14,915 nucleotides of DNA from IMG/VR virus record IMGVR_UViG_2537562091_000005; one strand, written 5' to 3'. The position numbers and the translations under genes were made by a program. The notes under the pieces were generated by a model, which was not told the DNA's origin, did not search any database, and saw only the letters and a program-made list of their open reading frames with translations. Positions 1 through 14,915 of this stretch are shown here, one piece after another; positions within the stretch are counted from its first letter, which is position 1, and the number at the start of each line of letters is the position of its first letter. Source of the DNA: a virus. Lineage: Duplodnaviria > Heunggongvirae > Uroviricota > Caudoviricetes.

Positions 1-1236
1 CTACGATAACCGCGCATTCAACATGGCTATCTGTTCGTCGTTCATGTCATCAATCCACATACCGTAAATTTCATACACCATCTGCGCAGTTTCATGCCCC
101 ATTTGGCTGGCTATAAATGCCGGGTTCGCTCCTACCGTCAACAGCCAGCAGGCAAAAGTATGCCGCGTATGGTACGGATTACGGCGGCGAATACCAGCAC
201 GTTTTACTGCTGCATTCCACCTTGCCCCCAAACTGCTTACCGAGTAATAAGGTTTTTGTTTTCCGTTACACACCCTGGGCATGAAAACAAAATGCAGTTT
301 TTGCTTTTCGGTTCTGCCGTACTCCCGATGATAAAAGGTGATTTCGCTTTTGCGATGATGCCCGGTCAGTTTGTATTGCTCCTTCAGTGCTTCAAGAGCA
401 GGCTGCAGTAGTGTTACTGTTCGGATCCCGGCATTTGTTTTTGGGGGACCGAACATATCAAGTATCGTCAGGTTTCTTCTGACATTCACTATTCCCTTTT
501 CGAGATCCACATCCTCCCACGCCAGAGCTGCCAGTTCCCCGTGACGAAGTCCTGAGTAAACGGCAAATTTCCACAAGTTCTGGCTCTGTCCTTTTTCACT
601 TTCCATTAATGCATTGAATTCTGTTTTAGATAACGGATCAGGCTTTATTCTGTTTCGCTGTAATTTTTTTACTCCTTCAAATGGTTTGGTTGATATAAAT
701 CCCGACTGATACGCAAAACGCAACAGCGAACAGAGCAGGGCGATATAGTTATCAACTGTGCGCACGGTTCTTCCTTTTTTGTTGGATCTTGGATTATCCA
801 GGTAAAGCGTTTCTCCATGCAGCAGTTCATTCCGGTAGTTTAAGATATCGCTATAACGAATATGTGATATCGGGGTACTTTCACAAATTATTATTCTGAG
901 TGTTTTTAATTGTGATTTCGTTTTCTTCATTGTGTTTGTTGTTAACTCTGTCTCTTTAATTTTTGTCCAGATATCACAAAGCTCTCCGAACGTTTTTATG
1001 ACTCTCGTTGTCACCATTTTTGCCCCAGTGCTGGACTGGGGAAAACGTCTTAAATACTCAAATTCACCGGAGTTTATTTCATGAACTATCAGCGCTCTTA
1101 AATTTCCGGCCTTTTTAATATTACTGTTTGTAATCTCCCAGCCTTTTAATGTTTCCCGACATCGTTTTCCTCGAAACATGAACCAGATGCGAATGTATCT
1201 ACCTCTAATCTCGACACCTGTTGGTAATTTAGACAT
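1..1236 (-). CDS. intR: Tyrosine-type site-specific integrase (lambdoid, Rac IntR-like), 411 aa
   Basis: Complete minus-strand ORF (ATG at 1236..1234, stop at 3..1). N-terminus MSKLPTGVEIRGRYIRIWF and C-terminal R..H..R..Y catalytic region (HTRHTFACWLL) fit phage integrases; recognised from memory as Rac IntR. Low-GC composition. Start lies 1 nt downstream of the xis stop (coupled int-xis pair). Confidence 0.9.
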   Translation of the reverse strand: MSKLPTGVEIRGRYIRIWFMFRGKRCRETLKGWEITNSNIKKAGNLRALIVHEINSGEFEYLRRFPQSSTGAKMVTTRVIKTFGELCDIWTKIKETELTTNTMKKTKSQLKTLRIIICESTPISHIRYSDILNYRNELLHGETLYLDNPRSNKKGRTVRTVDNYIALLCSLLRFAYQSGFISTKPFEGVKKLQRNRIKPDPLSKTEFNALMESEKGQSQNLWKFAVYSGLRHGELAALAWEDVDLEKGIVNVRRNLTILDMFGPPKTNAGIRTVTLLQPALEALKEQYKLTGHHRKSEITFYHREYGRTEKQKLHFVFMPRVCNGKQKPYYSVSSLGARWNAAVKRAGIRRRNPYHTRHTFACWLLTVGANPAFIASQMGHETAQMVYEIYGMWIDDMNDEQIAMLNARLS

Positions 1237-1237
1237 A

Positions 1238-1453
1238 TCATGAGTCTTTGATAAACTGATTTATCTTTGGATAGTTGTACCAGATAATCCCTCGTTTGCT
1301 GTCTGGCTTACCTAAAGGAGATACTCGTTTGAAGTGGAAGCCCTCCACCCAACAGTTCTGGCGGTATGCTTCAATTTGTCTGGCCCCCAGACCAGTGCGA
1401 AGCATCAGGCCGTATTCAACCATCCACTCTTCATTAAAGATTACTTGTGCCAT
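1238..1453 (-). CDS. xisR: Excisionase-like protein (XisR/YdaQ-like), 71 aa from the ATG with a Shine-Dalgarno (SD); ORF track extends to 1477
   Basis: Small ORF directly upstream of int on the same strand. The second in-frame ATG ([10 protein letters not shown]...) is preceded by GAGGTG with a 5-nt spacer, so I prefer 1453 as the start; the upstream ATG at 1477 has no SD. Position and size match an excisionase. Function is inferred from synteny and memory. Confidence 0.65.
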
Positions 1454-1531
1454 CGCATCACCTCTGGCAGGCGCCAATGTTAGACTGAAATTGACGCCCG
1501 ATGTTGATTATTCATAATCAGCTATGAAGTT

Positions 1532-1741
1532 TTAATTTGAATACAATGCAATTCTCGAGGACTGAAGTTTCTCGCAATTAAAATTTATCAGTTTTACTTT
1601 CTGCTCTCTGGAAACGCCTGCTTCTTTTTTACCTGAGAGCATTTTTTCGCATTCTGATTTCGTTAGTTTAGATTTTGAATATCTTGTCCAGTTAGTAGGA
1701 GTGCCACCTTCCTTTTCAATAGTGGCGGTAATTTTATACAT
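1532..1741 (-). CDS. ydaC: Small prophage protein (YdaC-like, 69 aa), function unknown
   Basis: Minus-strand ORF; the preferred start (MYKITATIEKEGG...) has GGAGG 5 nt upstream, and the longer 93-aa version starts without an SD. The int-xis-ydaC order matches the Rac left arm as I remember it. The symbol rests on synteny, not verified homology. Confidence 0.5.
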   Translation of the reverse strand: MYKITATIEKEGGTPTNWTRYSKSKLTKSECEKMLSGKKEAGVSREQKVKLINFNCEKLQSSRIALYSN

Positions 1742-1995
1742 GAACACCTCCATTATTATTTCCAGTGGTTCGTTTATTCCATCTTTCGAGTGCTTCTTTT
1801 TCACTTCCACCATAACCGGTTCGGGATTCGCATCCGTTACCCTGGAACGCCGTGCATTACTGGCGGCGCAGGAAGCGTTAAGTACGGCAATTGATGCGCA
1901 TGATGATGCAGTCCAAGCCGTTTACCGGAAAGCGCATTTCAGCGGCGGCGGTTCTCCTAGCGATTCTGTCGTAGTGCATTGATTGAAATTAATCG

Positions 1996-2017
1996 TACCG
2001 AACTGTTTTGTTCGGTA
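1996..2017. promoter_or_regulatory. Inverted repeat TACCGAAC-N6-GTTCGGTA upstream of the ydaW-like gene (operator or weak terminator candidate)
   Basis: Perfect 8-bp arms (1996..2003 and 2010..2017) with a 6-nt loop, seen directly. No clean U-run on either strand, so an operator or RNA structure is more likely than an intrinsic terminator. A TTGAAA -35-like hexamer lies at 1984..1989. Confidence 0.3.
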
Positions 2018-2027
2018 TCAGTTAAAT

Positions 2028-2445
2028 GTAACGCTGCGAGCGTTACAAGGTGAAAACAAATGGCTTCAAACTGGATAAAGCTCGAAGTTATTACGCCGGA
2101 TAAGCCGGAAATATTCAGGCTTGCTGAGATTCTGAATATTGATCCAGATGCCGCATTAGGGAAAGTCATTCGCTTCTGGGCATGGGCGGATCAACAAATG
2201 ATAGACGGTAACGCAGAGTGTAACGCTCGCGGCGTTACAAAAAGTGCAATAGATCGCATCACTTTTATGGCTGGTTTTGCTGATGCGTTAATTCAGGTTG
2301 GATGGCTGGTCGAAACTAATGGTGTGTTGTCGCTTCCTAACTTTGAGCGCCATAACGGGAAAAGCTCTAAAAAACGGGCGGTTACAAACGAGAGAGTAAC
2401 AAAAATACGAGAACTGAAACGAAAAGGTAACGCTGCCAGCGTTAC
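2028..2445. repeat. Dispersed family of 19-bp perfect palindromes GTAACGCT-N-AGCGTTAC, each followed by an A-run
   Basis: Seen directly: 2028..2046 GTAACGCTGCGAGCGTTAC; 2220..2238 GTAACGCTCGCGGCGTTAC (extra half-site GTAACGC at 2209..2215); 2427..2445 GTAACGCTGCCAGCGTTAC; degenerate copy GTTAC-N10-GTAAC at 2381..2400. Copy 1 ends 1 nt upstream of the SD of the ydaW-like gene (2047..2053); the others lie inside its coding sequence in the same codon phase (encoding N-A-x-x-V-T-K). Confidence 0.7.
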
Positions 2446-2563
2446 AAAAACGGATCAAAAAGCGTTATCTGCATCATCGTCTGCCTGTCATGGGCTGTTA
2501 ATCATTACCGTGATAACGCCACCGCCTACAAAGAGCAGCGCGACAAAAATGCCAGAGAACTGA
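2060..2563 (+). CDS. Phage protein, YdaW-like N-terminal fragment; last ~30 codons are out-of-frame Rz sequence (pseudogene-like fusion)
   Basis: ATG at 2060 with SD AAGGTGA 6 nt upstream. The N-terminal ~130 aa ([46 protein letters not shown]...) look like a real phage protein, possibly DNA-binding or replication-associated. From about 2461 the ORF reads through the Rz N-terminal region in another frame (ending ...[19 protein letters not shown]), which indicates a deletion fusion. Family assignment is uncertain. Confidence 0.5.
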
Positions 2564-2895
2564 AGCTGGCGAACGCGGCAATTACTGACATGCAGATGCG
2601 TCAGCGTGATGTTGCTGCGCTCGATGCAAAATACACGAAGGAGTTAGCTGATGCGAAAGCTGAAAATGATGCTCTGCGTGATGATGTTGCCGCTGGTCGT
2701 CGTCGGTTGCACATCAAAGCAGTCTGTCAGTCAGTGCGTGAAGCCACCACCGCCTCCGGCGTGGATAATGCAGCCTCCCCCCGACTGGCAGACACCGCTG
2801 AACGGGATTATTTCACCCTCCGGGAACGACTGGTAATGATGCAGGCCCAACTTGAAGGTGCTCAGCAATACATAACCGAACAGTGTTTAAAGTAA
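2464..2895 (+). pseudogene. rzpR: Rz-like inner-membrane spanin gene, 5'-truncated (start and first ~12 codons lost)
   Basis: The frame open from 2431 translates to ...[102 protein letters not shown]..., which I recognise as lambda Rz from its TM segment onward. There is no start codon upstream of the TM segment; the first ATG (2590) gives a 101-aa product lacking the membrane anchor. Confidence 0.8.
2651..2836 (+). CDS. rzoR: Rz1-like outer-membrane lipoprotein spanin (o-spanin), 61 aa, nested in the +1 frame of Rz
   Basis: [24 protein letters not shown]... has a signal peptide with lipobox LVVVGC and a proline-rich mature part ([15 protein letters not shown]), typical of Rz1. SD AAGGAG lies 7 nt upstream of the ATG. 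The embedded arrangement inside Rz is the classical spanin architecture. Confidence 0.85.
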
Positions 2896-2981
2896 AATCT
2901 TAACTACAATATGATTCATTTTGATGATTGTTTCATAAGGAACAGTGAAGTAAGATCTAAGAGGAGTTAAATTTTATACAG

Positions 2982-3015
2982 TATAATCATAATATTGCAG
3001 CAAGGTGGTTATAAT
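2982..3015 (+). promoter_or_regulatory. Putative promoter -10 elements upstream of trkG (TATAAT at 2982..2987 and 3010..3015)
   Basis: AT-rich intergenic region with two perfect TATAAT hexamers; no good -35 match. Pattern-based only. Confidence 0.2.
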
Positions 3016-3032
3016 TGAAAGAATATTTAGAT

Positions 3033-4490
3033 ATGAATACATCTCATGTAAGAGTTGTTACTCATATGTGTGGGTTCCTGGTTTGGCTCTATAGTCTTTC
3101 AATGTTGCCACCAATGGTTGTAGCATTGTTTTATAAAGAAAAAAGCCTGTTCGTTTTCTTTATAACTTTCGTTATATTTTTTTGTATTGGTGGCGGAGCG
3201 TGGTATACAACTAAGAAATCTGGCATTCAATTACGTACCCGTGATGGGTTTATTATAATTGTAATGTTTTGGATTTTGTTTTCTGTTATTAGTGCATTCC
3301 CTTTATGGATTGACTCAGAACTTAATTTAACGTTCATTGATGCTCTGTTTGAAGGGGTTTCTGGAATAACAACAACAGGAGCAACTGTAATTGATGATGT
3401 TAGTTCATTACCTCGGGCATATTTGTACTATCGGTCACAGTTAAATTTTATAGGTGGTTTAGGAGTTATTGTTCTGGCGGTTGCTGTATTGCCATTATTG
3501 GGTATTGGTGGTGCAAAGCTTTATCAGTCAGAAATGCCGGGGCCATTTAAGGATGACAAACTCACTCCCCGCCTGGCCGATACGTCACGGACACTGTGGA
3601 TAACTTATTCTTTATTAGGTATTGCTTGTATTGTCTGTTATAGACTTGCAGGAATGCCTTTGTTTGATGCTATTTGTCACGGGATTTCCACAGTTTCGCT
3701 TGGTGGTTTCTCAACTCATAGCGAGAGTATCGGATATTTTAATAACTATTTGGTTGAGCTGGTGGCTGGTTCTTTTTCCCTGCTATCGGCTTTCAACTTC
3801 ACTCTTTGGTATATTGTTATTAGCAGGAAAACGATAAAACCTTTAATCAGAGATATTGAACTTCGTTTCTTTCTGTTAATAGCCTTAGGGGTGATCATTG
3901 TTACCTCTTTCCAGGTCTGGCATATAGGTATGTATGACTTGCATGGAAGTTTTATTCATTCGTTTTTTCTTGCCAGCTCCATGCTCACTGATAATGGTTT
4001 AGCTACGCAGGATTATGCAAGCTGGCCCACGCACACGATAGTGTTTTTGCTGTTGTCAAGTTTCTTTGGGGGATGTATAGGTTCAACTTGTGGTGGAATT
4101 AAGTCACTTCGATTTCTTATACTTTTCAAACAAAGCAAACACGAGATAAATCAGCTTTCTCATCCCAGAGCGTTGTTGAGTGTAAATGTAGGAGGGAAGA
4201 TAGTTACAGATCGTGTAATGAGGTCTGTATGGAGTTTCTTTTTTCTTTATACTCTCTTCACGGTGTTTTTTATACTGGTGTTAAATGGTATGGGATATGA
4301 TTTTCTTACATCATTTGCAACAGTGGCTGCATGTATTAATAATATGGGATTAGGTTTTGGGGCTACTGCATCGTCATTCGGAGTGCTTAATGACATTGCA
4401 AAATATTTAATGTGCATAGCTATGATTCTTGGTCGCCTTGAAATTTATCCTGTTATTATATTGTTTTCAGGTTTTTTTTGGCGCTCCTAA
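3033..4490 (+). CDS. trkG: Trk-system potassium uptake membrane protein TrkG (prophage-encoded moron), 485 aa
   Basis: Polytopic membrane protein (MNTSHVRVVTHMCGFLVWLYSLSMLPPMVVALFYKEK...) with repeated glycine-rich selectivity-filter-like motifs typical of TrkH/TrkG; recognised as Rac TrkG. Markedly AT-rich relative to neighbours. Start ambiguity: ATG 3033 has no SD, whereas in-frame TTG 3015 is preceded by AAGGTGG at a 6-nt spacing. Confidence 0.9.
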   Translation: MNTSHVRVVTHMCGFLVWLYSLSMLPPMVVALFYKEKSLFVFFITFVIFFCIGGGAWYTTKKSGIQLRTRDGFIIIVMFWILFSVISAFPLWIDSELNLTFIDALFEGVSGITTTGATVIDDVSSLPRAYLYYRSQLNFIGGLGVIVLAVAVLPLLGIGGAKLYQSEMPGPFKDDKLTPRLADTSRTLWITYSLLGIACIVCYRLAGMPLFDAICHGISTVSLGGFSTHSESIGYFNNYLVELVAGSFSLLSAFNFTLWYIVISRKTIKPLIRDIELRFFLLIALGVIIVTSFQVWHIGMYDLHGSFIHSFFLASSMLTDNGLATQDYASWPTHTIVFLLLSSFFGGCIGSTCGGIKSLRFLILFKQSKHEINQLSHPRALLSVNVGGKIVTDRVMRSVWSFFFLYTLFTVFFILVLNGMGYDFLTSFATVAACINNMGLGFGATASSFGVLNDIAKYLMCIAMILGRLEIYPVIILFSGFFWRS

Positions 4491-4576
4491 TATATGGCTG
4501 ATTTATAATTGTGAGTTTAATATTATGTTGACTCACTCATTGATCCAATACCTAACTTTACCAGCAACACCTCCGC

Positions 4577-4610
4577 CCCCAGTAGCACTGGCTGCTGGGG
4601 TGCGTTTTAT
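4577..4610 (+). terminator. Possible intrinsic terminator downstream of trkG
   Basis: CCCCAG (4577..4582) pairs with CTGGGG (4595..4600) around a 12-nt loop, followed by TGCGTTTTATT. The long loop makes it a weak candidate. Confidence 0.3.
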
Positions 4611-4627
4611 TCATAAAGCAAGGATGT

Positions 4628-5419
4628 ATGAGCGAGAAATTAAAGATAGTCTATCGCCCATTACAAGAATTGTCACCGTATGCGCACAACGCCAGGACGC
4701 ACAGCCCTGAGCAGGTGGCACAACTGGTAGAAAGTATTAAGCAATTCGGCTGGACTAATCCGGTGCTGATTGACGAAAAGGGCGAAATTATTGCGGGTCA
4801 CGGTCGTGTTATGGCGGCTGAAATGCTCAAAATGGATTCTGTTCCGGTCATTGTTCTGTCTGGCCTGACGGATGAGCAGAAAAAGGCGTACCGCCTGGCA
4901 GATAATCGCCTGCCGATGAATGCTGGCTGGGATGAAGATCTGTTGCGGATGGAGCTGTCGGACCTAATCAATGCTGATTTTGATGTCTCCCTGACAGGCT
5001 TCATCCCGACAGAAATTGATGAACTGTTGACGGATGTTTTGCCCGGTACAGGAAATGAGGAGGAGCCGTATACGACGAAAATTGATACGCCTGTTTATGA
5101 GCCGTCGGGCGGTAAACCGGATATCAGTGAACTGTACGACGATACGAAAACGCAGGAGCTGATCAGCCGGATACGTTCGGCTTCCCTTGAGCCTGATATT
5201 GAGAAATTCCTCCTGTGTGCGGCAGAACGTCACACGGTGTTTAATTTCAGCAGAATTGCGGACTATTACGCTCACGCCCCCGCTGAAATTCAGTGTTTTT
5301 TCGAGGAGTCGGCGCTGGTGATCATTGATTATCAGCAGGCTATTGAAAATGGATTTGTCCGGATGACGCAGCGCATGGTGGAGATCATGCATGGTGGTGA
5401 GGAGGAGGAATATGCGTGA
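4628..5419 (+). CDS. ParB-like nuclease N-terminal domain protein (ParB/Srx superfamily), 263 aa
   Basis: N-terminal region IVYRPLQELSPYAHNARTHSPEQVAQLVESIKQFGWTNPVLIDEKGEIIAGHGRVMAA fits the ParB N-terminal fold (conserved NAR..S and GHGR motifs), followed by an acidic C-terminal extension. AGGA lies 3 nt upstream of the ATG. No methyltransferase motifs are visible. Confidence 0.7.
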   Translation: MSEKLKIVYRPLQELSPYAHNARTHSPEQVAQLVESIKQFGWTNPVLIDEKGEIIAGHGRVMAAEMLKMDSVPVIVLSGLTDEQKKAYRLADNRLPMNAGWDEDLLRMELSDLINADFDVSLTGFIPTEIDELLTDVLPGTGNEEEPYTTKIDTPVYEPSGGKPDISELYDDTKTQELISRIRSASLEPDIEKFLLCAAERHTVFNFSRIADYYAHAPAEIQCFFEESALVIIDYQQAIENGFVRMTQRMVEIMHGGEEEEYA

Positions 5420-5498
5420 TGATTTTTGCGCCTTTATTCTGACTCACGGGCGACCGGACAAAGTTCTGACTTACCGAACGTTGCGTCGTGCTGGCTAG
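5412..5498 (+). pseudogene. 28-codon gene stub (MRDDFCAFILTHGRPDKVLTYRTLRRAG) with strong SD, likely remnant 5' end of a deleted or frameshifted gene
   Basis: ATG at 5412 is preceded by GGAGGAGGAA and overlaps the ParB-like stop (5417..5419), a coupled arrangement. It stops after 28 codons at TAG 5496..5498. The long capsid ORF is in a different frame. Confidence 0.3.
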
Positions 5499-6544
5499 CA
5501 AAAAACGCAAAAGCTGACGCCGCAGCAAAAGATCAGACGGTAACCGCGCCAGTTGCGCCTGAGGCGAAAACCGAAGATATCGTACCGGGGCCGTCAGCTC
5601 CGAATACCGGTGATCAAAATATTGGCACTGTTGATGTGAAAATTACTAAATCCAAAATGGCACCGGTTAAATGGAATGGTGAAGAACAACTGGCTCTTGG
5701 CCCTTCAGGGACTTACAACACCATTCTGGCTGATCAGTTTAAGCAGGCTTTTCGCGCCCTTGCAAACGAGGTTGAGGCTGATCTTGGTGCGTTGTATTTC
5801 GGTGCTTCCCGCGCCGTGGGAACCGCAGGGACAACGCCGTTTGGTGTTAAAGATGATCTTTCTGATGCTGCTCTGGCTCGTCAGGTTCTGGAGGATAACG
5901 GCGCACCGACAACCGATCTGCAGATGGTGCTTGGCTCCAGTGCCATTGCTAATTTGCGCGGAAAACAGTCTGTACTGTTTAAAGTGAATGAATCCGGCAC
6001 TGAACAGCTACTGCGTGAGGGCGTGTTGGGGCGTCTGGAGGGATTCAATATTCACAGTTCGGCAGGTGTAAAACGAGCGCCAAAGGTTGCTGCAACTGGT
6101 TATCTCGTGAATGGCGAGAAAAAAGAAGGCGATGTTCTTATTTCCATTGATACTGGTTCGGGGAGTATTTCTGCAGGTCAGATTGTTACGTTCGCTGGCG
6201 ATCCGAATCAGTATGTTGTGGCAGCAGCGACCAGCAATCTGATTACTCTTGCAGCGCCCGGACTGCGTCAGGATCTGGCCGATGATACTGCAATCACAGT
6301 TGTTGGCTCCTTTACTGCAAATATGGCGTTTGATCGCAACGCGTTTCTGCTGGCATCCCGTACTCCGGCAATGCCGGAAGGTGGCGATAATGCTGATGAT
6401 GTAATGAATGTTACGGACCCGATTTCAGGGATTACGTTCCAGATTGCACTGTATCGTCAGTATCGCCAGGTGCGCTATGAAGTTGGACTGGCATGGGGTG
6501 TTTCATCAGTGAAGCCGGCACATGGTTGTCTGATTCTTGGTTAA
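5426..6544 (+). CDS. Phage major capsid protein, P22-coat-like family; 5' end appears damaged (no ATG or SD in frame until codon 78)
   Basis: 372-codon frame with segments resembling P22 coat protein from memory (FRALANEVEADLG vs P22 ARKLANNVELKVA; GQIVTFAGD insertion-domain-like region; C-terminal GLAWGVSS). The frame opens at 5423 after a TGA; the only early starts are TTG 5426 (17 nt from the SD) and unsupported GTG 5636 and ATG 5657. Probably a pseudogene or frameshifted gene. Confidence 0.5.
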   Translation: MRLYSDSRATGQSSDLPNVASCWLAKNAKADAAAKDQTVTAPVAPEAKTEDIVPGPSAPNTGDQNIGTVDVKITKSKMAPVKWNGEEQLALGPSGTYNTILADQFKQAFRALANEVEADLGALYFGASRAVGTAGTTPFGVKDDLSDAALARQVLEDNGAPTTDLQMVLGSSAIANLRGKQSVLFKVNESGTEQLLREGVLGRLEGFNIHSSAGVKRAPKVAATGYLVNGEKKEGDVLISIDTGSGSISAGQIVTFAGDPNQYVVAAATSNLITLAAPGLRQDLADDTAITVVGSFTANMAFDRNAFLLASRTPAMPEGGDNADDVMNVTDPISGITFQIALYRQYRQVRYEVGLAWGVSSVKPAHGCLILG

Positions 6545-6554
6545 ACATTCAAAC

Positions 6555-6576
6555 GGGGCTTCGGCCCCATTTTTAA
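6555..6576 (+). terminator. Intrinsic terminator immediately downstream of the capsid gene
   Basis: GGGGC (6555..6559), TTCG tetraloop, GCCCC (6564..6568), then ATTTTTAA, beginning 11 nt after the capsid stop. Confidence 0.6.
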
Positions 6577-6586
6577 TGGAGGGCAT

Positions 6587-6763
6587 ATGGCCGGATTAAC
6601 TAAAGAGCAAAGAGCACAGCGTGAAGCCGCACAAAAAACGCAAATTGAGTTAGTGGTTATGGTGACCGATTATCAGATGTTTCCCGGCGCACCAACTATC
6701 GCTAATGTTCATCCTGATGAAGTTGACAACTGGAAGGCTATGGGCTGGAAAACTCAGGAGTAA
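6587..6763 (+). CDS. Small hypothetical phage protein, 58 aa (not in ORF track)
   Basis: ATG 6587 preceded by GGAGG (4-nt spacer); translation MAGLTKEQRAQREAAQKTQIELVVMVTDYQMFPGAPTIANVHPDEVDNWKAMGWKTQE; stop TAA 6761..6763, 3 nt before the next gene start. It fills the capsid-connector gap with gene-like spacing. Confidence 0.45.
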   Translation: MAGLTKEQRAQREAAQKTQIELVVMVTDYQMFPGAPTIANVHPDEVDNWKAMGWKTQE

Positions 6764-6766
6764 CAC

Positions 6767-7162
6767 ATGATCACTTACGTGACCTGTGATGACGTTGATA
6801 ATGCGTTTGGGAACGCCTGGACGAGTGAGAACGCTAAAAATAAAGCTGTTTTAATGGCTAATGCCTGGCTTAATGGCTTCAACCTGAAAATTAACCCATC
6901 CCGTATTCCGGAAGAGGTAAAACTTGCGGGAGCATATGCAGCCAGAATTGCCTCATTCGGTAAGTTGTTTCAGCAGAAAAATGATTCTGGCGTTGTTATC
7001 AGTAAAGCCGTGTCGGCTGACGGGGTCAGTGTATCGAAATCATTTGCTGAGTTGCCATCAAACAGCACTGTATTGCTTGAACCCGATTTACAGCTTGCGA
7101 TAGCACTGCTGAAACCGTACGGACTTAGTCGCTCACAAGTCAGGGTTGTGAGGGGGGGATAA
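6767..7162 (+). CDS. Putative head-tail connector / head completion protein (gp6-like), 131 aa
   Basis: Compact ORF following the capsid gene; assignment rests on position in the head-completion cassette and size, with no confident motif. Confidence 0.45.
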   Translation: MITYVTCDDVDNAFGNAWTSENAKNKAVLMANAWLNGFNLKINPSRIPEEVKLAGAYAARIASFGKLFQQKNDSGVVISKAVSADGVSVSKSFAELPSNSTVLLEPDLQLAIALLKPYGLSRSQVRVVRGG

Positions 7163-7545
7163 TGGGGCTTCGTGAAGAGATTCAGTCAGAGGTTGCCGCT
7201 GCTTTTGATGAGGATTTAGCGGACGCCGTGAGTGATTTTTCTGGTTCTTACGTTACGCACCGGCACTGGGATCCTGTGACGGAAACTGGCGGCGAATCCA
7301 CCGCAATCTATACCGGGCGAGGCGTGTTGACACGTTATAAGCTGGGCAGAATTGATGGGATTAATATTTTGCATGGTGACCTTAAATTAACCGCTCTGGT
7401 ATGCGAGGTTACGGATAAACCAGCTGTCGACCATATTATTGAGATTTATGATCCTGTATCAAGGCAGTTACAACGATACGAGGTAATTACAGCAAGTGTA
7501 GATCCTTCCGCATCAGTTTACTCTATCCAGTTAAGGAGAGCGTAA
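7162..7545 (+). CDS. Putative head-tail joining / head closure protein, 127 aa
   Basis: Start overlaps the upstream stop (TAATG) with a G-rich SD (AGGGGGGGA). Function assigned from position and size only. Confidence 0.45.
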   Translation: MGLREEIQSEVAAAFDEDLADAVSDFSGSYVTHRHWDPVTETGGESTAIYTGRGVLTRYKLGRIDGINILHGDLKLTALVCEVTDKPAVDHIIEIYDPVSRQLQRYEVITASVDPSASVYSIQLRRA

Positions 7546-7926
7546 ATGGCAAAGGCATGGGATATAGAACCGTCAATATTTGCCGGGATGATTGAGGAAG
7601 ATGTAGGGCTGAAGATTCGCTACATCGCTATTCAGATTCTTACTGCTATTGATATTGCTGCTCCGGTTGATACCGGACGTTTCAGAAATAACAACCTGGT
7701 GTCGTTACAGCATCCCGATTTTGGTATATCTGATAACGTGGATCCGAACGGTACGATTGCTGTTCAGCGTGGGATCGGGGTTATTTCGAAAGCTGCAAAT
7801 TACGGAGTTATTTATATCCAGAATAACCTTCCTTATGCAGAGACTCTTGAAAACGGTCATTCACAACAAGCGCCAACTGGCGTGTATGCCAACGCTTTTC
7901 ATGGTGTTTTACAGGCTTACAAATGA
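7546..7926 (+). CDS. HK97 gp10-like neck / tail-completion protein, 126 aa
   Basis: Contains PVDTGRFRNN and LPYAETLENG, resembling the gp10-family signature (DTG..R ... YA..vE.G) from memory. Starts immediately after the upstream stop. Confidence 0.6.
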   Translation: MAKAWDIEPSIFAGMIEEDVGLKIRYIAIQILTAIDIAAPVDTGRFRNNNLVSLQHPDFGISDNVDPNGTIAVQRGIGVISKAANYGVIYIQNNLPYAETLENGHSQQAPTGVYANAFHGVLQAYK

Positions 7927-8360
7927 CGTTTACTGAAATCAGAAATACGGTTATTTCCAGAATGACGGCACAGACGATTATTGATGGAAAAGACGTATTG
8001 TATCCGAACGCGCCAACGTTCGATCCTTCCGGTAAGTTAATCTGGGCGCGGTTAAGTAATATTCCCGGGCAGGCTGGAGTTAATGAAATTGGCGCGGGGC
8101 CGATTGTTTATCGCACGGGGATAATCATTATTCAGTTATTTGTCCCCGCAGGTTCTGGTTCAAAACTCATTACTGAGACAGCCGATAAATTGCGGGAACT
8201 GTTTGAGTTTCAGGATGACGATCGTCTCAGTTACCAGGCTGTTTCCTCAACCAGCCAGACTACTGCGGACAGAATAACAGCACATAATTTACGCATAATT
8301 ACCTCTCGCTTTTCTGCAATAAAAAAGGCGCCATTTCTGGCGCCCGTATCTGGGTTATAA
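7923..8360 (+). CDS. Putative tail terminator / neck protein, 145 aa; 3' end runs through an opposite-strand terminator (possibly chimeric C-terminus)
   Basis: ATGA overlap with the upstream gene. The last ~15 codons (…SAIKKAPFLAPVSGL) are encoded by the hairpin that serves as terminator of the convergent J fragment, so the C-terminus may derive from a rearrangement joint. Confidence 0.45.
   Translation: MTFTEIRNTVISRMTAQTIIDGKDVLYPNAPTFDPSGKLIWARLSNIPGQAGVNEIGAGPIVYRTGIIIIQLFVPAGSGSKLITETADKLRELFEFQDDDRLSYQAVSSTSQTTADRITAHNLRIITSRFSAIKKAPFLAPVSGL
8320..8344 (-). terminator. Intrinsic terminator for the minus-strand J fragment
   Basis: On the minus strand: GGCGCCA, GAAA loop, TGGCGCC, then TTTTTTATT, beginning about 20 nt past the J stop (stem at plus 8327..8333 and 8338..8344; A-run 8321..8326). 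Confidence 0.6.
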
Positions 8361-8363
8361 AAT

Positions 8364-10925
8364 TCAGCTAATCGTGATGCCTGCAGTGGCTTTCTTCATC
8401 ACAACAACCAGCAAATCGCTGATACTTGCTGTGGGATACCAACCATTTACCCACCATGCTGATACAGAAAACTCCAGTGTCATTACGCCACTGCCTGCTG
8501 GCATATCAATAACACCCGTGTAAATCAGAGTATTATCCAGAGCCGTTCGGTTATAAATTTCAGCCCCGTTTTTCTTCACTATCAGGCGGCATGACGAATA
8601 AGTATCGCTATTCTCCCGCTCATGTCTGGCACCGCTGAAAGCCACCGCTGGAATAACAATTTGCCGGTCAAACGGCTGATCGTCATAAACCCTGACGGTA
8701 ATGGTCCCTGATGGCCACCGCTCCGGTGCACGGGAGTCCCGGGGGAAAGCTTTGCCCACTGTTTTAACGAGATCGCCTTCAATCTGGTTCGCGGACAGTT
8801 TTCCCAGAACCCGACAGTTCTCGTTAATCGTGACGTTGTTGAGCGTCCCGGAGTTCGCATTCACGCTACCGCTGATATCGGCATTTTTCGCCGTCAGCCG
8901 CCCGTCCGGTGTCAGGGAAAATGCCGGAGGATTACCGCCGCTGGTAATGGTCGGAGCCGTCAGGCGTTTCAGGAACACGTCGTTCATGAATATCTGATCG
9001 CCCTGACCAACAAACATTGGTCTTGTGTTGCCATTAGACGGATCAATAAACGCGATACGGTTAGCGGCAACCAGGAACTGGCTCAGTTTGCCTTCCTCCG
9101 TATCCTCCATGCTGAGGCCAAGCCCCGCGACATAATGCCTGCCGTCTTCGGTCTGCTCAATTTTGACGCCCCACATGGCATTCCATTTATCGTTGGCGTC
9201 TTTCCACTCTTTCGAAAACTCCTCCAGTTTGCTGGCGTTATCCTCCGTCAGCTCGACTTTTTCCAGCAGCTCATTGCCGAGATGGGATTCGGTTATCTGG
9301 CCTTTGAAAAAATCCAGGTAACCTTCCGCATCATCGCTCGCCCGACCAACAGCCTCCACGAATGCCGATTTGCCGACGGTGTTCACACTGCGGATATAAA
9401 AGTAATAATCACGGCCCGGTTTGATATTGGTACTGGCGGCTATCCAGTACAGCGCCGTGCCAAGATAGCGGGCTGTGGTTTCAACCTGTCTGATATCAGC
9501 AACCCGCTTTTCCGAGAACCAGAACTCAAACTGTACCGTCGGATCATAAACGGCAAGATACGGCGTGGCGGTTATCTGAAAATAGCCCGGCGTCAGCTCA
9601 ATCCGCGACGGTGCTGCCGGTGCGGCAATCCGGAACGATACCGATGCCGGATCGCCCTGCTGTCCCCACGCATTTGCCGCCCGGACTGTCAGCCTGTAGT
9701 TCCCCAGCGCCAGCTGCCTGAAGCGGTATGTGTTTTCCGTCGTCCTGGCCGTGCTGACCAGCCGCTCACTGCCGTCGTCCGCTGCCACGGTCAGGCGAAG
9801 CATAAAGCTCACCCCCTTCACCACCTTCGGCGTGTCCCAGCGCGCCAGCACCTGATATTCCCCGCTGTCTGCGGTGACTTCGGCAGTCAGGTGCTGCACT
9901 GCTGGCGGCGTGACACCATTCACCGTGCCGCTCTGGTCGCCGTCAAAGTGCGCCCCGTTATCCACGATGGCTTCTTTTTCCGGTACATGCTGCACGGCGG
10001 TGATGGCATACGTGCCGTCGTCGTTCTCACGGATACTCACGCAGCGGAACAGGCGCTGGCGCAGCGTCGGCAGCTTCAGCCCCCACACGCTGTATCCGGC
10101 AACGCCGTCAGGAACACGACTCACTTTTACCTTCACGCCGTCGGTGACGGACTGGACCTCCACGCTGACCGGATTGCCACTTCCGTCAACCAGGCTTATC
10201 AGCGTGGTACCGGAGGATGGCAGCGTGATTTCACGGTCGAGCGTCAGCGTCCGGGTCTGGCTGTTCACCGCCAGCACGCGCCCGCCGATGCTGATACCCG
10301 CATAGTCATCATCGCAGATTTCAATGACATCCCCCGGTACATGGCGAAGCCCTTCTGCGCCCACGCTGAAGTCCACGGTCTGCGTTTCCAGCAGCTCCGT
10401 TTTAATCAGCCACAGCCCGGCGCGGTGTGCCTGCCCCCGACTGGTACAGCCAAAGGCATCCATCTTCGTGACGTTACGGCCGTAACGGGCAATGGCCTGC
10501 GTATCCTCCACGAGCTCTGTCGCCGTCTCCCAGCCGTTATCCGGGTCAATCCAGTTCACCTCAACGGCATTATGGCGGTCCTTCAGGGCGCTGAAGCTGT
10601 AGCGGAACGGCGCGCCATCATCCGGCATCACCACATTACTGCGGTTATAGGTCCACACCTTATCCGACGGTCGGTCCTGCACGAACGTCAGCGTCTGCCC
10701 GTTCCATACCGGCATACAGCGCATCGCCGAGCAGAAATCACTGAGCACATCCCACGCCTTGCGCTGTGTGGTCAGCCAGGCATTACAGGTAATGCGCGGC
10801 TCCGTGCCGCCAAAGCCGTCCGGCACTGACTGGTCGCAGTACTGGCCGATGACATACAGCGCCCATTTGTCCACATCCGCCGCACCAAGACGTTTCCCCA
10901 TGCCGTAGCGCGGGTGGGTCAGCAT
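8364..10925 (-). pseudogene. Lambda J-like host-specificity / tail-tip protein, N-terminally truncated and inverted relative to lom and stf
   Basis: From [50 protein letters not shown]... to the C-terminus the translation closely matches lambda gpJ as I recall it, including FN3-like repeats and the C-terminal receptor-binding region. About 280 N-terminal residues of a ~1130-aa J are absent. The ORF-track extension to 11030 (GTG start, 35 non-J codons) is antisense to lom and has no SD. Confidence 0.8.
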
Positions 10926-11171
10926 ATGGCTTACAGCCGAGTGTCGACCTTCTCCGGGGATTATCTCCGCGTAACTGACAACAAGGGGAAAACGCACGAT
11001 GTGCTGACCGGAAGTGATGACGGTCGCCACAGCAATACGTCTCTGGCGTGGGGGGCTGGCGTGCAGTTTAACCCGACCGAATCCGTGGCCATTGATATTG
11101 CTTATGAAGGCTCCGGCAGTGGTGACTGGCGCACTGACGGTTTCATCGTGGGTGTCGGTTATAAATTCTGA
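10926..11171 (+). pseudogene. lom (Ail/Lom family outer-membrane protein) 3' fragment, last ~81 codons only
   Basis: C-terminus ...[43 protein letters not shown] matches the Lom/Ail beta-barrel C-terminus with terminal Phe. The signal peptide and N-terminal two-thirds are missing. Confidence 0.8.
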
Positions 11172-11197
11172 TTAGCCAGGTAACACAGTGTTATGAC

Positions 11198-11226
11198 AGC
11201 CCGCCGGTTCAGGCGGGCTTTTTTGT
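11198..11226 (+). terminator. Intrinsic terminator downstream of the lom fragment
   Basis: AGCCCGCC (11198..11205), GGTTCA loop, GGCGGGCT (11212..11219), then TTTTTTG. Confidence 0.65.
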
Positions 11227-11235
11227 GGAGTGGAT

Positions 11236-13587
11236 ATGGCAGCAGTAAAAATCTCAGGTGTGCTGAAAGATGGTGCGGGAAAACCAATACAGAACTGCAC
11301 TATTCAACTGAAGGCAAAGCGTAACAGCACCACGGTACTGGTGAACACGGTGGCCTCTGAAAATCCGGATGAAGCCGGGCGTTACAGCATGGATGTTGAG
11401 TATGGCCAGTACAGTGTCATCCTGCTGGTTGAAGGTTTTCCGCCTTCACATGCCGGGACCATTACCGTCTATGAAGGTTCCAGACCAGGTACGCTGAATG
11501 ATTTTCTTGGTGCCATGACGGAGGATGATGCCCGTCCGGAGGCACTGCGCCGTTTTGAACTGATGGTGGAAGAAGCAGCACGCAACGCTGAAGCCGCCTC
11601 TCAGAGCGCAGCGGCGGCAAAGAAATCCGAAACTGCAGCGGCATCATCGAAGAACGCGGCGAAAACCTCAGAAACGAATGCAGCTAATAGTGCACAGGCG
11701 GCAGCGACCTCACAGACTGCATCAGCAAACTCCGCGACAGCAGCCAAAAAATCAGAAACCAACGCGAAAAACAGCGAGACAGCCGCAAAGACGAGCGAAA
11801 CCAACGCAAAGTCCAGCCAGACGGCAGCGAAAACCAGCGAAACGAATGCCAAAGCCAGTGAAACTGCGGCAAAAAACAGCCAGGTTGCGGCAGCCGGTTC
11901 TGCGACTTCAGCAGCTGGATCAGCAACTGCTGCGGCTAACAGCCAGAAAGCTGCGAAGACGAGTGAAACTAACGCAAAGTCCAGCCAGACGGCAGCGAAG
12001 ACCAGCGAAACGAATGCCAAAGCCAGCGAAACTGCGGCGAAAAACAGCCAGGATGCAGCAGCCCAAAGCGAGAGTGCCGCAGCTGGTTCTGCAAGTGCGG
12101 CGGCTTCTTCTGCCACTGCATCAGCCAACAGTCAAAAAGCAGCAAAAACCAGTGAAACCAACACAAAGGCGAGCGAGACTGCGGCGACTAACTCGGCGAA
12201 AGCATCCGCTGCAAGCCAGATGGCTGCAAAAGCAAGTGAAGACGCAGCCAGAGAGTATGCAAGCCAGGCAGCAGAGCCGTATAAATATGTCTTACAGCCA
12301 CTGCCTGATGTGTGGATACCGTTTAATGACTCGATGGATATGATTACAGGATTTGGCCCGGGATATAAAAAAATAACAGTGCGCGATGATGTGGTCACTA
12401 TACCATCCGACAAAATTGTCCCGTTTTCCCGCGCGAGTTCCGCGACCTATATCAATAAGTCCGGCGCTCTTACCATTGCAGAAATTAATGAGCCACGTTT
12501 TGAAAAAGAAGGGCTGTTAATTGAAGGGCAGAGAACAAATTACTTCACAAACTCAAACGCTCCGGAATTGTGGAATAAAAATCCAGGCCTGAAGATAAGC
12601 GAGACAAAAACCGATTCCAGGGGTTTTAAATATGCAACGTTTACCCCAGAAAAATATTTAGATAGTTCTGGCTCATATGGAATTATATCAGGGGCAGCAG
12701 CAAATAAGATAGCGGTAGTCAAAAATGATGCAGTTACAATATCCTTTAGAGCAAAAGGGGATAATGTAAGATTTGCGGCTAGATTTGATAAAGGGGATTC
12801 GCCAGTTGCTGTAGCTGCCATTTTTATTGATAGCGCCACACTAGATACATTCACGTCTGGAGCAGATGCGTCTAATATTGCTGTGAAAAATGTTGTTCGT
12901 GACGGTGAGTGGGTTGCTGTAGAGGCTGTTTATAAAGTAACAGACGACTCTACATATATTAACGGCGCCATTCTGATGTCAAACAAACTGGGTGCTAATT
13001 TTGATAAGACTAGTTTTATGGATGTAACCACCCCTCAAATAGAGCTAGGTTCTTGCTTATCATCATTTATTGTCACTCCAGGTGTTCCTGCGACAAGGGC
13101 GAGTGATATGGTTATTTTTTCAACCAGAAATAACATAAGTTCTGTCCCTTTAAGCTGTCTTGTTGAAATACATAAAAATTGGGACTCTACGCCAAATCAG
13201 GCCCCACGAATTTTAACCACTATTGGCGTGGCGACTAATGATGAACAACTGGTATTGGCTTTCAGGACGCCTACAAGTCCGGATGTAGAACCTTTACCTT
13301 ATGTTCAGTTTGGAGTGAGATCTGCATATCTTAGTCCATCTGTGAAGGCCGGGCGCAAAATGATTGCTGGTTTTGTCTGTAATAGCTCGACTGAATTTCG
13401 TTGCTGTTGTAATGGTTACCTGTCACCTGTTCAGACTTCGTCATGGAAGAATACCGGAGCTGCACATGAAATACGTATTGGGGGAACTTCTGCTGGAGGA
13501 GAACGTCACTTGTTTGGTCACGTTCGTAACCTGAGAATATGGCATAAAGAATTAACTGATGCGCAAATGGGGGAGAGTATTAAATGA
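11236..13587 (+). CDS. Side tail fibre protein, mosaic: lambda-Stf-like N-terminus, Ala/Ser/Thr tandem-repeat shaft, divergent C-terminal region with possible lectin-like (LamG/concanavalin-type) end
   Basis: ATG 11236 with GGAG 5 nt upstream (ORF track starts at in-frame GTG 11230). The N-terminal ~115 aa (MAAVKISGVLKDGAGKPIQNCTIQLKAKRNSTTVLVNTV...) match the lambda Stf N-terminus from memory. Residues ~120-330 are KTSETNAK-type repeats. The C-terminal ~450 aa are low-GC and end ...GERHLFGHVRNLRIWHKELTDAQMGESIK, reminiscent of LamG-like domain termini; no His-rich GxHxH motifs. Confidence 0.8.
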   Translation: MAAVKISGVLKDGAGKPIQNCTIQLKAKRNSTTVLVNTVASENPDEAGRYSMDVEYGQYSVILLVEGFPPSHAGTITVYEGSRPGTLNDFLGAMTEDDARPEALRRFELMVEEAARNAEAASQSAAAAKKSETAAASSKNAAKTSETNAANSAQAAATSQTASANSATAAKKSETNAKNSETAAKTSETNAKSSQTAAKTSETNAKASETAAKNSQVAAAGSATSAAGSATAAANSQKAAKTSETNAKSSQTAAKTSETNAKASETAAKNSQDAAAQSESAAAGSASAAASSATASANSQKAAKTSETNTKASETAATNSAKASAASQMAAKASEDAAREYASQAAEPYKYVLQPLPDVWIPFNDSMDMITGFGPGYKKITVRDDVVTIPSDKIVPFSRASSATYINKSGALTIAEINEPRFEKEGLLIEGQRTNYFTNSNAPELWNKNPGLKISETKTDSRGFKYATFTPEKYLDSSGSYGIISGAAANKIAVVKNDAVTISFRAKGDNVRFAARFDKGDSPVAVAAIFIDSATLDTFTSGADASNIAVKNVVRDGEWVAVEAVYKVTDDSTYINGAILMSNKLGANFDKTSFMDVTTPQIELGSCLSSFIVTPGVPATRASDMVIFSTRNNISSVPLSCLVEIHKNWDSTPNQAPRILTTIGVATNDEQLVLAFRTPTSPDVEPLPYVQFGVRSAYLSPSVKAGRKMIAGFVCNSSTEFRCCCNGYLSPVQTSSWKNTGAAHEIRIGGTSAGGERHLFGHVRNLRIWHKELTDAQMGESIK
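11590..12240 (+). repeat. In-frame tandem repeats inside stf (11-aa sub-repeats; about 100-nt near-identical copies at a 168-nt period)
   Basis: The peptide AAKTSETNAKSSQTAAKTSETNAKASETAAKNSQ occurs twice, 56 codons apart (about 11786..11885 and 11954..12053). The two copies differ by six synonymous transitions. A third partial copy follows (KAAKTSETNTKASETAA). Confidence 0.75.
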
Positions 13588-13865
13588 AAGATTTAACACT
13601 CAAATTTGCAGACAGGGCCGACTTTTCGGCCTTTATGGAGAGCATTGGCTATTATGATGACGAGTCGATGCAGGATGATATTCTTATTGACGTGATAGGT
13701 AACGTGTACAAAGAAACCGGAGAACTGACTGAAGATGGCGAACCGGTATGTGTTAAGGAAGACGGATATTTTGTAAACGTGCGCATCATTAATGATTCGC
13801 AAATATCGTCATTATTCGATGAATACGTGGTTGCTGTTGAGCATCAACTTCGTGGCTGGATGTGA
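13584..13865 (+). CDS. Small acidic hypothetical protein, 93 aa (possible fibre assembly/accessory factor by position)
   Basis: ATGA start-stop overlap with stf and SD GGGGGAGAG upstream. Acidic composition (MKDLTLKFADRADFSAFMESIGYYDDESMQDDILIDVIGNVYKETGELTEDGEPV...). No similarity to lambda Tfa that I can recognise. Confidence 0.55.
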   Translation: MKDLTLKFADRADFSAFMESIGYYDDESMQDDILIDVIGNVYKETGELTEDGEPVCVKEDGYFVNVRIINDSQISSLFDEYVVAVEHQLRGWM

Positions 13866-13874
13866 GGAAGAAAA

Positions 13875-14915
13875 ATGGCTACATCGACAGTAATTCCTGA
13901 TGACATCAAAACGCTAAAATCCGACGTTAGCAAATTAAAAAACGATCAAGGAAGCTACGCAACAAAATTATATGTAGACAGCAAAGATGAAATCGTTGGT
14001 GACTGGTCTGCTTCATGGTATCAGCAGGTATTGCCAACTAGCGGAGCTATATTTGGGAGAAAACTCCGCTCAACTCACAGGACGGCAGGTGTTGAGGATG
14101 CGTATTGCGAACTATACCTCAAAAAATGGATAGACAGTCCAGGTAACGCAATGGCGCGCCTTAACCTGAACGATAACGGGACAAACATTTGCTGGGACTT
14201 TACCAACCTTTATGGCGGTACGATGATTTTTCCCGGTGACAGCGGATACCTCAAAATGGGTAACTGCCTTATGTCATACAGCAAGCGTGGAAGTAACGCG
14301 CTTATTAAATTTGATTACACCGACACATTACAGATCAAATATGCCAATCATGGGTCAACCATGACATTAAACACACAGGGAACCGCTTATGCTGGTGTTA
14401 CTGCTCAATTGTGGGGCAACACCAGCCGTCCTGTTGTTTATGAAGTCGGTGTTGATGGTGGCGCTTATATGTTCTATGCGCAGAAAAATACCGATAACAC
14501 CTATATGTTAAGCGTTAATGGTGCATGTCATGCCACCGCATTTAACCAGCATTCCGACCGGGATCTGAAAGACAACATTCAGGTGATCGATAATGCAACC
14601 GACCGCATCCGTAAAATGAACGGCTATACATACACGCTTAAAGAAAACGGTATGCCCTATGCTGGTGTCATTGCACAGGAAGCTCTGGAAGCAATCCCAG
14701 AAGTTGTAGGTTCCGCAATGAAATATCAGGACGGTGCAAGCGGATCGGAAGGTGAAGAAGGTGAACGTTATTACACAGTAGATTATTCTGGTGTTACTGG
14801 CTTGCTTGTTCAGGTAGCCAGAGAGTCAGACGACAGAATAACAGCACTGGAAGAAGAAAACGCAGAATTAAGACAAAGATTATCTGCAATTGAGGCGGCG
14901 CTTGCGTCTAAATAA
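13875..14915 (+). CDS. Short tail fibre/tip protein with C-terminal S74-type intramolecular chaperone (autoproteolytic) domain, 346 aa
   Basis: C-terminal ~120 aa (HSDRDLKDNIQVIDNATDRIRKMNGYTYTLKENGMPYAGVIAQEALEAIPEVVGSA...VDYSGVTGLLVQVARESDDRITALEEENAELRQRLSAIEAAL) match the Peptidase_S74 chaperone signature (Ser-x4-Lys dyad, NI..I, GxIAQE, coiled-coil tail). Predicted self-cleavage at Ser227 (codon 14553..14555). SD GAGGAAG upstream of the ATG. Confidence 0.75.
   Translation: MATSTVIPDDIKTLKSDVSKLKNDQGSYATKLYVDSKDEIVGDWSASWYQQVLPTSGAIFGRKLRSTHRTAGVEDAYCELYLKKWIDSPGNAMARLNLNDNGTNICWDFTNLYGGTMIFPGDSGYLKMGNCLMSYSKRGSNALIKFDYTDTLQIKYANHGSTMTLNTQGTAYAGVTAQLWGNTSRPVVYEVGVDGGAYMFYAQKNTDNTYMLSVNGACHATAFNQHSDRDLKDNIQVIDNATDRIRKMNGYTYTLKENGMPYAGVIAQEALEAIPEVVGSAMKYQDGASGSEGEEGERYYTVDYSGVTGLLVQVARESDDRITALEEENAELRQRLSAIEAALASK

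Follow-up and report, generated by a model that had tools for sequence, protein, structure and literature searches.

The Rac prophage is known to be highly variable, with more than half of the strains having lost half of the prophage, and ydaS was never found without racR in 154 genomes (PMC5700373). In K-12, deletion of racR was possible only if ydaS and the intergenic region shared by the two genes went with it, and it was not possible in a background in which kilR alone was deleted (PMC5700373). The full gene order is kept in K-12 Rac, in the near-complete prophage of strain ST2747 and in phage vB_EcoS-666R9 (ON470614.1; 666R9 from here on). It runs from int, xis, DUF1187, ralR, recT, recE, racC, ydaE, kil, sieB and the repressor through a cro-like gene, ydaT/cII, the O-type initiator, a DnaC-like gene and YdaW and, further to the right, to Q, the lysis genes, Rz, trkG and ParB.

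We analysed a window of 14,915 bp (the whole stretch of IMG/VR record IMGVR_UViG_2537562091_000005), which corresponds to about 1,171,309–1,186,223 of GL872249.1. Like K-12 Rac, it is integrated at ttcA, and it shares with it the int/xis/rcbA/RalA/ralR-tail segment (99.8%) and the Rz'-trkG-ynaK segment (99.4%). K-12 Rac is itself a deletion derivative, with a ydaW'/Rz' fusion located about 13 nt from one of the three crossovers of the window, which are referred to here as J1, J2 and J3; the fusion lies near J2. Unlike the window, K-12 Rac keeps the early region (7,122 bp missing in the window) in addition to ydaU, ydaV and ydaW', has another ydaT allele (93.5% at the nucleotide level) and a YdaU with an unrelated N-terminal domain, lacks the capsid-to-tail-terminator genes that the window keeps, and carries an IS5 in lomR. 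In the ST2747 prophage and 666R9 the gene order is collinear with all segments that survive in the window, and their ydaT tail, spacer and 5' half of the O gene are 99.5–100% identical to it; as they carry 7.9-kb, 11.9-kb and 7.0-kb stretches that are missing in the window, they served as the undeleted reference. We consider it very likely that the interval at 1742–2059 is a scar left by an internal deletion, the prophage being a decayed Rac-type lambdoid element of E. coli that had integrated at ttcA. The features at the left end of the window, up to and including the first crossover and the gene remnant behind it, are the following:

1–1236, minus strand: intR, intact tyrosine integrase of 411 aa (ORF; 99.8% nucleotide identity to K-12 Rac)
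1238–1453, minus strand: xisR (ydaQ), intact excisionase (Pfam DUF1233, putative excisionase, E=6.2e-21; identical to K-12 XisR)
1532–1741, minus strand: rcbA/ydaC ORF of 69 codons (Pfam DUF1187, E=1.2e-38; identical to K-12 RcbA)
1557–1735, plus strand: RalA antitoxin sRNA, full length (Rfam RF02694, model positions 1–179 of 179)
1734–1840, minus strand: ralR 3' remnant, codons 31–64 and stop (100% identical to K-12 RalR residues 31–64)
1838–1840, unstranded: J1 crossover, at which a 3-bp microhomology (TAC) joins ralR (minus-strand gene) to ydaT (plus-strand gene)
1839–1982, plus strand: 3' remnant of ydaT (the CII equivalent), codons 94–140 and stop (protein comparison with ST2747 and K-12 YdaT)

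The integrase differs from K-12 IntR at one residue (V368 versus A) and has no internal stops. In the source contig intR adjoins ttcA, and in all three contigs carrying the junctions (see below) the gene upstream of intR encodes a PF01171 (ATP_bind_3) protein, i.e. ttcA, and dbpA and zntB come before it, in agreement with K-12. RalA scored 225.1 bits against RF02694 (gathering score 170; E=8.5e-55) and was the sole match in an Rfam E-value search of positions 1–5000, with no OOP-like or other RNA at the hairpin described below for 1996–2017. RalA is encoded on the strand opposite to ydaC as formerly annotated and does not extend beyond that annotation; this DNA was reported to act through RalA, and a YdaC protein was not found (PMC4041452). 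As only residues 31–64 of ralR remain in the window, the start codon, the first 30 codons and the promoter being gone, the toxin ORF is not intact and RalA is left as an orphan antitoxin.

The rcbA/ydaC ORF starts at 1741 on the minus strand and the next plus-strand gene with an ATG at 2060, which leaves a gap of 318 bp (1742–2059). The original prediction, made from the letters of the sequence, had put it at about 320 bp and had rightly read it as a deletion scar in a Rac-type prophage, at which the restriction-alleviation (here the 5' part of ralR), recET, kil, sieB and repressor genes were lost. Megablast of the interval against 5,426 complete E. coli genomes matched 1742–1843 to ralR and 1830–2059 to the 3' end of ydaT and the adjoining spacer, with ralR and 'ydaT' being the RefSeq features beneath the two matches; none of these genomes covered 80% of the interval at one place. 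Piecewise alignment gave a three-piece mosaic with sharp breakpoints, and a concatenated ST2747 reference yielded the same picture: 1–1843 matched K-12 Rac from intR through the 3' part of ralR (99.8%), 1830–2467 matched the Rac-type prophage of ST2747 (99.5%), and 2464–4881 matched the Rz remnant, trkG and ynaK of K-12 (99.4%).

Base by base, the window follows the left parent of J1 up to 1840 and the right parent from 1838 onwards, with K-12 and 666R9 being free of mismatches up to 1840, and the flanks of the two parents are imperfectly alike (CCGTTACACT versus TCGATACCCT). Comparison with K-12 Rac, which the original prediction had suggested for locating the endpoints, placed them in ralR and ydaT and identified ydaT as the source of the fragment at 1838–1982. 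J1 links about codon 30 of ralR, a leftward gene, to codon 94 of ydaT, a rightward gene. The stretch missing at J1 is 7,122 bp relative to K-12 and 7,862 bp relative to ST2747; the predicted loss of roughly 9 kb agrees with the ydaC-to-ydaW distance in K-12 (9,011 bp) but exceeds what is missing at this junction. The lost genes and sites are the 5' end of ralR with its promoter, recT, recE, racC, ydaE, kilR, sieB, ydaF, a small phage ORF, racR, the racR-ydaS control region, ydaS and the first 93 codons (two-thirds) of ydaT. With the early region (recET, kilR, sieB, racR, ydaS) absent at J1, the element is a deletion derivative and not an intact Rac member. Moreover, J1 is not a module boundary, since the genes on its two sides are both truncated and run on opposite strands (ralR codons 31–64 and ydaT codons 94–140).

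A start-less open frame had been reported at 1838–1982 and taken for the 3' tail of a deleted gene. The frame is present, with an in-register extent of 1839–1982 and with ALLAAQEALSTAIDAHDDAVQAVYRKAHFSGGGSPSDSVVVH as its last residues before the stop, and it is indeed such a tail, covering YdaT residues 94–140: all 47 residues are those of ST2747 YdaT, and the identity to K-12 YdaT is 93.6%. On the other hand, only the ydaT-derived part of the frame lacks a start of its own, as no stop interrupts the frame upstream, where it crosses ralR/rcbA sequence in antisense and reaches an ATG (1740) and a GTG (1701). The result is a chimeric ORF of 80–93 aa, which was called by the gene caller in the source assembly. 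No hit to the 47-aa tail was obtained in Pfam or NCBIfam; the family scans being empty, this tail and the initiator fragment described below were named by direct comparison with intact alleles. The YdaT homologue of CP-933P has an N-terminal DNA-binding domain followed by a long C-terminal helix, which forms the four-helix bundle that makes the tetramer (PMC9986795). By this layout, the deletion of residues 1–93 would have removed the N-terminal HTH-containing POU DNA-binding domain, and the surviving tail probably corresponds, by analogy, to the C-terminal tetramerisation helix of the CP-933P protein.

Between J1 and J2 we identified a 638-bp island of early-right DNA, made up of the ydaT tail, the ydaT-O spacer and codons 1–136 of an O-type initiator gene. 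The original prediction had the whole early region absent and the integration module placed directly against a late-region remnant. Both statements had to be corrected, as the island survives and stands between the two, and late DNA (Rz) begins only at J2. Apart from the ydaT tail, the island holds the following features:

1996–2017, unstranded: inverted repeat (hairpin) in the native ydaT-O spacer, with 8-bp arms and a 6-nt loop
2027–2047, unstranded: palindrome 1 of 3, TGTAACGC-N5-GCGTTACA, just upstream of the O-type gene
2060–2467, plus strand: 5' remnant of a lambda-O-type replication initiator gene in the ydaU position, codons 1–136 of 262 (identity to intact relatives)
2219–2239, unstranded: palindrome 2 of 3, inside the O-type gene
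2427–2446, unstranded: palindrome 3 of 3, inside the O-type gene

Past J2, the initiator ORF enters Rz out of frame, with its stop at 2563. Its residues 1–136 are identical to those of a 262-aa ST2747 protein in the ydaU position (WP_001396581.1), and nucleotides 1983–2467 show 100% identity to part of a 'DNA replication protein O' entry in three Escherichia phage genomes of about 38 kb, e.g. 666R9. In ST2747 and 666R9 the gene is located between the cII equivalent and the DnaC-like genes, the next gene being ydaV/DnaC-like. K-12 YdaU has the C-terminal half in common with the ST2747 initiator but an unrelated N-terminal half; residues 137–262, with the shared C-terminal domain, were deleted at J2. 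Neither Pfam nor NCBIfam detected a domain in the remaining fragment. The right-hand gene had been predicted to be ydaW-like, an assignment that we rejected for the ORF at 2060–2563: its best blastp match to an intact DUF1627 protein had E=0.13 over 17 aa, the product of the K-12 ydaW pseudogene was not matched, and there was no Pfam hit.

The inverted repeat at 1996–2017, also noticed in the original prediction, proved real. Its arms are TACCGAAC at 1996–2003 and GTTCGGTA at 2010–2017, and its predicted fold has −13.9 kcal/mol (z=−4.05). It was, however, rejected as a part of the deletion scar, being native ydaT-O spacer sequence that is 100% identical in an intact phage. The same identity was found in both 666R9 and TUM17668, and the left arm is broken in the 93.8% allele of phage Rac MN652886. 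A role as a terminator was considered too, and the scan gave a terminator-like call for the minus strand only. Judged from these alignments, it is neither deletion-related nor strongly conserved. As for the palindromes, perfect copies of GTAACGC-N5-GCGTTAC lie at 2028, 2220 and 2427, with a spacing of about 200 bp (3 matches versus 0.06 expected; none of 200 shuffles reached 3). In the diverged allele the arms are invariant and nearby positions vary. No similar palindromes were found in K-12 ydaU, which fits its unrelated N-terminal domain and is no proof. It is plausible that these palindromes are binding sites for the initiator or for another dimeric protein.

The second crossover and the segment to its right comprise:

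2464–2467, unstranded: J2 crossover, at which O codon 136 meets nt 34 of Rz through a microhomology of 4 bp (GTTA)
2464–2895, plus strand: Rz (rzpR-type) remnant without its first 33 nt (Pfam Phage_lysis, E=1.5e-46; 99.4% to K-12)
2651–2836: embedded Rz1/rzoR ORF inside the Rz remnant
3033–4490, plus strand: trkG potassium transporter gene, an intact prophage moron (one residue differs from K-12 TrkG)

Relative to ST2747, 11,891 bp are missing at J2, from the remainder of the initiator gene through the DnaC-like ydaV, DUF1627/ydaW, DUF977, a methyltransferase gene, nin-type genes, holin and endolysin into Rz; in the matching stretch of 666R9 an antiterminator Q gene is annotated too. The replication genes are thus mostly gone, as had been predicted, but they were removed by this separate junction, which the prediction had not noticed. 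As in Rac-type prophages, trkG is found directly downstream of Rz/Rz1. The ORFs of 80–93 aa and 167 aa that run across the joints are junction artefacts, not genes.

Several Rac deletions have their right end inside Rz: at about nt 21–22 in K-12 (ydaW'/Rz), at nt 34–37 in this window (O'/Rz), at nt 37/38 in AST205 (recT'/Rz) and at about nt 76 in TUM17668, with a different left partner in each of the four fusions. Perhaps the first ~75 nt of Rz, upstream of trkG, form a recurrent right endpoint of independent Rac deletions, through either a hotspot or selection; we regard this as doubtful, as the clustering is a post-hoc observation in a small sample of four fusions. Under selection, the lysis cassette would be destroyed while something in the Rz/Rz1-trkG segment is kept. 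Of all the observations made here, the clustered endpoints at the 5' end of Rz are the only item perhaps worth a population-scale survey.

A third internal deletion was identified further to the right:

5496–5497, unstranded: J3 crossover (TA)

The stretch missing at J3 (6,977 bp relative to ST2747) comprises the small and large terminase genes, the portal and minor head protein genes and most of the scaffold-region genes. J3 was found in none of the complete E. coli genomes, the nearest of which carry another deletion in the same interval, and no parental form that has J3 and still keeps the early region turned up in a search. Homology to ST2747 stops at about 8250, and 8248–10927 is an inverted J'-lom' block whose borders are lineage-specific and occur in no complete genome.

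The microhomologies at J1, J2 and J3 are 3, 4 and 2 bp long versus a chance mean of 0.67 bp. With a uniform-base null, the joint tail probability of the three lengths comes to about 1.2e-4, while a 3-bp overlap taken alone has a chance probability of about 5%. Neither the joints nor the parental sites showed filler DNA, an IS element or a repeat of more than 4 bp. To judge from this junction anatomy, which is typical of illegitimate recombination at short homologies, replication slippage or another short-homology end-joining or break-and-join process is the most likely origin of the joints. An illegitimate joint of the RecA-independent type at TAC removed 7.1–7.9 kb from ralR to ydaT, a second joint of like kind at GTTA removed about 11.9 kb from O codon 136 into Rz, and a third at TA removed about 7 kb of head-assembly genes. 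Left behind are dead fragments, namely the ralR tail, the ydaT tail and half of the initiator gene, with the intact integrase/excisionase/RalA module on one side and the Rz'-trkG segment on the other.

Among the 5,426 complete genomes and the three junction-bearing assemblies, no assembly with J1 alone or J2 alone was found; J1 and J2 may have been formed separately, in either order, or in a single compound event. In the latter case template switching (FoSTeS/MMBIR-like) would have run from ralR to ydaT, copied 638 bp and switched again to Rz, leaving one deletion of about 20 kb with a templated patch. We hold this to be unlikely, though deserving of some weight. The 3–4 bp microhomologies at both joints, the direct orientation of the island, the absence of either junction alone from the complete genomes and the presence of both in every one of the three assemblies that have one would suit such an event. 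So would the inverted J'-lom' block with its lineage-specific borders, another complex rearrangement in the same prophage. However, missing intermediates are weak evidence where a single lineage carries the junctions (three assemblies, maybe fewer independent strains), independent single deletions are common in Rac (K-12, AST205, TUM17668), and two separate deletions require no special mechanism.

It is very improbable that the separate deletions favoured above were made by a dedicated recombination system, be it an IS-mediated adjacent deletion, a site-specific recombinase or homologous recombination (RecA/RecET) between repeats. Two observations could be taken to point that way: several Rac deletions of independent origin have right endpoints that cluster within the first ~75 nt of Rz, and the left parents of J1 and J2 both carry CGTTA-type motifs. 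Yet no remnant of an IS or a transposase lies at J1 or J2 or in their vicinity, the parental sites share no direct repeat longer than 4 bp, the crossover lacks the inverted-repeat core typical of recombinase sites, and the left endpoints differ in every variant. We also considered the octamer TCTGCATC, common to the right-hand parents of J1 and J2, as a recombination signal and rejected it, as it falls in the deleted part at J1 but in the retained part at J2.

J1, J2 and J3 were each spanned by none of the 5,426 complete E. coli genomes, and an exact-match scan for the J1 23-mer in one-genome-per-species GTDB contigs, in which strain-level variants are unrepresented, returned nothing. The 167-aa junction-spanning fusion protein was found in exactly three assemblies, namely a 2.49-Mb NCBI scaffold (GCA_000191015.1), a metagenome contig of 140 kb from ENA, and one Logan assembly. 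Each of them contains both the J1 and the J2 23-mers, located beside ttcA-intR, and matches the window with 100% identity wherever the two overlap. We give hardly any credence to an assembly artefact, i.e. a chimeric contig in which prophage sequence was collapsed or mis-joined. Prophage regions, with their many similar lambdoid modules, are prone to mis-assembly, and the junctions are missing from all the complete, mostly long-read genomes searched; but the fusion and both 23-mers are identical in three differently produced assemblies (the 140-kb contig being MEGAHIT-style), and the junctions fall in unique sequence, outside repeats, with an overlap of only 3–4 bp.

The native organisation of a distinct phage lineage, with int-xis-ydaC naturally abutting replication or late genes, was the alternative allowed for in the original prediction and can be practically dismissed: in its favour there is only the weak point that the ydaT-O segment is another allele than that of K-12, in a family with modular mosaicism, whereas the sides of J1 are truncated opposite-strand genes and not module boundaries, the same ydaT-O allele lies within a complete early region in ST2747 and 666R9, both of which, like K-12 Rac, keep the missing genes, and the adjacency was seen in 0/5,426 complete E. 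coli genomes.

Internal deletion, the preferred reading, has consequences for the element. Gone are the repressor, the cro-like and CII-like regulators, recET, kilR, sieB and most of the replication functions. The element should therefore be unable to run a lytic programme, to set immunity or to replicate, and its RecET pathway would be lost. It may still be excisable, because IntR, one residue off K-12, and XisR, identical to it, are intact; attR lies outside the window. Scanned from 1518 to 2886, the plus strand had no promoter-like site, and therefore the ydaT' and O' fragments are probably silent. The deletion was presumably tolerable because racR was lost together with ydaS and their shared control region, most of ydaT, and kilR, an argument drawn from the genetics of K-12, which is another strain. 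The window is a natural example of the rule derived from K-12, by which the Rac repressor is lost only along with the ydaS/ydaT/kilR genes that it silences. The strain should be without the RecET pathway, which would make sbcA-type suppression impossible, and Rac immunity should be absent as well. The main use of the analysis lies in annotation, where ralR', ydaT', O-type initiator' and Rz' are the correct labels.

Other derivatives, eroded independently, show how familiar this kind of event is. AST205 (recT'/Rz') and TUM17668 (O'/DUF977 and hokD-region/Rz') are, like the window, Rac prophages at the same site with internal deletions at short homologies, and the right endpoint of AST205 lies directly beside the GTTA crossover of J2. 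They differ from the window in their other left endpoints and in the genes that they retain, and J1, J2 and J3 occur in neither of them. The engineered racR deletions of K-12 (Krishnamurthi et al. 2017, PMC5700373) are similar in that the viable ones also remove ydaS and the racR-ydaS control region; unlike these laboratory constructs, the event in the window is natural, reaches leftwards to ralR and has removed kilR too. The window is thus one more eroded Rac, in which the exact junctions are rare and the kind of event is thoroughly known.

Gene callers reported two ORFs in the source assembly, of 80 aa and 167 aa, at 1740-1982 and 2060-2563, respectively. The first consists of antisense ralR/rcbA followed by the tail of ydaT, and the second of the N-terminus of the lambda-O-type initiator followed by out-of-frame Rz. 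Both ORFs are chimeric frames created by the internal deletion junctions, and neither interval warrants a gene annotation. The following features were identified around these ORFs:

1557-1735, + strand, full-length RalA antitoxin sRNA (Rfam RF02694, 225 bits)
2027-2047, 2219-2239 and 2427-2446, three perfect palindromes, TGTAACGC-N5-GCGTTACA

The toxin gene ralR has lost its promoter and first 30 codons, yet RalA is kept; thus RalA in the window is an orphan type I antitoxin. The palindromes, spaced by 192 and 207 bp, are located one upstream of the O-type initiator gene and two within its 5′ half. None of 200 shuffles yielded three such palindromes, their arms were unchanged in the 93.8% allele, and no palindromes of this type were found in the K-12 ydaU allele. 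They may serve as initiator or operator sites.

The right endpoints of the Rac deletions in K-12, the window, AST205 and TUM17668 all lie no further than ~75 nt into the Rz gene linked to trkG, at 2464-2467 in the window (J2, the junction of the O-type initiator with Rz) and at ~14250, ~8745 and ~9000 in the loci L001, L002 and L009 of the other three. The left partner is distinct in each of these four independent deletions, and the crossover of AST205 directly adjoins that of J2. Such clustering at the 5′ end of Rz, noticed post hoc in a small sample, could reflect a hotspot or selection.

Further rearrangements and the tail-fibre gene were located to the right:

5496-5497, J3, a third internal deletion with TA microhomology (6,977 bp relative to the near-complete prophage of ST2747)
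8248-10927, block inverted with respect to the sequence on either side, carrying the beginning of lom and, of a gpJ-type tail-tip gene, the 3′ 2.7 kb
10925-11588, direct join of the lom remnant to the stfR-like gene
11230-13587, stfR-like tail-fibre gene

Through J3, the terminase, portal and minor head protein genes that would lie between the ParB-like gene and the P22-type capsid gene have been lost. It was found in no complete E. coli genome, and the nearest complete genomes carry another deletion within the same interval. The inverted block meets the tail-terminator gene at one end and, at the other, the lom 3′ remnant. Genes for the tail tube, the tape measure and minor tail proteins are lacking. 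The block looks like an inversion-plus-deletion, the borders of which were found in no complete genome.

The stfR-like gene has a long internal repeat (11600-12200), rich in Ala/Ser/Thr/Lys (AAKTSETNAKSSQTAAK...), in which 11770-11895 matches 11938-12063 at ~91% in a BLAST self-comparison. In K-12, lomR is interrupted by IS5, whereas in the window the lom remnant joins the stfR-like gene with no IS5; at this join, L001 matches the window over 18587-18649 and then from 19844.

Follow-up and report, generated by a model that had tools for sequence, protein, structure and literature searches.

The window analyzed here, a 14,915-nt stretch of a Caudoviricetes record (IMG/VR IMGVR_UViG_2537562091_000005), has a chimeric structure (Table 1). 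Positions 1-1840 match the Rac prophage of Escherichia coli K-12 (L003, 2001-3840), and positions 1830-2467 match an intact relative (L001, 4001-4640), comprising the end of ydaT and the 5' half of a gene for a replication initiator. Where these segments meet, a first deletion junction fuses the ydaT end to the ralR region of Rac. Positions 2464-4881 are again of K-12 type, being 99.4% identical to L003 13214-15631; at this second deletion junction, marked by a GTTA microhomology (2464-2467), L001 reads gcgttaccagaggaagagaaagaggaaga and the window reads gcgttatctgcatc, continuing as K-12 from 13214.

The open reading frame that crosses the second junction begins at the ATG of a 262-aa L001 protein annotated as ‘phage replication initiator YdaU family protein’, with which it shares 99% identity at the DNA level over the retained codons (L001 4233-4640), and which in the intact locus is encoded between ydaT and ydaV. 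At full length the protein is assigned to PHROG 2509, ‘replication initiation protein’ (E = 2.2e-86; its residues 1-262 align with positions 1-277 of the 277-position profile). Pfam at E ≤ 0.1 assigned no family to the full-length or the window protein; the sole Pfam/NCBIfam match was a weak one to DnaT at the initiator C-terminus, with none for the N-terminal domain, and a PDB sequence search returned only DnaT C-terminal matches. The chimeric 167-aa product is identical to EGB57999.1 of E. coli H489, annotated as ‘endopeptidase’. The initial annotation had called the gene ydaW-like, an identity that we reject: only 2464-2563 (the last 33 codons) derive from the 3' end of K-12 ydaW, and PF07789 (DUF1627) gave no match. 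Judged by these alignments, the gene is an alternative allele occupying the ydaU slot, consisting of the first 135 codons of a Rac-type prophage initiator fused by deletion to a lysis-gene remnant.

Table 1. Features of the initiator locus in window coordinates.
Feature	Position	Strand	Remarks
ydaT-family gene, 3' end	1830-1982	+	stop codon 1980-1982; left edge (1830-1840) is deletion junction 1
Small inverted repeat	1996-2017		TACCGAAC-N6-GTTCGGTA; between ydaT stop and site 1
Site 1	2028-2046		GTAACGCTGCGAGCGTTAC; non-coding; 1 base between site end and Shine-Dalgarno
Shine-Dalgarno and start codon	2047-2062	+	AAGGTG (2047-2052), ATG (2060) of the initiator gene
Initiator codons 1-135	2060-2467	+	winged-helix-like core (~aa 16-91), basic helix (aa 103-121), start of linker
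Extra left half-box GTAACGC	2208-2214	+	precedes the left arm of site 2 by 12 bp; encodes G-N-A; repeat family D3
Site 2	2220-2238		GTAACGCTCGCGGCGTTAC; codons 54-60
Basic helix, codons 103-121	2366-2422	+	T109 at 2384-2386, V113 at 2396-2398; proposed box reader
Site 3	2427-2445		GTAACGCTGCCAGCGTTAC; linker-coding, codons 123-129
Right half-box GCGTTA(C)	2462-2467		16 nt past site 3; cut by deletion junction 2
Foreign tail of chimeric ORF	2468-2563	+	K-12 ydaW 3' end running into the rzpR lysis remnant

A pattern search of the 14.9-kb window identified three exact copies of GTAACGC-N5-GCGTTAC (sites 1-3), and no further copy even when up to two mismatches were allowed; the chance expectation is 0.06, and three copies were reached in none of 200 shuffles. 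The three copies are thus beyond chance, but they are not the perfect 19-bp palindromes first described: their central bases are asymmetric, the arms measuring 8 bp around a 3-nt spacer at sites 1 and 3, and 7 bp around a 5-nt spacer at site 2. Site 1 does abut the Shine-Dalgarno sequence, ending one base before AAGGTG, and sites 2 and 3 share a codon phase (offsets 160 and 367, each 1 mod 3), both as originally noted; these two sites encode the repeated peptide G-N-A-x-[S/G]-V-T-K. The A-tract said to follow each copy is present as a short A-run, but this flank is weakly conserved across the family (0.4-0.5 bits).

A supposed degenerate fourth copy (~2376-2405) proved to be coding sequence for the conserved basic helix and not a site: it lacks a partner arm in the 7-N5-7 arrangement, and its codons are without synonymous constraint (V113 is GTT in 32%; third-position information 0.14 bit). 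Two elements that the initial annotation did not include are the half-boxes listed in Table 1, the first of which belongs to a four-codon insertion specific to enterobacterial members (alignment columns 51-54). The small inverted repeat upstream of site 1, also found in the intact loci L001, L407 and L411, scored as a minus-strand terminator-like hairpin; the other minus-strand ‘terminator-like’ matches of the terminator scan are the palindromes themselves.

The initiator belongs to a family of 6,352 cluster representatives at 50% identity, within which a palindrome recurs at +145 to +172 of the gene, in nearly all distinct homologues, and at +334 to +399. This two-site pattern extends through Enterobacterales, Pseudomonas, Burkholderiales, Xanthomonas phages, Planctomycetes, Verrucomicrobia and Acidobacteria; Akkermansia homologues likewise carry the palindrome at both intragenic positions. 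The copy upstream of the gene (-32 to -44 from the ATG) is found in 41 of 205 distinct loci, all of them Enterobacterales-type members. Sites 2 and 3 lie 189-245 bp apart across the family, so that the spacing of roughly 200 bp, first regarded as an oddity, is a conserved design; the distances are mostly multiples of 3 because they change by codon insertions and deletions, and helical phasing between the two sites was looked for across the family and not found.

The motif is confined to the initiator gene family. Among the viral-contig matches listed, an exact palindrome lay within 600 bp of a family gene in 165 of 187 (88%), and a complete 37.8-kb phage genome contains exactly three palindromes, all at the initiator gene, along with 8 of its 12 heptamer boxes within 441 bp. 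The initial annotation had asked whether the motif might be scattered genome-wide at similar density, or whether homologues might lose the palindromes while keeping the protein; neither is the case, the palindromes being retained down to ~40% protein identity. Nor is a host transcription factor a likely ligand, given that the box stays the same in hosts of several phyla. We found no description of the GTAACGC box or of the initiator family in the literature, where matches to GTAACGC were primer sequences only, and no binding, replication or unwinding experiment on the family in the searchable literature.

Could the repeats be a by-product of protein-level selection on the peptide G-N-A-x-S-V-T, or of chance? 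Residues G50, N55, V59 and T60 are nearly invariant, in keeping with such selection, yet this reading, scarcely credible in our estimate, is already contradicted by several observations besides the low chance expectation. Site 1 is non-coding. Third positions are frozen at the arm codons alone, with 1.1-1.9 bits of information (GGT 83%, AAC 94%, AGC 65%, GTT 92%), against 0.13-0.22 bits at other invariant Gly and Val codons. Flanking residues vary only where their codons preserve the box, the residue preceding Asn being G, S or C (codons ending in GT) and that preceding Val being S, G, C or R (codons ending in GC). The DNA is also read in several frames: the extra half-box appears in a different frame as A-L-P (TTA in 72% of sequences), and where the half-box meets the polypurine tract, two frames predominate (115 and 24 loci). 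Finally, the peptide encoded at site 2 is a loop with pLDDT < 50 in an AlphaFold model, and carries insertions and deletions in the family. Synonymous positions are frozen at the sites, and selection therefore acts on the DNA itself, not on the peptide.

In intact relatives, site 3 is the core of a cluster of boxes adjoining a polypurine tract. The 60 nt upstream of site 3 contain between zero and five extra left boxes (12 bp apart in the displayed loci), and 144 of 176 loci have a right half-box after site 3, at +4/5 or +16 nt; these 7-bp half-boxes form direct repeats with 11-12 bp phasing. The polypurine run that follows the cluster has a median length of 20 nt and is 16 nt or longer in 136 of 201 loci, as compared with 10 of 839 control windows, and AT content at the tract exceeds the locus mean by 0.11-0.18. 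The tract also codes for a conserved acidic/basic peptide. Taken together, the sites occupy two or three separate positions, rather than a block of at least four close tandem copies, and only the site-3 cluster has extra half-boxes.

The gene that follows the initiator is IstB/DnaC-like in five, DnaB-like in two and lambda-P-like in one of nine loci from distant phyla; in L001 and L412 it is the loader gene ydaV, and in the complete phage vB_EcoS-673R7 a gene annotated as ‘DNA replication protein O’ precedes a DnaC-like gene. The main idea put forward earlier, that an initiator gene contains iteron- or operator-like sites for its own product in the way that O contains the lambda origin, is supported by the PHROG 2509 match and by this ydaT/DnaC-like loader context.

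The same anatomy bears on a reading in which the palindromes serve as autoregulatory operators only, bound by the initiator or by another prophage regulator (YdaT or YdaS, for example), and repress translation or transcription with no role in an origin. Ending one base before the Shine-Dalgarno sequence, site 1 is well placed to repress translation; dimeric repressors typically bind sites with dyad symmetry; and a separation of 190-210 bp could support repression loops. However, site 1 is restricted to the enterobacterial subgroup, the conserved core being the two intragenic sites; a promoter scan found no sigma-70-like promoter overlapping any of the three sites; and the main cluster is tied to a polypurine, AT-rich tract and a helicase-loader gene, neither of which operators need. 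Moreover, ydaT and ydaS are not conserved beside the initiator gene in other phyla, where the boxes are kept, and box type follows the initiator's own residues, as described below. We consider an exclusively regulatory function unlikely, although site 1 may serve autoregulation in addition.

A variant box, GTCACGC-N5-GCGTGAC, is found in the same initiator family. Both sites read exactly GTAAC...GTTAC in 113 loci and exactly GTCAC...GTGAC in 26, pure GTAAC and pure GTCAC sites never occur together in one locus, and base pair 3 is the same at both sites of a genome in all but five loci. In the proteins, residues 109 and 113 of the basic helix, a helix also present in the AlphaFold model, covary with this base pair in the aligned sequences. 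In GTAAC-type proteins residue 113 is mostly Val (152 of 165), with Gln or Ala in some, and every GTCAC-type protein (33 of 33, the GTCAC loci having been collected by pattern search) has Lys or Gln there; residue 109 is Thr in 143 of the 165 versus none of the 33. Fisher p values for residues 113 and 109 against box type are 2e-27 and 3e-23, uncorrected, including for phylogeny; GTCAC-type members are scattered over a neighbour-joining tree. Among the top 150 cluster representatives, a single member carries H/A/K at residues 55, 109 and 113.

Because the variant alters both arms symmetrically and keeps their pairing, it would also suit sites that act as single-stranded hairpins, whether as mRNA stem-loops affecting stability or translation, or as primosome-assembly or priming signals on single-stranded DNA after unwinding. 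Each site folds as single-stranded DNA at -7.6 to -8.9 kcal/mol (z = -3.6 to -5.8), and the C-terminal domain is DnaT-like in many members. Nevertheless, the arm sequence itself is kept across phyla beyond the ability to pair, common deviations (GCGTTAG, CCGTTAC and ACGTTAC opposite an unchanged left arm) are uncompensated, and the extra half-boxes are phased direct repeats with no partner arm. Site 1, further, lies outside the ORF, Rfam gave no match at E ≤ 1 on either strand of window positions 1800-2700, and the box type goes with the identity of residues 109 and 113 in the protein. A hairpin function is thus quite improbable. The cruciform-forming elements proposed at the outset are not favored; arms of 7-8 bp are short for cruciform extrusion in duplex DNA.

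Sites of recombination or cleavage, serving as points of module exchange or as targets of a nuclease or recombinase, had been suggested as well, and deletion or fusion junctions of database variants do cluster at the boxes. GGTA|ACGC is hit at the same phosphodiester by three independent junctions, each with a different partner; two others, including the window's own, follow GCGTTA|; and by our own count ~60 nt out of 330-450 hold 11 of the ~20 junctions (binomial p between 1e-5 and 2e-4). These junctions, however, resemble illegitimate joins, with 0-4 nt of microhomology and unrelated partners, rather than reciprocal site-specific exchange; across phyla, the initiator gene has no associated recombinase; and the boundaries of the E. 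coli allele cassette swap fall outside the palindromes. Breakage is more simply viewed as incidental to a firing origin, to an origin occupied by protein or to the processing of hairpins, and dedicated recombination sites are not favored, this reading being in our judgment very improbable.

Given the identity and context of the gene, the selection on its DNA, the confinement of the motif, the anatomy of the boxes and their covariation with the protein, the palindromes are probably recognition boxes for the initiator encoded by their own gene, and remains of the origin of a Rac-type lambdoid prophage. We infer physical binding, dimerization, looping, unwinding of the polypurine tract and origin activity, in a scheme where the N-terminal domain (winged-helix-like core plus basic helix) would bind 7-bp GTAACGC boxes, one dimer per palindrome, with more subunits on the half-boxes phased at 11-12 bp. 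The box cluster in the linker-coding region would adjoin the strand-opening site, the polypurine AT-rich tract; the second palindrome, ~200 bp upstream and inside the coding region of the DNA-binding domain, and in enterobacterial versions a third, ~190 bp further up and before the ribosome-binding site, would come into contact with this cluster through a loop or by wrapping. The C-terminal domain, which is variable and in this case DnaT-like, would then call in the product of the next gene, a DnaC-like loader or the helicase, and site 1 may additionally let the initiator throttle its own translation. Two or three sites ~200 bp apart without helical phasing are unlike a classical iteron array.

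In the window itself, the deletion ends exactly within the last half-box; the polypurine tract (lost at 2467/2468), the initiator C-terminal domain and the loader gene are gone, and its predicted origin is therefore a fossil, a non-functional remnant that cannot fire. The window ORF could still make the DNA-binding domain, and the three predicted sites remain.

A broader reading, which we put forward tentatively and hold to be doubtful as a whole, combines one near-universal GTAACGC code in at least five phyla, a bipartite looped origin, a two-residue specificity, boxes as preferred breakpoints behind prophage decay, and interference by remnants. Its bipartite design would consist of a lone palindrome in the coding region of the DNA-binding domain looped to a phased cluster by a polypurine element; T109/V113 would specify GTAAC, and A, S or G at 109 with K or Q at 113 would specify GTCAC; and truncated remnants retaining the DNA-binding domain and three sites, as in the window, might hinder incoming phages of the same origin type in their replication.

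The closest parallel is phage lambda, whose O binding sites are 19-bp dyad-symmetric units recognized by a dimeric initiator and adjoined by an AT-rich tract (PMC7466680). As in the lambda O-some, including its Stx-phage variants, the origin in the present family would lie inside the initiator gene, at the boundary between an N-terminal DNA-binding and a C-terminal loader-recruiting domain; in intact relatives the next gene encodes a helicase loader or recruiter, one family member having a lambda-P-like neighbour; and the N-terminal domain and its sites are exchanged together as a cassette between related prophages. The N-terminal domain shows no detectable sequence kinship to lambda O, however (no Pfam match, including Phage_rep_O). 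Instead of 4-6 adjacent iterons, the family has two or three positions 189-245 bp apart, one of them within the coding region of the DNA-binding domain; its main cluster is made of 7-bp half-boxes at 11-12 bp phasing; its predicted unwinding tract is a GA-rich polypurine run; and its box is almost constant across bacterial phyla, whereas lambdoid iterons vary among close relatives.

K-12 Rac carries a different allele in the same ydaT-ydaV slot, YdaU (DUF1376), whose C-terminal 124 aa are 81% identical to those of the intact allele and whose N-terminal domain is unrelated: BLASTP aligns only residues 139-262 of the initiator with YdaU, and Pfam detects no DUF1376 N-terminal domain in the initiator. 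K-12 ydaU has TGTTCAAACA-type repeats of its own, with 33-bp and 12-bp spacing, in the corresponding part of the linker, with an AT-rich stretch after them. Rac is reported to hold an active origin, oriJ (PMC3945230), to which these TGTTCAAACA repeats may correspond. The ‘DNA replication protein’ of Salmonella phage epsilon15 (AAO06105) is a distant family member (31% identity) that shares both the arrangement of the linker cluster and the polypurine tract, CAGAGAAGAGAAGAGAAGAGAAGAT, which is preceded by a third box type (GTCCGC twice, then GCGGAC twice); it has no site near +150, and Asp and Lys at residues 109 and 113. In SPP1 (gene 38/oriL) and P22 (gene 18), too, an initiator binds repeats within its own coding sequence beside an AT-rich region, although the protein families and repeat sequences differ from those described here.

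The family is large and undescribed, and its palindromes are very probably, on the comparative evidence, binding sites for the protein that starts replication, kept within that protein's own gene as in lambda. The textbook principle of an origin within the initiator gene would thereby be extended to a large unannotated family, from Rac-like prophages of E. coli to Planctomycetes and Akkermansia. The anatomy provides a rule for locating origins in thousands of phages and prophages (two copies of GTAACGC-N5-GCGTTAC ~200 bp apart, followed by a polypurine tract), and corrects the annotation of an ORF carried as ‘endopeptidase’ or ‘hypothetical’. The locus also offers a clean example of a DNA signal dictating the permitted amino acids of a protein. 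The proposed two-residue code for origin specificity is testable and, if true, would make specificity predictable and re-programmable from sequence, and the clustering of deletion junctions at the boxes may partly explain prophage decay.

Three exact copies of GTAACGC-N5-GCGTTAC are present in the 14.9-kb window (sites 1, 2 and 3; see table), where shuffling predicts 0.06; three copies were reached in none of 200 window shuffles, and no further copies with two or fewer mismatches were found in the window. The copies reported in the initial annotation are thus real, although its term 'perfect 19-bp palindrome' is slightly too strong, since the 7–8 bp arms pair but the central 3–5 nt spacer is non-symmetric. 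As also described there, site 1 adjoins the SD, and sites 2 and 3 lie in identical codon phase. Site 1 stops one base short of the AAGGTG that precedes the ATG at 2060, and the peptide repeated at sites 2 and 3 is G-N-A-x-(S/G)-V-T-K. Two half-boxes (single copies of a 7-bp arm) had been overlooked. A supposed fourth, degenerate copy (about 2376–2405) was rejected as a site: it has no partner arm, its codons lack synonymous constraint in the family, and it is coding sequence of a conserved basic helix. A separate inverted repeat with 8-bp arms, TACCGAAC-N6-GTTCGGTA, lies at 1996–2017 between the ydaT stop codon and site 1, and is also kept in intact E. coli loci. On the plus strand no T-run comes after this repeat, which might bind a regulator or fold into an RNA hairpin.

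Palindromes, half-boxes and prophage segments of the window
Feature	Coordinates	Sequence or match	Position or content
Site 1	2028–2046	exact GTAACGC-N5-GCGTTAC	upstream of ORF, non-coding
Site 2	2220–2238	exact GTAACGC-N5-GCGTTAC	inside ORF
Site 3	2427–2445	exact GTAACGC-N5-GCGTTAC	inside ORF
Left half-box	2208–2214		12 bp before site 2
Right half-box	2462–2467		cut at 2467
Segment	1–1840	K-12 Rac	intR to part of ralR
Segment	1830–2467	99% identity	ydaT end and initiator codons 1–135 (262-aa protein)
Segment	2464–4881	K-12 Rac again	ydaW 3′ tail, then rzpR, trkG, ynaK

The gene containing sites 2 and 3 had been called ydaW-like, an identity ruled out for ORF 2060–2563: only its 3′ tail, from the junction at 2464–2467 on, is ydaW, and 2060–2467 belongs to a replication initiator. 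The parent protein, annotated as "phage replication initiator YdaU family protein" and encoded between ydaT and ydaV in other E. coli, aligns over its whole length with PHROG 2509 ("replication initiation protein"; 2e-86); its C-terminus is DnaT-like, and no Pfam domain was found in the intact protein. The complete Rac-like phage vB_EcoS-673R7 has this gene under the label "DNA replication protein O", with a DnaC-like gene coming after it. Two deletions with microhomologies of TAC and GTTA, of which the first joins a partial ralR to the ydaT end (junction 1830–1840) and the second joins codon 135 of the initiator to the tail of ydaW and rzpR (junction 2464–2467), have made the ORF a chimeric pseudogene, whose identical 167-aa product has been deposited from E. 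coli H489 (EGB57999.1) as an "endopeptidase". Relative to K-12 Rac and vB_EcoS-673R7, this Rac-like prophage is missing recET, kilR, sieB, racR, ydaS and ydaV. Further along the window, 4881–10925 has no K-12 Rac counterpart and resembles the structural-gene region of intact Rac-like phages; at 10925–11573 (17539–19384 of the K-12 Rac locus) the lomR region is contiguous, the IS5 that splits K-12 lomR being absent.

The N-domain family of this initiator comprises 6,352 representatives of 50%-identity clusters (E ≤ 1e-3), and loci were sampled from Enterobacterales, Pseudomonas, Burkholderiales, Planctomycetes, Verrucomicrobia (including Akkermansia), Ignavibacteria and Acidobacteria genomes, together with viral contigs. 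Homologues that keep the protein also keep the palindromes: the same sequence recurs at two positions within the gene, one at about +150 and the other at about +335 to +400 relative to the start codon, in a layout retained down to about 40% protein identity, with the upstream site 1 confined to an enterobacterial subgroup (41/205 distinct loci). Third-position information in the arm codons is 1.1–1.9 bits (GGT 83%, AAC 94%, AGC 65%, GTT 92%), whereas invariant Gly and Val codons elsewhere in the protein have 0.13–0.22 bits. The residue preceding Asn is G, S or C (codons ending GT), that preceding Val is S, G, C or R (codons ending GC), and the three central spacer bases are free (0.2–0.4 bits). 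The frame differs at an additional half-box, which is translated as Ala-Leu-Pro and uses the rare codon TTA in 72% of sequences, and the site-2 peptide forms a low-confidence loop of the predicted structure, where a 4-residue insertion is tolerated. These comparisons indicate that selection on the palindromes acts at the DNA level; peptide-level selection and chance, as sources of the repeats, are excluded by the number expected in shuffles, the synonymous constraint and the multiple frames.

Nor is the motif scattered through genomes. Across about 78 loci of ~6.4 kb each, no exact palindrome occurred off the three expected positions and 2-mismatch near-matches there were few; among the IMG/VR contig matches listed, 165 of 187 exact palindromes (100/120 loci) are no more than 600 bp from a family gene, and several of the others are at contig ends. 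The complete 37.8-kb genome of vB_EcoS-673R7 has three sites, all at the initiator gene, and 8 of its 12 GTAACGC heptamers fall inside 441 bp. TL-2011b and Xanthomonas CP2, both cultured phages, have the sites as well.

In intact relatives, boxes cluster around site 3, with 0–5 extra left boxes in the 60 nt upstream of the palindrome (12 bp apart in the loci displayed) and an extra right box 3′ of it, at +4/5 or +16 nt, in 144/176 loci. The right box passes directly into a polypurine tract (e.g. CCAGAGAAGAGAAGAGAAGA), whose AT content is 0.11–0.18 above the locus mean and whose longest run has a median of 20 nt, reaching at least 16 nt in 136/201 loci versus 10/839 control windows. The tract is translated in two main frames according to lineage (115 loci versus 24, the latter class including a few frameshifted copies, plus one locus in the third frame), which suggests a role at the DNA level. 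The half-box/polypurine junction GCGTTACC-AGAGAAGAGAAG..., 20–60 nt after site 3, is kept as DNA across phyla (family loci L004–L403) and read as L-P-E-K-R-R-E or V-T-R-E-E-K-R depending on lineage, so that the DNA element appears to determine the sequence of this charged, low-complexity linker peptide. Site 2 lies 189–245 bp upstream of the cluster, a spacing in which no helical phasing was found. The next gene, in nine loci of distant phyla, encodes an IstB/DnaC-like loader (five), a DnaB-like protein (two) or a lambda-P-like protein (one), and in the ninth has no Pfam match. Were the sites autoregulatory operators only, the fused putative unwinding tract, the linkage to a loader and the lack of site 1 outside enterics would be left unexplained, and a promoter scan placed no promoter over any site.

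Members of the family also carry a symmetric variant, GTCACGC-N5-GCGTGAC, with the two-site layout unchanged (42/120 loci in a pattern scan). Base pair 3 is concordant between the two sites of a genome in all but five loci: GTAAC...GTTAC stands exactly at both sites in 113 loci and GTCAC...GTGAC in 26, and no locus combines a pure site of each type. Box type tracks residues 109 and 113, which a predicted basic helix (aa 103–121) places one turn apart. Residue 113 is Val in 152/165 GTAAC-type proteins and Lys or Gln in 33/33 of GTCAC type; residue 109 is Thr in 143/165 and 0/33, respectively, the GTCAC type having Ala, Ser or Gly in 29 (uncorrected Fisher p = 2e-27 for 113 and 3e-23 for 109). 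In a neighbour-joining tree, itself noisy, GTCAC-type members are dispersed, and parsimony requires at least 14 changes. Such covariation would be expected if base pair 3 of each half-site were read by the protein that the gene encodes; in our chemical reading, Val and Thr methyls would face thymine, and Lys or Gln would hydrogen-bond guanine. At two loci (L238, L245) site 3 is a hybrid whose left arm is GTAAC and whose right arm is GTGAC. Both proteins have Gly109 and Gln113, suggesting that Gln113 is compatible with both base pairs and may represent an evolutionary step from one specificity to the other. Hairpins in RNA or single-stranded DNA, energetically possible at the palindromes, fit poorly with this covariation of box type and protein, with conservation of the arm sequence itself, with uncompensated asymmetries and with direct half-box repeats that lack a partner arm; no Rfam match was found.

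The closest known system is the lambda origin, which lies mid-gene in O and consists of 19-bp imperfect inverted-repeat iterons, bound by O dimers, with an adjoining AT-rich tract (PMC7466680). The boxes described here probably work likewise. The proposal of iteron- or operator-like sites within an initiator gene, as in lambda O, holds up. Unlike in lambda, a block of four or more adjacent iterons is absent, and the layout is instead bipartite or tripartite, with gaps of ~200 bp, 7-bp boxes at 11–12 bp phasing, a putative polypurine unwinding tract and a box sequence nearly constant across phyla. The N-domain has no detectable homology to lambda O, and the family is distinct from it; the literature searched yielded no publication describing this palindrome-initiator system.

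The palindrome-type allele occurs in about 679/5,426 complete E. coli genomes. The allele occupying the same slot in K-12 and others shares the C-terminal 124 residues (81% identity), but its N-domain is of the unrelated DUF1376 type and the equivalent position is occupied by repeats of its own, of TGTTCAAACA type; N-domain and repeats thus travel jointly as a cassette. In K-12 ydaU (11472–11590 of the Rac locus) these are AGATGTTCAAACA-type direct repeats with 33-bp and 12-bp spacing and an inverted TGTTTGAACA, located in the equivalent linker and followed by an AT-rich stretch, with homology to the palindrome-type allele restarting at CCCCCTAAATCCCCC; presumably they are the box set of oriJ. 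The replication gene of phage epsilon15, a family member at 31% identity, has a third box type (about 2810–2900), GTCCGC twice and then GCGGAC twice, directly before the polypurine tract CAGAGAAGAGAAGAGAAGAGAAGAT; the tract is the same as in palindrome-type relatives, whereas the site at +150 is absent.

From the gene's identity and context, the constraint and confinement of the boxes, their anatomy and their covariation with the protein, we infer an origin in which dimers of the initiator would bind at the palindromes and additional subunits at the phased half-boxes. Looping or wrapping would bring the upstream palindrome(s) to the main cluster, the AT-rich polypurine tract beside it would open, and the interchangeable C-terminal domain would recruit the loader or helicase encoded downstream. 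In enterobacterial versions, site 1 at the ribosome-binding site may add autoregulation.

Of about 20 junctions in truncated or fused database proteins, 11 by our count lie in boxes, a disproportionate share (p = 2e-4 to 1e-5). At the DNA level (L407, at about 1708, L408, L409, L410, L411 and the window), the exact break between GGTA and ACGC at the site-2 position recurs in three unrelated junctions with three partners (one E. coli assembly, two Logan contigs); breaks follow GCGTTA of site 3 in one Enterobacter-type locus and GCGTTA of the half-box in the window (2462–2468), and one locus is broken just beyond the half-box. Such clustering would suit recombination or cleavage sites, but the junctions resemble illegitimate joins and no recombinase is linked. 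It suggests that the origin boxes act as hot spots of breakage as prophages decay, where breaks could arise from a protein-bound or firing origin or from hairpin processing. The locus in the window is itself a fossil, its last half-box cut and its putative unwinding tract, C-domain and ydaV gone; the value of the result lies at the level of the family.

Follow-up and report, generated by a model that had tools for sequence, protein, structure and literature searches.

The Rz/Rz1 locus preceding trkG in the cryptic prophage of E. coli H489 is, with high probability, what remains of a Rac-type lambdoid prophage's lysis cassette, and no longer functional. One illegitimate deletion event, at the tetranucleotide GTTA, would have joined codon 136 of a replication initiator gene to codon 12 of Rz. 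Lost with it would be the start of Rz and half of its membrane anchor, the holin and endolysin genes, the late regulatory region and all further replication genes. The nested o-spanin gene rzoR would have survived because it lies downstream of the breakpoint, beside the retained cargo gene trkG. The original prediction, made from the DNA letters and their open reading frames, had described a decayed lysis cassette in this region, and its core is upheld in this study: the Rz start and half of the anchor are gone, and both holin and endolysin are absent.

The window, i.e. the whole 14.9-kb stretch of DNA analysed, represents the left two-thirds of the Rac-type cryptic prophage of E. coli H489. 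An exact-match query with the 167-aa fused ORF returned EGB57999.1 of this strain (assembly GCA_000191015.1, scaffold GL872249.1), in which the prophage adjoins ttcA, the canonical Rac site, in the gene context ttcA-intR-xis-rcbA...Rz'-trkG-ynaK (Rz' stands for the truncated Rz gene). The presence of trkG identifies the locus as Rac, and this gene is annotated beside Rz in BL21, K-12 and many further strains. None of the 5,426 complete E. coli genomes searched covered at least 80% of the window. Further decay is apparent within the window, namely rearrangement of the tail region and a second deletion in H489 (ralR::ydaT; about 1838-1841, TAC microhomology). The features of the window are collected in Table 1, together with the deletion joints that end in Rz.

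Table 1. Features of the window and large-deletion joints ending in Rz (SD, Shine-Dalgarno sequence; nt, nucleotide of the Rz gene)
Feature	Position in window	Strand	Remarks
intR	1-1236	minus	first gene of window
xis, rcbA/DUF1187, RalA sRNA, then a short island of early-region DNA			left part of window, after intR
Chimeric ORF, 167 aa	2060..2563	+	codons 1-136, initiator; last 31 codons, Rz DNA in +1 frame
Deletion joint, 4-nt microhomology GTTA	2464..2467		three-way alignments
rzpR-like pseudogene, Rz (i-spanin) codons 12-154 plus stop	2464..2895	+	PF03245, E=8e-53
SD of rzoR, AAGGAG	2638..2643	+	7 nt before rzoR ATG; read from sequence
rzoR, Rz1-type o-spanin lipoprotein gene, 61 aa	2651..2836	+	PF06085, E=2e-19
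trkG, TrkH-family K+ transporter	3033..4490	+	cargo gene directly 3' of Rz'/rzoR; PF02386, E=4e-144
trkG, ParB-like ynaK, P22-type coat gene, head-tail genes, rearranged tail genes			part of window after Rz'/rzoR
K-12 joint: DUF1627...AASV :: Rz nt 21			about 334 complete genomes
AH62/AH65 joint: DUF1627...KAFPQ :: Rz nt ~36			2 genomes
H489 joint: initiator :: Rz nt 34
BE2-5 joint: recE :: Rz nt ~141			outside cluster

In the Rz reading frame, an open stretch extends from 2431 to 2895 and is closed upstream by a TAA at 2428-2430; no ATG, GTG or TTG is present in this frame between 2431 and 2589, the first such codon being located at 2590, and no upstream in-frame start with an SD exists. Homology to Rz, at the level of both DNA and protein, begins exactly at 2464, corresponding to nt 34 and codon 12 of Rz, and the same position is the left limit of the matches to lambda and other phage Rz genes in a megablast search against phages (99% identity for Rac-like phage records, 98.6-98.9% for lambda and 434). 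By tblastn, residues 12-154 of BL21 Rz are 100% identical in the window, and residues 1-11 (MSRVAAIIYAL) are missing, unrelated sequence standing in their place. Residues 1-24 of lambda Rz form its N-terminal transmembrane domain (PMC5295617), and with the homology starting at codon 12 the break thus falls inside the membrane anchor, in which the longest uncharged run is shortened from 20 to 13 residues. The alignments with lambda Rz, BL21(DE3) Rac Rz and K-12 all bear out the predicted resumption of Rz in the middle of the transmembrane helix at about 2464, and also the predicted loss of start and anchor, with the precision that half of the anchor (codons 1-11) is deleted. Rz' does not possess the start codon and N-terminal transmembrane domain that define an i-spanin, and the start-codon mutant M1K of lambda Rz is lysis-defective (Cahill et al., PMC5295617). 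The periplasmic coiled-coil domain keeps its homology to Rz (about 92% protein identity between Rz' and lambda Rz), including the equivalents of Cys99 and Cys152. A gene caller placed a 142-aa 'Phage_lysis' gene at 2467-2895 of the window, and for strain AH62 an equivalent start-less Rz' CDS is listed by PGAP; both of these begin with ATC, and no SD precedes either of them.

At the joint itself, homology to the initiator gene stops at 2467 and homology to Rz starts at 2464. The initiator gene reads ...AAAAAGC-GTTA-CCAGAGG..., the intact Rz gene reads ...TGCTCTG-GTTA-TCTGCATC..., and the window reads ...AAAAAGC-GTTA-TCTGCATC...; by these alignments, the joint is to be regarded as a microhomology-mediated illegitimate deletion. 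The prophage of strain E2863 is a complete lambdoid one and possesses this initiator; there, initiator codon 136 and the Rz start lie about 15.5 kb apart, and this interval holds ydaV, DUF1627, DUF977, Q-region genes, tRNAs, holin and lysozyme. The initiator::Rz joint was found in 0 of the 5,426 complete E. coli genomes and had no exact match in the GTDB species-representative genomes. An assembly artefact was considered as the source of the joint and was rejected, since an identical fused ORF is present in the NCBI draft, the ENA assembly and the Logan assembly, and a second isolate (GCA_016107725.1) contains a near-identical fused ORF that has this joint too. The second isolate has an intact left arm (kilR, sieB, repressor and ydaT) and a lambda-like allele patch at 2522-2535; as it shares the joint while retaining the left arm, the initiator::Rz deletion must have come first, and the ralR-to-ydaT loss in H489 later.

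The upstream ORF crosses the joint in another frame, as had been noticed from the sequence, and is terminated by TGA at 2561-2563, reached in the +1 frame of Rz. The fusion partner had been called ydaW-like, and this identification has to be corrected. Residues 1-136 of the chimeric ORF match phrog_2509 (replication initiation protein) with E=5.5e-67, and as far as 2467 its DNA matches, without a single difference (100% identity), a 262-aa gene of E2863 that is situated between ydaT and ydaV, the position of ydaU in K-12 Rac; the partner is the N-terminal half of a lambda-O-like replication initiator. YdaW of K-12 belongs to another family (phrog_630, DUF1627), and in BLASTP of the chimeric ORF against YdaW only the last 32 residues align (91% identity). 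This tail (...KMPEN) represents, in both proteins, a +1-frame translation of the Rz 5' end; YdaW carries it because a deletion of K-12's own fuses the DUF1627 gene to Rz. The resemblance to YdaW is thus an artefact common to two independent fusions. When the 42-aa out-of-frame tail was used for a protein-database search, mostly short ORFs from noisy contigs of about 3.5 kb were recovered, and K-12 YdaW was missed. These observations are of value for annotation: the GenBank label 'endopeptidase' given to the chimeric ORF sits on a truncated initiator with an out-of-frame Rz tail, the last ~35 residues of K-12 'YdaW' are an out-of-frame Rz artefact, and a start-less 142-aa 'lysis protein' is called at this locus by some pipelines.

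The other lysis genes were searched for in the window by tblastn with eight query proteins taken from four intact cassettes (holins, endolysins and, as accessory lysis protein, YdfR), and no holin or endolysin was detected (best E-value 0.34). Pfam scans of the large ORFs of the window gave no holin or endolysin domain either, in agreement with the prediction that the cassette lacks both.

The gene rzoR is wholly embedded in the segment 2464-2895, in the +1 frame relative to Rz. Its product carries a basic n-region, a signal peptide of codons 1-19, a VVGC lipobox with Cys20 predicted to be lipidated (codon at 2708-2710), Cys29 and a proline-rich stretch; the mature protein starts with CTSK, and Thr at position +2 fits outer-membrane sorting. 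With signal peptide, lipobox Cys, absence of Asp at +2 and proline-rich mature part, RzoR shows the sequence features of an o-spanin and is a predicted lipoprotein. RzoR does not differ at any residue from its K-12 counterpart or from Rz1 of BL21 Rac (100% identity), and agrees with lambda Rz1 at 56 of the first 57 residues. The statement that the nested Rz1 gene retains its full length, its SD and its lipobox was therefore correct: relative to functional Rz1 genes no inactivating change was found, the sequence being identical to the alleles of intact cassettes. A consensus-match scan predicted no sigma-70-like promoter on the + strand between 1800 and 2885; a promoter-like match on this strand was located at 1491-1518, upstream of RalA. 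Such matches were given no weight as evidence of expression. Since the deletion has taken away both Q and the late promoter, and no evident + strand promoter stands ahead of rzoR, we infer that its expression is little or none. A MALDI-TOF paper reports an 'RzoR' peak with a mass of 4586.76 (PMC6115441), which agrees with the 4586.2 Da that we computed for the unlipidated mature RzoR peptide. This peak was set aside as evidence for RzoR, since the mass is that of the unlipidated peptide and RzoD and RzoR are not separable by it. Ribosome-profiling papers leave out rzoD and rzoR as being nearly identical.

Rz in the inner membrane and Rz1, the outer-membrane lipoprotein, function solely together in a complex, and lysis is blocked when one of them is defective (PMC5295617), and spanins act after holin and endolysin (PMC5295617; PMC6139136). 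Rz' would not be translatable and, if translated, would not be anchored in the inner membrane. The rzoR product, if expressed at all, would be an outer-membrane lipoprotein of 42 residues without partner, and we infer that such an orphan RzoR is devoid of lytic activity, because a spanin needs both subunits and the prior action of holin and endolysin. Without the i-spanin start and transmembrane domain, and without the cassette, the locus does not constitute a functional two-component spanin, and disruption of the outer membrane by the pair at lysis is predicted to be absent. An inert relic is thus the most likely state, in which at most the orphan lipoprotein would be made.

Intact relatives of this locus have kept the cassette. 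About 1,488 complete genomes carry a trkG-linked Rz, and holin, endolysin, full-length Rz and trkG occur together in BL21, HL15, BHD6 and PEC422. In a spread sample of 16 trkG-linked complete genomes, 11 contained full-length Rz with an adjacent lysozyme gene, and 4 contained the K-12-type truncation (most of them laboratory derivatives). Metagenome contigs scanned for Rz linked to the trkG-proximal spacer yielded 48 loci, and for all of the 45 with readable upstream sequence the Rz start codon was preceded by the 3' end of the endolysin gene. Over 2464-3100 the window shows 0 differences (100% identity) from the BL21-type allele of the intact cassette. Its 437-nt haplotype is shared by BL21 and by one of the metagenome loci (L043), in both of which the start of Rz is intact, and its RzoR allele is the commonest among the aligned trkG-linked loci (31 of 53; intact or unresolved Rz 5' ends in 50 of the 53). 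As the stretch is still identical to undeleted alleles, no decay is detectable within it, and the comparison of dN/dS between rzoR and the flanking rzpR, suggested together with the original prediction, has no power because substitutions relative to intact alleles over 2464-3100 are zero. That the nested Rz1 gene is intact in spite of the broken Rz had been presented as noteworthy; with no difference from the intact alleles, it is the null expectation, and the intact rzoR does not count as evidence of selection. Between K-12 and the window, Rz' differs at six sites, all of them outside rzoR and all common to the Rz of HL15, of which the start is intact; these differences represent inherited allelic variation and not decay. 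As a counterpoint to the lack of divergence in H489, the joint persists in the second isolate with a different allele patch in the downstream Rz, rzoR being intact there, and the initiator::Rz joint has therefore persisted through some divergence.

It appears very unlikely to us that rzoR has been kept by selection, be it as a domesticated outer-membrane lipoprotein or as an in-trans partner for the Rz of other lambdoid phages. Every large deletion found (K-12, AH62, H489 and BE2-5) ends upstream of rzoR, leaving its SD and ORF intact, and rzoR is unchanged in the two isolates with the H489 joint; however, the sparing of rzoR by three or four independent deletions is near the neutral expectation (P about 0.07 for three), and the zero substitutions relative to intact alleles give no power for detection of selection. 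A further substitution within the overlap, 2779 C>T, alters the residue encoded by Rz but not the one encoded by Rz1, as selection on Rz1 would have it, but the same variant occurs once among the 53 aligned loci, and the cassette carrying it there may have kept its Rz start. Across these 53 loci, 23 of 186 nt are polymorphic in the rzoR overlap against 50 of 233 nt in the Rz-only part; this lower variability is, however, expected from dual coding in intact cassettes. The case of HL15 speaks directly against a need for rzoR: a 75-nt in-frame deletion between direct repeats has removed the SD, start and n-region of rzoR, and yet holin, endolysin and trkG are kept, indicating that rzoR is dispensable in at least one lineage. 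Hitch-hiking with the directly adjacent trkG explains its retention. With respect to a role in trans, the amber phenotypes of lambda Rz1 are visible in K-12 hosts carrying rzoR and rzoD, which argues against effective complementation.

That the truncated Rz is still made, by initiation at ATC 2467, by a -1 frameshift or by re-initiation at ATG 2590, and forms a working or partly working spanin pair, is extremely improbable. The calls of a 142-aa CDS here and of its equivalent in AH62 are in line with such a product, and the stop of the upstream ORF at 2563 leaves only 27 nt to the in-frame ATG 2590. The called CDSs, however, start at ATC without SD, and the run CAAAAAG at 2456-2462 does not form the canonical X XXY YYZ heptamer when read in the zero frame. 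Translation from 2467 would give only 12-13 hydrophobic residues and no positively charged N-terminus, and a product from 2590 would carry no export signal at all. Both the frameshift on CAAAAAG and initiation at ATC 2467 were thus rejected, both being non-canonical, without SD and leading to a product with no usable anchor; moreover, even a complete spanin is inactive without holin and endolysin (PMC5295617). A separate alternative concerns the origin of the relic and not its present role. The right endpoints of the K-12, H489 and AH62 deletions lie within 16 nt (Rz nt 21-36) with two different left partners, and all three joints put the upstream ORF into the same +1 frame with the same TGA, leaving an early-operon ORF that translates the Rz1 frame to about 90 nt before rzoR. 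The breakpoint might accordingly be non-random, either because the first ~40 nt of Rz is a hot spot of deletion or because deletions that silence Rz and spare the downstream region are favoured; the relic would then result from directed decay that recurs. The chance of three out of four endpoints falling within 16 nt of a 465-nt gene is roughly 0.01, but this value comes from only four large-deletion classes, sampled in a non-systematic manner, of which BE2-5 has its endpoint near nt 141. Possibly the joints of K-12 and AH62 are not independent, as their two ends lie close together, Rz' swaps allele patches with other Rz copies and thereby blurs ancestry, and no motif or hairpin was identified at the endpoints. 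We regard a non-random breakpoint as unlikely, and the wider proposal, that the 5' ~40 nt of Rz is a recurrent endpoint through a hot spot or through selection keeping rzoR and trkG, with the orphan o-spanin being domesticated, as somewhat less likely still. The clustering of endpoints is a lead and not a finding; if real, it would offer a small example of a deletion hot spot, or of selection shaping the domestication of prophages.

The reading of the locus as an inert lysis relic places it among ordinary and already known cases of prophage decay that removes host-lethal functions, and its biological weight is small. Comparison with known systems supports this placement. The loci of BL21(DE3) type, with the gene order essD-ydfR-rrrQ-Rz/Rz1-trkG, are 100% identical to the window from Rz nt 34 through the 5' end of trkG, but they keep the holin, the endolysin and the Rz start, all three of which the window has lost. 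The Rz/Rz1 pair of lambda shows 98.6% DNA identity over window 2464-2820, with Rz1 likewise in the +1 frame, and the lipobox, Cys20, Cys29 and pentaproline stretch of Rz1 as well as Cys99 and Cys152 of Rz are common to both. At their C-termini, Rz (~20 residues) and Rz1 (last 4 residues) of the window depart from lambda and represent the allele of intact Rac cassettes. Unlike lambda, the window is without Rz codons 1-11, the start codon, S, R and the pR' context; the embedded gene characteristic of a lambda-type spanin is thus present, and the cassette with holin and endolysin is not.

The closest counterpart is the pair rzpR (pseudogene, b1362) and rzoR (b4528) of K-12 Rac, located in the same prophage, at the same site (ttcA-intR) and in the same position directly upstream of trkG. 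K-12 rzpR, like Rz' of the window, has no start codon, and there too an upstream ORF runs on into Rz in its +1 frame, up to the TGA at which the chimeric ORF ends. The K-12-type joint occurs in ~334 of the 5,426 complete genomes, and joints of either K-12 or AH62 type in 336-338, 2 of these being of AH62 type. The two relics agree in position between ttcA-intR and trkG and in the combination of a truncated Rz with an intact rzoR, but they differ in the joint, which in K-12 connects ydaW (DUF1627) to Rz nt 21, and in the window connects initiator codon 136 to Rz nt 34. The locus of the window is best filed as an independent new allele of the known kind of relic annotated in K-12 as rzpR/rzoR.

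The junction between the replication-initiator gene and Rz, as it stands in the window, was also identified in a second isolate (GCA_016107725.1). The sequence of this isolate differs from the window just 3′ of the joint, at window positions 2522-2535, where it carries a patch of the lambda-type allele (ITYKAQ vs TAYKEQ). The presence of a lambda-type patch beside the same joint indicates that the dead Rz remnant exchanges sequence with other Rz copies, and gene conversion of this kind could contribute to keeping the nested rzoR intact.

Three distinct deletions, all large and carried by different strains, were found to end in the 5′ part of Rz, at Rz nucleotides 21, 34 and approximately 36, and in all three (K-12, the window and AH62) the upstream ORF enters the same Rz frame. 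The endpoint of a fourth large deletion, in BE2-5, lies at about nucleotide 141 of Rz. This grouping of endpoints could reflect either a hot spot or selection, the sample being too small to decide between the two. Rz1 was damaged by a smaller event in strain HL15, in which a 75-nt in-frame deletion, flanked by the direct repeats TCAGCGTGATGTTGCTGC (window 2601-2618) and TCTGCGTGATGATGTTGC (window 2673-2690), shortened Rz and removed the Shine-Dalgarno sequence, start codon and n-region of Rz1; HL15 retains its holin and endolysin.

Coordinates of the features described in this section
Feature	Sequence	Position	Strand	Remark
Deletion endpoint in Rz	Window	2464		
Deletion endpoint in Rz	L003 (K-12 Rac locus)	5226		
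Deletion endpoint in Rz	L012 (AH62)	2602		
Palindrome TGTAACGCTnnnAGCGTTACA	Window	2027-2047, 2219-2239, 2427-2446		19-21 bp, three copies
RalA antitoxin sRNA	Window	1557-1735	+	Complete; Rfam RF02694, 225 bits
ralR toxin gene remnant	Window	1734-1841	-	C-terminal ~33 codons
Locus of the 75-nt in-frame deletion	L008 (HL15)	1500-1889		Deletion equivalent to window ~2606-2680
J-type tip-attachment gene	Window	8364-11030	-	
Tail-fibre genes	Window	11230-14915	+	After the J-type gene
Out-of-frame Rz tail	L003 (K-12 Rac locus)	5226-5313		
Out-of-frame Rz tail	Window	2464-2563		

The palindrome TGTAACGCTnnnAGCGTTACA is repeated at intervals of about 200 bp just 5′ of and within the replication-initiator gene, and its copies probably represent iterons of an origin or binding sites for the initiator. 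A further half-site, AGCGTTA, is located 18 nt past the third copy and contains the deletion joint at 2464, and CCGTTAC is also read at the other joint (~1840). At this second joint, ralR is connected to the 3′ end of ydaT (approximately 1838-1841) with a TAC microhomology, and recET, kilR, sieB and racR were lost in the same deletion. Since ralR was cut down by this deletion and RalA is whole, RalA in the window is an orphan type I antitoxin.

Rearrangement extends to the structural region. The minus-strand J-type gene is immediately preceded by a tail-terminator gene on the plus strand, none of the complete E. coli genomes (5,426 in the set) is collinear across window position 8250, and the terminase and portal genes, which in relatives are located between the window 5′ end and about 8250, are missing from the window. 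Taken together, the strand switch, the lack of a collinear genome and the missing genes point to further rearrangement and deletion in this region.

Some current annotations can be corrected. The 142-aa 'Phage_lysis' or 'lysis protein' CDS set by gene callers at window 2467-2895, and listed in AH62 as well, begins with ATC without a Shine-Dalgarno sequence; what has been called as a gene is a pseudogene without a start codon. In K-12 YdaW (b1361), the last ~35 residues do not belong to DUF1627 and instead come from the start of Rz read in its +1 frame, and GenBank labels the equivalent H489 chimera 'endopeptidase' (EGB57999.1); both the label in H489 and the YdaW tail in K-12 are annotation artefacts.

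Follow-up and report, generated by a model that had tools for sequence, protein, structure and literature searches.

Incomplete prophages preferentially lose terminase and portal genes and keep their integrase and tail-fibre genes (PMC7744054), and the decay of "grounded" prophages, Rac included, has been reviewed (PMC6379469). Intact Rac-like prophages have a gene order of trkG, a ParB-like gene, a TAGT glycosyltransferase gene (310 aa), a 69-aa ORF, terS and terL, followed after the terminases by genes for a portal (DUF4055), a minor head protein, a DUF6651 protein and a P22-coat capsid (379 aa). Relatives that are intact in this respect are present in E. coli F5505-C1, EC100 and FDAARGOS_497, Salmonella phage SPF_0923 and Escherichia phage vB_EcoS-606R9; HK639 is a more distant intact relative with a major head protein that is 75% identical. 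The window, by which we mean the whole 14,915-nucleotide stretch analyzed (IMG/VR record IMGVR_UViG_2537562091_000005), is 100% identical to GL872249.1 of E. coli H489 (GCA_000191015.1). It shares gene order and 99–100% nucleotide identity with the intact relatives on both sides of a joint at 5496/5497 but, unlike the window, the relatives have a full 6,979-bp segment at this position, and their capsid gene (379 aa) has a Shine-Dalgarno (SD) sequence and ATG of its own. As reference loci we used the intact prophages of EC100 (L004) and F5505-C1 (L005), together with the window's own contig (L006).

The Rac-type prophage in the window is strongly reduced and occupies the ttcA site, with dbpA, ttcA and the integrase gene immediately upstream in L006. 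Its left end (1–1843) has intR, xisR, rcbA and a truncated ralR, and is 99.7–99.9% identical to EC100 and K-12 Rac; trkG (3015–4490; TrkH, PF02386) is followed by a strong terminator-like hairpin on its 3′ side and by the ParB-like gene, and the order is colinear with K-12 up to ynaK. The position next to ttcA, the intR-xisR-rcbA-ralR left end and the succession of trkG and a ynaK-like gene together place it among Rac-type prophages. There are two further junctions to the left of trkG. At the first (1830–1843, a 14-nt overlap) recT, recE, racC, kilR, sieB, racR, ydaS and part of ydaT have been removed, and the ralR toxin gene (1734–1843, minus strand) has lost its first ~28 codons; the RalA antitoxin sRNA that it overlaps is intact (1557–1735, plus strand; Rfam RF02694, 225 bits), so that the antitoxin is kept and the toxin gone. 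The second (2464–2467, a 4-nt overlap) joins a hypothetical gene in the ydaU position to an Rz-like lysis gene, creating a 167-aa fusion ORF (2060–2563); relative to F5505-C1, the replication genes, hokD, rusA, and the antiterminator, holin and lysozyme genes are removed.

Immediately to the right of the ParB-like gene there are two overlapping plus-strand reading frames. An SD run, GAGGAGGAGGAA (5399–5410, plus strand), sits within the final codons of the ParB-like gene and is followed by an ATG at 5412 that opens a stub of 28 codons (5412–5498, plus strand) with the translation MRDDFCAFILTHGRPDKVLTYRTLRRAG and a TAG stop at 5496–5498. The capsid-like frame, in the −1 register with respect to the stub, stays open from 5423 through to 6544; the mechanically called ORF within it (5426–6544, plus strand, 372 codons) has a TTG start 15 nt beyond the end of the SD run and is the GenBank hypothetical protein ERGG_01122 (EGB58003.1). 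Apart from TTG 5426, the only in-frame starts before codon 78 are GTG 5636 and ATG 5657, and a purine-rich SD was sought upstream of these two and found at neither. A preliminary description of this DNA had reported both the path from SD to ATG 5412 to a stop at 5498 and a capsid-like frame with no SD and no ATG until 5657, and on re-reading the window sequence we obtained the same result for each.

The gene to the left of the stub is intact (4628–5419, plus strand) and codes for a 263-aa protein with a ParB_N domain (PF02195, 28.9 bits with a cut-off of 26.3). The gene corresponds to K-12 ynaK at full length, and its EC100 equivalent is annotated as ParB/Srx (L004 26718–27512). Its TGA overlaps the ATG of the stub (ATGCGTGA), and the same overlap is present in the intact prophage. 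There, the gene directly 3′ of the ParB-like gene encodes the 310-aa protein, which begins MRDDFCAFILTHGRPDKVLTYRTLRRAGY, and the stub corresponds to its codons 1–28 plus a TAG made by the joint; the SD run is in the same place, with 100% identity, 5′ of the 310-aa gene in F5505-C1 (L005). The intact 310-aa protein is a TET-associated glycosyltransferase (TAGT; PF20691, 121.6 bits, residues 8–222), and in intact prophages its gene lies ~7 kb 5′ of that for the capsid. As the stub represents residues 1–28 of this glycosyltransferase, the SD and ATG 5412 were never those of the capsid gene; the preliminary description had by implication treated them as a misplaced capsid start, and they are instead the native start of the TAGT gene. 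Only residues 1–28 are left in the window, which does not qualify for TAGT membership and is predicted to encode no functional TAGT protein. In intact Rac-like prophages the ParB_N and TAGT genes form a translationally overlapping pair just 5′ of the terminase genes (window 4628–5498; L004 26718–28437). We note that the pair recalls cassettes for the hypermodification of phage DNA, where ParB-like proteins are paired with 5-methylpyrimidine dioxygenases (PMC13229309); a dioxygenase is not annotated beside the pair.

The two frames meet at a deletion joint at 5496/5497, which reads GCTGGCTA/GCAAAAAAC and has a 2-nt TA microhomology common to both parents. In a three-way alignment the left parent reads …GCTGGCTA/TACCGGG and the right parent …CCTGCGGTA/GCAAAAAAC, with the window changing from one parent to the other at the common TA (5496–5497). 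Window 2464–5497 aligns with L004 24554–27590 in EC100 and window 5496–8250 with L004 34568–37322, and in F5505-C1 both blocks are 100.000% identical, over 3,034 and 2,755 bp. The blocks lie 6,979 bp apart in both of these intact prophages, and it is this segment that is missing from the window. The deletion extends from glycosyltransferase codon 29 to capsid codon 31 and, following the EC100 annotation, includes the rest of the glycosyltransferase gene, the 69-aa ORF, the small and large terminase genes, the DUF4055 portal, minor head protein and DUF6651 (scaffold-position) genes, and the 5′ end of the capsid gene. Because 6,979 is 3n+1, the glycosyltransferase and capsid remnants are out of frame with each other, and the stub's TAG is composed of the TA and the G of capsid codon 32, with codon 29 of the parent changing from TAT to TAG. 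A megablast search of phage records gives matches that begin only at window 5489/5496, within "coat protein" genes of Rac-like phages that begin about 90–180 nt before the similarity to the window sets in. The locus thus has the composition of a deletion-derived pseudogene, with flanks colinear with a single intact relative, the middle absent, and both of the flanking genes truncated.

These comparisons leave little doubt that what looked like a broken capsid start in E. coli H489 is the scar left by a deletion, and that the Rac-type prophage carrying it is decaying. The 6,979 bp would have been excised in a single event, either illegitimate recombination or replication slippage, at the 2-nt TA microhomology. 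Should the region be transcribed, translation from the strong SD would yield just a 28-aa peptide ending at the joint TAG, and the capsid remnant (codons 32–379) would be left in the −1 frame without start signals of its own. Judged against the intact relatives, the two-frame arrangement is accounted for base by base, and chance is not at issue. The preliminary description had proposed a 5′ lesion between 5412 and 5500 caused by either a single-nucleotide indel or a deletion joint; the deletion joint stands, at 5496/5497, and the indel does not, with 6,979 bp missing. The joint also creates an NheI site (GCTAGC, 5494–5499) that resembles a cloning scar. We considered an engineered deletion and rejected it, since the site derives from both parents at the TA microhomology and the joint is also present in gut-metagenome and unrelated read sets.

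The capsid gene remnant (5498–6544, plus strand) consists of codons 32–379 and the stop. The intact gene is 379 codons long (L004 34477–35616), with an AAGGAA SD and its own ATG, and the joint is 93 nt into it; the SD, the ATG and codons 1–31 are all gone from the window, which does not have a complete coding sequence. Both the remnant and its parent score above the gathering cut-off of 24 for the P22 coat protein gp5 family (PF11651 P22_CoatProtein), at 47.8 bits for window 5498–6544 and 48 bits for the intact 379-aa parent, a level that indicates distant kinship, and the match covers only profile positions 98–235 of 423. The first 24 codons of the 372-codon ORF are the 5′ end of the glycosyltransferase gene read out of frame, and the residues they encode match no homologue in our capsid alignment. 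That N-terminal alignment contains five homologues, those of HK639, Microcystis phage Me-ZS1, Pasteurella phage Pm86 and Salicola phage CGphi29 among them, and has a conserved motif, …LIPxLYxALxxVSREQxGFIPAV, that is replaced by unrelated out-of-frame residues in the window ORF. The capsid N-terminus of the homologues differs from the stub and is absent from the window, which answers the comparison proposed in the preliminary description. The 31 lost codons are conserved in homologues down to 43–50% identity. In a 90%-identity cluster of 1,308 members, a length of 379 aa is shared by the representative and by 12 of the 13 further members listed, and tblastn alignments with homologues down to 34–50% identity begin at residue 1–4. 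An intact but shorter gene with homologues starting near 5636 or 5657, which had also been contemplated, does not agree with these full-length 379-aa proteins aligned from residue 1–4. A PDB sequence search with the intact capsid found no solved structure, returning only a match at chance level (E = 0.37). Presumably, by analogy with P22/HK97-fold capsids, the 31 missing N-terminal residues would form the N-arm.

As the remnant is without start signals and the conserved N-terminus, and the terminase, portal and scaffold-position partner are also gone, we infer that no capsid is assembled and that no functional capsid protein is made from this locus. The earlier view that the capsid is not made as a normal product is therefore likely to be right, given the missing SD, ATG and conserved N-terminus. 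We suggest that the remnant has not been domesticated and is a pseudogene of recent origin. Its ORF is uninterrupted owing to the recent date of the deletion; compared with an intact prophage, 5.8 kb contain 0 substitutions, a count at which sequence evolution cannot tell a neutral remnant from one with a retained function. For annotation, the 372-aa "hypothetical protein" EGB58003.1 is best regarded as a pseudogene remnant whose first 24 residues come out of frame from another gene, and the stub as a truncated glycosyltransferase gene and not a capsid leader.

Downstream of the capsid stop there is a terminator-like hairpin, GGGGCTTCGGCCCC, followed by a T run (6555–6578, plus strand), which is retained parental sequence, and then head-completion/neck genes (58, 131, 127 and 126 aa) and a tail-terminator gene (6587–8250, plus strand) that are colinear with the intact prophage. 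This colinearity ends at a rearrangement junction at 8248–8250, in the last gene of the block (PF13554). The final ~65 nt of that tail-terminator gene (7923–8360) are replaced at the 8250 junction, and the ORF is 145 aa, compared to 130 aa in the intact prophages. The C-terminal part of the tail-tip gene J is inverted (8248–10927), giving an 888-aa minus-strand ORF with the tail-terminator gene on one side and lom′ on the other; beyond a junction at 10925–10927, and 3′ of the inverted J fragment, come lom′ and then the tail-fibre genes. One of the tail-fibre genes encodes a 785-aa protein with a tail-fibre N-terminal domain and has two 126-nt repeats (11770–11895 and 11938–12063, ~91% identical and 168 nt apart) that are an internal repeat of the fibre shaft. 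Another carrier of the joint, L007 (10823–13072), shows that the whole tail module (F5505-C1 reverse-complement 31780–42946) was first inverted with 3-nt junction overlaps, and that different internal pieces were lost afterwards in different carriers. L007 and a further carrier, L010, have differing tail rearrangements and a common breakpoint in the tail-tube gene (F5505-C1 reverse-complement 32293), which could be either a recombination-prone repeat or an assembly effect in the Logan contig.

A different reading of the remnant, which we regard as very improbable, is that expression from TTG 5426, GTG 5636 or ATG 5657 gives a capsid protein with a changed N-terminus that either keeps a role or has gained one, for instance in interfering with the assembly of related superinfecting phages or as a recombination reservoir. 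The 348 parental codons are uninterrupted, products of 372 aa and 295 aa have been annotated by gene callers, and the neck genes downstream are intact too. However, no usable SD precedes any of the three candidate starts, a consensus scan (weak evidence) gave no plus-strand promoter-like site within 4400–6700, the hairpin after trkG resembles a terminator, and the antiterminator and lysis region is also deleted relative to F5505-C1. The open frame needs no explanation beyond the youth of the deletion (0 substitutions in 5.8 kb), and the tail region downstream has decayed differently among the carriers of the joint. There is only a slim chance that a capsid subunit without its N-arm, made at a low level, is kept as useful by poisoning the heads of superinfecting Rac/HK639-like phages, or that the remnant is kept as a recombination reservoir; if the remnant and neck genes were useful in this way, then the recurrent terminase-to-scaffold deletions (H489, CP024661 and K-12) would represent host-level selection and not neutral decay.

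Returning to the deletion scar, the joint is not confined to H489. An exact-sequence look-up of the 372-aa ORF found 13 contigs, and we recovered six loci (the H489 NCBI assembly, two ENA metagenome assemblies and three Logan runs), all six of which have an identical 60-nt joint sequence. The carriers differ in their flanks, with one retaining sieB to hok on the left and another the tail-tube gene on the right; the same joint in differing architectures indicates a heritable allele that is older than some of the other rearrangements, and its identity in five assemblies besides H489 shows that it is not an assembly error. Searches of 5,426 complete E. coli genomes, 1,036 of which carry the capsid segment, and of 50,697 phage records did not find the joint. 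Exact 32-nt scans over the joint found none in GTDB species-representative genomes, IMG/VR or JGI metagenomes, because the carriers are not in those collections; the exact-protein look-up did find carriers. The joint allele is rare. Its absence from complete genomes and phage records, and the empty exact scans of the genome, viral and JGI metagenome collections, are what would be expected if the joint were an assembly chimera, or if the window were ancestral with an insertion in the intact relatives. This is very hard to sustain with the joint present in five further assemblies from different data and assemblers, and with a missing segment that contains the terminase, portal and head-assembly genes and completes two truncated genes; the change is therefore a deletion.

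We also reject a programmed −1 ribosomal frameshift that would take ribosomes out of the stub frame and produce a fusion protein with the capsid frame, although the capsid frame is indeed −1 relative to the stub and open from 5423, and there is a run of five T residues at 5423–5427. No X XXY YYZ heptamer is present between 5412 and 5498, and the stub still has 100% identity to the corresponding part of the intact glycosyltransferase gene, which means that a signal has not evolved there. The juxtaposition of the frames arises from the deletion alone and does not occur in any of the 5,426 complete E. coli genomes, homologous capsid genes each consist of one ORF of about 379 aa, and a frameshifted product would have junk residues in place of the conserved N-terminus. 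The preliminary description had likewise ranked a programmed frameshift as unlikely, in accord with the lack of a slippery site and of conservation of the two-frame layout. A single-nucleotide indel or sequencing error in an otherwise complete capsid gene, with the stub as the true capsid N-terminus, would explain why the stub and capsid frames are one base apart, but we give it almost no credence, as the stub encodes the first residues of a glycosyltransferase, an unrelated protein, the conserved N-terminus of capsid homologues is different and missing from the window, the missing length is 6,979 bp and not 1, and the same joint is found in other assemblies.

The deletion scar in H489 has two parallels. 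The first is K-12 Rac, which like H489 has the ttcA site, the intR-xisR-rcbA left end and trkG, and a packaging/head module deleted starting just past trkG. The K-12 deletion is a separate one, extending from the ParB-like gene (ynaK′, L004 26971) to ydaY (38535), about 11.6 kb (L012 15630–15631); in H489 the left breakpoint lies 619 bp farther 3′ and the right one at capsid codon 31, and whereas the capsid gene is wholly gone from K-12 Rac, H489 retains a capsid remnant and the neck genes. The second is the Rac-like prophage of E. coli CP024661.1 (GCA_002764155.1), which like H489 has a 5′-truncated capsid gene of the P22-coat family and a ~6 kb terminase-to-DUF6651 deletion. Its breakpoints are different, joining terS codon ~33 to capsid codon ~101 with an 8-nt overlap (L004 28725 to 34778; L017 5958–6060), and unlike in H489 its glycosyltransferase and 69-aa genes are intact. 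The 295-aa capsid remnant of CP024661.1 is labelled in RefSeq as a normal capsid-family protein (WP_349654518.1). From these sequence comparisons the packaging/head module has been lost through at least three independent deletions in different E. coli lineages, with the integrase, trkG and tail-fibre genes persisting, in line with the losses described for incomplete prophages (PMC7744054). The H489 joint represents a further snapshot of the stepwise decay of Rac; it fits published models of prophage domestication and raises no new question, and although the feature is real, it is ordinary prophage decay.

Follow-up and report, generated by a model that had tools for sequence, protein, structure and literature searches.

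Why should a prophage stripped of its packaging and tail-shaft genes still carry a run of open, tightly coupled neck genes? This question is raised by a stretch of 14,915 nucleotides (the window), in which a capsid gene, a small open reading frame (ORF), and four connector or neck genes stand isolated. The preliminary description left two answers side by side: selection, through use by a helper phage or a satellite-like lifestyle, or simply recent decay. Our analysis favors the second; the orphan cassette is very probably the passive leftover of a full-sized Rac-type lambdoid prophage undergoing ordinary recent decay.

A Rac-family prophage at ttcA

The window is 100% identical to contig GL872249.1 of GCA_000191015.1, a scaffold-level draft genome of Escherichia coli. 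By its gene content and alignments it is a defective Rac-family prophage at the ttcA site, from which about 26 kb has been removed through four microhomology-mediated rearrangements. Window positions 1-1840 match K-12 Rac intR-xisR-rcbA with 99.9% identity by blastn, and on contig L004 the order dbpA-ttcA-int (411 aa)-xis (71 aa) places the Rac integrase and excisionase at ttcA. The cargo gene trkG lies between lysis genes and the ParB/packaging region, and the order Rz'-trkG-ParB at 2467-5419 is 100% identical to that of the intact prophage F5505-C1 and 99.4% identical to that of K-12. The GC content of trkG is low (0.35 to 0.41, versus ~0.48 to 0.51 in the flanks). The head/neck module is collinear with, and nearly identical to, that of full-sized Rac-type prophages, with 5496-8250 sharing 100% identity with F5505-C1 and 99.0 to 99.2% with vB_EcoS phages. 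The ParB-like gene had been taken for an orphan flanking the cassette, but it occupies its native position, as the order trkG-ParB-310 aa-TerS is that of intact Rac-type prophages and phages.

Mapped onto F5505-C1, the window resolves into five collinear or inverted blocks, three of them at 100% identity. Window 1838-2467 corresponds to F5505-C1 (L002) 45717-45088 and window 2464-5497 to 34485-31452, both at 100% identity; window 8248-10927 corresponds to 10556-13235 in reversed orientation at 99.5% identity, and window 10925-14915 corresponds to 10251-6261. The block boundaries are listed with the genes in Table 1. At junction 1, K-12 homology stops at 1840 within ralR, the gene for the toxin cognate to RalA, which is truncated near 1838-1840; recET, kilR, sieB, racR, and ydaS are lost there. 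Junction 2 has cost the prophage its replication genes, Q antiterminator, late promoter region, holin, lysozyme, and the 5' end of Rz. With the ydaV-type replication gene deleted along with racR and ydaS, no replication or regulatory genes are left in the remnant, only ydaT' and the truncated 5' part of the ydaU-position gene. At junction 4, 8,484 bp comprising the J N-terminus, I, K, L, M, the tape measure gene, ydaY, the tube gene, and the terminator 3' end are missing, as are 304 bp of lom.

Table 1. Genes, RNA, hairpins, and rearrangement junctions of the window
Feature	Position	Strand	Basis
intR, Rac integrase (411 aa), ttcA-side prophage end	1..1236	-	K-12 identity; Phage_integrase in L004 gene calls
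RalA antitoxin sRNA, intact	1557..1735	+	Rfam RF02694, 225 bits, full length
Deletion junction 1, ralR'-ydaT'	1838..1840	.	Overlapping blastn breakpoints (K-12, 1-1840; F5505-C1, 1838-2467)
Deletion junction 2, ~10.6 kb relative to F5505-C1	2464..2467	.	Block mapping
trkG, K+ transporter cargo gene	3015..4490	+	Pfam TrkH, E 4e-144
Terminator-like hairpin, trkG/ParB gap	4577..4600	+	10-bp stem, 7 GC pairs, T-rich tail
ParB-like nuclease-domain gene, 263 aa, full-length form of K-12 ynaK	4628..5419	+	phrog_620, E 1e-90, full length; Pfam ParB_N
Stump (28 codons) of the 310-aa gene located next after ParB in intact prophages	5412..5498	+	First 28 aa of the F5505-C1 310-aa protein, then stop
Deletion junction A, 6,977 bp lost, 2-bp TA microhomology	5496..5497	.	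Mapping to F5505-C1
5'-truncated major capsid gene, P22-coat family, native residues 32-379 only	5498..6544	+	phrog_283, E 9e-126; Pfam P22_CoatProtein
Terminator-like hairpin directly 3' of capsid gene	6555..6568	+	Hairpin prediction
58-aa ORF, function unassigned, intact	6587..6763	+	phrog_1514; same as F5505-C1 copy
Head-tail adaptor Ad1, 131 aa, intact	6767..7162	+	phrog_493, E 2e-48; same as intact prophage copy
Head-closure Hc1, 127 aa, intact	7162..7545	+	phrog_161, E 1.5e-28; same as intact copy
Tail-completion/Neck1, 126 aa, intact	7546..7926	+	phrog_169, E 6e-55; same as intact copy
Chimeric tail-terminator ORF	7923..8360	+	PHROG terminator match, E 3.5e-34; Pfam Phage_tail_terminator_5
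Inversion junction B, 3-bp CAA microhomology	8248..8250	.	Tail-terminator codon 109 joined to inverted lom 5' end
Inverted segment: first 49 nt of lom, lom-J spacer, C-terminal ~854 codons of tail-tip gene J	8248..10927	-	Pfam J domains
Deletion junction 4	10925..10927	.	Mapping to F5505-C1
lom 3' remnant	10925..11171	+	Ail_Lom Pfam in L004/L007 gene calls
Side tail fibre gene (stf-type), kept	11230..13587	+	Pfam phage_tail_N, E 2e-67

The cassette and the scars at its ends

Six co-oriented ORFs with strong family matches occupy 5426-8360, so that the capsid gene, the small ORF, and the four connector/neck genes first described are all there. Their reported tight coupling is also real: the start at 7162 overlaps the preceding stop, 7545 and 7546 abut, and the next pair overlaps at 7923-7926. 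The cassette does not begin at 5412, as had been proposed. The ATG at that position, preceded by a strong Shine-Dalgarno sequence, belongs to the 310-aa gene, in a frame other than that of the capsid gene; this frame ends at a TAG (5496-5498) made by junction A. The capsid gene itself lacks native residues 1-31, its start codon, and its ribosome-binding site. Its match begins at position 31 of the PHROG profile, and the sole in-frame start upstream, a TTG at 5426, has no usable Shine-Dalgarno sequence. At the other end, the tail-terminator ORF encodes residues 1-109 of the native 130, followed by 36 unrelated residues from inverted lom 5' and intergenic DNA. The description of the connector/neck ORFs as intact thus holds for the 58-aa ORF, Ad1, Hc1, and Neck1 but not for the terminator, which is chimeric. 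These four middle ORFs have retained their Shine-Dalgarno sequences and translational coupling and, given these, would be translatable from any read-through transcript. No promoter-like site was found on the + strand from 4344 to 8500.

Most of the 310-aa gene, a 69-aa ORF, TerS, TerL, the portal (DUF4055), the minor head protein, the DUF6651 scaffold-position protein, and capsid codons 1-31 were lost at junction A. As first noted, no terminase, portal, tube, tape-measure, or baseplate gene lies within the window, and the right flank is an inverted, C-terminal piece of J (8364-10927, - strand). A protease had been counted among the losses as well; its absence from the window is not a loss, since none is annotated in the intact relatives either, where the DUF6651 protein fills the scaffold position.

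Neither junction A nor junction B was found in 5,426 complete E. coli genomes or in GTDB species representatives. The chimeric terminator and its flanks are present on 11 contigs, which come from independent isolates and metagenomes (NCBI, ENA, and Logan samples) and from different assemblers. Contigs L005 and L008 share junctions A and B, and elsewhere each has different deletions. L005, a sister form, has also kept the reciprocal inversion junction, at which the tube 5' and terminator 3' parts are inverted and joined to lom.

Recent decay and the alternatives to it

The scars suggest the following course, in what is probably the order of events. An ancestor essentially identical to the intact F5505-C1 prophage, integrated at ttcA, underwent (i) a 7.0-kb deletion from codon 29 of the post-ParB gene to capsid codon 31, removing TerS, TerL, the portal, the minor head protein, and the DUF6651 scaffold-position protein, and (ii) an 11.2-kb inversion whose ends are inverted 3-bp microhomologies, one in lom and the other in the tail-terminator gene. 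Independent deletions came later (iii) in the separate sub-lineages, at the cost of most of the inverted tail region and of the early, replication, Q, and lysis genes. On this course, the block 5496-8250 is simply the DNA left between scars (i) and (ii). Judged from its sequence, this block probably cannot make heads or necks alone, because the capsid start and 31 N-terminal residues are gone, the terminator C-terminus is foreign, the late promoter, Q, portal, scaffold-position gene, and terminase have been lost, and a terminator-like hairpin lies between trkG and the block. The remnant is probably neither expressed nor functional.

No substitution separates the 2,755 nt of the cassette from the intact F5505-C1 copy, and none distinguishes any of the remnant-bearing contigs from the others; window-type contigs differ by three SNPs only, all in stf. 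The comparison of conservation and dN/dS across strains that had been proposed gives an undefined ratio because there are zero substitutions; the interval has been too short for either selection or decay to show. The cassette also proved not to be enriched over the packaging module. Of the 5,426 complete genomes, 725 have at least 80% of the cassette, 721 have the packaging module, and 683 have the tail module, the cassette almost always occurring together with the packaging module. The cassette is single-copy and Rac-specific, with a median of one place per genome. The middle four ORFs probably look intact because the events are too recent for point mutations. An internal control is at hand: the J fragment, inverted and dead, is still one open ORF of 888 aa. 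Scarred end genes, zero substitutions, and this control together support recent decay. Disrupted ORFs in relatives, proposed as the mark of neutral decay, were found when the Rac family as a whole was considered. In strain C9, an IS5-associated deletion took Ad1', Hc1, Neck1, terminator, and tube but left terminase and tail genes in place, K-12 Rac has lost the entire head and neck region, and other Rac copies of the cassette show IS insertions or partial matches. The decay also matches the general pattern given in the part of PMC7744054 drawn on here, in which prophages lose packaging, replication, and lysis genes but retain those for integrase and tail fibres.

At least three later deletions in each of two sub-lineages spared the trkG-ParB-cassette block. 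A crude uniform-placement estimate puts the probability of such sparing at roughly 0.03 to 0.1, a post hoc figure in a setting where survivors get noticed; the sparing is confounded by linkage to trkG, and the dead J fragment survived likewise.

Could the block, functionless for the host, be a store of homologous sequence that lets infecting Rac-type phages rescue head and neck alleles or exchange them? Inducible or sequenced phages match it with 99.0 to 99.2% identity across all 2,755 nt, temperate phages have been reported, in the portion of PMC3945230 used here, to gain defective-prophage DNA by relaxed homologous recombination, and O157 defective prophages interact with one another (PMC2669165). 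However, recET has been lost from the remnant at junction 1, and such use would be a by-product of any remnant and not a reason for retention, so we regard this explanation as very unlikely.

More unlikely still is that the neck/connector proteins, and possibly the capsid, were retained for a co-resident or infecting helper phage, or that the remnant is a cf-PICI-like satellite supplying its own head-completion parts. Four intact, coupled ORFs with ribosome-binding sites, their sparing by later deletions in two sub-lineages, and a superficial cf-PICI fit (~15 kb, integrase and excisionase, no lysis genes or complete tail) speak for it. But the capsid and terminator genes are cut by the scars themselves, zero substitutions give no purifying-selection signal, and the remnant has neither terminase, portal, scaffold, nor HNH genes and no replication or regulation module. 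None of the 5,426 complete genomes has this architecture, nor is the cassette enriched as an orphan relative to the packaging module, and exactly these genes are lost in other Rac remnants. As the cassette is Rac-specific, any phage using it would be of Rac type, with its own copies.

An even longer shot is that read-through from trkG/ParB expresses the orphan neck proteins, the foreign-tailed terminator, and possibly the truncated coat as dominant-negative "poison subunits" against head-tail joining of superinfecting Rac-type phages. If so, the host would gain superinfection exclusion at the level of assembly, which could explain the sparing of the block in two sub-lineages and would add assembly poisoning to the modes of prophage-encoded defence. 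Finally, although the window comes from a scaffold-level draft and its junctions are missing from complete genomes, mis-joining during assembly is effectively refuted by the same chimeric terminator and flanks on the 11 contigs and by the reciprocal inversion junction in the sister form.

We therefore return to recent decay. The phenomenon, the dismantling of Rac by microhomology-mediated deletions and inversion, is already known and is not a new satellite-like element. Its biological weight is small, that of a further snapshot of Rac decay with an intermediate form surviving in sister contigs. It does carry a caution: where a gutted prophage shows zero substitutions against an intact relative, intact-looking, tightly coupled ORFs in it should not be taken to imply selection, and the open J fragment is a built-in control for this.

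Comparison with satellites and other Rac prophages

By the criteria in the part of the cf-PICI account that we used (10.1101/2025.02.11.637232), the window and cf-PICIs are alike in being ~15 kb long, carrying an integrase, a capsid-family gene, and adaptor/connector genes, and lacking lysis genes and a complete tail. The int-to-tfa remnant in L004 spans ~15.4 kb, inside the ~10 to 18 kb of those elements, and only the Rz fragment, the J fragment, and stf/tail-fibre genes remain of lysis and tail functions, an absence that stems from deletion, not design. In contrast, cf-PICIs are defined in that part of the account by portal, protease, HNH, and small and large terminase genes together with replication and regulation modules, all of which the window lacks; of structural genes it has a truncated capsid, an adaptor, and connectors. 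It further differs in its origin from Rac by recent deletions and in the tail-fibre genes that it carries.

Two other particle-related classes were rejected. An inducible, particle-forming prophage does not fit, with packaging, head, tail, lysis, replication, and immunity modules all absent or truncated. Nor does a domesticated GTA- or tailocin-type particle, which would be a complete conserved set of structural genes, controlled by the host and inherited vertically in a clade: the set is incomplete, and its junctions occur in 0 of 5,426 complete genomes and on 11 contigs only.

The cryptic K-12 prophage Rac (intR ... trkG-ynaK-ydaY-ynaA-lomR-stfR-tfaR) shares with the window the site adjoining ttcA, intR-xisR-rcbA-ralA at 99.9% identity, trkG, the 5' end of ParB/ynaK, and the lom-stf region. 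Each is a deletion-riddled remnant, but the deletions differ. K-12 Rac retains recET, racR, ydaSTUVW, and the tail remnants ydaY and ynaA; gone from it are the C-terminus of ParB, the tube gene, and every head and neck gene. In the window, ParB is full length and the capsid'-neck block is still there, the early, immunity, and replication regions are gone, and an inversion is present. Full-sized Rac-like forms are represented by the F5505-C1 and FDAARGOS_497 prophages, by Escherichia phage vB_EcoS-683R6, and by the LT-II-encoding Rac-like prophages noted by Jobling (PMC5917428). They carry TerS, TerL, portal, minor head protein, and the DUF6651 scaffold-position gene, as well as tube, tape measure, M/L/K/I, full J, lom, Q, and lysis genes, which are deleted in the window; their order of MCP, 58-aa ORF, Ad1, Hc1, Neck1, and terminator is the same as that in the window, and their cassette DNA is 99.0 to 100% identical to it.

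A Rac-type prophage and its breakpoints

The window is identical over all 14,915 nt to scaffold GL872249.1 (assembly GCA_000191015.1), on which the element is flanked by dbpA-ttcA at one end and sitABCD at the other. Window 1-1840 shares 99.9% identity with intR-xisR-rcbA of the K-12 cryptic prophage Rac, and window 2464-4881 shares 99.4% with K-12 Rz'-trkG-ynaK. Every Rac family feature tested was found, and on these matches the element is a Rac-family prophage remnant. PHROG matches settle the predicted identities of the genes between 5496 and 8250 (the cassette); PDB sequence searches gave no usable matches for the capsid, terminator, and Ad1. A tRNA search found no tRNA genes, and RalA was the sole Rfam match. 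RalA is an orphan antitoxin, since the 5' end of ralR, with the start codon, is gone.

In full-sized Rac-type prophages (FDAARGOS_497, F5505-C1, and also a phage record), the gene order is Rz, trkG, ParB, a 310-aa gene, a 69-aa ORF, TerS, TerL, portal (DUF4055), minor head protein, a DUF6651 protein in the scaffold position, MCP (379 aa), ORFs of 58, 131, 127, and 126 aa, tail terminator (130 aa), tube, ydaY, tape measure, M, L, K, I, J, lom, and stf. The ParB-like gene, called an orphan in the preliminary description, thus occupies its native place. Its open frame spans 263 aa and aligns with the ParB PHROG over the full length, and its DNA is 100% identical to that of ynaK in F5505-C1. PGAP calls ynaK a C-terminally incomplete pseudogene in F5505-C1 and FDAARGOS_497, an annotation that appears to be modeled on the truncated YnaK of K-12.

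Local blastn of the window against F5505-C1 gave five blocks; one of them is the cassette, bounded exactly by junction A, where 6,977 bp were deleted, and junction B, a breakpoint of an inversion. Comparison of the parental sequences revealed microhomologies of 2 bp (TA) at junction A and 3 bp (CAA) at junction B; such short microhomologies are typical of illegitimate recombination. Junction 2 took out the Q antiterminator, the late-promoter region, and the lysis genes. It also truncated the Rz ORF N-terminally and created an ORF in which ~135 codons from the beginning of the ydaU-position gene are followed by Rz-region sequence. In stf, the two copies of a tandem duplication are 85% identical, with 21- and 42-nt sub-repeats; they encode repetitive side tail fiber sequence rich in Ala, Lys, Ser, and Thr and lie where the AT skew is very strong (0.49 at 11501-12000).

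Features of the window, blocks shared with the intact prophage F5505-C1 (L002), and related sites on FDAARGOS_497 (L001), remnant-bearing contigs (L004 to L007), E. coli C9 (L013), and strains 442/2 (L014) and M114 (L015)
Feature	Window	Other contigs	Strand or orientation	Remark
Integrase	1-1236		-	ORF layout, Pfam/PHROG scans
RalA antitoxin sRNA	1557-1735		+	intact; Rfam, 225 bits
ralR type I toxin gene	~1734-1840		-	cut by junction 1
First block	1838-2467	L002 45717-45088	collinear	100%
Junction 2 fusion ORF	2060-2563			167 aa
Second block	2464-5497	L002 34485-31452	collinear	100%
Junction 2	2464-2467			
Rz/"Phage_lysis" ORF	2467-2895			
trkG	3015-4490			ORF layout, Pfam/PHROG scans
Terminator-like hairpin	4577-4600			10-bp stem
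ParB-like gene	4628-5419			ORF layout, Pfam/PHROG scans
ynaK pseudogene calls		L002 32064-32321; L001 12162-12419		PGAP
P22-coat-family capsid ORF, 58-aa ORF, adaptor Ad1, head-closure Hc1, tail-completion/Neck1, tail terminator	after ParB-like gene			ORF layout, Pfam/PHROG scans
Junction A	5496-5497			k-mer GTGCTGGCTAGCAAAAAACG
Third block	5496-8250	L002 24474-21720	collinear	100%
Second hairpin	6555-6568			
Capsid-Ad1 small ORF	6587-6763	L014 1593-1817; L015 1592-1816		
Junction B	8248-8250			k-mer TTTCCTCAACCAGCCAGACT
Chimeric terminator tail				peptide TSQTTADRITAHNLR...
Fourth block	8248-10927	L002 10556-13235	inverted	99.5%
Tail-tip protein J, C-terminal fragment	8364-10927 (open ORF 8364-11030)		-, inverted	ORF layout, Pfam/PHROG scans
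ORF opposite J fragment	9135-10829		+	564 aa
Fifth block	10925-14915	L002 10251-6261	collinear	99.9%
Tail-fiber genes				ORF layout, Pfam/PHROG scans
stf	11230-13587			
stf tandem duplication	11736-12113			168 bp, 2 copies
C9 decay path		L013 4663-6846 and 10272-11414		IS1 splits portal; IS5 at deletion removing Ad1' to tube
Tube-J fusion ORF and reciprocal inversion junction		L005 10442-12481 (-) and 12062-12575		fusion ORF, 679 aa
sitB deletion sites, downstream of window		L004 19383-19886; L007 15131-15140; L006 19888-19897		

Damage to the end genes

The preliminary description had proposed a head-completion cassette of intact-looking genes. The genes were confirmed, but the first and the last are truncated. 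The ATG at 5412, taken there as the capsid start, is preceded by AGGAGGAGGA and begins the 310-aa gene in a frame different from that of the capsid; 28 native codons remain before a TAG (5496-5498) formed at junction A. The capsid gene is without native residues 1-31, start codon, and ribosome-binding site, and the PHROG capsid alignment begins at profile position 31. Upstream, TTG 5426 is the only in-frame start, and no Shine-Dalgarno sequence stands at a suitable distance from it; the next ATG follows at 5657. At the other end, the terminator ORF keeps 109 of 130 native residues; the 36 that follow are unrelated and are read from the inverted 5' end of lom and the lom-J spacer. The four middle ORFs (58, 131, 127, and 126 aa) encode proteins identical to those of F5505-C1 and retain their Shine-Dalgarno sequences. 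In strains 442/2 and M114, the small ORF between capsid and Ad1 is 74 aa long versus 58 aa in the window, so its length is variable among intact Rac-type prophages.

Recency and selection

No substitution was found in the 2,755 nt of the cassette, either against intact F5505-C1 or among all remnant contigs, and the window-type contigs differ by only three SNPs, all in stf. The intact look of the cassette is what recency predicts. The inverted J fragment, which is certainly non-functional, is equally open (888 aa) and serves as an internal control for the intact-looking cassette ORFs. Together with the scars, these results support the earlier suggestion of recent decay. The ORF opposite the J fragment, in a stretch of 60 to 62% GC, is probably a mechanical artifact of high GC.

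The other suggestion, of selection or a satellite lifestyle, was not supported. With no substitutions, the remnant gives no defined dN/dS, the ratio put forward as a check. Intact copies have ratios below 1 (capsid ~0.06, Ad1 0.27, Neck1 0.13, and terminator 0.23 in comparison with strain 442/2), which reflects selection in functional phages, not in the remnant. Of the 795 genomes that have the cassette proper, essentially as a single copy, 725 contain at least 80% of it; the packaging and tail modules deleted here reach at least 80% coverage in 721 and 683 genomes, respectively, and these figures argue against preferential cassette retention. An initial whole-region search had returned 4,480 genomes, a count that stemmed from lom/J sequence at 8250-8360. 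The probability that neutral placement of the deletions would spare the cassette was discarded as evidence, since it is post hoc and the linkage to trkG confounds it.

Incoming Rac-type phages could plausibly use the remnant as a passive substrate for recombination (PMC3945230), but this would be a by-product of being a remnant rather than the reason for retention. As to expression, one terminator-like hairpin lies between trkG and ParB and a second 3' of the capsid gene, and a consensus scan found no promoter-like site on the + strand from 4344 to 8500; judged from sequence, the cassette would be essentially silent. The trkG region (3001-4500) is a low-GC island (0.35 to 0.41 versus ~0.48 to 0.51 in the flanks) with a strong hairpin after the gene, consistent with trkG being an autonomously expressed cargo gene within the late operon. 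That read-through expression yields poison neck subunits excluding related phages is very improbable.

Occurrence, decay paths, and known systems

Junctions A and B were absent from 5,426 complete RefSeq E. coli genomes, and junction A was not found in GTDB species representatives. An exact protein look-up found the chimeric terminator on 11 contigs of independent origin (isolates, metagenomes, and Logan assemblies), which rules out an assembly artifact. Junctions A and B are common to two forms. The window-type form (L004, L006, L007, and L009) has the same junctions as the window, while in the second (L005 and L008) the inverted tail segment has another internal deletion, which joins J to tube, and the early and late regions have deletions that arose independently. 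The reciprocal junction of the inversion survives in L005, where lom (at L002 10558) adjoins the 5' end of the tube gene and the 3' end of the terminator gene, both inverted (L002 21209-21722). L005 also has a fusion ORF of the tube N terminus and J C terminus, and it is a decay intermediate that has been preserved. We infer that deletion A and the 11.2-kb inversion arose in a common ancestor and that independent further deletions came later. In the adjacent sitABCD iron/manganese transporter operon, sitB of window-type genomes has a ~254-bp deletion (167 aa instead of 275 aa), which the L005 type does not have.

Variable truncation, which the preliminary description had named as a sign of neutral decay, was indeed found in other Rac remnants. 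It is precisely the neck genes that these have lost. In C9, an IS5-associated deletion runs from within Ad1 as far as ydaY, and the terminase genes, an IS1-split portal, and tail genes are kept; K-12 misses everything from mid-ParB to ydaY; and other cassette copies carry IS insertions. According to published surveys of incomplete prophages (PMC7744054), packaging, replication, and lysis genes are lost while integrase and tail fiber are kept, and the pattern of the window remnant matches this.

The element belongs to the Rac prophage family, of which full-sized members have already been described (PMC5917428); there are also phage records that are near-identical. At ~15 kb, with an integrase and capsid, adaptor, and connector genes but no lysis genes or complete tail, it superficially resembles a cf-PICI. 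It falls short of the packaging, replication, and regulation criteria that define this group (10.1101/2025.02.11.637232), and it is demonstrably derived by deletion.

What the first reader, a model, noticed from the sequence alone, without database searches (positions are those of the whole stretch)
4628..5419. Orphan ParB-like nuclease-domain gene between the trkG moron and the decayed head genes
ParB N-terminal-domain proteins at the lysis-packaging boundary of lambdoid phages are usually fused or paired with a DNA methyltransferase or other partner. Here the protein has only a ParB-like N-domain plus an acidic, uncharacterised C-terminal half, and its downstream partner appears reduced to a 28-codon stub. 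The stand-alone protein's activity is an open question.
Basis: partly seen in the sequence, partly recalled or inferred. Interest (0 to 1): 0.4.

Follow-up and report, generated by a model that had tools for sequence, protein, structure and literature searches.

The report
Orphaned ParB partner of phage glycosyltransferase
This gene is the full-length form of the E. coli Rac-prophage gene ynaK, a ParB-like nucleotide-binding protein that in intact phages always sits next to a glycosyltransferase gene; here a 7-kb deletion removed that gene, so ynaK is a leftover of an untested phage modification system.

Summary
Window 4628-5419 (+) is an intact 263-codon ORF with a ParB/Srx N-domain. A 28-codon stub of the next gene follows it.

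- **Identity.** It is full-length ynaK of a Rac-type prophage. K-12 keeps only 87 codons.
- **Lost partner.** An intact Rac prophage shows the partner is a 310-aa TAGT-family ("GREB1-related") GT-A glycosyltransferase. A 6,979-bp deletion runs from TAGT codon 28 into the coat gene and also removes terminase, portal and scaffold genes.
- **Linkage.** This domain occurs only beside Rac-type TAGT: 28 of 28 phage records and 77 of 77 assessable genomes across many phyla and archaea. The genes usually overlap and lie directly upstream of the terminase genes.
- **No precursor enzyme.** No TET/JBP dioxygenase or hydroxymethylase was recognised in the seven genomes or loci examined.

Best reading: YnaK is the NTP-binding accessory of a late-expressed two-gene glycosylation module, like the ParB activators of phage thymine dioxygenases. 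In this window it is a recent relic. The ynaK gene was already known. The ParB-TAGT module is an experimentally untested variant, and its acceptor is unknown.

The parts
4628..5419 (+). ynaK, full-length form (263 codons plus stop): a ParB/Srx-type protein of a Rac-type prophage
   Evidence: ORF. It is 100% identical at the DNA level to intact Rac-like prophages. Residues 1-86 are 98% identical to K-12 YnaK.
4628..4927 (+). Residues 1-100: ParB/Srx nucleotide-binding domain. Pocket residues are N21-x-R23, S36, G57-x-x-R60 and D92-N93.
   Evidence: Pfam ParB_N. pLDDT about 90. Foldseek hits to CTP-ParB, Noc, KorB and Srx. Residue conservation across 59 diverse members: N21 100%, S36 92%, G57 98%, R60 86%, D92 90%, N93 100%.
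4928..5038 (+). Residues 101-137: helical segment after the nucleotide-binding domain. No helix-turn-helix DNA-binding domain is detected here.
   Evidence: Helices 103-115, 120-123 and 127-134 at pLDDT about 80-88. No HTH Pfam hit. TIGR00180 scores 38.4 bits, below its cut-off of 58.45.
5039..5119 (+). Residues 138-164: disordered acidic linker carrying the conserved motif Y148-T-x-K-I-x-x-P155-x-Y157-E-P
   Evidence: pLDDT below 50 over residues 136-164. Y148, P155 and Y157 are conserved in at least 95% of 59 diverse members.
5120..5416 (+). Residues 165-263: conserved helical C-terminal domain. It is found only next to Rac-type TAGT genes, and the ...SALVIID... motif is nearly invariant.
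5412..5498 (+). Stub of the partner gene: codons 1-28 of a TAGT-family glycosyltransferase, followed by a stop codon made by the deletion junction
   Evidence: Identical to L001 10013-10098. The intact 310-aa product matches Pfam TAGT PF20691 at E=3e-35 and PHROG 842 at E=7e-104.
5496..5497 (.). Deletion junction with 2-bp TA microhomology. Relative to an intact Rac-like prophage, 6,979 bp are missing: the rest of TAGT, a 69-aa gene, TerS, TerL, portal, minor head protein, scaffold and the first 31 codons of the coat gene.
   Evidence: Base-by-base comparison with L001. Gene list of L001. The junction is absent from 5,426 complete E. coli genomes and from all loci fetched up to (L001-L173).
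5498..6544 (+). 5'-truncated major capsid (P22 coat-like) gene
   Evidence: PHROG 283 'major head protein' E=9e-126, with the match starting at profile position 31. Aligns to L001 from position 17078 onward.
4577..4600 (+). Terminator-like hairpin with a T-rich tail between trkG and ynaK. No promoter-like site lies between the two genes.
   Evidence: 10-pair stem, 7 G-C pairs, tail TGCGTTTTAT.
3033..4490 (+). trkG moron, the upstream neighbour
   Evidence: 100% identical to the annotated trkG of L001.

Best explanation
Window 4628-5419 is the intact form of ynaK from a Rac-type lambdoid prophage. YnaK is a four-part protein. It has a ParB/Srx nucleotide-binding domain, a short helical segment, a disordered acidic linker with a conserved Y-T-x-K-I-x-x-P-x-Y-E-P motif, and a family-specific helical C-terminal domain.

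In intact phages ynaK is the first gene of a two-gene cassette. The second gene, usually overlapping its stop codon, encodes a TAGT-family GT-A glycosyltransferase. The cassette lies at the head of the packaging operon, directly upstream of the terminase genes.

Proposed mechanism (inferred, not shown):
1. YnaK binds an NTP and associates with DNA as a ParB-type clamp or loader.
2. Its C-terminal domain, and possibly the linker motif, recruits or activates the cognate TAGT enzyme.
3. Replicated phage DNA is thereby glycosylated late in infection, just before or during packaging, which would protect it in the next host.

This parallels the ParB proteins that activate cognate phage thymine dioxygenases on double-stranded DNA.

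In this window a 6,979-bp deletion has removed TAGT beyond codon 28 and all packaging genes. Other deletions have removed the late promoter and Q region. YnaK is therefore a recently orphaned and probably poorly expressed relic with nothing to activate.
For: SHOWN
- Identity and synteny: trkG-ynaK as in Rac, and 98% identity to K-12 YnaK over residues 1-86.
- ParB/Srx fold.
- NTP-pocket residues are conserved across 59 diverse members.
- The partner is TAGT. It carries GT-A-type R...DDxD...DDD...EDxxxY motifs, which resemble the R...DDD...EDY/F motifs of phage DNA GT-A enzymes and JGT described in bioRxiv 10.1101/2023.12.21.572611.
- The TAGT family contains a T6-type second glucosyltransferase assigned to acting on glucosyl-hmC DNA (PMC13390438).
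- The C-terminal domain is strictly coupled to TAGT. In the phage collection, 28 of 28 records with the domain have TAGT immediately downstream, while the N-domain alone occurs in 521 records. In species-representative genomes, 77 of 77 assessable loci have TAGT downstream on the same strand, and in 65 of them the genes overlap (median -10 nt).
- The pair sits directly upstream of TerS, TerL and portal whatever the terminase family.
- Among non-enterobacterial members, the C-terminal domain and TAGT are equally conserved (median 49% identity to the E. coli proteins). The N-domain is less conserved, at 41%.
- Deletion anatomy.
- Loss of Q, holin and lysozyme, and a terminator-like hairpin before ynaK.
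- ynaK is not maintained on its own. It is present in 1,559 of 5,426 complete E. coli genomes but at 80% length or more in only 946. Dozens of distinct truncation or fusion variants exist, with breakpoints between residues 93 and 201.

FROM THE LITERATURE
- Phage ParB proteins with the architecture NBD, helical segment, roughly 50-aa unstructured linker and CTD, and no DNA-binding domain, activate cognate 5mYOX thymine dioxygenases on dsDNA. [quoted passage not shown]
Against: - No TET/JBP dioxygenase and no thymidylate-synthase-type hydroxymethylase was recognised in any genome or locus examined. These were the whole 31.8-kb genome of Lactobacillus phage c5, the whole annotated Rac-like prophage, and five loci with Pfam-annotated neighbours. 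The known acceptor for DNA glycosyltransferases, a 5-hydroxymethyl-pyrimidine or a sugar already attached to one, therefore has no evident source. DNA as the target is inferred from family membership only.
- The eukaryotic TAGT homologue GREB1 glycosylates a protein (PMC7968844).
- No interaction between YnaK and TAGT was tested. NTP binding was not tested.
- In the published ParB-5mYOX system, mutating NTP-pocket residues did not abolish activation. A clamp cycle is therefore unproven even there.
- The YnaK C-terminal domain shows no detectable similarity to known ParB dimerisation domains.
Confidence: 0.55

Rival explanations
1. The YnaK-TAGT pair glycosylates a protein rather than DNA. Candidate acceptors are YnaK's own conserved Y-T-x-K-I-x-x-P-x-Y-E-P linker, a packaging protein such as terminase or portal, or a host protein. 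YnaK would then be a substrate or adaptor rather than a DNA-loading factor.
For: - No hydroxymethyl-pyrimidine-forming enzyme accompanies the pair.
- The eukaryotic TAGT homologue GREB1 O-GlcNAcylates a protein (PMC7968844).
- A conserved Tyr/Thr-containing motif sits in an otherwise disordered linker next to the glycosyltransferase gene.
- The pair is constantly adjacent to terminase genes.
Against: - The only phage TAGT member with an assigned function is assigned to DNA, as the second glucosyltransferase of T6-type phages.
- The YnaK N-domain is the module that phages fuse to DNA methyltransferases.
- ParB-type partners of DNA dioxygenases are the closest functional precedent.
- A ParB nucleotide-binding domain has no obvious role in protein glycosylation.
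Confidence: 0.17
2. YnaK has an activity of its own that does not need TAGT. It could be a ParB/Srx-fold nuclease or NTPase, or a host-affecting factor, and the intact ORF would be kept in this defective prophage because it benefits the host.
For: - The ORF is intact although its partner is gone.
- In an overexpression screen, the 87-aa K-12 fragment raised the MIC of six antibiotics 3-6 fold, and the gene is reported as induced by kanamycin and ciprofloxacin (PMC12924614).
- Databases label the domain 'ParB-like nuclease'.
Against: - The ORF is 100% identical in DNA to copies in intact prophages. Its intactness therefore reflects a recent deletion, not selection.
- About 40% of E. coli genomes carrying ynaK have it truncated, at many different points.
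- The late promoter region is deleted and a terminator-like hairpin precedes the gene.
- There is no match to any defence-system protein apart from the methyltransferase N-domain.
- Overexpression phenotypes of a small nucleotide-binding fragment can be non-specific.
- Outside E. coli, the C-terminal domain was never found in a genome without TAGT beside it.
Confidence: 0.12
3. YnaK is a conventional ParB: a centromere-binding partition protein, or a KorB-like transcriptional regulator of the prophage.
For: - ParB/Srx fold with a conserved NTP pocket.
- Weak matches to ParB, Noc and PRTRC-ParB models.
- Some sources name relatives 'transcriptional regulator' or 'partitioning protein'.
Against: - No helix-turn-helix DNA-binding domain.
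- TIGR00180 scores far below its cut-off, 38.4 against 58.45 bits.
- No parA gene is present in any neighbourhood examined.
- The element integrates with an integrase rather than replicating as a plasmid.
- The gene lies in the late packaging operon and is invariably coupled to a glycosyltransferase.
Confidence: 0.04
4. The ORF is a C-terminally truncated ParB-methyltransferase fusion.
For: The N-terminal ~140 residues are 45-53% identical to N-domains of phage ParB-methyltransferase fusions.
Against: - Full-length relatives of 250-290 aa end at the same position in enterobacteria, Firmicutes, Bacteroidota, CPR bacteria and a halovirus.
- Residues 140-263 form their own conserved domain with no methyltransferase similarity.
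Confidence: 0.01

Closest known systems
[quoted passage not shown]
   Same: Same locus (trkG-ynaK), same prophage type, and 98% identity over residues 1-86.
   Different: The K-12 copy is cut to 87 aa by a different deletion and is followed by the coat remnant ydaY. The window's copy is complete at 263 aa and is followed by a 28-codon stub of the partner gene.
ParB-type activators of phage thymine dioxygenases (ParB176/5mYOX176; O'Toole et al., PNAS 2026, PMC13229309)
   Same: - Architecture: nucleotide-binding domain, short helical segment, roughly 50-aa unstructured linker and C-terminal domain, with no helix-turn-helix.
- Conserved N-x-R, S and G-x-x-R pocket residues.
- Encoded next to a cognate enzyme of a DNA-modifying family, in phage genomes, often near terminase genes.
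   Different: - The partner is a TAGT glycosyltransferase, not a dioxygenase, and no dioxygenase is nearby.
- The C-terminal domain is specific to TAGT pairs.
- Sequence relatedness to ParB176 could not be tested because the sequences are not held.
- No activity has been tested.
Phage ParB-domain DNA methyltransferase fusions (PHROG 498; PADLOC MTase_II model; surveyed in PMC12704722)
   Same: The N-terminal ~140 residues are homologous (E=1e-50, 45-53% identity). The genomic position, just before the packaging genes, is the same.
   Different: YnaK has no methyltransferase domain. The enzyme is a separate, translationally coupled gene of a different class.
TAGT family (PF20691): T6-type second glucosyltransferase of T-even phages, and eukaryotic GREB1
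   Same: The lost partner gene belongs to this family, with E=3e-35 over 205 of 205 profile positions.
   Different: - T-even TAGT enzymes act on glucosyl-hydroxymethylcytosine made by a dedicated pathway and have no ParB partner.
- Rac-type TAGT forms a separate subgroup found in only 36 of 50,697 phage records, none of them from T-even phages, and is always paired with YnaK-type ParB.
- GREB1 glycosylates a protein.
Chromosomal and plasmid ParB CTPases (Spo0J, Noc, KorB)
   Same: Fold of the N-domain and its nucleotide-pocket motifs.
   Different: No HTH domain, no ParA partner, no known parS site, and a different C-terminal domain.

Membership tests
ParB/Srx superfamily (Pfam ParB_N, PF02195) | Sequence match to the family model above the curated cut-off | tested here: met
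   28.9 bits against a cut-off of 26.3, E=1.2e-6, residues 23-90. PHROG 620 E=1e-90.
ParB/Srx superfamily (Pfam ParB_N, PF02195) | ParB/Srx fold | tested here: met
   In the AF2 model the N-domain has pLDDT of about 90. Foldseek probability is 1.0 to CTP-ParB, Noc, KorB, PadC, sulfiredoxin and serine kinase.
ParB/Srx superfamily (Pfam ParB_N, PF02195) | Nucleotide-pocket motifs (N/Q-x-R, G-x-x-R, D/E-N) | tested here: met
   N21 100%, R23 81%, G57 98%, R60 86%, D92 90% and N93 100% across 59 diverse members.
ParB/Srx superfamily (Pfam ParB_N, PF02195) | Binding or hydrolysis of an NTP | not testable with these tools
   Requires a biochemical assay such as DRaCALA, as used in PMC12704722.
Canonical partition ParB (ParABS) | Helix-turn-helix DNA-binding domain and full-length model match | tested here: not met
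   No HTH Pfam hit. TIGR00180 scores 38.4 bits against a cut-off of 58.45, and only over residues 11-94.
Canonical partition ParB (ParABS) | Adjacent parA gene | tested here: not met
   No ParA-type gene in the window or in any related locus examined.
ParB-type activators of phage DNA-modifying enzymes (PMC13229309) | Architecture of NBD, helical segment, unstructured linker and CTD, with no DNA-binding domain | tested here: met
   Model segments 1-100, 103-134, 136-164 (pLDDT below 50) and 165-255. No HTH.
ParB-type activators of phage DNA-modifying enzymes (PMC13229309) | Cognate DNA-modifying enzyme encoded alongside | tested here: inconclusive
   In intact relatives a TAGT glycosyltransferase always follows. 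It is not a 5mYOX dioxygenase, its action on DNA is inferred only, and in this window only 28 codons of it remain.
ParB-type activators of phage DNA-modifying enzymes (PMC13229309) | Partner enzyme depends on the ParB protein for activity on dsDNA | not testable with these tools
   Needs co-expression and nucleoside LC-MS.
ParB-methyltransferase fusion proteins | DNA methyltransferase domain in the same polypeptide | tested here: not met
   Matches to methyltransferase families cover only the N-domain, residues 3-144. Residues 140-263 have no methyltransferase similarity.
TAGT glycosyltransferases (PF20691), for the downstream stub | Complete GT-A catalytic domain | tested here: not met
   The intact orthologue matches TAGT over 205 of 205 profile positions. 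The window keeps codons 1-28 only and loses the DDxD, DDD and ED motifs.
Anti-phage defence systems (PADLOC) | Match to a defence-system component model | tested here: not met
   Only the N-domain of a type II methyltransferase model matches YnaK. TAGT has no match.

The most novel reading that the evidence does not exclude
The YnaK-type ParB plus Rac-type TAGT cassette could be a self-sufficient two-gene glycosylation system. It is carried just upstream of the terminase genes by temperate phages of at least ten bacterial phyla and of archaea. It would act on an acceptor other than 5-hydroxymethyl-pyrimidine. Candidates are a canonical DNA base or the DNA ends made at packaging, or a protein such as YnaK's own conserved Y-T-x-K-I-x-x-P-x-Y-E-P linker or the packaging motor. 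Either case would be a new kind of phage DNA or protein modification, and it would be present in about one in six E. coli genomes.
Probability: 0.25. Interest if true: 0.8.

Novelty: new variant of a known kind. Interest (0 to 1): 0.42.

Why it matters
For this window the result is ordinary. It is a named cryptic-prophage gene, ynaK, left without its partner by a deletion.

The value lies in what the relic points to:
- **What the C-terminal half is for.** It is a partner-specific domain that marks a strictly conserved ParB-glycosyltransferase cassette.
- **How widespread the cassette is.** It occurs in phages of many bacterial phyla and of archaea. About 16% of complete E. coli genomes carry both genes at near full length.
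- **What is unknown.** The cassette has never been tested, and it lacks the enzymes that normally make the acceptor base for DNA glycosyltransferases.

If the pair does modify DNA, it would extend the recently shown principle that ParB-like proteins activate phage DNA-modifying enzymes from dioxygenases to glycosyltransferases. It would also reveal a hidden DNA modification in common lambdoid prophages, with consequences for restriction, defence evasion and sequencing. The experiment is easy in E. coli.

Tried and rejected
- **Truncated methyltransferase fusion.** Rejected. Relatives end at the same point and share a conserved C-terminal domain.
- **Canonical partition ParB.** Rejected. There is no HTH, no ParA, and the score is below the family cut-off.
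- **Defence-system component.** No PADLOC match beyond the methyltransferase N-domain.
- **TET/JBP or hydroxymethylase partner.** None was recognised in the whole phage c5 genome, in the Rac prophage annotation, or in five Pfam-annotated loci. The bulk scan of 141 neighbouring ORFs lists only the top 25 families, so a single weak hit there cannot be excluded.
- **Same deletion junction elsewhere.** Not found in 5,426 complete E. coli genomes or in any of the loci fetched up to (L001-L173). Strain A10 looked at first as if it shared the right-hand junction, but it has an independent deletion that keeps 60 bp more of the coat gene.
- **Iyer et al. 2013 paper on TAGT.** Not held in the library. 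Whether it already describes ParB-TAGT pairs could not be checked.
- **ParB176 sequences.** Not available for direct comparison.
- **ParB-TAGT fusion proteins.** None seen among the 120 best TAGT relatives.
Full report
**1. The observation**

Window 4628-5419 (+) is an ATG-to-TGA ORF of 263 codons. Pfam ParB_N matches residues 23-90 above the curated cut-off (28.9 against 26.3 bits, E=1.2e-6). PHROG 620 matches the whole protein (E=1e-90). An AlphaFold2 model built from 30 relatives gives the N-domain a pLDDT of about 90. Its best Foldseek matches in the PDB are nucleotide-bound ParB, Noc, KorB, PadC and sulfiredoxin.

A second ORF starts at 5412 and overlaps the stop codon (ATGCGTGA). It runs for 28 codons. 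The description in the finding is therefore correct.

**2. What the locus is**

Megablast against 5,426 complete E. coli genomes places the region in Rac-type prophages, with the order trkG then ynaK. In K-12 the same gene, ynaK (b1365), is only 87 codons long. It is 98% identical to residues 1-86 of the window's protein.

A much more complete Rac-like prophage (strain EC1722-1, locus L001) has the following order: lysis genes, trkG, ynaK (263 aa), 'GREB1-related protein' (310 aa), a 69-aa gene, TerS, TerL, portal, minor head protein, scaffold and coat. On its other side are the usual Rac early genes and intR next to ttcA.

The window is 100% identical to L001 from 2464 to 5497. It then resumes inside the coat gene. 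Base-by-base comparison shows the following:
- The junction has 2 bp of microhomology (TA, 5496-5497).
- 6,979 bp are lost.
- The stub's stop codon TAG is created by the junction.
- The first 31 codons of the coat gene are gone.

This junction was not found in any complete E. coli genome or in any of the loci fetched up to (L001-L173). Strain A10 has a different, independent deletion.

The rest of the window is equally decayed. It contains intR and xis, half of a replication-initiator gene, the tail end of Rz, connector genes, a J fragment in inverted orientation, and tail-fibre genes. The Q antiterminator, the late promoter region, holin and lysozyme are all missing. A terminator-like hairpin (4577-4600) lies between trkG and ynaK, with no promoter-like site after it.

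**3. The lost partner**

The 310-aa product matches Pfam TAGT, 'TET-associated glycosyltransferase' (PF20691), at E=3e-35 over the whole profile. It also matches PHROG 842 at E=7e-104.

Its sequence carries the motifs THGRP, VVDDED, QLDDDY and NEDVNTY. This is the R...DDD...EDY/F pattern described for phage GT-A-like DNA glycosyltransferases and for the base-J glucosyltransferase (bioRxiv 10.1101/2023.12.21.572611). The TAGT family includes the enzyme that T6-type phages are thought to use to add the second glucose to glucosyl-hydroxymethylcytosine (PMC13390438). It also includes eukaryotic GREB1, which glycosylates a protein (PMC7968844).

**4. The C-terminal half**

Thirty enterobacterial relatives (54-86% identical) show that the second half is at least as conserved as the first. 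Features include a motif P-Y-T-x-K-I-D-T-P-V-Y-E-P-S and a block FLLxAAERHTVFNF..IADYY...Q.LFEESALVIIDY..AIE.GF.

The full-length model leaves residues 136-164 disordered. A model of residues 140-263 built from 35 diverse sequences gives a helical core with pLDDT above 90.

This domain matches nothing described:
- A profile search of PDB sequences found nothing significant.
- Pfam scans of 37 members found nothing.
- Foldseek against viral models found only two homologues, one of them a stand-alone 130-aa protein.

An exhaustive HMMER search found 2,260 cluster representatives with E below 1e-30. Among the best 150, most non-E. coli hits are proteins of 250-290 aa aligned end to end. All of these carry the domain at their C-terminus.

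**5. The domain marks a ParB-TAGT cassette**

In the phage collection (50,697 records) the N-domain matches 521 records, many of them annotated as DNA methyltransferases. Residues 140-263 match only 28 records. Every one of these 28 is among the 36 records that contain a Rac-type TAGT, and the TAGT gene lies immediately downstream. The 28 include Lactobacillus phages c5, phiLdb and phi-jlb1, Nocardia phage NTR1, six large Vibrio phages and the archaeal virus HHTV-2.

A scan of one genome per species returned 80 loci. They come from Proteobacteria, Bacteroidota, Firmicutes, Verrucomicrobiota, Kiritimatiellia, Acidobacteriota, Chlorobi, Actinobacteria, CPR bacteria and a Methanosphaera MAG. TAGT is found downstream on the same strand in 77 of them. 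The other three contigs end at the ParB gene. In 65 of the 77 the two genes overlap (median -10 nt).

Against the E. coli proteins, non-enterobacterial members are 49% identical in the C-terminal domain and 49.5% in TAGT. They are 41% identical in the N-domain and 36-37% in the helical segment and linker.

The cassette lies directly upstream of TerS, TerL and portal whatever the terminase family. Examples are the Yersinia and Serratia prophages, three metagenomic phages with lambda-type or HK97-type terminases, phage c5 where it is ORF1-ORF2 next to cos, and a bulk scan of 141 neighbouring ORFs in which terminase and portal families dominate.

**6. What is absent**

No TET/JBP dioxygenase and no thymidylate-synthase-type hydroxymethylase was recognised in any of the following:
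- the complete c5 genome, where the 25 best-scoring families are listed and everything unlisted has E above 3e-4;
- the annotated Rac prophage;
- the five loci with Pfam-annotated neighbours.

Only the two genes are conserved across the loci.

**7. How it most likely works**

The nucleotide-pocket residues of ParB CTPases are conserved in 59 diverse members: N21 100%, R23 81%, S36 92%, G57 98%, R60 86%, D92 90% and N93 100%.

The closest functional precedent is the 2026 report on phage ParB proteins (PMC13229309). Those proteins have a nucleotide-binding domain, a short helical segment, a roughly 50-aa unstructured linker and a C-terminal domain, with no DNA-binding domain. They are required for cognate thymine dioxygenases to act on double-stranded DNA. 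Both terminal domains are needed, and pairs are cognate-specific. An earlier proposal that ParB proteins direct modification enzymes during packaging is cited in PMC8256090.

On this basis I infer that YnaK is the nucleotide-binding accessory that brings or activates TAGT on replicated phage DNA late in infection. The C-terminal domain, and perhaps the linker motif, would serve as the partner-specific interface. The steps stand as follows:
- **Shown:** fold, conserved pocket, strict gene coupling, position in the packaging operon, and family of the partner.
- **Inferred:** NTP binding, DNA association, physical contact with TAGT, and DNA as the substrate.

The main weakness is the missing source of an acceptor base. 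The possibility that the pair glycosylates a protein or an unconventional DNA position is therefore kept as the chief rival and as the most novel reading.

**8. State of the gene in this window**

The ORF is identical in DNA to copies in intact prophages, so the deletion is recent and intactness says nothing about selection.

Across complete E. coli genomes the counts are as follows:
- ynaK DNA is present in 1,559 genomes.
- ynaK is at 80% length or more in 946 genomes.
- TAGT is at 80% length or more in 869 genomes.

The exhaustive search also shows dozens of distinct truncated or fused E. coli variants, with breakpoints between residues 93 and 201. The gene therefore decays freely once the prophage is defective.

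One paper reports that overexpressing the K-12 fragment raises the MIC of six antibiotics 3-6 fold (PMC12924614). This is the only hint of a stand-alone effect, and it may be non-specific.

**9. Comparison and novelty**

The gene itself is known and named. The ParB/Srx assignment is standard annotation. A general link between ParB proteins, glycosyltransferases, terminases and phage DNA hypermodification has been noted in surveys.

This analysis adds four things:
- the identity of the lost partner;
- the definition of the C-terminal half as a TAGT-specific domain with no described relative;
- the strictness and breadth of the ParB-TAGT cassette;
- the absence of any recognised precursor-forming enzyme.

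I could not read the 2013 paper that defined TAGT, so part of this may already be in print. I rate it a new variant of a known kind, of moderate interest. The window's copy is a relic, but the family it belongs to is a tractable open problem.

Noticed in passing
window 8364-11030 (-) and 9135-10829 (+): A fragment of the J tip-attachment gene lies on the minus strand, while all other late genes are on the plus strand. It carries Phage-tail_3, Ig_J, Phage_Tail_Tip and Ig_GpJ_C domains but lacks the N-terminus. This implies an inversion plus deletions next to a truncated tail-terminator gene. The 564-aa ORF on the opposite strand has no family match and looks like an antisense shadow ORF.
   Followed up: partly
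window 1-2895: intR and xis (minus strand) are followed directly by the N-terminal half of a YdaU-like replication initiator (2060-2563) and the C-terminal part of an Rz spanin (2590-2895). The whole early region, Q, the late promoter, holin and lysozyme have therefore been deleted.
   Followed up: partly
window 4577-4600: A terminator-like hairpin (10-pair stem, T-rich tail) lies just after the trkG moron and 27 nt before ynaK. No promoter-like site follows it.
   Followed up: partly
window 5069-5104 (YnaK residues 148-159): A short motif, Y-T-x-K-I-x-x-P-x-Y-E-P, is conserved in at least 95% of diverse family members at Y148, P155 and Y157, inside an otherwise disordered acidic linker. It could be a docking peptide or a glycosylation acceptor site.
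   Followed up: partly
E. coli ynaK variants: There are dozens of distinct truncated or fused ynaK products in E. coli, with breakpoints between residues 93 and 201. Some are fused to Lom, tail-fibre or terminase fragments. The ynaK-to-head region of Rac is therefore a frequent site of independent deletions.
   Followed up: partly
K-12 ynaK (L003 7378-7641): A 2026 overexpression screen singled out the 87-aa K-12 YnaK fragment as raising the MIC of six unrelated antibiotics 3-6 fold (PMC12924614).
   Followed up: no
L086 7198-7815 (Serratia) and protein P0357: In some relatives a Methyltransf_23-type methyltransferase lies immediately upstream of the ParB gene or is fused to its N-terminus. 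It may be a third component of the cassette in those lineages.
   Followed up: no
L110, L123, L136, L143, L163: In five of the 77 loci, 0.5-1.7 kb separates the ParB gene from TAGT, which suggests an inserted gene. The content was not examined.
   Followed up: no
BFVD entry A0A516LIZ0: A 130-aa viral protein consists of the YnaK-type C-terminal domain alone (48% identity). The domain can therefore exist as a separate polypeptide.
   Followed up: no

Follow-up and report, generated by a model that had tools for sequence, protein, structure and literature searches.

The window examined here, by which we mean the whole 14,915-nt stretch of IMG/VR virus record IMGVR_UViG_2537562091_000005, is a decayed (dead) Rac-type prophage of Escherichia coli. 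We are confident that its tail region was rearranged by a conservative inversion in place and later by a deletion, and that the resulting 145-aa open reading frame is a chance chimera of a truncated tail-terminator gene with sequence from the J-lom region, read through a hairpin that belongs to the opposite strand, that of the tail tip gene J. An earlier note on this DNA had invoked an inversion alone; the comparisons below add the deletion as a second event.

The window contains intR, an xis-like gene, trkG, ynaK, head-connector genes and tail-fibre genes and is adjoined by a ttcA-like gene, thereby combining the two hallmarks of a Rac-type prophage, an integrase end beside ttcA and a trkG and ynaK cargo. 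In locus L005 a PF01171 gene, which this domain-level match suggests is ttcA-like, lies beside the gene of a 411-aa integrase, together with TrkH and ParB_N genes, and ttcA is the integration site of Rac (PMC4632033). The trkG and ynaK annotations were found in L001 and L020. The same prophage is present intact and uninverted in E. coli F5505-C1, between sitD and trkG, with 99.5-100% identity to the window for every aligned segment (2464-14915). Compared with such a Rac-like parent, which had the normal, ancestral order tail terminator, tube, ydaY, tape measure, M, L, K, I, J, lom and stf, the rearrangements amount to a head deletion of 6,972 bp, a tail deletion of 8.8 kb and an inversion of 11,164 bp. 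The window resembles K-12 Rac and other rac-like prophages at ttcA in its intR-type integrase by a ttcA-like gene, its trkG and ynaK cargo, its lom/stf tail-fibre end and its heavy decay. It has decayed differently from K-12 Rac, however, since it keeps head-connector genes and carries the head deletion, the inversion and the tail deletion, whereas K-12 Rac presumably retains ydaY, tmpR and an IS5-split lomR.

The chimeric reading frame runs on the plus strand from an ATG at 7923 to a TAA at 8358-8360, its start being coupled to the upstream Neck1 gene through an ATGA overlap. Its native part, 7923..8250 (codons 1-109 plus 1 nt of the tail-terminator gene), is 100% identical to L001 and 99.9% identical to L020 up to position 8250. 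The remainder, 8251..8360 (36 codons plus TAA), is foreign and, as judged from the translations, consists of antisense read-through of lom codons 1-16, the lom ribosome-binding site and the J-lom terminator; the foreign part, which the earlier note had placed from about 8300, thus begins at 8251 and takes in the start of lom as well. That the frame reads through the hairpin proved correct to the base (8327-8344), residues 135-141 (KAPFLAP) being encoded by it before VSGL and the stop. The J fragment on the minus strand ends with TGA at 8366-8364, and the sequence confirms the claimed 3-nt gap between the two stops (8361-8363). The chance of at least 36 sense codons is about 0.18, the remaining two frames stop after 9 and 12 codons, and both the read-through and the spacing of the stops are unremarkable.

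The gene had been labelled a neck protein, a name that applies to the preceding Neck1 / tail-completion gene (7546-7926), which lies directly upstream; the gene itself encodes a tail terminator. The window protein matches PF13554 (E 8.2e-08, 32.9 bits, cut-off 27) and the profile phrog_179 'tail terminator' (E 3.5e-34, residues 1-115), so that the N-terminal and central regions of the family are present. Residues 1-109 are those of a normal member of the siphovirus tail terminators (PHROG 179, PF13554; lambda gpU is a functional counterpart), phage copies being 87-89% identical over the tblastn-aligned residues 1-125, and as in that family the gene follows Ad1, Hc1 and Neck1 genes. The C-terminus is different. 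Native homologues have 130 aa and end in ...AVSS-IAVGEKNGWFQLNLQIPYRAL, whereas the window protein ends in ...AVSS-TSQTTADRITAHNLRIITSRFSAIKKAPFLAPVSGL, 36 unrelated residues having replaced the last 21 conserved ones, and it therefore lacks the conserved C-terminal segment of a full-length tail terminator. The DNA homology with the tail-terminator genes of E. coli PK8276 and F5505-C1 and of phages vB_EcoS-666R9 and SPF_0923 ends at 8250. In tblastn, residues 1 to about 109-125 matched terminator genes, and the only matches of residues 110-145 were in lambdoid phages, antisense to the start of lom and the J-lom spacer. On the phrog_179 profile the native protein covers positions 16-148 and the window protein 16-131, with a score 21 bits lower; Pfam, unlike the PHROG profile, does not discriminate between the two, both matching PF13554 only at residues 6-95. 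Searched against the sequences of solved structures, the native protein gave one chance-level match only (E 0.48). The suggested homologue alignment thus found no homologue with the hairpin-encoded C-terminus, and the homology breaks, tblastn, the PHROG profile and the reciprocal junction described below all bear out the proposal that an inversion supplied the J-flanking DNA from which the C-terminus is read, leaving the protein chimeric and truncated. The gene no longer lies between neck and tail-tube genes, the downstream tube gene, present in L003, L004 and L020, being gone from the window. Because the conserved last 21 residues are lost and the partner tail genes are gone, the 145-aa product is probably a pseudogene-like remnant without function and not a functional variant.

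Three homology blocks can be delineated: the head and terminator genes up to 8250, an inverted J-lom segment from 8248 to 10927, and the 3' part of lom with stf from 10925. At the first junction (A, 8248..8250), which is the crossover point of the inversion, the homology with the tail terminator ends at 8250 and the opposite-strand J-lom homology begins at 8248, so that the trinucleotide CAA is common to both parental sequences. At the second (B, 10925..10927), the inverted J is joined to the 3' part of lom across TAT, the microhomology of the secondary deletion. The minus-strand 5' fragment of lom (8248..8296, codons 1-16, MRKLCAVILSAVVWLV) continues into antisense terminator-gene sequence for 5 codons before a stop. 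It is followed by the native J-lom intergenic spacer (8297..8363, minus strand) and by the inverted C-terminal J fragment (8364..10927, minus strand), which comprises 853 of 1131 codons plus the stop, has no native start and is 99.5% identical to J of L002 and L020. Its Pfam matches include the Phage-tail_3, Ig, Tail_Tip and C-terminal RBD domains; the first 278 codons, and with them the N-terminal part of the full domain set of a tail tip protein J, are missing. The 888-aa J reading frame owes its N-terminal extension (10928..11030, minus strand, GTG start) to the antisense of the 3' fragment of lom and is spurious in this part; the J homology ends at 10927, and 853 aa is the length given by the gene callers in L007 and L008. 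The 3' fragment of lom (10925..11172, plus strand, about codons 119-199, ending GYKF*), has PF06316 recorded for it in L005 and L008; the 304 nt of lom that once linked it to the 5' fragment have been deleted. It is followed by the native terminator 3' of lom (11198..11219, plus strand), just before the stf-like side tail fibre gene (11236..13587, plus strand; PF08400). The latter has kept its original orientation and is 99.9% identical to L020, and the gene call of 783 aa in L005 puts its ATG at 11236.

The other product of the exchange survives in sister contig L006, to which L009 is identical. Junction A of L006 is the same as that of the window, and in its block 10062-10575 the 3' end of the terminator gene and the opening ~420 nt of the tail-tube gene lie in reverse complement, joined to lom from nt 47 onward at TTG (10573-10575; GGCTATTGCCGCTGGTATGCC), the exact reciprocal of CAA. 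This reciprocal junction, together with the uninverted arrangement of F5505-C1, leads to the conclusion that the inversion was conservative and took place in situ. Moreover, L006 and the window each retain sequence lost from the other, which points to separate deletions of one inverted ancestor. No inverted repeat longer than CAA was found at the two breakpoints.

We therefore propose the following history. First, a conservative, reciprocal inversion of 11,164 bp extended from the tail-terminator gene to lom, with breaks after nt 328 of the former and after nt 49 of the latter and with crossover at the CAA/TTG trinucleotide found at both sites. This set the start of lom, the J-lom spacer with its hairpin and the 3' end of J in reverse against the truncated terminator gene, whose frame by chance meets no stop for 36 codons as it crosses the start of lom in antisense and then the hairpin, and ends 3 nt before the J stop. 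Each lineage subsequently lost most of the tail module by its own deletion, that of the window lineage, of about 8.8 kb at the TAT microhomology, removing everything between J codon 278 and the reciprocal junction together with 304 nt of lom. Illegitimate recombination at microhomology would account for the breakage.

A single complex template switch of the MMBIR / FoSTeS type could in principle have produced both junctions and both deletions without an inversion intermediate. The 3-bp microhomologies at junctions A (CAA) and B (TAT) are typical of template switching, and no contig with the complete, undeleted inversion was recovered, the intermediate being reconstructed from two partly deleted descendants. 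We consider this very unlikely, however, because L006 and L009 share junction A and preserve the reciprocal junction exactly, without loss or gain of a base, together with a different internal deletion, a combination that demands an inversion intermediate and separate deletions thereafter. Contig L006 also speaks against the idea that the J-lom fragment came from another lambdoid prophage and was inserted or recombined into the Rac remnant. J-lom copies are indeed numerous in E. coli genomes (in the median genome at 2 places, at most at 13), and the J part is 99.5% identical to F5505-C1 as compared to 99.9% for the flanks. Yet the inverted block of L006 holds the very 3' end that the terminator gene has lost, with the adjoining start of the tail-tube gene and joins the rest of lom at the same CAA/TTG, as only an inversion in place predicts, which renders a foreign origin extremely improbable.

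The occurrence of the rearranged allele bears on the quality of the assemblies. The exact 145-aa protein recurs on 11 contigs, drawn from NCBI isolates, ENA metagenomes and Logan assemblies and counted as contigs and not as independent lineages. None of 5,426 complete E. coli genomes carries junction A, megablast searches with junctions A and B and with the reciprocal junction returned no complete E. coli genome spanning any of them, and an exact 34-mer across junction A had zero matches in GTDB representative genomes, IMG/VR and JGI metagenomes. A misjoining of contigs through repeated prophage tail sequence would be compatible with this absence from complete genomes, with a draft scaffold as the source and with the multi-copy nature of J and lom. 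Nevertheless, such an artefact is next to negligible as an explanation, given that the junction recurs in 11 contigs from various projects and sources, among them ones of 2.49 Mb, 183 kb and 173 kb in length, and lies at a 3-bp overlap outside any long repeat, the terminator-gene side not being high-copy. The allele is rare and represents an ordinary decay scar; a literature search for a Rac inversion of the present kind yielded nothing specific.

A programmed inversion through a site-specific invertase of the Pin/Gin/Hin type, acting perhaps at quasi-sites and with the two orientations as alternative functional states, would fit the perfectly conservative exchange, the AA of the shared CAA (the hix core) and the pinR gene that K-12 Rac, as we assume, carries beside its tail-fibre genes, but has hardly any chance of being correct, since the inversion destroys two genes and all carriers show one orientation plus further decay, no invertase gene was seen among the gene calls and Pfam matches of the window and the L005 flanks, and no inverted crossover sites of ~26 bp were found at both inversion ends, which have only 3 bp in common. 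Quasi-sites were rejected, the breakpoint regions agreeing with hix and gix at 10-15 of 26 positions, compared with shuffle maxima of 15-18. The invertible tail-fibre segments P1 Cin/C, Mu Gin/G and e14 Pin/P likewise involve conservative DNA inversion in a phage tail region; unlike these, the window has neither recombinase nor 26-bp crossover sites, and its 11-kb, gene-destroying inversion does not switch between functional fibre ends.

The conservative inversion in place also explains the position of the hairpin, which lies on the minus strand at 8316..8345 within the J-lom spacer, upstream of the lom ribosome-binding site GAGAGGT that the spacer also carries. The intrinsic-terminator-like element has its stem at 8345-8326 and a T-run at 8325-8316, the arms being GGCGCCA (8327-8333) and TGGCGCC (8338-8344) around a TTTC loop. 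In a terminator scan it was called solely on the minus strand (a stem of 8 pairs including 6 GC, a 4-nt loop and the tail TTTTTATTGC); on the plus strand the stem is followed by CGTATCTGGG, without a U-run. The scan pattern by itself is weak evidence for a terminator, because 7 terminator-like sites were called in 7000-12000 as compared to 5.0 +/- 2.2 in shuffles, and the folding z-scores are modest (-1.9 and -2.5). That the hairpin is real follows from its conservation: in 8 lambdoid sequences the J-lom interval holds the same stem-loop and U-run, and comparison of these 8 sequences brought out compensatory variants of the stem (GGCGCC/GGCGCC, GGCACC/GGTGCC and GGCGTC/GACGCC; in lambda a different stem at the same position). 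As the earlier note had suggested, 8300..8363 was compared with the region downstream of J in lambdoid phages and turned out to be the native J-lom spacer; a 151-nt query including it (8270-8420) shows 100% identity with phage PhiR47_1 and has matches in 205 phage records.

Stem, loop, U-run on the minus strand and compensatory changes are those of an intrinsic terminator, and judging from sequence and conservation the hairpin is in all probability the native J-downstream terminator of lambdoid phages. Since the U-run is present on the J strand only, it probably acts on that strand and is not a bidirectional terminator; of the claim that the convergent gene ends share it, the part concerning J therefore stands and that concerning the plus strand does not. 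Transcription of lom in lambda lysogens (PMC1151598) fits a terminator insulating lom from J, and a literature search for a described J-lom terminator yielded nothing specific. With the J-lom terminator of lambda and lambdoid phages, at the boundary of the lom 'moron', the window copy shares its place after the J stop and ahead of the lom ribosome-binding site and its architecture, in which a 4-nt loop closes a GC-rich stem of 6-10 bp and a U-run follows; it differs in being upside-down relative to the head genes, in that lom is cut after codon 16 and in being caught inside a foreign reading frame on the opposite strand.

The scar might conceivably have been co-opted, as antisense RNA or as a host-retained chimeric 145-aa protein with a new C-terminal tail, which we regard as most unlikely. 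The inversion would aim the lysogen-active lom promoter and ribosome-binding-site region antisense into the head-connector remnant, and with the J-lom hairpin within the 3' end of the chimeric frame a stable antisense RNA would be possible; were co-option true, the chimeric protein might disturb the way in which superinfecting Rac-like phages assemble their tails. For annotation, the 145-aa 'tail terminator' and 888-aa 'J' reading frames in public assemblies are rearrangement-junction artefacts that should be flagged as pseudogenes. The locus represents ordinary prophage decay and reveals no new biology or mechanism. It is a clean, base-exact case of how such decay proceeds stepwise, by a conservative inversion at a 3-bp identity and then by different microhomology deletions in sister lineages, with the parental arrangement and the reciprocal junction both still recoverable from public data.

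The window holds two convergent ORFs, one of 145 aa on the plus strand running from ATG at 7923 to TAA at 8358-8360 and one on the minus strand ending with TGA at 8366-8364. Direct reading of the sequence thus places their stops 3 nt apart (8361-8363), as an earlier note had remarked. The hairpin GGCGCCA-TTTC-TGGCGCC (8327-8344), which that note described as translated within the plus-strand ORF, was recovered at exactly the same coordinates and encodes residues 135-141 (KAPFLAP), with four more codons following. The 145-aa ORF matches PF13554 (Pfam) and PHROG 179 'tail terminator' and is preceded by three ORFs for the head-tail adaptor Ad1, head closure Hc1 and Neck1/tail completion. The minus-strand ORF carries the domains of the tail-tip protein J (Phage-tail_3, two Ig_J, Phage_Tail_Tip and Ig_GpJ_C), and further downstream on the plus strand are two fibre genes, one for a side tail fibre (stf, PF08400) and one with Peptidase_S74. 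Within the stf-like gene, a direct repeat of ~126-168 bp (11770-11895 and 11938-12063, 91% identical, 168 bp apart) resembles the repeat modules common in fibre genes.

The proposal that the plus-strand C-terminus derives from J-flanking DNA brought in by an inversion, making the protein chimeric, is borne out by homologue alignment. In tblastn, residues 1 to ~109-125 match terminator genes in phages of Escherichia, Klebsiella, Acinetobacter and Pseudomonas and the similarity ends there, while the sole matches of residues 110-145 are antisense to the starts of lom, the gene after J. The native tail terminator counts 130 aa and ends in ...LSYQAVSS-IAVGEKNGWFQLNLQIPYRAL; the window protein is the same up to AVSS and then reads ...LSYQAVSS-TSQTTADRITAHNLRIITSRFSAIKKAPFLAPVSGL, and its PHROG match reaches only to profile position 131, compared to 148 for the native protein. 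Nothing suggests selection on the 36-codon read-through, which has a chance probability of ~0.18; the two other frames across the foreign part stop after 9 and 12 codons. As the locus no longer has tube, tape-measure or tip genes, the 145-aa product is left without partners and has probably lost its function.

The same prophage is intact in E. coli O25:H16 F5505-C1, between sitD and trkG, in the order terminase, portal, capsid, connector genes, tail terminator (130 aa), tube, ydaY, tape measure, M, L, K, I, J, lom and stf. Counting F5505-C1 prophage positions in phage orientation, window 2464-5497 corresponds to 9517-12550 (100% identity), 5489-8250 to 19523-22282 (99.93%), 8248-10927, inverted, to 33446 down to 30767 (99.48%) and 10925-14915 to 33751-37741 (99.93%). 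Megablast of 7500-9000 splits cleanly into head/terminator DNA up to 8250 and, from 8248 on, opposite-strand 'gpJ | Ail/Lom' DNA; phage records show the same split, and no match among 5,426 complete E. coli genomes crosses this junction A. Both sides share CAA (8248-8250) at junction A and TAT (10925-10927) at junction B, where the inverted J meets the 3' part of lom, and breakage probably occurred by illegitimate recombination at microhomology.

Two identical sister contigs, L006 and L009, contain junction A together with its reciprocal: positions 10062-10575 of L006 carry, reverse-complemented, the 3' end of the terminator gene and ~420 nt from the start of the tail-tube gene, and a TTG links this block to lom from nt 47 on with no bases lost or gained. 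This exact junction is the decisive evidence that a conservative inversion of 11,164 bp took place in situ, and it contradicts template switching in one step, insertion of J-lom DNA of foreign origin and an assembly error, each of which is also at odds with the 11 contigs of different sources. A programmed invertase switch is contradicted by the absence of an invertase gene from the window and the L005 flank, by the only 3 bp of shared identity at the breakpoints and by chance-level similarity to hix and gix. The inverted stretch begins at nt 329 of the terminator gene and ends at nt 49 of lom, and its descendants then diverged by separate deletions: 8,484 + 304 bp spanning the reciprocal junction in the window type (L005, L007, L008 and L010), and 8,914 bp between a point in J and one in the tube gene in the L006 type. 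Each type retains sequence absent from the other. Common to both is a head deletion of 6,972 bp relative to intact F5505-C1 (9-bp overlap at 5489-5497), which is therefore probably older than the split of the two lineages. Gone with it are terminase, portal, minor head protein, scaffold and ~29 codons from the start of the P22-type capsid gene, which makes the 372-aa ORF at 5426-6544 a 5'-truncated capsid remnant.

An intrinsic terminator requires a U-run. The terminator scan calls the hairpin for the minus strand alone (8-pair stem 8345-8326, loop of 4 nt, tail TTTTTATTGC); on the plus strand an A-run precedes the stem and CGTATCTGGG, without a U-run, comes after, so the earlier view of a terminator shared by both genes does not hold. 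Because the scan barely exceeds shuffle expectation (7 sites compared to 5.0 +/- 2.2) and folding z-scores are modest, the case for a real element rests on conservation. The 151-nt region 8270-8420 contains the J-lom spacer and is 100% identical to phage PhiR47_1 and present in 205 phage records. In all 8 lambdoid sequences compared, the interval from the J stop to the lom RBS holds a stem-loop with U-run, with compensatory stem variants (GGCGCC/GGCGCC, GGCACC/GGTGCC, GGCGTC/GACGCC), whereas lambda has a different stem, CGTCCG/CGGGCG, at the equivalent position. The hairpin is thus a native J-lom spacer element and, judged from its sequence, would act as a one-way J-strand terminator caught in a read-through frame. 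That lom is transcribed in lysogens (PMC1151598) fits a terminator separating lom from the late operon.

The reciprocal products, from lom and from J, are as meaningless as the 145-aa protein. The gene lom is split over opposite strands into a 16-codon 5' piece (8248-8296, minus) and a ~81-codon 3' piece (10925-11172, plus), with 304 nt missing in between; the 5' piece still has its RBS and codes for the 21-aa peptide MRKLCAVILSAVVWLVEETAW*. If its promoter is still active, antisense transcription would enter the terminator and neck genes. In the '888-aa' J ORF (853 aa by other gene callers), J homology stops at 10927; the initial 34 codons, GTG start included, derive from the antisense strand of the lom 3' fragment (10928-11030, minus). 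An open frame of 564 aa lies on the strand opposite the J fragment (9135-10829, plus); with no start context and no annotation in any related record examined, it is most likely a shadow ORF of J. Through its different deletion, L006 (8442-10481, minus), like L009, carries an in-frame 679-aa fusion in which the first ~140 codons of the tail-tube gene (PF18906) precede the C-terminal Ig/tip/RBD part of J. In L001 (E. coli PK8276), another Rac-type remnant with its own decay, 3843-6131 holds an intact 130-aa terminator gene and then an annotated tail fibre gene whose 5' end resembles a tail-tube start, suggesting a tube-stf deletion fusion and another independent decay route at this locus.

Scaffold GL872249.1 (assembly GCA_000191015.1) matches the window at 100% identity, and in it a left-end 411-aa integrase adjoins a PF01171 (TtcA-type) gene; Rac integrates in ttcA (PMC4632033), and this arrangement, with trkG and ynaK also within the island, is a Rac hallmark. 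A 491-aa ORF (3015-4490), portal-like in size and position, was rejected as portal since PF02386 identifies a TrkG potassium transporter, which is Rac cargo and not a phage structural gene. Apart from the one-way hairpin, the earlier interpretation is supported and sharpened. The locus represents ordinary prophage decay in a rare allele; its value beyond annotation hygiene is low, and it serves as a neat case study of inversion with subsequent deletions.

Follow-up and report, generated by a model that had tools for sequence, protein, structure and literature searches.

The back-to-back fragments of the J and lom genes in the 14,915-nucleotide stretch of DNA analysed here (the window) very probably arose in two steps, in which a conservative inversion of the tail module was followed by an 8,791-bp deletion that made the hexamer CATATG, in a natural, decaying Rac-type prophage and with a lom end that is not random. 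As read from sequence comparison, the first step is recorded in a surviving sister form and the second in a reconstruction, and the joint is ordinary prophage decay, save for the base-for-base reuse of the lom breakpoint in other prophages.

The window as a Rac-type prophage

The window is, judging by its sequence, a heavily decayed Rac-type lambdoid prophage, integrated beside ttcA in a lineage of E. coli that is natural. Scaffold GL872249.1 of assembly GCA_000191015.1 matches it at 100% identity, and the window opens with a 411-aa integrase (1-1236) of the IntR type, on the ttcA side. The chromosomal flanks in loci L009 and L002 are ttcA and dbpA on one side and sitABCD, a uspF-type gene and a porin gene on the other, and flanks of this kind (ttcA/dbpA and sitABCD/ompN) are those of the natural Rac locus. 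The base-level reference was the intact Rac-type prophage of E. coli F5505-C1 (NZ_CP024257.1; L001 in the coordinates below), with which the window shares six collinear blocks, one of them inverted, at 99.5-100% identity, about 35 kb of the reference being absent; integrase, flanks and collinearity all place the window among the defective Rac-type prophages at ttcA. The exact parent is absent from collections, and the J segment differs at 14 sites from that of F5505-C1 and at 6 from that of HMDUC-17. The window contains no transposase or invertase ORF, and no prior description of the lineage or of the lom breakpoint was found in literature searches. The features discussed below are as follows.

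1830..1843, no strand: deletion joint of the window lineage, 14-bp overlap, about 9.1 kb of reference lost (ralR side to ydaT side)
2464..2467, no strand: deletion joint of the window lineage, 4-bp overlap, about 10.6 kb lost (replication to lysis region)
5496..5497, no strand: older deletion joint, 2-bp overlap, 6,977 bp lost (terminase to capsid 5'), common to the sister form
7923..8360, plus strand: chimeric 145-aa tail-terminator-like ORF, its last ~37 codons crossing the left inversion joint
8248..8250, no strand: left inversion joint, 3-bp overlap CAA, L001 19720-19722 joined to 8556-8558
8248..8296, minus strand: inverted lom nt 1-49 (codons 1-16), cut off from the remaining lom, mapped to L001 8556-8604
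8326..8345, minus strand: terminator-like hairpin 3' of J, moved with the inverted segment
8364..10925, minus strand: 3' fragment of J (tail tip / host specificity), codons 279-1131 plus stop, 853 aa
10923..10928, no strand: CATATG hexamer, CA from J, TAT (10925-10927) shared, G from lom; probable joint of the secondary 8,791-bp deletion
10926..11171, plus strand: 3' fragment of lom, codons 119-199 plus stop, 81 aa; its 5' boundary at 10925 is the recurrent breakpoint x/TATGGCTTACAG (the slash marks the break)
11198..11219, plus strand: lom terminator hairpin, kept

The CATATG joint

The inverted J segment (window 8248-10927) matches L001 8556-11235 at 99.5% and the lom/stf segment (window 10925-14915) matches L001 8251-4261 at 99.9%. 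The J homology, on the minus strand, ends at 10927 and the lom homology, on the plus strand, begins at 10925, both inside CATATG, so that the base-level comparison with F5505-C1 confirms what an earlier note on this DNA had proposed from the letters alone, namely that the two fragments lie back to back and meet within the hexamer. The overlap is, however, the 3 bp TAT (10925-10927) and not the 6-bp palindromic microhomology that had been supposed: at 10923-10924 the J parent has CA and the lom parent GG, at 10928 the lom parent has G and the J parent C, and the parental sequences, CATATC and GGTATG, have only TAT in common. The palindrome itself is not significant, because a palindromic hexamer is expected by chance in about 1 of 16 cases once the TAT overlap is given. 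The two flanks trace to distant positions of one parent with no foreign or inserted bases, and no IS end, recombinase core or long repeat is present at the joint, nor any promoter-like site. A short overlap is the mark of illegitimate joining, as had been suggested, and the TAT overlap is of this sort. Break-associated mutagenesis was considered and rejected, since both mismatches near the joint (10911 and 10914) are natural alleles.

That the hexamer is an NdeI site with an ATG in both directions raised the question of an assembly chimera or of an engineered ligation, a reading whose probability is now practically negligible. The site is present in neither parent, the flanks are those of the natural Rac locus, and the joint recurs across separate projects: it was found, with 0-6 mismatches, in five independent isolate or metagenome assemblies (NCBI isolate assemblies from different projects, ENA metagenome assemblies and one Logan run assembly), and the left inversion joint in 11 contigs. 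The engineered origin that the earlier note had kept open is thereby excluded, and its suggestion of looking for the joint in other strains is answered by the same joint in these five. None of the five joints of the window occurs in 5,426 complete E. coli genomes or in K-12, and an exact-pattern scan of GTDB species representatives returned no match to the CATATG joint.

Remnants of J and lom and the chimeric reading frames

J and lom are co-directional in lambda, as the earlier note had it, and also in intact Rac-type prophages. The ATG codons on the two sides of the joint are native internal methionines, Met279 of J in lambda numbering and Met119 of the 199 codons of lom, so the J fragment lacks 278 N-terminal codons (about 280 had been estimated) and the 118 codons that precede Met119 in lom (59% of 199) no longer stand in front of the lom fragment; at the DNA level, homology with lambda J ends at lambda 16337. 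The claim that the 5' two-thirds of lom had been removed holds for the joint, where about 60% is missing, but the first 49 nt survive in inverted orientation at 8248-8296. J is not full length in another frame either: the longer 888-aa ORF (8364-11030, minus strand) gains only 35 non-J codons, which are the antisense of lom. Both fragments are best taken as dead remnants, each starting at a native internal Met.

At the other end of the inverted segment, the 145-aa ORF, whose intact counterpart in F5505-C1 is a tail-terminator gene of 130 aa, reads into inverted lom 5' and J-lom spacer DNA. Its product is exactly WP_000144679.1, found on 11 contigs, and RefSeq lists the chimeric products of these joints like any other protein, under the names 'tail terminator-like protein' (145 aa), 'host specificity protein J' (853 aa) and 'Ail/Lom' (81 aa).

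Order of inversion and deletion

The decisive evidence on the order of events comes from the sister form (loci L010 and L013), which is 100% identical to window 2694-9986 (7.3 kb), including the 5496 joint and the left inversion joint. These loci carry L001 19209-19722 inverted and joined at TTG to lom from 8558 onward, the exact reciprocal of the left joint, and their lom is contiguous from nt 47 through the recurrent breakpoint, with no CATATG joint. As the sister has the same left joint plus the reciprocal one, the inversion preceded the CATATG deletion. When the F5505-C1 prophage was inverted conservatively in silico, the window was obtained with a single 8,791-bp gap and L010 with a single 8,914-bp gap, and both an inversion and a deletion did take place, as previously proposed. 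One inversion breakpoint is kept in the window (8248-8250) and the other only in L010. The hexamer had wrongly been taken for the inversion breakpoint: it is the deletion joint, and the true breakpoints lie in the 3' end of the tail-terminator gene and in lom codon 16. Nor was the loss limited to pieces of J and lom, 8.8 kb being gone with the tail tube, tape measure, M, L, K, I and the 5' part of J.

The first step, then, would have been the inversion in place, between the 3-bp inverted repeat CAA...TTG and without gain or loss of a single base, of an 11,161-bp tail module that begins in the 3' end of the tail-terminator gene, contains the tail tube, tape measure, M, L, K, I and J genes and extends as far as lom codon 16. 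In the window lineage, the second step would be a single deletion of 8,791 bp that starts within inverted J, past codon 279 in backward reading, crosses the right inversion joint and stops at lom codon 118/119, the ends being joined at the 3-bp TAT overlap to leave CATATG; the sister lineage would have lost 8,914 bp of the same inverted module independently. An undeleted intermediate would carry the diagnostic joint TTCGCCAACGGCTATTGCCGCTGGTATGCC. No assembly with the full undeleted inversion was found among JGI metagenomes and complete E. coli genomes, searched for the exact pattern of the reciprocal joint, and the first step is therefore reconstructed from two differently deleted descendants. 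VE-T9 and K-12 were considered as intermediates and rejected, as they have separate decay histories associated with IS1 and IS5.

Two simpler histories have been weighed against this order. A single inversion with breakpoints in J and lom meeting at CATATG would yield the observed right joint, and a later left deletion of about 8.8 kb would complete the structure of the window, but it is contradicted by the sister form, with its same left joint, its identity over 7.3 kb, its contiguous lom and its 19722-to-8558 reciprocal joint; the left joint would need two separate origins identical to the base, which makes this history highly improbable. Serial template switching in one event (FoSTeS/MMBIR; Hastings et al. 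2009, PMC2621351), from the upstream block to J read backwards and on to the lom/stf block with microhomology at each switch, accounts for the deletion-inversion-deletion layout and for 3-bp overlaps at both joints, its classic signature (2-3 bp overlaps). It makes all joints at once and leaves no reciprocal product, whereas the sister keeps the reciprocal joint without CATATG, evidence of a perfectly reciprocal inversion intermediate; templated insertions and clustered mutations are also absent from the joints, and the one-event origin is accordingly very unlikely.

Other joints and the manner of joining

Five private joints are present in the prophage of the window, with overlaps of 14, 4, 2, 3 and 3 bp. 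That at 5496 predates the split of the lineages, since it is common to the window and the sister form, while the 1830..1843 deletion took recET, kilR and racR. Overlaps of at least 2 bp are found at 8/8 joints of both lineages (chance P=0.16 each, 3.6e-7 jointly), and no Chi site is present in the reconstructed intermediate. We infer the enzymology of the inversion and of the deletion: the most likely route would be RecA-independent illegitimate joining with 0-3 nt overlaps, either by E. coli alternative end-joining or of a template-switch type. End-joining with 1-9 nt microhomology (1-3 nt in one study) has been documented in E. coli (10.1101/605246, PMC11372144).

A recurrent breakpoint in lom

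That the lom end is a random microhomology site is not borne out. Eight unrelated left partners (inverted J, gpA, gpI, Nu1, DUF1441, ybcN and two unidentified) are joined exactly at x/TATGGCTTACAG (x/TATGG), which means that at least seven prophage deletions unrelated to that of the window have the very same base as their endpoint, and one of the eight junctions is contiguous in a finished genome. Two opposite-side (left-retained) junctions end at ...GGGTA. Microhomology deletions are expected to have scattered, non-recurrent endpoints, an expectation to which the lom end with its eight partners does not conform. As the same base is used in at least seven other deletions and both flanks keep TA, the data point to a recurrent, position-specific DNA end at G/TA/TGG, which could derive from a 2-nt staggered break or from a lost TA-duplicating insertion.

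Part of the evidence for recurrence was obtained with searches, the exact 81-aa look-up and the H+15-mer pattern, that see only that base or about 9 nt around it. It could be argued that the site is an ordinary random one whose recurrence reflects targeted searches and gene-caller behaviour in a very large database. Both discovery routes return only junctions at or within ~9 nt of the base, and other breakpoints do exist: right-retained ones lie at -306, about -300, -111, -81, -42 and -19/-10, left-retained ones are otherwise scattered over codons 102-168, and an unbiased sample of 120 IMG/VR lom loci contained two other truncations and none at the site. Against this, all five contexts fall on the same base within the ~9-nt span that the 81-aa look-up allows; IMG/VR, as independent data, has three junctions at the site and none at four control positions (for one control, among the matches listed; P ~0.008 to 4e-4), despite the searched TATGG (Met) allele being the minority one (at most 33 of 116, the Val allele, GTGTGG, accounting for 83 of 116); and the two opposite-side junctions end at the same TA. 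Ascertainment as the whole explanation is therefore considered rather unlikely.

Among genome contigs, the 15-base hot-spot pattern gave only random matches in unrelated taxa, and a longer pattern found no match in metagenome contigs; no lom stub is present in the K-12 prophages DLP12 and Qin. Two candidate hot-spot events were rejected, P0084 (a tandem triplication), in which the DNA shows a native 9-nt direct repeat, GATGGCGGG, and P0090 (a 78-nt internal deletion), in which the overlap is a TG a few bases away. The lengths of 'partial' Lom proteins at contig ends, considered as evidence of a repeat boundary, were too scattered to be used.

Candidate causes of the lom end

A tentative proposal, with somewhat less than an even chance of being right, is that GGG/TA/TGGCTTACAG (codons 118/119, Met allele) is a base-precise fragile or recombinogenic site at which some activity repeatedly makes a DNA end, end-joining then stripping away head and tail genes. 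The activity might be a nuclease with a 2-nt staggered cut, a transposase-like enzyme acting on a pseudo-end or a transient TA-duplicating insertion, and joining from the fixed lom end would cut to varying depths into the head and tail genes of Rac-, Qin- and DLP12-type prophages and leave lom 3', stf and tfa in place. Nothing that explains the site was found among DNA structures, Chi sites, IS elements and the literature. Secondary structure was rejected, the z-scores being 0.55, -0.83 and 1.69 and the one stem a GGCT/AGCC pairing of 4 bp. IS30, considered for its 2-bp duplication, was also rejected, since in lambda it has its hot spot at 33244-33498, outside lom (PMC9333248), and no palindrome is seen at the lom site.

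A Din-family serine invertase (Pin) acting on a lom pseudo-site has some attractions: pin genes lie downstream of stf/tfa in several recurrent-joint loci (L019, L022 and L025), and TA would be a symmetric 2-bp core. The sequence to the right of the site (GGCTTACAG) may also resemble a gix half-site. The prophage of the window has no pin gene, however, and neither the window nor the F5505-C1 prophage contains a resolvase or invertase ORF; the partner sites have no half-site similarity, Din-like crossover sites of the AAACC-NN-GGTTT type are absent from the loci scanned, the DUF1441 junction CCCGTA+TATGG is impossible by exchange at a 2-bp core, and the inversion sites, in contrast to those of Hin, Gin, Cin or Pin, have only CAA/TTG in common. 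Din invertases strongly disfavour deletions, and it is hard to believe that Pin made the joint. Vsr, gyrase, the topoisomerase I consensus, cos-like cleavage, type I-E CRISPR self-targeting, IS200/IS605 TTAC targeting and serine-integrase attB sites are set aside on general grounds, as their cut position, overhang or partners do not fit.

Comparison with known systems

The cryptic prophage Rac of K-12 (intR...trkG-ynaK-ydaY-ynaA-lomR-stfR-tfaR-pinR) occupies the same locus as the window, between the ttcA side and the ompN-uspF side, and shares with it the families of intR, xisR, trkG, ynaK-type ParB, lom and stf. It too has lost its structural genes by internal deletions that end inside lom, although there a tape-measure fragment (ynaA) meets lom at a point 111 nt upstream of the window's breakpoint, an IS5 lies further downstream in lomR, and no inverted J is present.

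RecA-independent illegitimate recombination, or alternative end-joining, reportedly operates in E. coli as in the model of Chayot et al. 2010 and in Ikeda's short-homology events. Like the window, such events give kilobase deletions with overlaps of 0-3 (up to 9) nt and no recombinase site or IS at the joint, but their endpoints are scattered, whereas one lom endpoint is reused to the base, and end-joining after resection does not predict the perfectly conservative inversion of the window lineage. Deletions with one end fixed are also familiar, as in the Int-promoted deletions of the lambda b region anchored at att and in the adjacent deletions anchored at IS ends. These resemble the lom site in having one invariant endpoint and variable upstream partners, and the lom flanks both keep a short duplicated TA, as after a target duplication, but at the lom site none of the loci examined has an att-like core, an integrase site, an IS or the end of one.

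Significance

The survival of two sister forms lets the order of events be read, a conservative inversion followed in each form by a deletion of its own, of about 8.8 kb in one and 8.9 kb in the other. Point substitutions, none of which is found in the 7.3 kb common to the sisters, accumulated more slowly in this lineage than kilobase deletions with overlaps of 2-14 bp. If the proposed fragile site is real, head and tail genes would be lost not by random decay but along a directed path to the disarmament or domestication of prophages. A specific activity that breaks lom at one base would help to explain why the ending lom 3' stub-stf-tfa is common among E. coli cryptic prophages, and would provide a concrete test sequence for a new source of site-specific breaks in prophage DNA.

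Origin and block structure of the prophage

The window is 100% identical to an E. coli scaffold (GL872249.1 of GCA_000191015.1) and is a Rac-type prophage, with ttcA/dbpA on one side and sitABCD/uspF/porin on the other. Strain F5505-C1 (NZ_CP024257.1) carries an intact prophage, which served as near-parent for comparison; the window aligns to it in six blocks, and about 35 kb of this reference is absent. Base-by-base reading gave overlaps of 14, 4, 2, 3 (CAA) and 3 (TAT) bp at the five joints, none of which was found in 5,426 complete E. coli genomes.

Blocks aligned to the F5505-C1 prophage and deletion joints
1-1843, block 1
1830-2467, block 2
2464-5497, block 3
5496-8250, block 4, 100% identity
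8248-10927, block 5, inverted, 99.5% identity
10925-14915, block 6, 99.9% identity
1830-1843, deletion joint, overlap 14 bp, about 9.1 kb of reference lost
2464-2467, deletion joint, overlap 4 bp, about 10.6 kb of reference lost
5496-5497, deletion joint, overlap 2 bp, about 7.0 kb of reference lost

The joint at 5496 creates a chimeric 372-aa ORF (5426-6544) ending in the 3' part of a P22-type capsid gene. The stf (side tail fibre) gene contains two tandem 168-bp units (11770-12105, 85% mutual identity). In the window lineage, sitB, about 3 kb past the end of the window (19886-19895 of the scaffold), has lost 254 bp at an overlap of about 10 bp, giving a product of 167 aa vs 275 aa undeleted; this deletion is missing in L010, a contig of the sister form discussed below.

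The CATATG joint

The earlier note had placed a J/lom joint within CATATG (10923-10928), and base-level mapping bore this out. With a 3-kb query around the hexamer, J matches in thousands of E. coli prophages stop at 10927, and with a 301-nt query across it lom matches begin only at 10925; the J parent reads ...GGGTCAGCATAT|CC and the lom parent ...GGCGGG|TATGGCTTAC, so that only TAT is common to both. The fragments start at native internal ATG codons, Met279 of 1,132 in J (lambda numbering; lambda DNA homology stops at 16337) and Met119 of 199 in lom. Given TAT, a palindromic hexamer has a chance of about 1/16. No promoter-like site was seen near the joint, and both native terminators are retained.

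ORFs created by the junctions (with public names) and terminators
7923-8360, 'phage tail terminator-like protein', 145 aa, WP_000144679.1
8364-10925, 'host specificity protein J', 853 aa, TFW08350.1
10926-11171, 'Ail/Lom family' protein, 81 aa
8326-8345, minus strand, native J terminator
11198-11219, plus strand, native lom terminator

The search for the same joint in other strains gave no joint-spanning match in the 5,426 complete E. coli genomes; the 853-aa J fragment recurs without change in five contigs of separate sources (two NCBI isolate assemblies, two ENA metagenome assemblies and one Logan run), all collinear with the window with 0-6 mismatches. The chimeric 145-aa ORF of the left joint, a RefSeq protein, occurs in 11 contigs. 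An engineered NdeI origin, which had been left open, is excluded by these separate sources and by the lack of an NdeI site in either parent: the joint is real and natural.

Inversion followed by deletion

Two of the contigs with the left-joint ORF (L010 and L013) represent a sister form, 100% identical to window 2694-9986, a stretch with the joints at 5496 and at 8248-8250 (the left joint). Beyond it, they continue with inverted J only to position 10294 of the F5505-C1 locus, then inverted 19209-19722 and then forward lom from 8558. Their final junction, ...CAACGGCTA TTG CCGCTGG..., matches the window left joint as its exact reciprocal, so that the primary event was the conservative inversion of an 11,161-bp segment between CAA (3' end of the tail-terminator gene) and TTG (lom codon 16). 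When F5505-C1 was inverted in silico, a single gap of 8,791 bp gave the window and one of 8,914 bp gave L010; the CATATG joint is therefore the scar of a secondary deletion running from inverted J, through the right inversion joint, into lom. Thus the earlier proposal holds in that an inversion and a deletion took place and the ends share a short overlap, but the hexamer derives from the secondary deletion and not from the inversion, as the reciprocal joint indicates, and the deletion, of 8,791 bp, was larger than the loss of about 280 J codons and two-thirds of lom that had been estimated.

The sister-form deletion joint (L010 12062-12064, also in L013) has a TAC overlap and removed 8,914 bp of the inverted tail module, fusing the 5' part of the tail-tube gene to J in a 679-aa ORF. 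Since neither form is derivable from the other, the two deletions, overlapping by about 8 kb, are independent, and this parallel loss could reflect selection or chance. An undeleted inversion intermediate was sought and not found. The 8-mer GGCTGGTT is a direct repeat beside both ancestral inversion breakpoints (8250-8258; about 22 nt downstream of the left breakpoint in the F5505-C1 parent), probably by coincidence, because its orientation is unsuited to mediating inversion.

Joining of the ends

Overlaps of at least 2 bp were present in all eight joints of the window and sister lineages (chance 0.16 each, 3.6e-7 jointly), and no IS, recombinase gene or long repeat was found at any of them. 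RecA-independent illegitimate recombination and alternative end-joining in E. coli use 1-9 nt of microhomology (1-3 nt in one study) and are RecBCD-dependent (PMC11372144; 10.1101/605246). The joints seem compatible with either process, and likewise with replication template switching. Resection-based joining does not predict an inversion that is conservative and lies at a 3-bp inverted repeat. The J differences from F5505-C1 comprise a 160-bp conversion patch and two natural alleles near the joint, and hence give no sign of error-prone repair.

Eleven of the 14 inverted-J differences lie within those 160 bp (9676-9834), which looks like gene conversion by a different J allele. In stf, the window lineage and L010 differ at 21 sites clustered in a similar patch (11508-11724).

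A recurrent endpoint in lom

Looking up the 81-aa lom fragment retrieved many other defective prophages (DLP12-, Qin- and other types), in which lom homology starts at the identical base, x|TATGGCTTACAGCC, after unrelated left partners.

Left partners at the lom endpoint
gpA, lambda 2618/9
gpI, lambda 15006
DUF1441/Nu1-like gene
ybcN
inverted J (window)
Nu1, lambda 697 (from IMG/VR)
two further partners without assigned identity (from IMG/VR)

The gpA|lom joint is contiguous in a finished genome (NZ_CP116929.1, 100% identity). Joints with known parents overlap by TAT, TA, TA, TA and TAT, and the DUF1441 joint by only 0-1 nt (product CCCGTA+TATGG). Two junctions of opposite polarity (L306 and L578) keep the lom 5' part to ...GGGTA|, followed by tail-fibre sequence. 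As both polarities meet at the same TA, TA is kept on both flanks, which a filled-in 2-nt 5'-staggered break, or a lost TA-duplicating insertion, would leave.

The discovery routes were position-restricted; the control data set, IMG/VR, was independent of discovery, with four other conserved positions in lom queried by the same pattern type. Three junctions were found at the hot spot, and only SNP variants, with no junction, at the four control positions (for one of them, among the matches listed), giving P of about 0.008, or 4e-4 with allele-frequency weighting, the TATGG (Met) allele being the minority (at most 33/116, vs 83/116 for the Val allele). Other breakpoints retaining the right part of lom were each seen a single time, at -306, about -300, -111 (K-12 Rac), -81, -42 and -19/-10, and the remaining left-retained ones are dispersed.

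Neither a stable DNA structure nor a Chi site was found to explain the hot spot, no IS was present there in 120 lom loci, and neither a Din-type site nor any record in the literature searched accounted for it. IS30 was rejected as the agent: it does make 2-bp duplications, but the hot spot known for it in lambda lies at 33244-33498 (PMC9333248).

Several further features of lom were recorded. A native 9-nt direct repeat, GATGGCGGG, lies at codons ~100 and ~116 (F5505-C1 ~8255-8310), 48 nt apart, and the 48-nt unit is triplicated in one assembly (L579). ATGGCGGG is also present in lambda gene A, and a gpA|lom deletion (L028) falls within this common sequence, at a distance of 10-19 nt from the hot spot. 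Four Lom N-terminal fragments (P0044, P0048, P0051 and P0093) break at codons 146, 117, 115 and 128 and share the same foreign tail, ...YFHERRSLNNFHRDRVITFEQIAE; here one partner meets lom at several points, a pattern that mirrors that of the hot spot. In K-12 Rac (L029 2390-2430), ynaA (a tape measure fragment) is joined to lomR 111 nt upstream of the hot spot, and about 38 nt of unassigned sequence separate the two homologies.

The CATATG joint is, in summary, an ordinary scar of prophage decay with a well-resolved two-step history, and of its features only the reuse of its endpoint in lom by unrelated prophages merits following up.

Follow-up and report, generated by a model that had tools for sequence, protein, structure and literature searches.

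The distal end of this E. coli prophage, analysed here as a stretch of 14,915 nt (the window), is a widespread, exchangeable tail-fibre cassette made up of the distal module of stf, a small acidic gene (orf93) and a short second fibre gene (orf346), which probably encodes the end of a two-component side (lateral) tail fibre of a type shared by many E. coli siphoviruses. The arrangement has already been seen and modelled in related phages and is hence known, and each of the three ORFs is matched over its full length by an existing PHROG family. New are the observations that Stf bears two lectin-type jelly rolls, one of them homologous to the capsule-binding head-spike fibre of RcGTA, that these two domains constitute the hypervariable part of Stf, that the second fibre (fibre 2) always opens with a conserved M-x-T-x-T-x-IP-x-DI-x-x-LK peptide, whichever body follows, and that the small ORF stays with the Stf module in phages lacking fibre 2. 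We assign a probability of about 60% to the explanation as a whole, in which Stf would be the proximal fibre, orf93 its accessory and orf346 a docked second fibre.

Boundaries and base composition of the cassette

The switch from the stf shaft to the distal module lies at nt 12295 (Stf residue 356, 'QPLPDVWIP'), 5 nt away from the position near 12290 given in the original prediction, and the GC content in 300-nt windows falls at about 12300, from 0.55-0.56 (11550-12299) to 0.39-0.43 (12300-13050). By segment, it is 0.545 in the N-terminal part of stf, 0.42 in its distal part, 0.42 in orf93 and 0.44 in orf346. The description as a low-GC cassette thus holds relative to the N-terminal part of stf but not relative to the prophage backbone (positions 1-8360, GC 0.447), to which the 0.42-0.44 of the cassette is equal, so that the label overstates its foreignness; the outlier, on the rich side, is the J/stf-N block (J 0.57, stf-N 0.545). 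The predicted absence of tfa was confirmed by a profile search, which gave no Tfa/Caudo_TAP match in the window, and in the intact, near-identical prophage of F5505-C1 only a 33-codon tfa remnant is found downstream, as expected after module replacement. A consensus scan detected no promoter-like or convincing terminator-like site within the cassette. The same scan marked one hairpin ahead of stf; in phage 21, a terminator is annotated at the corresponding position.

11198..11219, + strand: terminator-like hairpin in the gap between the lom remnant and stf (8-bp stem, 7 GC pairs, T run)

Domain organization of Stf

11230..13587, + strand: stf side tail fibre gene as given in the ORF list (785 aa from GTG 11230; full-length phrog_1419)
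11242..11631, + strand: lambda-type tail-attachment domain, Stf aa 5-134 (Pfam PF08400 phage_tail_N, 225 bits, E 2.4e-67)
11572..12264, + strand: Ala/Ser-rich repeat shaft, Stf aa ~115-345 (TRF arrays; SETNAK/AAKTSETNAK repeats in the translation; GC 0.55)
12295..12549, + strand: conserved start of the distal module, Stf aa 356-440 ('QPLPDVWIP...EPRFE..GLLIEGQRTNY'), its most conserved stretch
12517..13101, + strand: first jelly roll, GTA head-spike-fibre type, Stf aa 430-624 (NCBIfam NF048003, 56.6 bits, cut-off 36 bits)
13048..13554, + strand: second jelly roll, LamG/ConA-like, Stf aa ~607-775, whose C-terminal end is the conserved 'HLFGHVRNLRIWHKELTDAQMGESIK'

The start annotated in the F5505-C1 prophage is an ATG at 11236 (783-aa CDS), which is probably the true start of stf, rather than the GTG at 11230. 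Within the shaft, TRF identified tandem repeats at 11736-12113 (168-nt x2, 42-nt and 21-nt arrays). The distal module that follows is 430 aa long, beta-rich and modelled by AF2 with moderate confidence only (mean pLDDT 74). Its first part, aa 356-440, has a low pLDDT in the monomer model; it shows a majority fraction of 0.63-0.91 in an alignment of 35 sequences and retains DNA-level alignment in 94-99% of 80 IMG/VR loci. The first jelly roll is modelled with a pLDDT of about 85-95 and is matched by phmmer to RcGTA Rcc01080 (6tb9; E 6e-4), while the lectin assignment of the second is sub-threshold in Pfam (23.3 versus 27.6 bits). Both the alignment and the 80 loci reveal the first jelly roll as allele-variable: nt 12550-13500 find a DNA-level match in none of these loci and both flanks are 65-98% conserved, a picture of variable middle and conserved flanks that is repeated by the protein conservation profile. 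The two jelly rolls probably bind surface polysaccharide.

The small acidic protein orf93

13584..13865, + strand: orf93, small acidic protein (ATGA overlap with the stf stop codon; full-length phrog_1361, function unknown)

As predicted, stf is followed by a coupled, acidic 93-aa ORF, with a pI of 4.05 (21 acidic and 7 basic residues). AF2 predicts an alpha/beta fold (pLDDT 82.5), and the model returned no informative structural neighbour. Homologues come after the Stf module in every lineage examined, with a start codon that overlaps or abuts the fibre stop, and they are intact in phages that carry the Stf module and no fibre 2, namely phage 21 and Lambda_ev087 (54% identity) and the rV5-like EmilHeitz (38%). 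As the small ORF stays with the Stf module even there, it does not belong specifically to a partnership with the S74 fibre, and for orf93 an accessory or assembly function in the Stf distal module is more likely than a role as adaptor for fibre 2.

The latter role would make orf93 a structural hinge that is kept in the fibre and joins the end of Stf to the N-terminal peptide of orf346, rather than a chaperone, in parallel to the monomeric gp35 between the two half-fibres of T4. Its location exactly between both fibre genes in every lineage, its place in a single conserved block with the 3' end of stf and the 5' end of fibre 2, and its compact, confidently predicted domain are all consistent with such a hinge, and for the homologue gp23 of phage IrisVonRoten the BASEL annotators use the name 'tail fiber protein' and one sentence of a published study names Gp23 as the proximal partner (PMC11990801). 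However, the figure legend of that study labels gp22 instead of gp23 as the proximal fibre, and a search of 1.84 billion representatives turned up no fibre protein fused to the orf93 domain. Together with the intact homologues in phages without fibre 2, this makes a hinge rather unlikely, and we favour an accessory or assembly factor.

The short S74 fibre orf346

13875..14915, + strand: orf346, short second fibre with C-terminal intramolecular chaperone (full-length phrog_4563 'tail fiber protein')
13875..13919, + strand: N-terminal peptide, orf346 aa 1-15 (MATSTVIPDDIKTLK), proposed docking adaptor (invariant motif M.T.T.IP.DI..LK)
14202..14552, + strand: fibre-tip body, orf346 aa ~110-226, upstream of the putative cleavage site (~30% tblastn similarity to P2 gpH, P1 S and other fibre segments)
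14553..14912, + strand: S74 intramolecular chaperone domain, orf346 aa 227-346 (Pfam PF13884; Ser227 codon 14553-14555, Lys232 codon 14568-14570)

The S74 chaperone is indeed the only recognisable domain of orf346, with Peptidase_S74 as the sole Pfam match (aa 227-278, 52.8 bits against a cut-off of 22 bits), and phmmer also matches it to the C-terminus of S16 gp37 (6f45). The SDRDLK motif provides a Ser227/Lys232 dyad with the same +5 spacing as Ser1264/Lys1269 of T5 pb1, where the equivalent cleavage unmasks receptor binding (PMC4690869). The cut would probably not fall after Ser227, as had been suggested: if orf346 behaves like T5 pb1, the catalytic serine departs with the chaperone, so that the mature protein probably comprises residues 1-226. 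For the tip body, phmmer further detects weak similarity to a domain of T4 gp34, and there are PHROG matches to the C-terminal tips of fibres of 1210-1567 aa.

The N-terminal motif is invariant in the fibre-2 proteins of lambdoid, Nonagvirus, Drexlerviridae, Dhillonvirus and T5-like phages, whose bodies are otherwise unrelated and come in forms of 346 aa, 225-234 aa, 557-582 aa (T-shaped) and, without S74, 293 aa.

Recurrence across phages and proposed docking of the second fibre

The original prediction implied that the locus is an unusual replacement, yet its layout is standard and co-linear in at least five phage lineages. The same three-gene order occurs in the lambdoid phages Tritos and relatives (95% nt identity) and 2G7b, in Nonagvirus ESCO3, in the T5-like T5_ev219, AKFV33, IrisVonRoten and SelmaRatti, in the Drexlerviridae orkinos and KarlJaspers, in the Dhillonvirus members KarlBarth and LM40P1, and in 80 of the 80 sampled IMG/VR prophage loci. 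The opposite case named in that prediction, the standard, co-linear arrangement of a well-described fibre locus, thus largely applies, even if the locus is poorly characterized by experiment. Stf alleles and fibre-2 classes are found in mixed combinations.

Phage 21 has Stf and the small ORF but lacks fibre 2, which is hence optional. Since the tails of the phages that do carry fibre 2 are unrelated, the only possible partners of fibre 2 that they share are the Stf module and orf93. The proposed docking of the S74 protein on Stf agrees with the conservation of the fibre-2 N-terminus and with a model of IrisVonRoten gp22 and gp24 (PMC11990801); we infer it from the co-occurrence of the genes and from this published prediction, which concerns a homologue of 39-41% identity. 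As phages lacking fibre 2 likewise possess the conserved ~85-aa segment and the conserved C-terminus of Stf, neither part is a docking-specific feature.

Alternatively, orf346 could attach by itself to the tail (J, baseplate or collar) as an independent fibre or tip protein, its linkage to stf being a mere genetic cassette effect. It would be a self-sufficient S74 trimer, it has no detectable similarity to Stf, no docking site on Stf has been identified, and phage 21 manages without a fibre 2. Against this, its 15 N-terminal residues are invariant in lambdoid, T1-like, Dhillonvirus, 9g-like and T5-like phages with unrelated tail tips and collars, and in each of these lineages fibre 2 comes after the same Stf module and small ORF. 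The tails of the T5-like members otherwise resemble that of T5, which has a single Ltf, an argument also made for DT57C LtfB (PMC4728585), and the published model puts the homologue on the proximal fibre (PMC11990801). We therefore regard independent attachment as improbable.

In the two-component fibre that we favour, Stf would form the proximal part, with lambda-type attachment domain, repeat shaft, conserved ~85-aa segment and two lectin-type jelly rolls. Co-translated with it, orf93 would most likely act as a dedicated accessory or assembly factor for the distal module, taking the place of tfa though unrelated to it. orf346 would be a second, exchangeable trimeric fibre, whose folding would be aided by its S74 chaperone; cutting this off at His226/Ser227 would expose the tip, and the conserved N-terminal peptide would hold the protein on the end of Stf. 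The complete fibre would offer two independent receptor-binding units, and the conserved block formed by the 3' end of stf, orf93 and the 5' end of fibre 2 would also provide the homology for reshuffling Stf alleles and fibre-2 classes.

State of this prophage copy

Compared to the intact F5505-C1 prophage, the window lacks about 8.5 kb, covering the 3' end of the tail terminator gene, the tube, tape measure and minor tail genes and the 5' part of J, as well as 304 nt of lom, and its J-3'/lom-5' segment is inverted. The rearrangement junctions are shared by no complete E. coli genome. As a prophage without its own tail genes cannot mount the intact cassette on the virion it encodes, in situ function of this copy is doubtful. 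It is about an even chance that the cassette is here a functionless relic of a decaying prophage, whose sole role is to supply infecting phages with fibre modules through recombination. However, all three reading frames are uninterrupted and match those of intact prophages and the free phage Tritos at 99.9-100% identity, so any decay must be very recent, and the rearrangement may instead be a misassembly. Such a fate would concern this copy and not the identity of the cassette, and is compatible with the two-component fibre.

Comparison with known systems

The lateral tail fibre genes gp22-gp23-gp24 of the Tequintavirus IrisVonRoten (Bas32), for which structure models are published (Humolli et al., 2025, PMC11990801), have the same gene order as the window, with all three parts homologous, a layout also found in AKFV33, T5_ev219 and SelmaRatti. 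gp22 carries the same distal module as Stf (41% identity over about 760 aa), gp23 (92 aa) is 38% identical to orf93 and its start overlaps the fibre stop, and gp24 combines the same N-terminal peptide (39% over the N-terminal 31 aa) with a C-terminal S74 chaperone. In the published model, gp24 is drawn on the end of the proximal fibre gp22, whose galectin-like C-terminal domain is viewed as a possible extra receptor-binding domain (PMC11990801). The systems differ in the N-terminal anchor, which is T5 pb1-like and held by the LtfC collar in IrisVonRoten and of the lambda phage_tail_N type in Stf, and in fibre 2, a 574-aa 'T-shaped' protein with gp12-like and T5-like binding domains whose similarity to the short, 346-aa orf346 is limited to the first 31 aa and the chaperone.

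Near-identical cassettes are found in the lambdoid Tritos, 2G7b, HannyBb, PhiR63_1 and the Rac-like F5505-C1 prophage, in the order J-lom-stf-small ORF-fibre 2-97-aa membrane protein. The F5505-C1 prophage shows 100% nt identity to the window over 12290-14915; Tritos gp21 is 100% identical to orf346 and its small ORF has 98% aa identity to orf93, but its Stf, 67% identical over the whole protein, has a different allele in the jelly-roll region. These relatives have complete tail modules, whereas the prophage in the window is rearranged. With lambda Stf/Tfa, the window shares the PF08400 attachment domain, the place after J and lom and the repeat-rich shaft; in contrast, the distal receptor-binding part is unrelated, Tfa (Caudo_TAP) is missing and a second fibre gene is present.

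The branched fibres of DT57C (LtfA/LtfB) and phiEco32 (gp14/gp15) (Golomidova et al., 2016, PMC4728585) follow the same concept, in which the first fibre bears another S74 fibre that has no tail-binding domain and confers a second specificity. The joint, however, is not homologous: the N-termini of LtfB and gp15 (MSRPLMPKSG...) are unrelated to that of orf346 (MATSTVIP...), the similarity of LtfA and gp14 to Stf is confined to the low-complexity shaft, an S74 domain is present in LtfA itself and no small ORF separates the fibre genes. The RcGTA head-spike fibre Rcc01080 (6tb9; NF048003), which binds capsular polysaccharide in cell-binding assays (PMC10218006), is homologous in sequence to the first jelly roll of Stf and the preceding segment, but is a 325-aa stand-alone protein on capsid vertices, not part of a tail fibre, and has no described S74 partner. 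Finally, while orf346 differs from T5 pb1 and proteins with endosialidase-type S74 chaperones in its mature part of only about 226 aa, which has no tail-attachment domain of its own, it shares with them the Pfam S74 domain, the Ser/Lys dyad at +5 and the C-terminal helical bundle.

A mosaic three-gene fibre end

The distal part of the fibre locus consists of three consecutive genes:

11230-13587: stf, the side tail fibre gene (ORF map)
13584-13865: orf93, a small acidic ORF overlapping the stf stop in the sequence ATGA (ORF map)
13875-14915: orf346, encoding a second fibre (fibre 2) and ending on the last base of the window (ORF map)

Within stf, GC content in 300-nt windows falls from 0.55-0.56 to 0.39-0.43 between about 12150 and 12600, the same place as the homology boundary in the gene. 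The original prediction had seen here a low-GC cassette replacing the distal end of the fibre, and the observation itself is borne out: ORF map, GC drop (found with the sliding window it had proposed), homology boundary and a Peptidase S74 hit all agree, and the feature is real and correctly delimited. The label 'low-GC' fares less well, as the drop is real but the cassette (0.42-0.44) merely equals the prophage backbone (0.447), while J (0.57) and the 5' half of stf (0.545) are GC-rich. We therefore rejected a foreign low-GC island; the GC-rich part is the lambda-like block of J and the stf 5' region, and the composition shift is a mosaic joint.

Distribution of the cassette

The cassette is 95% identical at the nucleotide level to lambdoid phages Tritos, 2G7b, HannyBb and PhiR63_1, with Tritos gp21 equalling orf346 at 100% and gp20 equalling orf93 at 98%. 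Its distal Stf module was found by tblastn in 218 phage records, and in rV5-like myoviruses it terminates a 1478-aa lateral fibre. In all 80 sampled IMG/VR prophage loci retrieved with orf93, the upstream fibre ends in '...HLFGH.RN.RIWHK.LTDAQ.GESI' and, wherever the sequence goes on, a fibre starting 'MATSTVIP.DI..LK' lies downstream. The same order (module fibre, 85-93-aa ORF, second fibre) is found in four further groups of phages:

T5-like: T5_ev219, AKFV33, IrisVonRoten, SelmaRatti
Nonagvirus: ESCO3
Drexlerviridae: orkinos, KarlJaspers
Dhillonvirus: KarlBarth, LM40P1

The three-gene cassette thus recurs in lambdoid, T5-like, Nonagvirus, Drexlerviridae and Dhillonvirus phages, as the original prediction had proposed to check, and this shared gene order makes the arrangement standard and co-linear. 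Each product also matches an existing PHROG family over its full length: 1419 ('tail protein') for Stf, 1361 ('unknown function') for orf93 and 4563 ('tail fiber protein') for orf346. Accordingly, the idea of an unusual replacement does not hold; the first interpretation had the domains right and its docking proposal is plausible, but the cassette is a common, already catalogued fibre module.

The Stf distal module and its hypervariable lectin domains

The N-terminus of Stf is of lambda type (Pfam PF08400, phage_tail_N, residues 5-134, 225.5 bits) and is followed by a shaft, residues ~115-345, encoded by 168-, 42- and 21-nt tandem repeats. Several long ORFs overlap stf at 11601-12343 (one of 175 aa on the minus strand and, on the plus strand, one of 221 aa among others); they lie wholly inside this Ala/Ser-rich repeat shaft, have low-complexity translations and are most likely artefacts of repeat composition, not genes.

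The segment common to fibres of other phage families starts at 'QPLPDVWIP' (residue 356, nt 12295). Residues 430-624 match the GTA head-spike-fibre family (NCBIfam NF048003) at 56.6 bits against a cut-off of 36, over profile positions 1-181 of 182, and phmmer connects Stf to the RcGTA protein Rcc01080 (6tb9) at E 5.7e-4. The second jelly roll of Stf, a candidate member of the ConA-like lectin/LamG superfamily, has a jelly-roll beta-sandwich fold; it scores 23.3 bits against Pfam Laminin_G_3, below the gathering score of 27.6 and over residues 717-779 only, and a precomputed PF13385 hit is present in many homologues. In cell-binding assays, Rcc01080 binds to the R. capsulatus capsular polysaccharide (PMC10218006), and homology to this capsule-binding fibre suggests that Stf may likewise bind carbohydrate.

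The protein conservation profile shows three conserved stretches, namely ~95 residues at the start of the module, a strip in its centre (TPQIE.GS..SSFI....ATRASD) and ~30 residues at its end, and the remainder of both sandwiches is variable. At the DNA level, nt 12550-13500 match none of the 80 IMG/VR loci, with both flanks aligning in more than 90% of them. The Stf lectin domains are a hypervariable unit, and such domains between conserved flanks form the pattern expected for a determinant of host specificity.

The two lectin-type domains encoded at 12550-13500 represent a rare allele. Parts of 12290-14915 match 1,133 of 5,426 complete E. coli genomes, and six carry the whole allele. Outside these six, the closest Stf allele is that of the virulent T5-like phage T5_ev219, with 76.7% nucleotide identity over 12307-13043 and 66% amino acid identity, a similarity missed by default BLASTP and visible with composition-based statistics and masking switched off. 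That the nearest allele sits in a virulent phage points to module exchange across temperate and virulent lifestyles. In one IMG/VR locus (L007, 2771-4997), Stf diverges from residue ~716 and ends in '...GRTDVRKFIGEY' instead of RIWHK...GESI; orf93 and fibre 2 are retained there despite the divergent end, and this Stf is probably a frameshifted copy.

The second fibre

The sole Pfam domain of orf346 is a C-terminal Peptidase_S74 (PF13884; residues 227-278 aligned to profile positions 1-57 of 58, score 52.8 bits, cut-off 22), and no NCBIfam family matches it. By phmmer, it is related to the S16 gp37 C-terminus (E 1.4e-3). The predicted S74 domain is confirmed by the profile score together with the dyad in S227-D-R-D-L-K232, where the lysine stands five residues after the catalytic serine. 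Cleavage had been placed after Ser227; in T5 pb1, which has the same spacing (Ser1264/Lys1269), the catalytic serine departs with the chaperone (PMC4690869), and by this precedent mature orf346 probably ends at His226 instead.

Residues ~110-226 are ~30% identical to segments near the tips of P2 gpH, P1 S and related fibres. Their PHROG matches are to the tips at the C-termini of 1210-1567-aa fibres, and they also match, weakly, a domain of T4 gp34. In effect, orf346 is a fibre tip placed after a short variable region and an N-terminal peptide. This putative plug peptide, M-x-T-x-T-x-IP-x-DI-x-x-LK, is invariant in ten representatives from five lineages (lambdoid, Nonagvirus, Drexlerviridae, Dhillonvirus and T5-like), and the bodies that follow it belong to unrelated classes: the 346-aa form, a 225-234-aa form with only a coiled coil and S74, a 557-582-aa 'T-shaped' form, and a 293-aa Dhillonvirus form without S74, which in LM40P1 is a single ORF. 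Stf alleles and fibre-2 classes are found in varying pairings.

Several deposited phages have fibre 2 split into two annotated ORFs (86+168 aa; 98+196 aa) or have it without the N-terminal peptide, and the KarlJaspers annotation calls it a 'putative lateral tail fiber chaperone'. These split or short annotations, listed here in the coordinates of the comparison sequences, could be frameshifts, sequencing errors or mis-annotations of one fibre-2 gene:

orkinos (L085): 5602-6340
KarlBarth (L093): 4577-5456
Dru_SM1 (L096): 4694-5904
KarlJaspers (L094): 4580-5257

These phages have unrelated tails, so the Stf module and the small ORF are the sole possible partners of fibre 2 that they all share, a logic that Golomidova et al. 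applied to DT57C LtfB (PMC4728585). For IrisVonRoten, a T-shaped gp24 has been modelled on the proximal fibre gp22, whose C-terminal galectin-like domain 'could contribute... as an additional RBD' (PMC11990801). Given this model and the homology of all three ORFs, the original proposal that the S74 protein docks on Stf is reasonable, but it is not new: docking of orf346 on Stf is a plausible prediction already published for homologues (PMC11990801). No feature separating phages with and without fibre 2 is evident in the Stf C-terminal tail or in its conserved segment of ~85 aa.

A small acidic protein tied to the lectin-tipped fibre

The orf93 product is strongly acidic (pI 4.05) and has no Pfam or NCBIfam match. 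Neither it nor orf346 gives a Tfa-type match in these databases, and orf93 has no sequence or fold similarity to the known tail-fibre chaperones Tfa, gp38 and gp57A. Its PDB sequence hits (GAPDH, E 0.04) were taken as chance. A profile search of 1.84 billion representatives yielded about 91 clusters at 50% identity, with proteins of 85-110 aa that always stand alone and no fusion to a fibre; the few long hits are broken into 5-8 short stretches and resemble low-complexity matches to acidic sequence.

In every lineage examined, the start codon of the orf93 homologue overlaps or abuts the fibre stop, and the fibre before it always ends in a GTA-spike-fibre/LamG module. Intact homologues follow the Stf module without a second fibre in phage 21 and Lambda_ev087, where the 97-aa membrane protein gene comes next, and in the rV5-like EmilHeitz. 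The small ORF is therefore tied to the Stf module and not to fibre 2, which favours reading orf93 as an assembly or accessory factor dedicated to the lectin-tipped end of the fibre over its main rival, a structural hinge or socket. As an assembly factor, orf93 would be a functional analogue of tfa, occupying its place. More broadly, we tentatively propose, at a probability of about 0.4, that the orf93 family is an unrecognised class of tail-fibre accessory proteins, unrelated to Tfa, gp38 and gp57A, acting either as a folder of the lectin end or as a socket for plug fibres. If true, it would provide lambdoid, T1-like, T5-like, 9g-like and rV5-like phages with a portable plug-and-socket for swapping receptor-binding fibres.

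A rearranged copy in a Rac-like prophage

The window belongs to a Rac-like lambdoid E. coli prophage, in which the following features lie outside the cassette:

1-8250: region with a 99% match to Rac regions of many genomes, containing intR, recE, trkG, terminase, DUF4055 portal and P22-type capsid
8364-11030, minus strand: J gene fragment, an 888-aa ORF
10914-11171: Ail/Lom remnant, the C-terminal 81 residues (Pfam Ail_Lom profile positions 119-199 of 199)

A near-identical, intact prophage is found in E. coli O25:H16 F5505-C1, with the order capsid, tail tube, tape measure, J, lom, stf, small ORF and second fibre, followed by a 97-aa protein, a tfa remnant, sitDCBA and then chromosomal uspF and ompN. 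Compared with it, 5489-8250 and 10925-14915 are co-linear and 8248-10927, which holds the J 3' part and the first 49 nt of lom, is inverted, with a 3-nt overlap at each junction (8248-8250 and 10925-10927). The window lacks ~8.5 kb (tail terminator 3' end, tube, tape measure, minor tail genes and J 5' part) and 304 nt inside lom. The prophage is incapable of building its own tail, and the Ail/Lom remnant is a pseudogene remnant of the rearrangement. A search of the 5,426 complete E. coli genomes did not find these junctions. Because the fibre genes are intact, the inversion and deletion are either a recent, prophage-disabling rearrangement or a misassembly.

Between the lom remnant and stf, a strong terminator-like hairpin lies at 11198-11219 (8-bp stem, 7 GC pairs, T run), at the place of an annotated terminator of phage 21; the interval from the hairpin to stf yielded no promoter-like site. 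Beyond the window end (F5505-C1 L092, 18669-19100; Tritos L001, 7216-7509; phage 21 L084, 5611-5904), the 97-aa predicted membrane protein is 96% identical between Tritos and phage 21. In F5505-C1, its gene precedes 33 codons left over from tfa, now a pseudogene, and then the cargo genes sitABCD for an iron/manganese transporter; the tfa remnant is consistent with the cassette having overwritten an ancestral stf-tfa end.

Significance

The cassette is among the commonest fibre ends in E. coli phages, present in at least six phage lineages, and probably determines the range of O-antigen or capsule types accessible to these phages. Current understanding is unchanged, as the two-component architecture was proposed earlier for homologues; what novelty remains is in the orf93 family, the fibre-2 plug peptide and the hypervariability of the lectin domains as a unit. 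Knowing this pattern of variable Stf lectin domains, a 15-residue plug peptide and a small protein accompanying the Stf end provides an annotation rule for the small ORF and fibre 2, now usually 'hypothetical' and sometimes split or mislabelled, and candidate junction points for host-range engineering in lambda-based or T5-based vectors.

Comparison with known systems

With lambda Stf/Tfa, the window Stf shares PF08400, but the downstream Tfa (Caudo_TAP) chaperone was not found in the window, and the intact relative F5505-C1 has only a tfa 3' pseudogene remnant, further downstream. The branched fibres of DT57C and phiEco32 resemble the cassette functionally only. By BLASTP, the orf346 N-terminus has no similarity to DT57C LtfB or phiEco32 gp15, and Stf does not match phiEco32 gp14, where residues 239-508 were the region of interest; Stf matches DT57C LtfA in Ala/Ser repeats only. 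Homology of the fibre joint to that of LtfA/LtfB or gp14/gp15 was rejected, since the fibre-2 N-termini are unrelated and the LtfA match is of low complexity. With the IrisVonRoten two-part lateral fibre system, the cassette shares three co-linear homologous genes and a conserved N-terminal peptide of the distal fibre: by BLASTP, gp22 is 41% identical to Stf (E 7e-160), gp23 is 38% identical to orf93 (E 1e-25), and gp24 matches orf346 in the N-terminal 31 aa (39%) and in S74.

Follow-up and report, generated by a model that had tools for sequence, protein, structure and literature searches.

What is the function of the small acidic protein encoded directly after the side tail fibre gene of this virus (Duplodnaviria; Heunggongvirae; Uroviricota; Caudoviricetes; IMG/VR record IMGVR_UViG_2537562091_000005), in the slot of a Tfa-type chaperone? 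The whole stretch of DNA that was analysed, referred to here as the window, is 14,915 nt long and carries three fibre-locus genes, which are called gene A, ORF B and gene C. The features needed below are listed here, one per line.

11198..11219, plus strand: GC-rich hairpin (8 pairs, 7 GC) followed by a T-run, terminator-like, 3' of the lom remnant
11236..13587, plus strand: gene A, side tail fibre protein (PF08400 and PHROG 1419)
12301..13584, plus strand: head of gene A, ~428 aa (the ~430-aa head of the text), an RcGTA head-spike-fibre-like region plus a LamG-type beta-sandwich, ending in RHLFGHVRNLRIWHKELTDAQ
13570..13577, plus strand: Shine-Dalgarno-like GGGGAGAG within the end of gene A, 6 nt 5' of the ORF B ATG, read from the sequence
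13584..13865, plus strand: ORF B, 93-aa acidic alpha/beta protein (PHROG 1361)
13864..13870, plus strand: Shine-Dalgarno-like GAGGAAG at the ORF B-gene C junction, the putative own site of gene C, likewise read from the sequence
13875..14915, plus strand: gene C, 346-aa distal fibre protein (PF13884 and PHROG 4563)
ORF B residues, AlphaFold prediction: b1 2-8, a1 11-20, a2 27-32, b2 33-39
ORF B residues, AlphaFold prediction, continued: b3 42-48, b4 54-58, b5 62-68, a3 75-81

ORF B is a genuine conserved phage gene, far beyond a chance ORF. The coordinates and the ATGA overlap with stf given in the preliminary description were confirmed: the ATG of ORF B lies at 13584-13586 and the TGA of gene A at 13585-13587, and in 164 of 166 loci the two genes overlap by 4 nt (83 loci) or 1 nt (81 loci). 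The protein contains 21 D+E versus 7 K+R residues, with a net charge of -14 and a pI of 4.05; the strongly acidic composition that had been pointed out is common to all lineages (pI 4.05-4.5, including six other lineage representatives). Stops close both alternative reading frames in all alleles, dN/dS among the alleles compared is ~0.31, and equal length is kept in homologues as low as ~30% identity. Homologues were found in 227 protein clusters (90% identity clusters, E<=1e-3), and a search with the family profile increased this number to 491 clusters. The match to PHROG 1361 is full-length (E 2.4e-46, ORF B residues 1-93 versus profile positions 1-92 of 92). PHROG 1361 is a phage protein family without an assigned function, and in every record checked ORF B is annotated as "hypothetical protein", with one exception that reads plain "tail fibre protein".

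The preliminary description placed ORF B among fibre-locus accessory genes unlike Tfa and named clear homology to an unrelated characterised family as a point that would count against this. No such homology was found in Pfam, NCBIfam, PADLOC, PDB, or BFVD. The Pfam scan gave no match at E<=1, so ORF B matches neither PF02413 nor Peptidase_S74 (PF13884); NCBIfam and PADLOC scans gave zero matches, and PDB sequence and profile searches found no relative (GAPDH at E 0.04 was rejected as a chance match). The BFVD structure search returned uncharacterised phage proteins and nothing else, and a second, profile-based search of a large database recovered the same close E. coli relatives with no new names or domains. 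When the family profile was aligned by hhalign with rV5 gp32, a bona fide Caudo_TAP reference (PF02413 match, E 9e-12), the probability was 0.3%. By these searches ORF B is unrelated to Tfa. Its AlphaFold model (mean pLDDT 88.4) predicts an alpha/beta fold with five strands; confidence is lower in the C-terminal tail, which ends in R-x-W-M here and in R-x-W-A in most relatives. The protein is unmentioned in the BASEL papers, the RBPseg atlas, the Eligo stf-chimera paper, and a 2025 paper on overlooked siphophage receptor-binding proteins.

The mechanical ORF of gene A starts at GTG 11230, while RefSeq uses ATG 11236 (MAAVKISG) in an identical prophage. The protein is a full-length match to the PHROG 1419 tail protein and is composed of a PF08400 tail-attachment domain (residues 5-134, E 2.4e-67), an Ala/Ser-rich repeat shaft, and the C-terminal head. 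Matches in the head include NCBIfam GTA_spike_fiber (E 4.7e-15), Rcc01080 of RcGTA (PDB 6TB9, E 5.7e-4), and Laminin_G_3 at residues 717-779, the last weaker than the Pfam cut-off. The head alone aligns, at 31-67% identity, with fibres of T1-like, Seuratvirus, T5-like, and Vequintavirus phages, and it is the fibre part common to all ORF B-carrying phage lineages. BASEL model phages of several lineages carry similar fibres; those of them that carry B are the ones whose C-terminus has been described as a lectin-like beta-sandwich head, named 'D69 lectin-like head' in the RBPseg atlas (PMC12143355). One carrier, IrisVonRoten (Bas32), depends on its lateral fibres only on O16-restored K-12 (PMC8594841). 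Across lineages the C-terminal 150 aa of the head have a basic pI of 8.3-9.6, as opposed to the acidic ORF B. The conserved last ~40 residues of gene A were considered as a mark of the A-B junction and discarded, since this motif is for the most part the C-terminal signature that LamG_3 domains have in general; the invariance of the head is in part this same plain signature.

The fibre operon is probably bounded upstream by the hairpin at 11198..11219. Between the three fibre-locus genes, no site resembling a promoter or a terminator exceeded chance, and genes A, B, and C are probably co-transcribed. The intact version of the prophage has a truncated tfa pseudogene 3' of the cassette, which indicates that the cassette displaced stf-tfa; the earlier wording that ORF B stands "in place of" Tfa turns out to be literal. 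The portable cassette consists of the ~430-aa fibre head, ORF B, and usually a short fibre C with S74, and it occurs in lambdoid prophages, Drexlerviridae, Dhillonvirus, Queuovirinae, T5-like phages, and some Vequintavirus. The window's end-of-A/B/C stretch is matched at least partly in 1130 of 5426 complete E. coli genomes.

The linkage of ORF B to the head is strict. The preliminary description had named absence of the ORF from otherwise identical fibre loci as a point against its reading; a homologue is found directly behind the head in 80/80 loci retrieved via the head C-terminal motif; the loci sampled are mostly related E. coli prophages and the independent lineages number about nine, not hundreds. 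Among GenBank phage records, 195 contain a near-full-length head and B is detected in 183 with the window's B as query; with a Vequintavirus B as query, 161 records contain B. Distant B members with 29-32% identity likewise follow LamG-ended proteins. The head sits on unrelated N-terminal anchors (PF08400 in lambdoid phages and Seuratvirus, Tail_spike_N in Vequintavirus, unmatched N-termini in the T5-like and T1-like examples) and B accompanies it each time. In the phages compared, ORF B is thus tied to one ~430-aa head domain and not to stf as such: of the coupling to the stf gene described earlier, the overlap stands, and the tie to stf has to be replaced by a tie to a head carried on unrelated N-termini. 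The coupling is tighter on the A side, with an overlap of 1 or 4 nt versus a 9-nt gap before the next gene, which points to A rather than C.

Vequintavirus provides an allele swap. Over residues 1-1049, rV5 gp41 shares 91% identity with the CarlMeissner fibre; the rV5 allele then ends in a tip plus an S74 chaperone, with no B within 25 kb, and the CarlMeissner allele finishes with the head, followed by B. In this genus, a fibre allele that ends in S74 and lacks B alternates with a head-ended allele that has B. The specificity region behaves differently from B. Compared to the window, the head core of the T5-like phage T5_ev219 is 46-83% identical and that of Tritos only 17-52%, while ORF B is 36% identical in T5_ev219 and 98% in Tritos. 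Lambdoid and T5-like phages exchange the central specificity regions of these fibres, and B keeps 94-100% identity where the head core on its left and the gene C body on its right have been swapped. Judged from these identities, ORF B does not co-vary with the variable core, or specificity region, of the head, and any A-B contact must involve invariant head features.

Gene C was left out of the preliminary description; it is a second fibre with a chaperone domain of its own. It starts 9 nt 3' of ORF B, a spacing found in 157/162 loci, and is a full-length match to PHROG 4563. In the protein, the N-terminal motif MATSTVIPDDIKTLK is conserved and the body is variable, and the C-terminal part contains a Peptidase_S74 intramolecular chaperone (residues 227-278, nt 14553-14708, PF13884 E 4.8e-14). 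In four phage lineages the invariant residues of the motif are T3, T5, I7, P8, D10, I11, L14, and K15. Different forms of gene C replace each other, for example S74 proteins of 346 aa and 234 aa that have only the first ~32 residues in common. Stop-codon read-through (B-stop-GRK-C) was considered for the in-frame 9 nt found in most loci and rejected, because the T1-like/Seuratvirus spacing is 2 nt. N-termini of the C type (TxT[VN]IPxDI[TK]) follow ORF B directly in 78/78 and 9/9 IMG/VR loci and were found nowhere else. A 40-residue query from the C N-terminus detected 60 GenBank records, all T5-like or Queuovirinae-sized, i.e., in the B-carrying groups, with ORF B itself directly checked in AKFV33. 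B is also found without C: in Vequintavirus, at one further locus (L256), and at 20 E. coli prophage loci that form one lineage.

ORF B shares several properties with known fibre-finishing systems. Like lambda Tfa, Mu U, and P2 G (PF02413), it is small, encoded directly after a fibre gene, and co-produced with it, and it is expected to act at the C-terminal end of the fibre; the cassette has physically taken the slot of tfa, with the pseudogene remnant left behind. Unlike Tfa, ORF B has no sequence or profile similarity to that family, is about half its size, and has a different predicted fold. The C-terminal domains of Tfa proteins track the fibre tip, which is not the case for ORF B and the specificity region. 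Compared with Peptidase_S74, ORF B fills an equivalent slot, as the alternating Vequintavirus alleles show, but S74 acts in cis and self-cleaves whereas ORF B is a separate polypeptide; the S74 domain of the window sits in gene C, not B. The tandem arrangement of A and C resembles DT57C LtfA/LtfB and T4 gp34-gp37, in which the distal fibre protein probably hangs on the proximal one, and the A-B-C carriers AKFV33 and mar004NP2 have been described as having two-protein fibres of the ltfA/ltfB (ltpA/ltpB) type. DT57C LtfA/LtfB/LtfC was nevertheless rejected as an equivalent of A-B-C: DT57C has no B and is missing from the 60 GenBank records, its LtfA ends in S74 with no lectin head, its LtfB has been proposed to attach at a mid-fibre region, and its LtfC, a collar protein of 140 aa whose gene lies upstream, is unrelated to B. 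Rcc01080 of RcGTA is homologous to part of the gene A head, i.e., to the partner of B and not to B. It differs from gene A in being a single-subunit capsule-binding fibre on the capsid and not the end of a tail fibre (PMC7296036), so a trimerisation chaperone may be unnecessary for the gene A head itself. A small accessory protein is mentioned neither in the Rcc01080 paper (PMC7296036) nor in the RBPseg atlas paper (PMC12143355).

The most likely role of ORF B, in our view, is that of an assembly partner of the head, distinct from Tfa. In its specific form, a dedicated trans-acting partner of the RcGTA-spike-fibre-like plus LamG head, the proposal is about an even call. ORF B would be co-produced with fibre protein A via translational coupling, would bind a conserved part of the head and not the variable specificity core, and would be required for a correctly assembled fibre end. 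Its role in trans would be similar to that of Tfa for lambda-type fibres, and to that of S74 in cis for endosialidase-type fibres. In the siphophage and lambdoid cassettes the head-B unit would be the only docking place for C, through the conserved N-terminal peptide of C, and B may stay in the virion as part of this docking site. In two published virion proteomes of B carriers (AKFV33 and mar004NP2) protein A was detected; these list only 4 and 8 proteins in total and are too shallow for a 10-kDa protein.

A stronger form of the docking idea makes B mainly a structural connector, a stoichiometric virion subunit on the A head that offers a socket for the N-terminal peptide of C and so builds a fibre with two receptor-binding proteins. 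The restriction of C-type N-termini to positions directly after B, and of the 60 GenBank records to B-carrying groups (B being directly checked in AKFV33), favours this reading, as does the constancy of B between a swapped head core and a swapped C body. The cassette also moves among unrelated tails, so the docking site for C must be inside the head-B unit. On the other hand, functional lytic phages (Vequintavirus) and distant members of the family have B but no C-type gene, its association with C is thus not obligatory, its coupling is with A, and A-B or B-C fusions are absent among the homologues. The R-x-W-A tail of B was considered as a C-binding element and dropped: it is conserved in distant loci lacking C and is therefore not C-specific. 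We regard the connector role as possible but doubtful. Equally tentative is its extension, in which B is a permanent fibre subunit that forms, with the invariant LamG edge, a universal socket with which phages of six lineages would recognise the TxTxIPxDIxxLK N-terminus of an exchangeable C and mount that C on an exchangeable A; this joint reading would describe a previously undescribed three-protein, dual-specificity side fibre.

B might instead mask or regulate the lectin-like head, shielding its glycan-binding surface in the producing cell or until adsorption without any help in folding. This would fit the strict pairing of B with a polysaccharide-binding head type and the contrast between the strongly acidic surface of B and a basic head C-terminus; however, B does not co-vary with the variable core, presumably the glycan-binding part, and the literature searched offers no precedent, which makes a mask improbable. 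The preliminary description had also raised a DNA mimic, and we extended this to any other anti-defence protein or moron travelling as a passenger in the fibre operon. The small size and low pI agree with it, acidity being the sole point in favour, but in six phage lineages B always overlaps a late fibre gene at its stop codon, is gained and lost together with the fibre-head allele, and has no PADLOC match. Neither structural likeness to a known DNA mimic nor an early or anti-defence gene neighbourhood was found for ORF B. That alternative was set aside as very improbable.

ORF B is a conserved yet uncharacterised phage gene. Lectin-headed fibres are common, and the exchange of their specificity regions across lambdoid and T5-like phages recommends them as building blocks for engineering host range. 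If B is needed for the head, transplanting or expressing such fibres without the 280-bp ORF would fail; if B is also the socket for a second fibre, it would give a simple rule for building two-receptor fibres. Should the partner role hold, the B family would be a third solution for finishing a phage fibre, beside the Tfa-type and S74 intramolecular chaperones.

ORF B, the acidic reading frame under study, starts with an ATG that overlaps the TGA stop of the 785-codon side tail fibre gene A as ATGA in the window sequence, and purine-rich GGGGAGAG lies 6 nt upstream of this start. The second, short fibre gene C starts 9 nt after B with its own GAGGAAG ahead of it. The locus encodes a fibre protein on either side of B; the preliminary description had the coordinates of B and the ATGA overlap right and overlooked the second fibre protein. 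The features of the window are as follows.

1-1236, minus strand: integrase
2590-2895: Rz lysis protein fragment
3015-4490: TrkH-family potassium transporter like trkG
4628-5419: ParB_N protein
5426-6544: P22-coat-like capsid protein
11236-13587: gene A, with PF08400 prophage tail-fibre N-terminal domain, Ala/Ser-rich repeat shaft and C-terminal head
13584-13865, plus strand: ORF B, 93 codons, ATG at 13584, TGA stop at 13863-13865
13875-14915: gene C, 346-residue fibre protein with a Peptidase_S74 (S74) intramolecular chaperone domain

For the head of A (~430 residues), matches came from NCBIfam GTA_spike_fiber and from Rcc01080, the head-spike fibre of RcGTA (PDB 6TB9); a LamG-type sandwich closes the C-terminal end of the head. 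No promoter- or terminator-like sites above chance were found between A, B and C; a strong hairpin with a T-run lies upstream of A. Inside the shaft of A, two 126-nt direct repeats (11770-11895 and 11938-12063, ~91% identical) are likely a substrate for shaft-length change by recombination.

E. coli F5505-C1 carries an intact lambdoid prophage in which the A-B-C stretch recurs at 100% identity; the gene order there is J, lom, A, B, C, a 97-residue membrane protein and a truncated tfa pseudogene. The pseudogene indicates that the cassette (head and B, usually with C) physically displaced the end of stf together with tfa, which supports the earlier proposal that B stands in place of a Tfa-type chaperone. 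The 97-residue hydrophobic protein (MDIT...) is conserved after C in intact loci and in Tritos, again followed by the truncated pseudogene (16659-17090 of the F5505-C1 locus L259, just past the window end; also L136 3097-3390), and may be a lysogenic-conversion or exclusion gene. When 7094-14915 of the window is compared with L259 (CP024257), a stretch of ~8.5 kb that extends from the tail tube gene and takes in the N-terminal part of J is absent. The 2.68 kb for the C-terminal part of J lies inverted, with the start of lom, at 8248-10927, ~300 bp of lom is missing, and the junctions share 3 nt. The window prophage cannot make a tail, though A, B and C are intact. A 564-codon ORF antisense to the inverted J fragment (9135-10829, plus strand) is unlikely to be a gene: its translation is rich in Arg, Pro and His, as is typical of shadow ORFs that lie across from a long gene. 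The region 1-6544 has the aspect of a heavily deleted Rac-type prophage.

ORF B is a real gene. Its match to PHROG 1361, a family of unknown function, is full-length (E 2.4e-46), and homologues form 227 protein clusters at 90% identity in a large protein collection, or 491 with the family profile, reaching down to ~30% identity without a change in length. In a set of 56 alleles of equal length dN/dS is ~0.31 and stops close the other two frames in all of them. An AlphaFold model built from a 28-sequence alignment (mean pLDDT 88.4) confidently predicts a compact alpha/beta domain of order b-a-a-b-b-b-b-a with a less ordered 12-residue C-terminal tail, which ends R-x-W-A in most relatives. The strongly acidic composition reported previously was confirmed, with 21 acidic and 7 basic residues, a net charge of -14 and a pI of 4.05. 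PHROG 1361 already catalogues the family; in the records checked B is annotated as a hypothetical protein, with one exception ('tail fibre protein'), and we found no paper discussing it.

By tblastn, B occurs in 183 GenBank phage records, which come from lambdoid phages (Tritos, 2G7b, phage 21), Drexlerviridae (KarlJaspers) and Dhillonvirus, Queuovirinae (ESCO3, VogelGryff, JenP1), T5-like Tequintavirus (IrisVonRoten, AKFV33, mar004NP2) and a subset of Vequintavirus (CarlMeissner, EmilHeitz). A lateral or side fibre gene directly precedes B in every case examined. The N-terminal anchor of these fibres is PF08400 in lambdoid phages and Seuratvirus and Tail_spike_N in Vequintavirus, and no family matched the anchors of the T5-like and T1-like examples; only the last ~430 residues, the head, are common across lineages. 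When loci were collected by the C-terminal motif of the head, B followed immediately in 80/80, so the preliminary description's counter-case, a fibre locus lacking the ORF, did not turn up. With the N-terminal motif of C (TxT[VN]IPxDI[TK]), B immediately preceded in 78/78 and, in a second, T5-centred scan, in 9/9. The stop of A overlaps the start of B by 4 nt in 83 and by 1 nt in 81 of 166 loci, and the gap to the next gene is 9 nt in 157 of 162. C is optional. In 20 E. coli prophage loci it is precisely absent and the 97-residue membrane protein directly follows B at the same 9-nt spacing; since this protein comes after C in intact loci, C was lost from the 20 (or acquired by the others). No C-type gene follows B in Vequintavirus. 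Two distant members also lack C: in one (L256) the order is J, a fibre with a LamG end, B and a umuD-like gene, and in the other (L257) B comes after a 467-residue protein consisting of hardly anything but the head. Together these loci indicate a nested dependency, in which the head always comes with B in the loci checked and C only with both. Many loci carry a 221-234-residue version of C (for example L014 6292-6996 and L003 4782-5447), which has nothing beyond the conserved motif at the N-terminus, a heptad-rich segment and the S74 domain and would leave a stub of ~115 residues after self-cleavage; BASEL annotates this version as 'putative lateral tail fiber chaperone'.

The Vequintavirus fibres present an allele swap. 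Over residues 1-1049, gp41 of phage rV5 (1272 aa) and the lateral fibre of CarlMeissner (1479 aa) share 91% identity, beyond which the two proteins differ: gp41 ends in a tip and an S74 domain with the distal tail protein gene directly next, and the B profile has no match across 25 kb of rV5, whereas the CarlMeissner fibre ends in the head, followed by B. This comparison shows a cis-acting chaperone domain exchanged for head and B as one unit. In the RBPseg atlas the MaxBurger and EmilHeitz fibres alternate likewise between S74 and 'lectin-like head D69'; its account of D69 fibres makes no mention of B.

We found no relatives of B in Pfam, NCBIfam, PADLOC or PDB sequences, and a BFVD search returned uncharacterised phage proteins only. 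An hhalign comparison of the B family profile with rV5 gp32, a bona fide Caudo_TAP protein, gave a probability of 0.3%, in agreement with the earlier remark that B does not resemble lambda Tfa. B resembles a fibre accessory protein in behaviour but fails both the sequence and the co-variation tests that define Tfa. Nor is B an S74 protein, since it lacks that domain, and the LtfA/LtfB/LtfC system of DT57C has no counterpart of it. The DNA mimic previously raised as an option has the charge as its sole point in favour and is very unlikely.

Regarding co-variation, B is 94-100% identical among E. coli prophages while the head and the body of C change around it: the window head shares ~40-43% identity with the heads of those loci, and C is either a 346- or a 234-residue S74 protein with only the first ~32 residues in common. 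The core of the window head (12301-13584) is closest to that of the T5-like phage T5_ev219 (66% overall; 46-83% per 30-residue block, versus 17-52% in the same blocks with Tritos) and distant from the alleles of other E. coli prophages (~42%), which suggests that temperate lambdoid and virulent T5-like phages have swapped head specificity regions. B of the window, however, is 98% identical to that of Tritos and 36% to that of T5_ev219, and thus tracks phage lineage rather than head allele. Judged from these alignments, the pattern is opposite to that of a specificity-matched chaperone, and any contact with the head would have to involve its invariant features. Conservation is highest across a stretch that takes in the final ~40 residues of A, the whole of B and the first 15 residues of C; the end of A is largely a generic LamG_3 signature and was discounted as independent evidence for a junction.

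The best-supported reading, held with moderate confidence, is that B would serve this type of head as a dedicated partner, produced together with it through translational coupling and required for completion of the fibre end. B would thereby do in trans what Tfa or an S74 domain does for other fibres. In all lineages the pI of B is 4.05-4.5 versus 8.3-9.6 for the last 150 head residues, a charge complementarity that weakly favours a partner role. The RcGTA fibre homologous to part of the head consists of a single subunit and binds capsule (PMC7296036), a point against a classical folding chaperone. Since the cassette moves between unrelated tails and C was never found in its absence, C would have to dock somewhere on the head-B unit. 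The main rival, or an extension of the partner reading, is that B itself is the socket for C and stays in the virion; this we regard as rather unlikely, and a pure connector role is at odds with the retention of B in functional phages without C and of its conserved tail in distant C-less loci. Published virion proteomes of two carrier phages identified just 4 and 8 proteins. ORF137, the A homologue of AKFV33 (L254 1369-3990), ran on the published virion gel at 95.8 kDa versus a calculated 83.1 kDa, an excess close to the 10.1 kDa of the B homologue ORF136, which may be anomalous migration only. As a dedicated head partner, B would represent a third type of fibre-end helper, its function deduced from context; the family is common and carried by tractable model phages, in which its role is directly testable.
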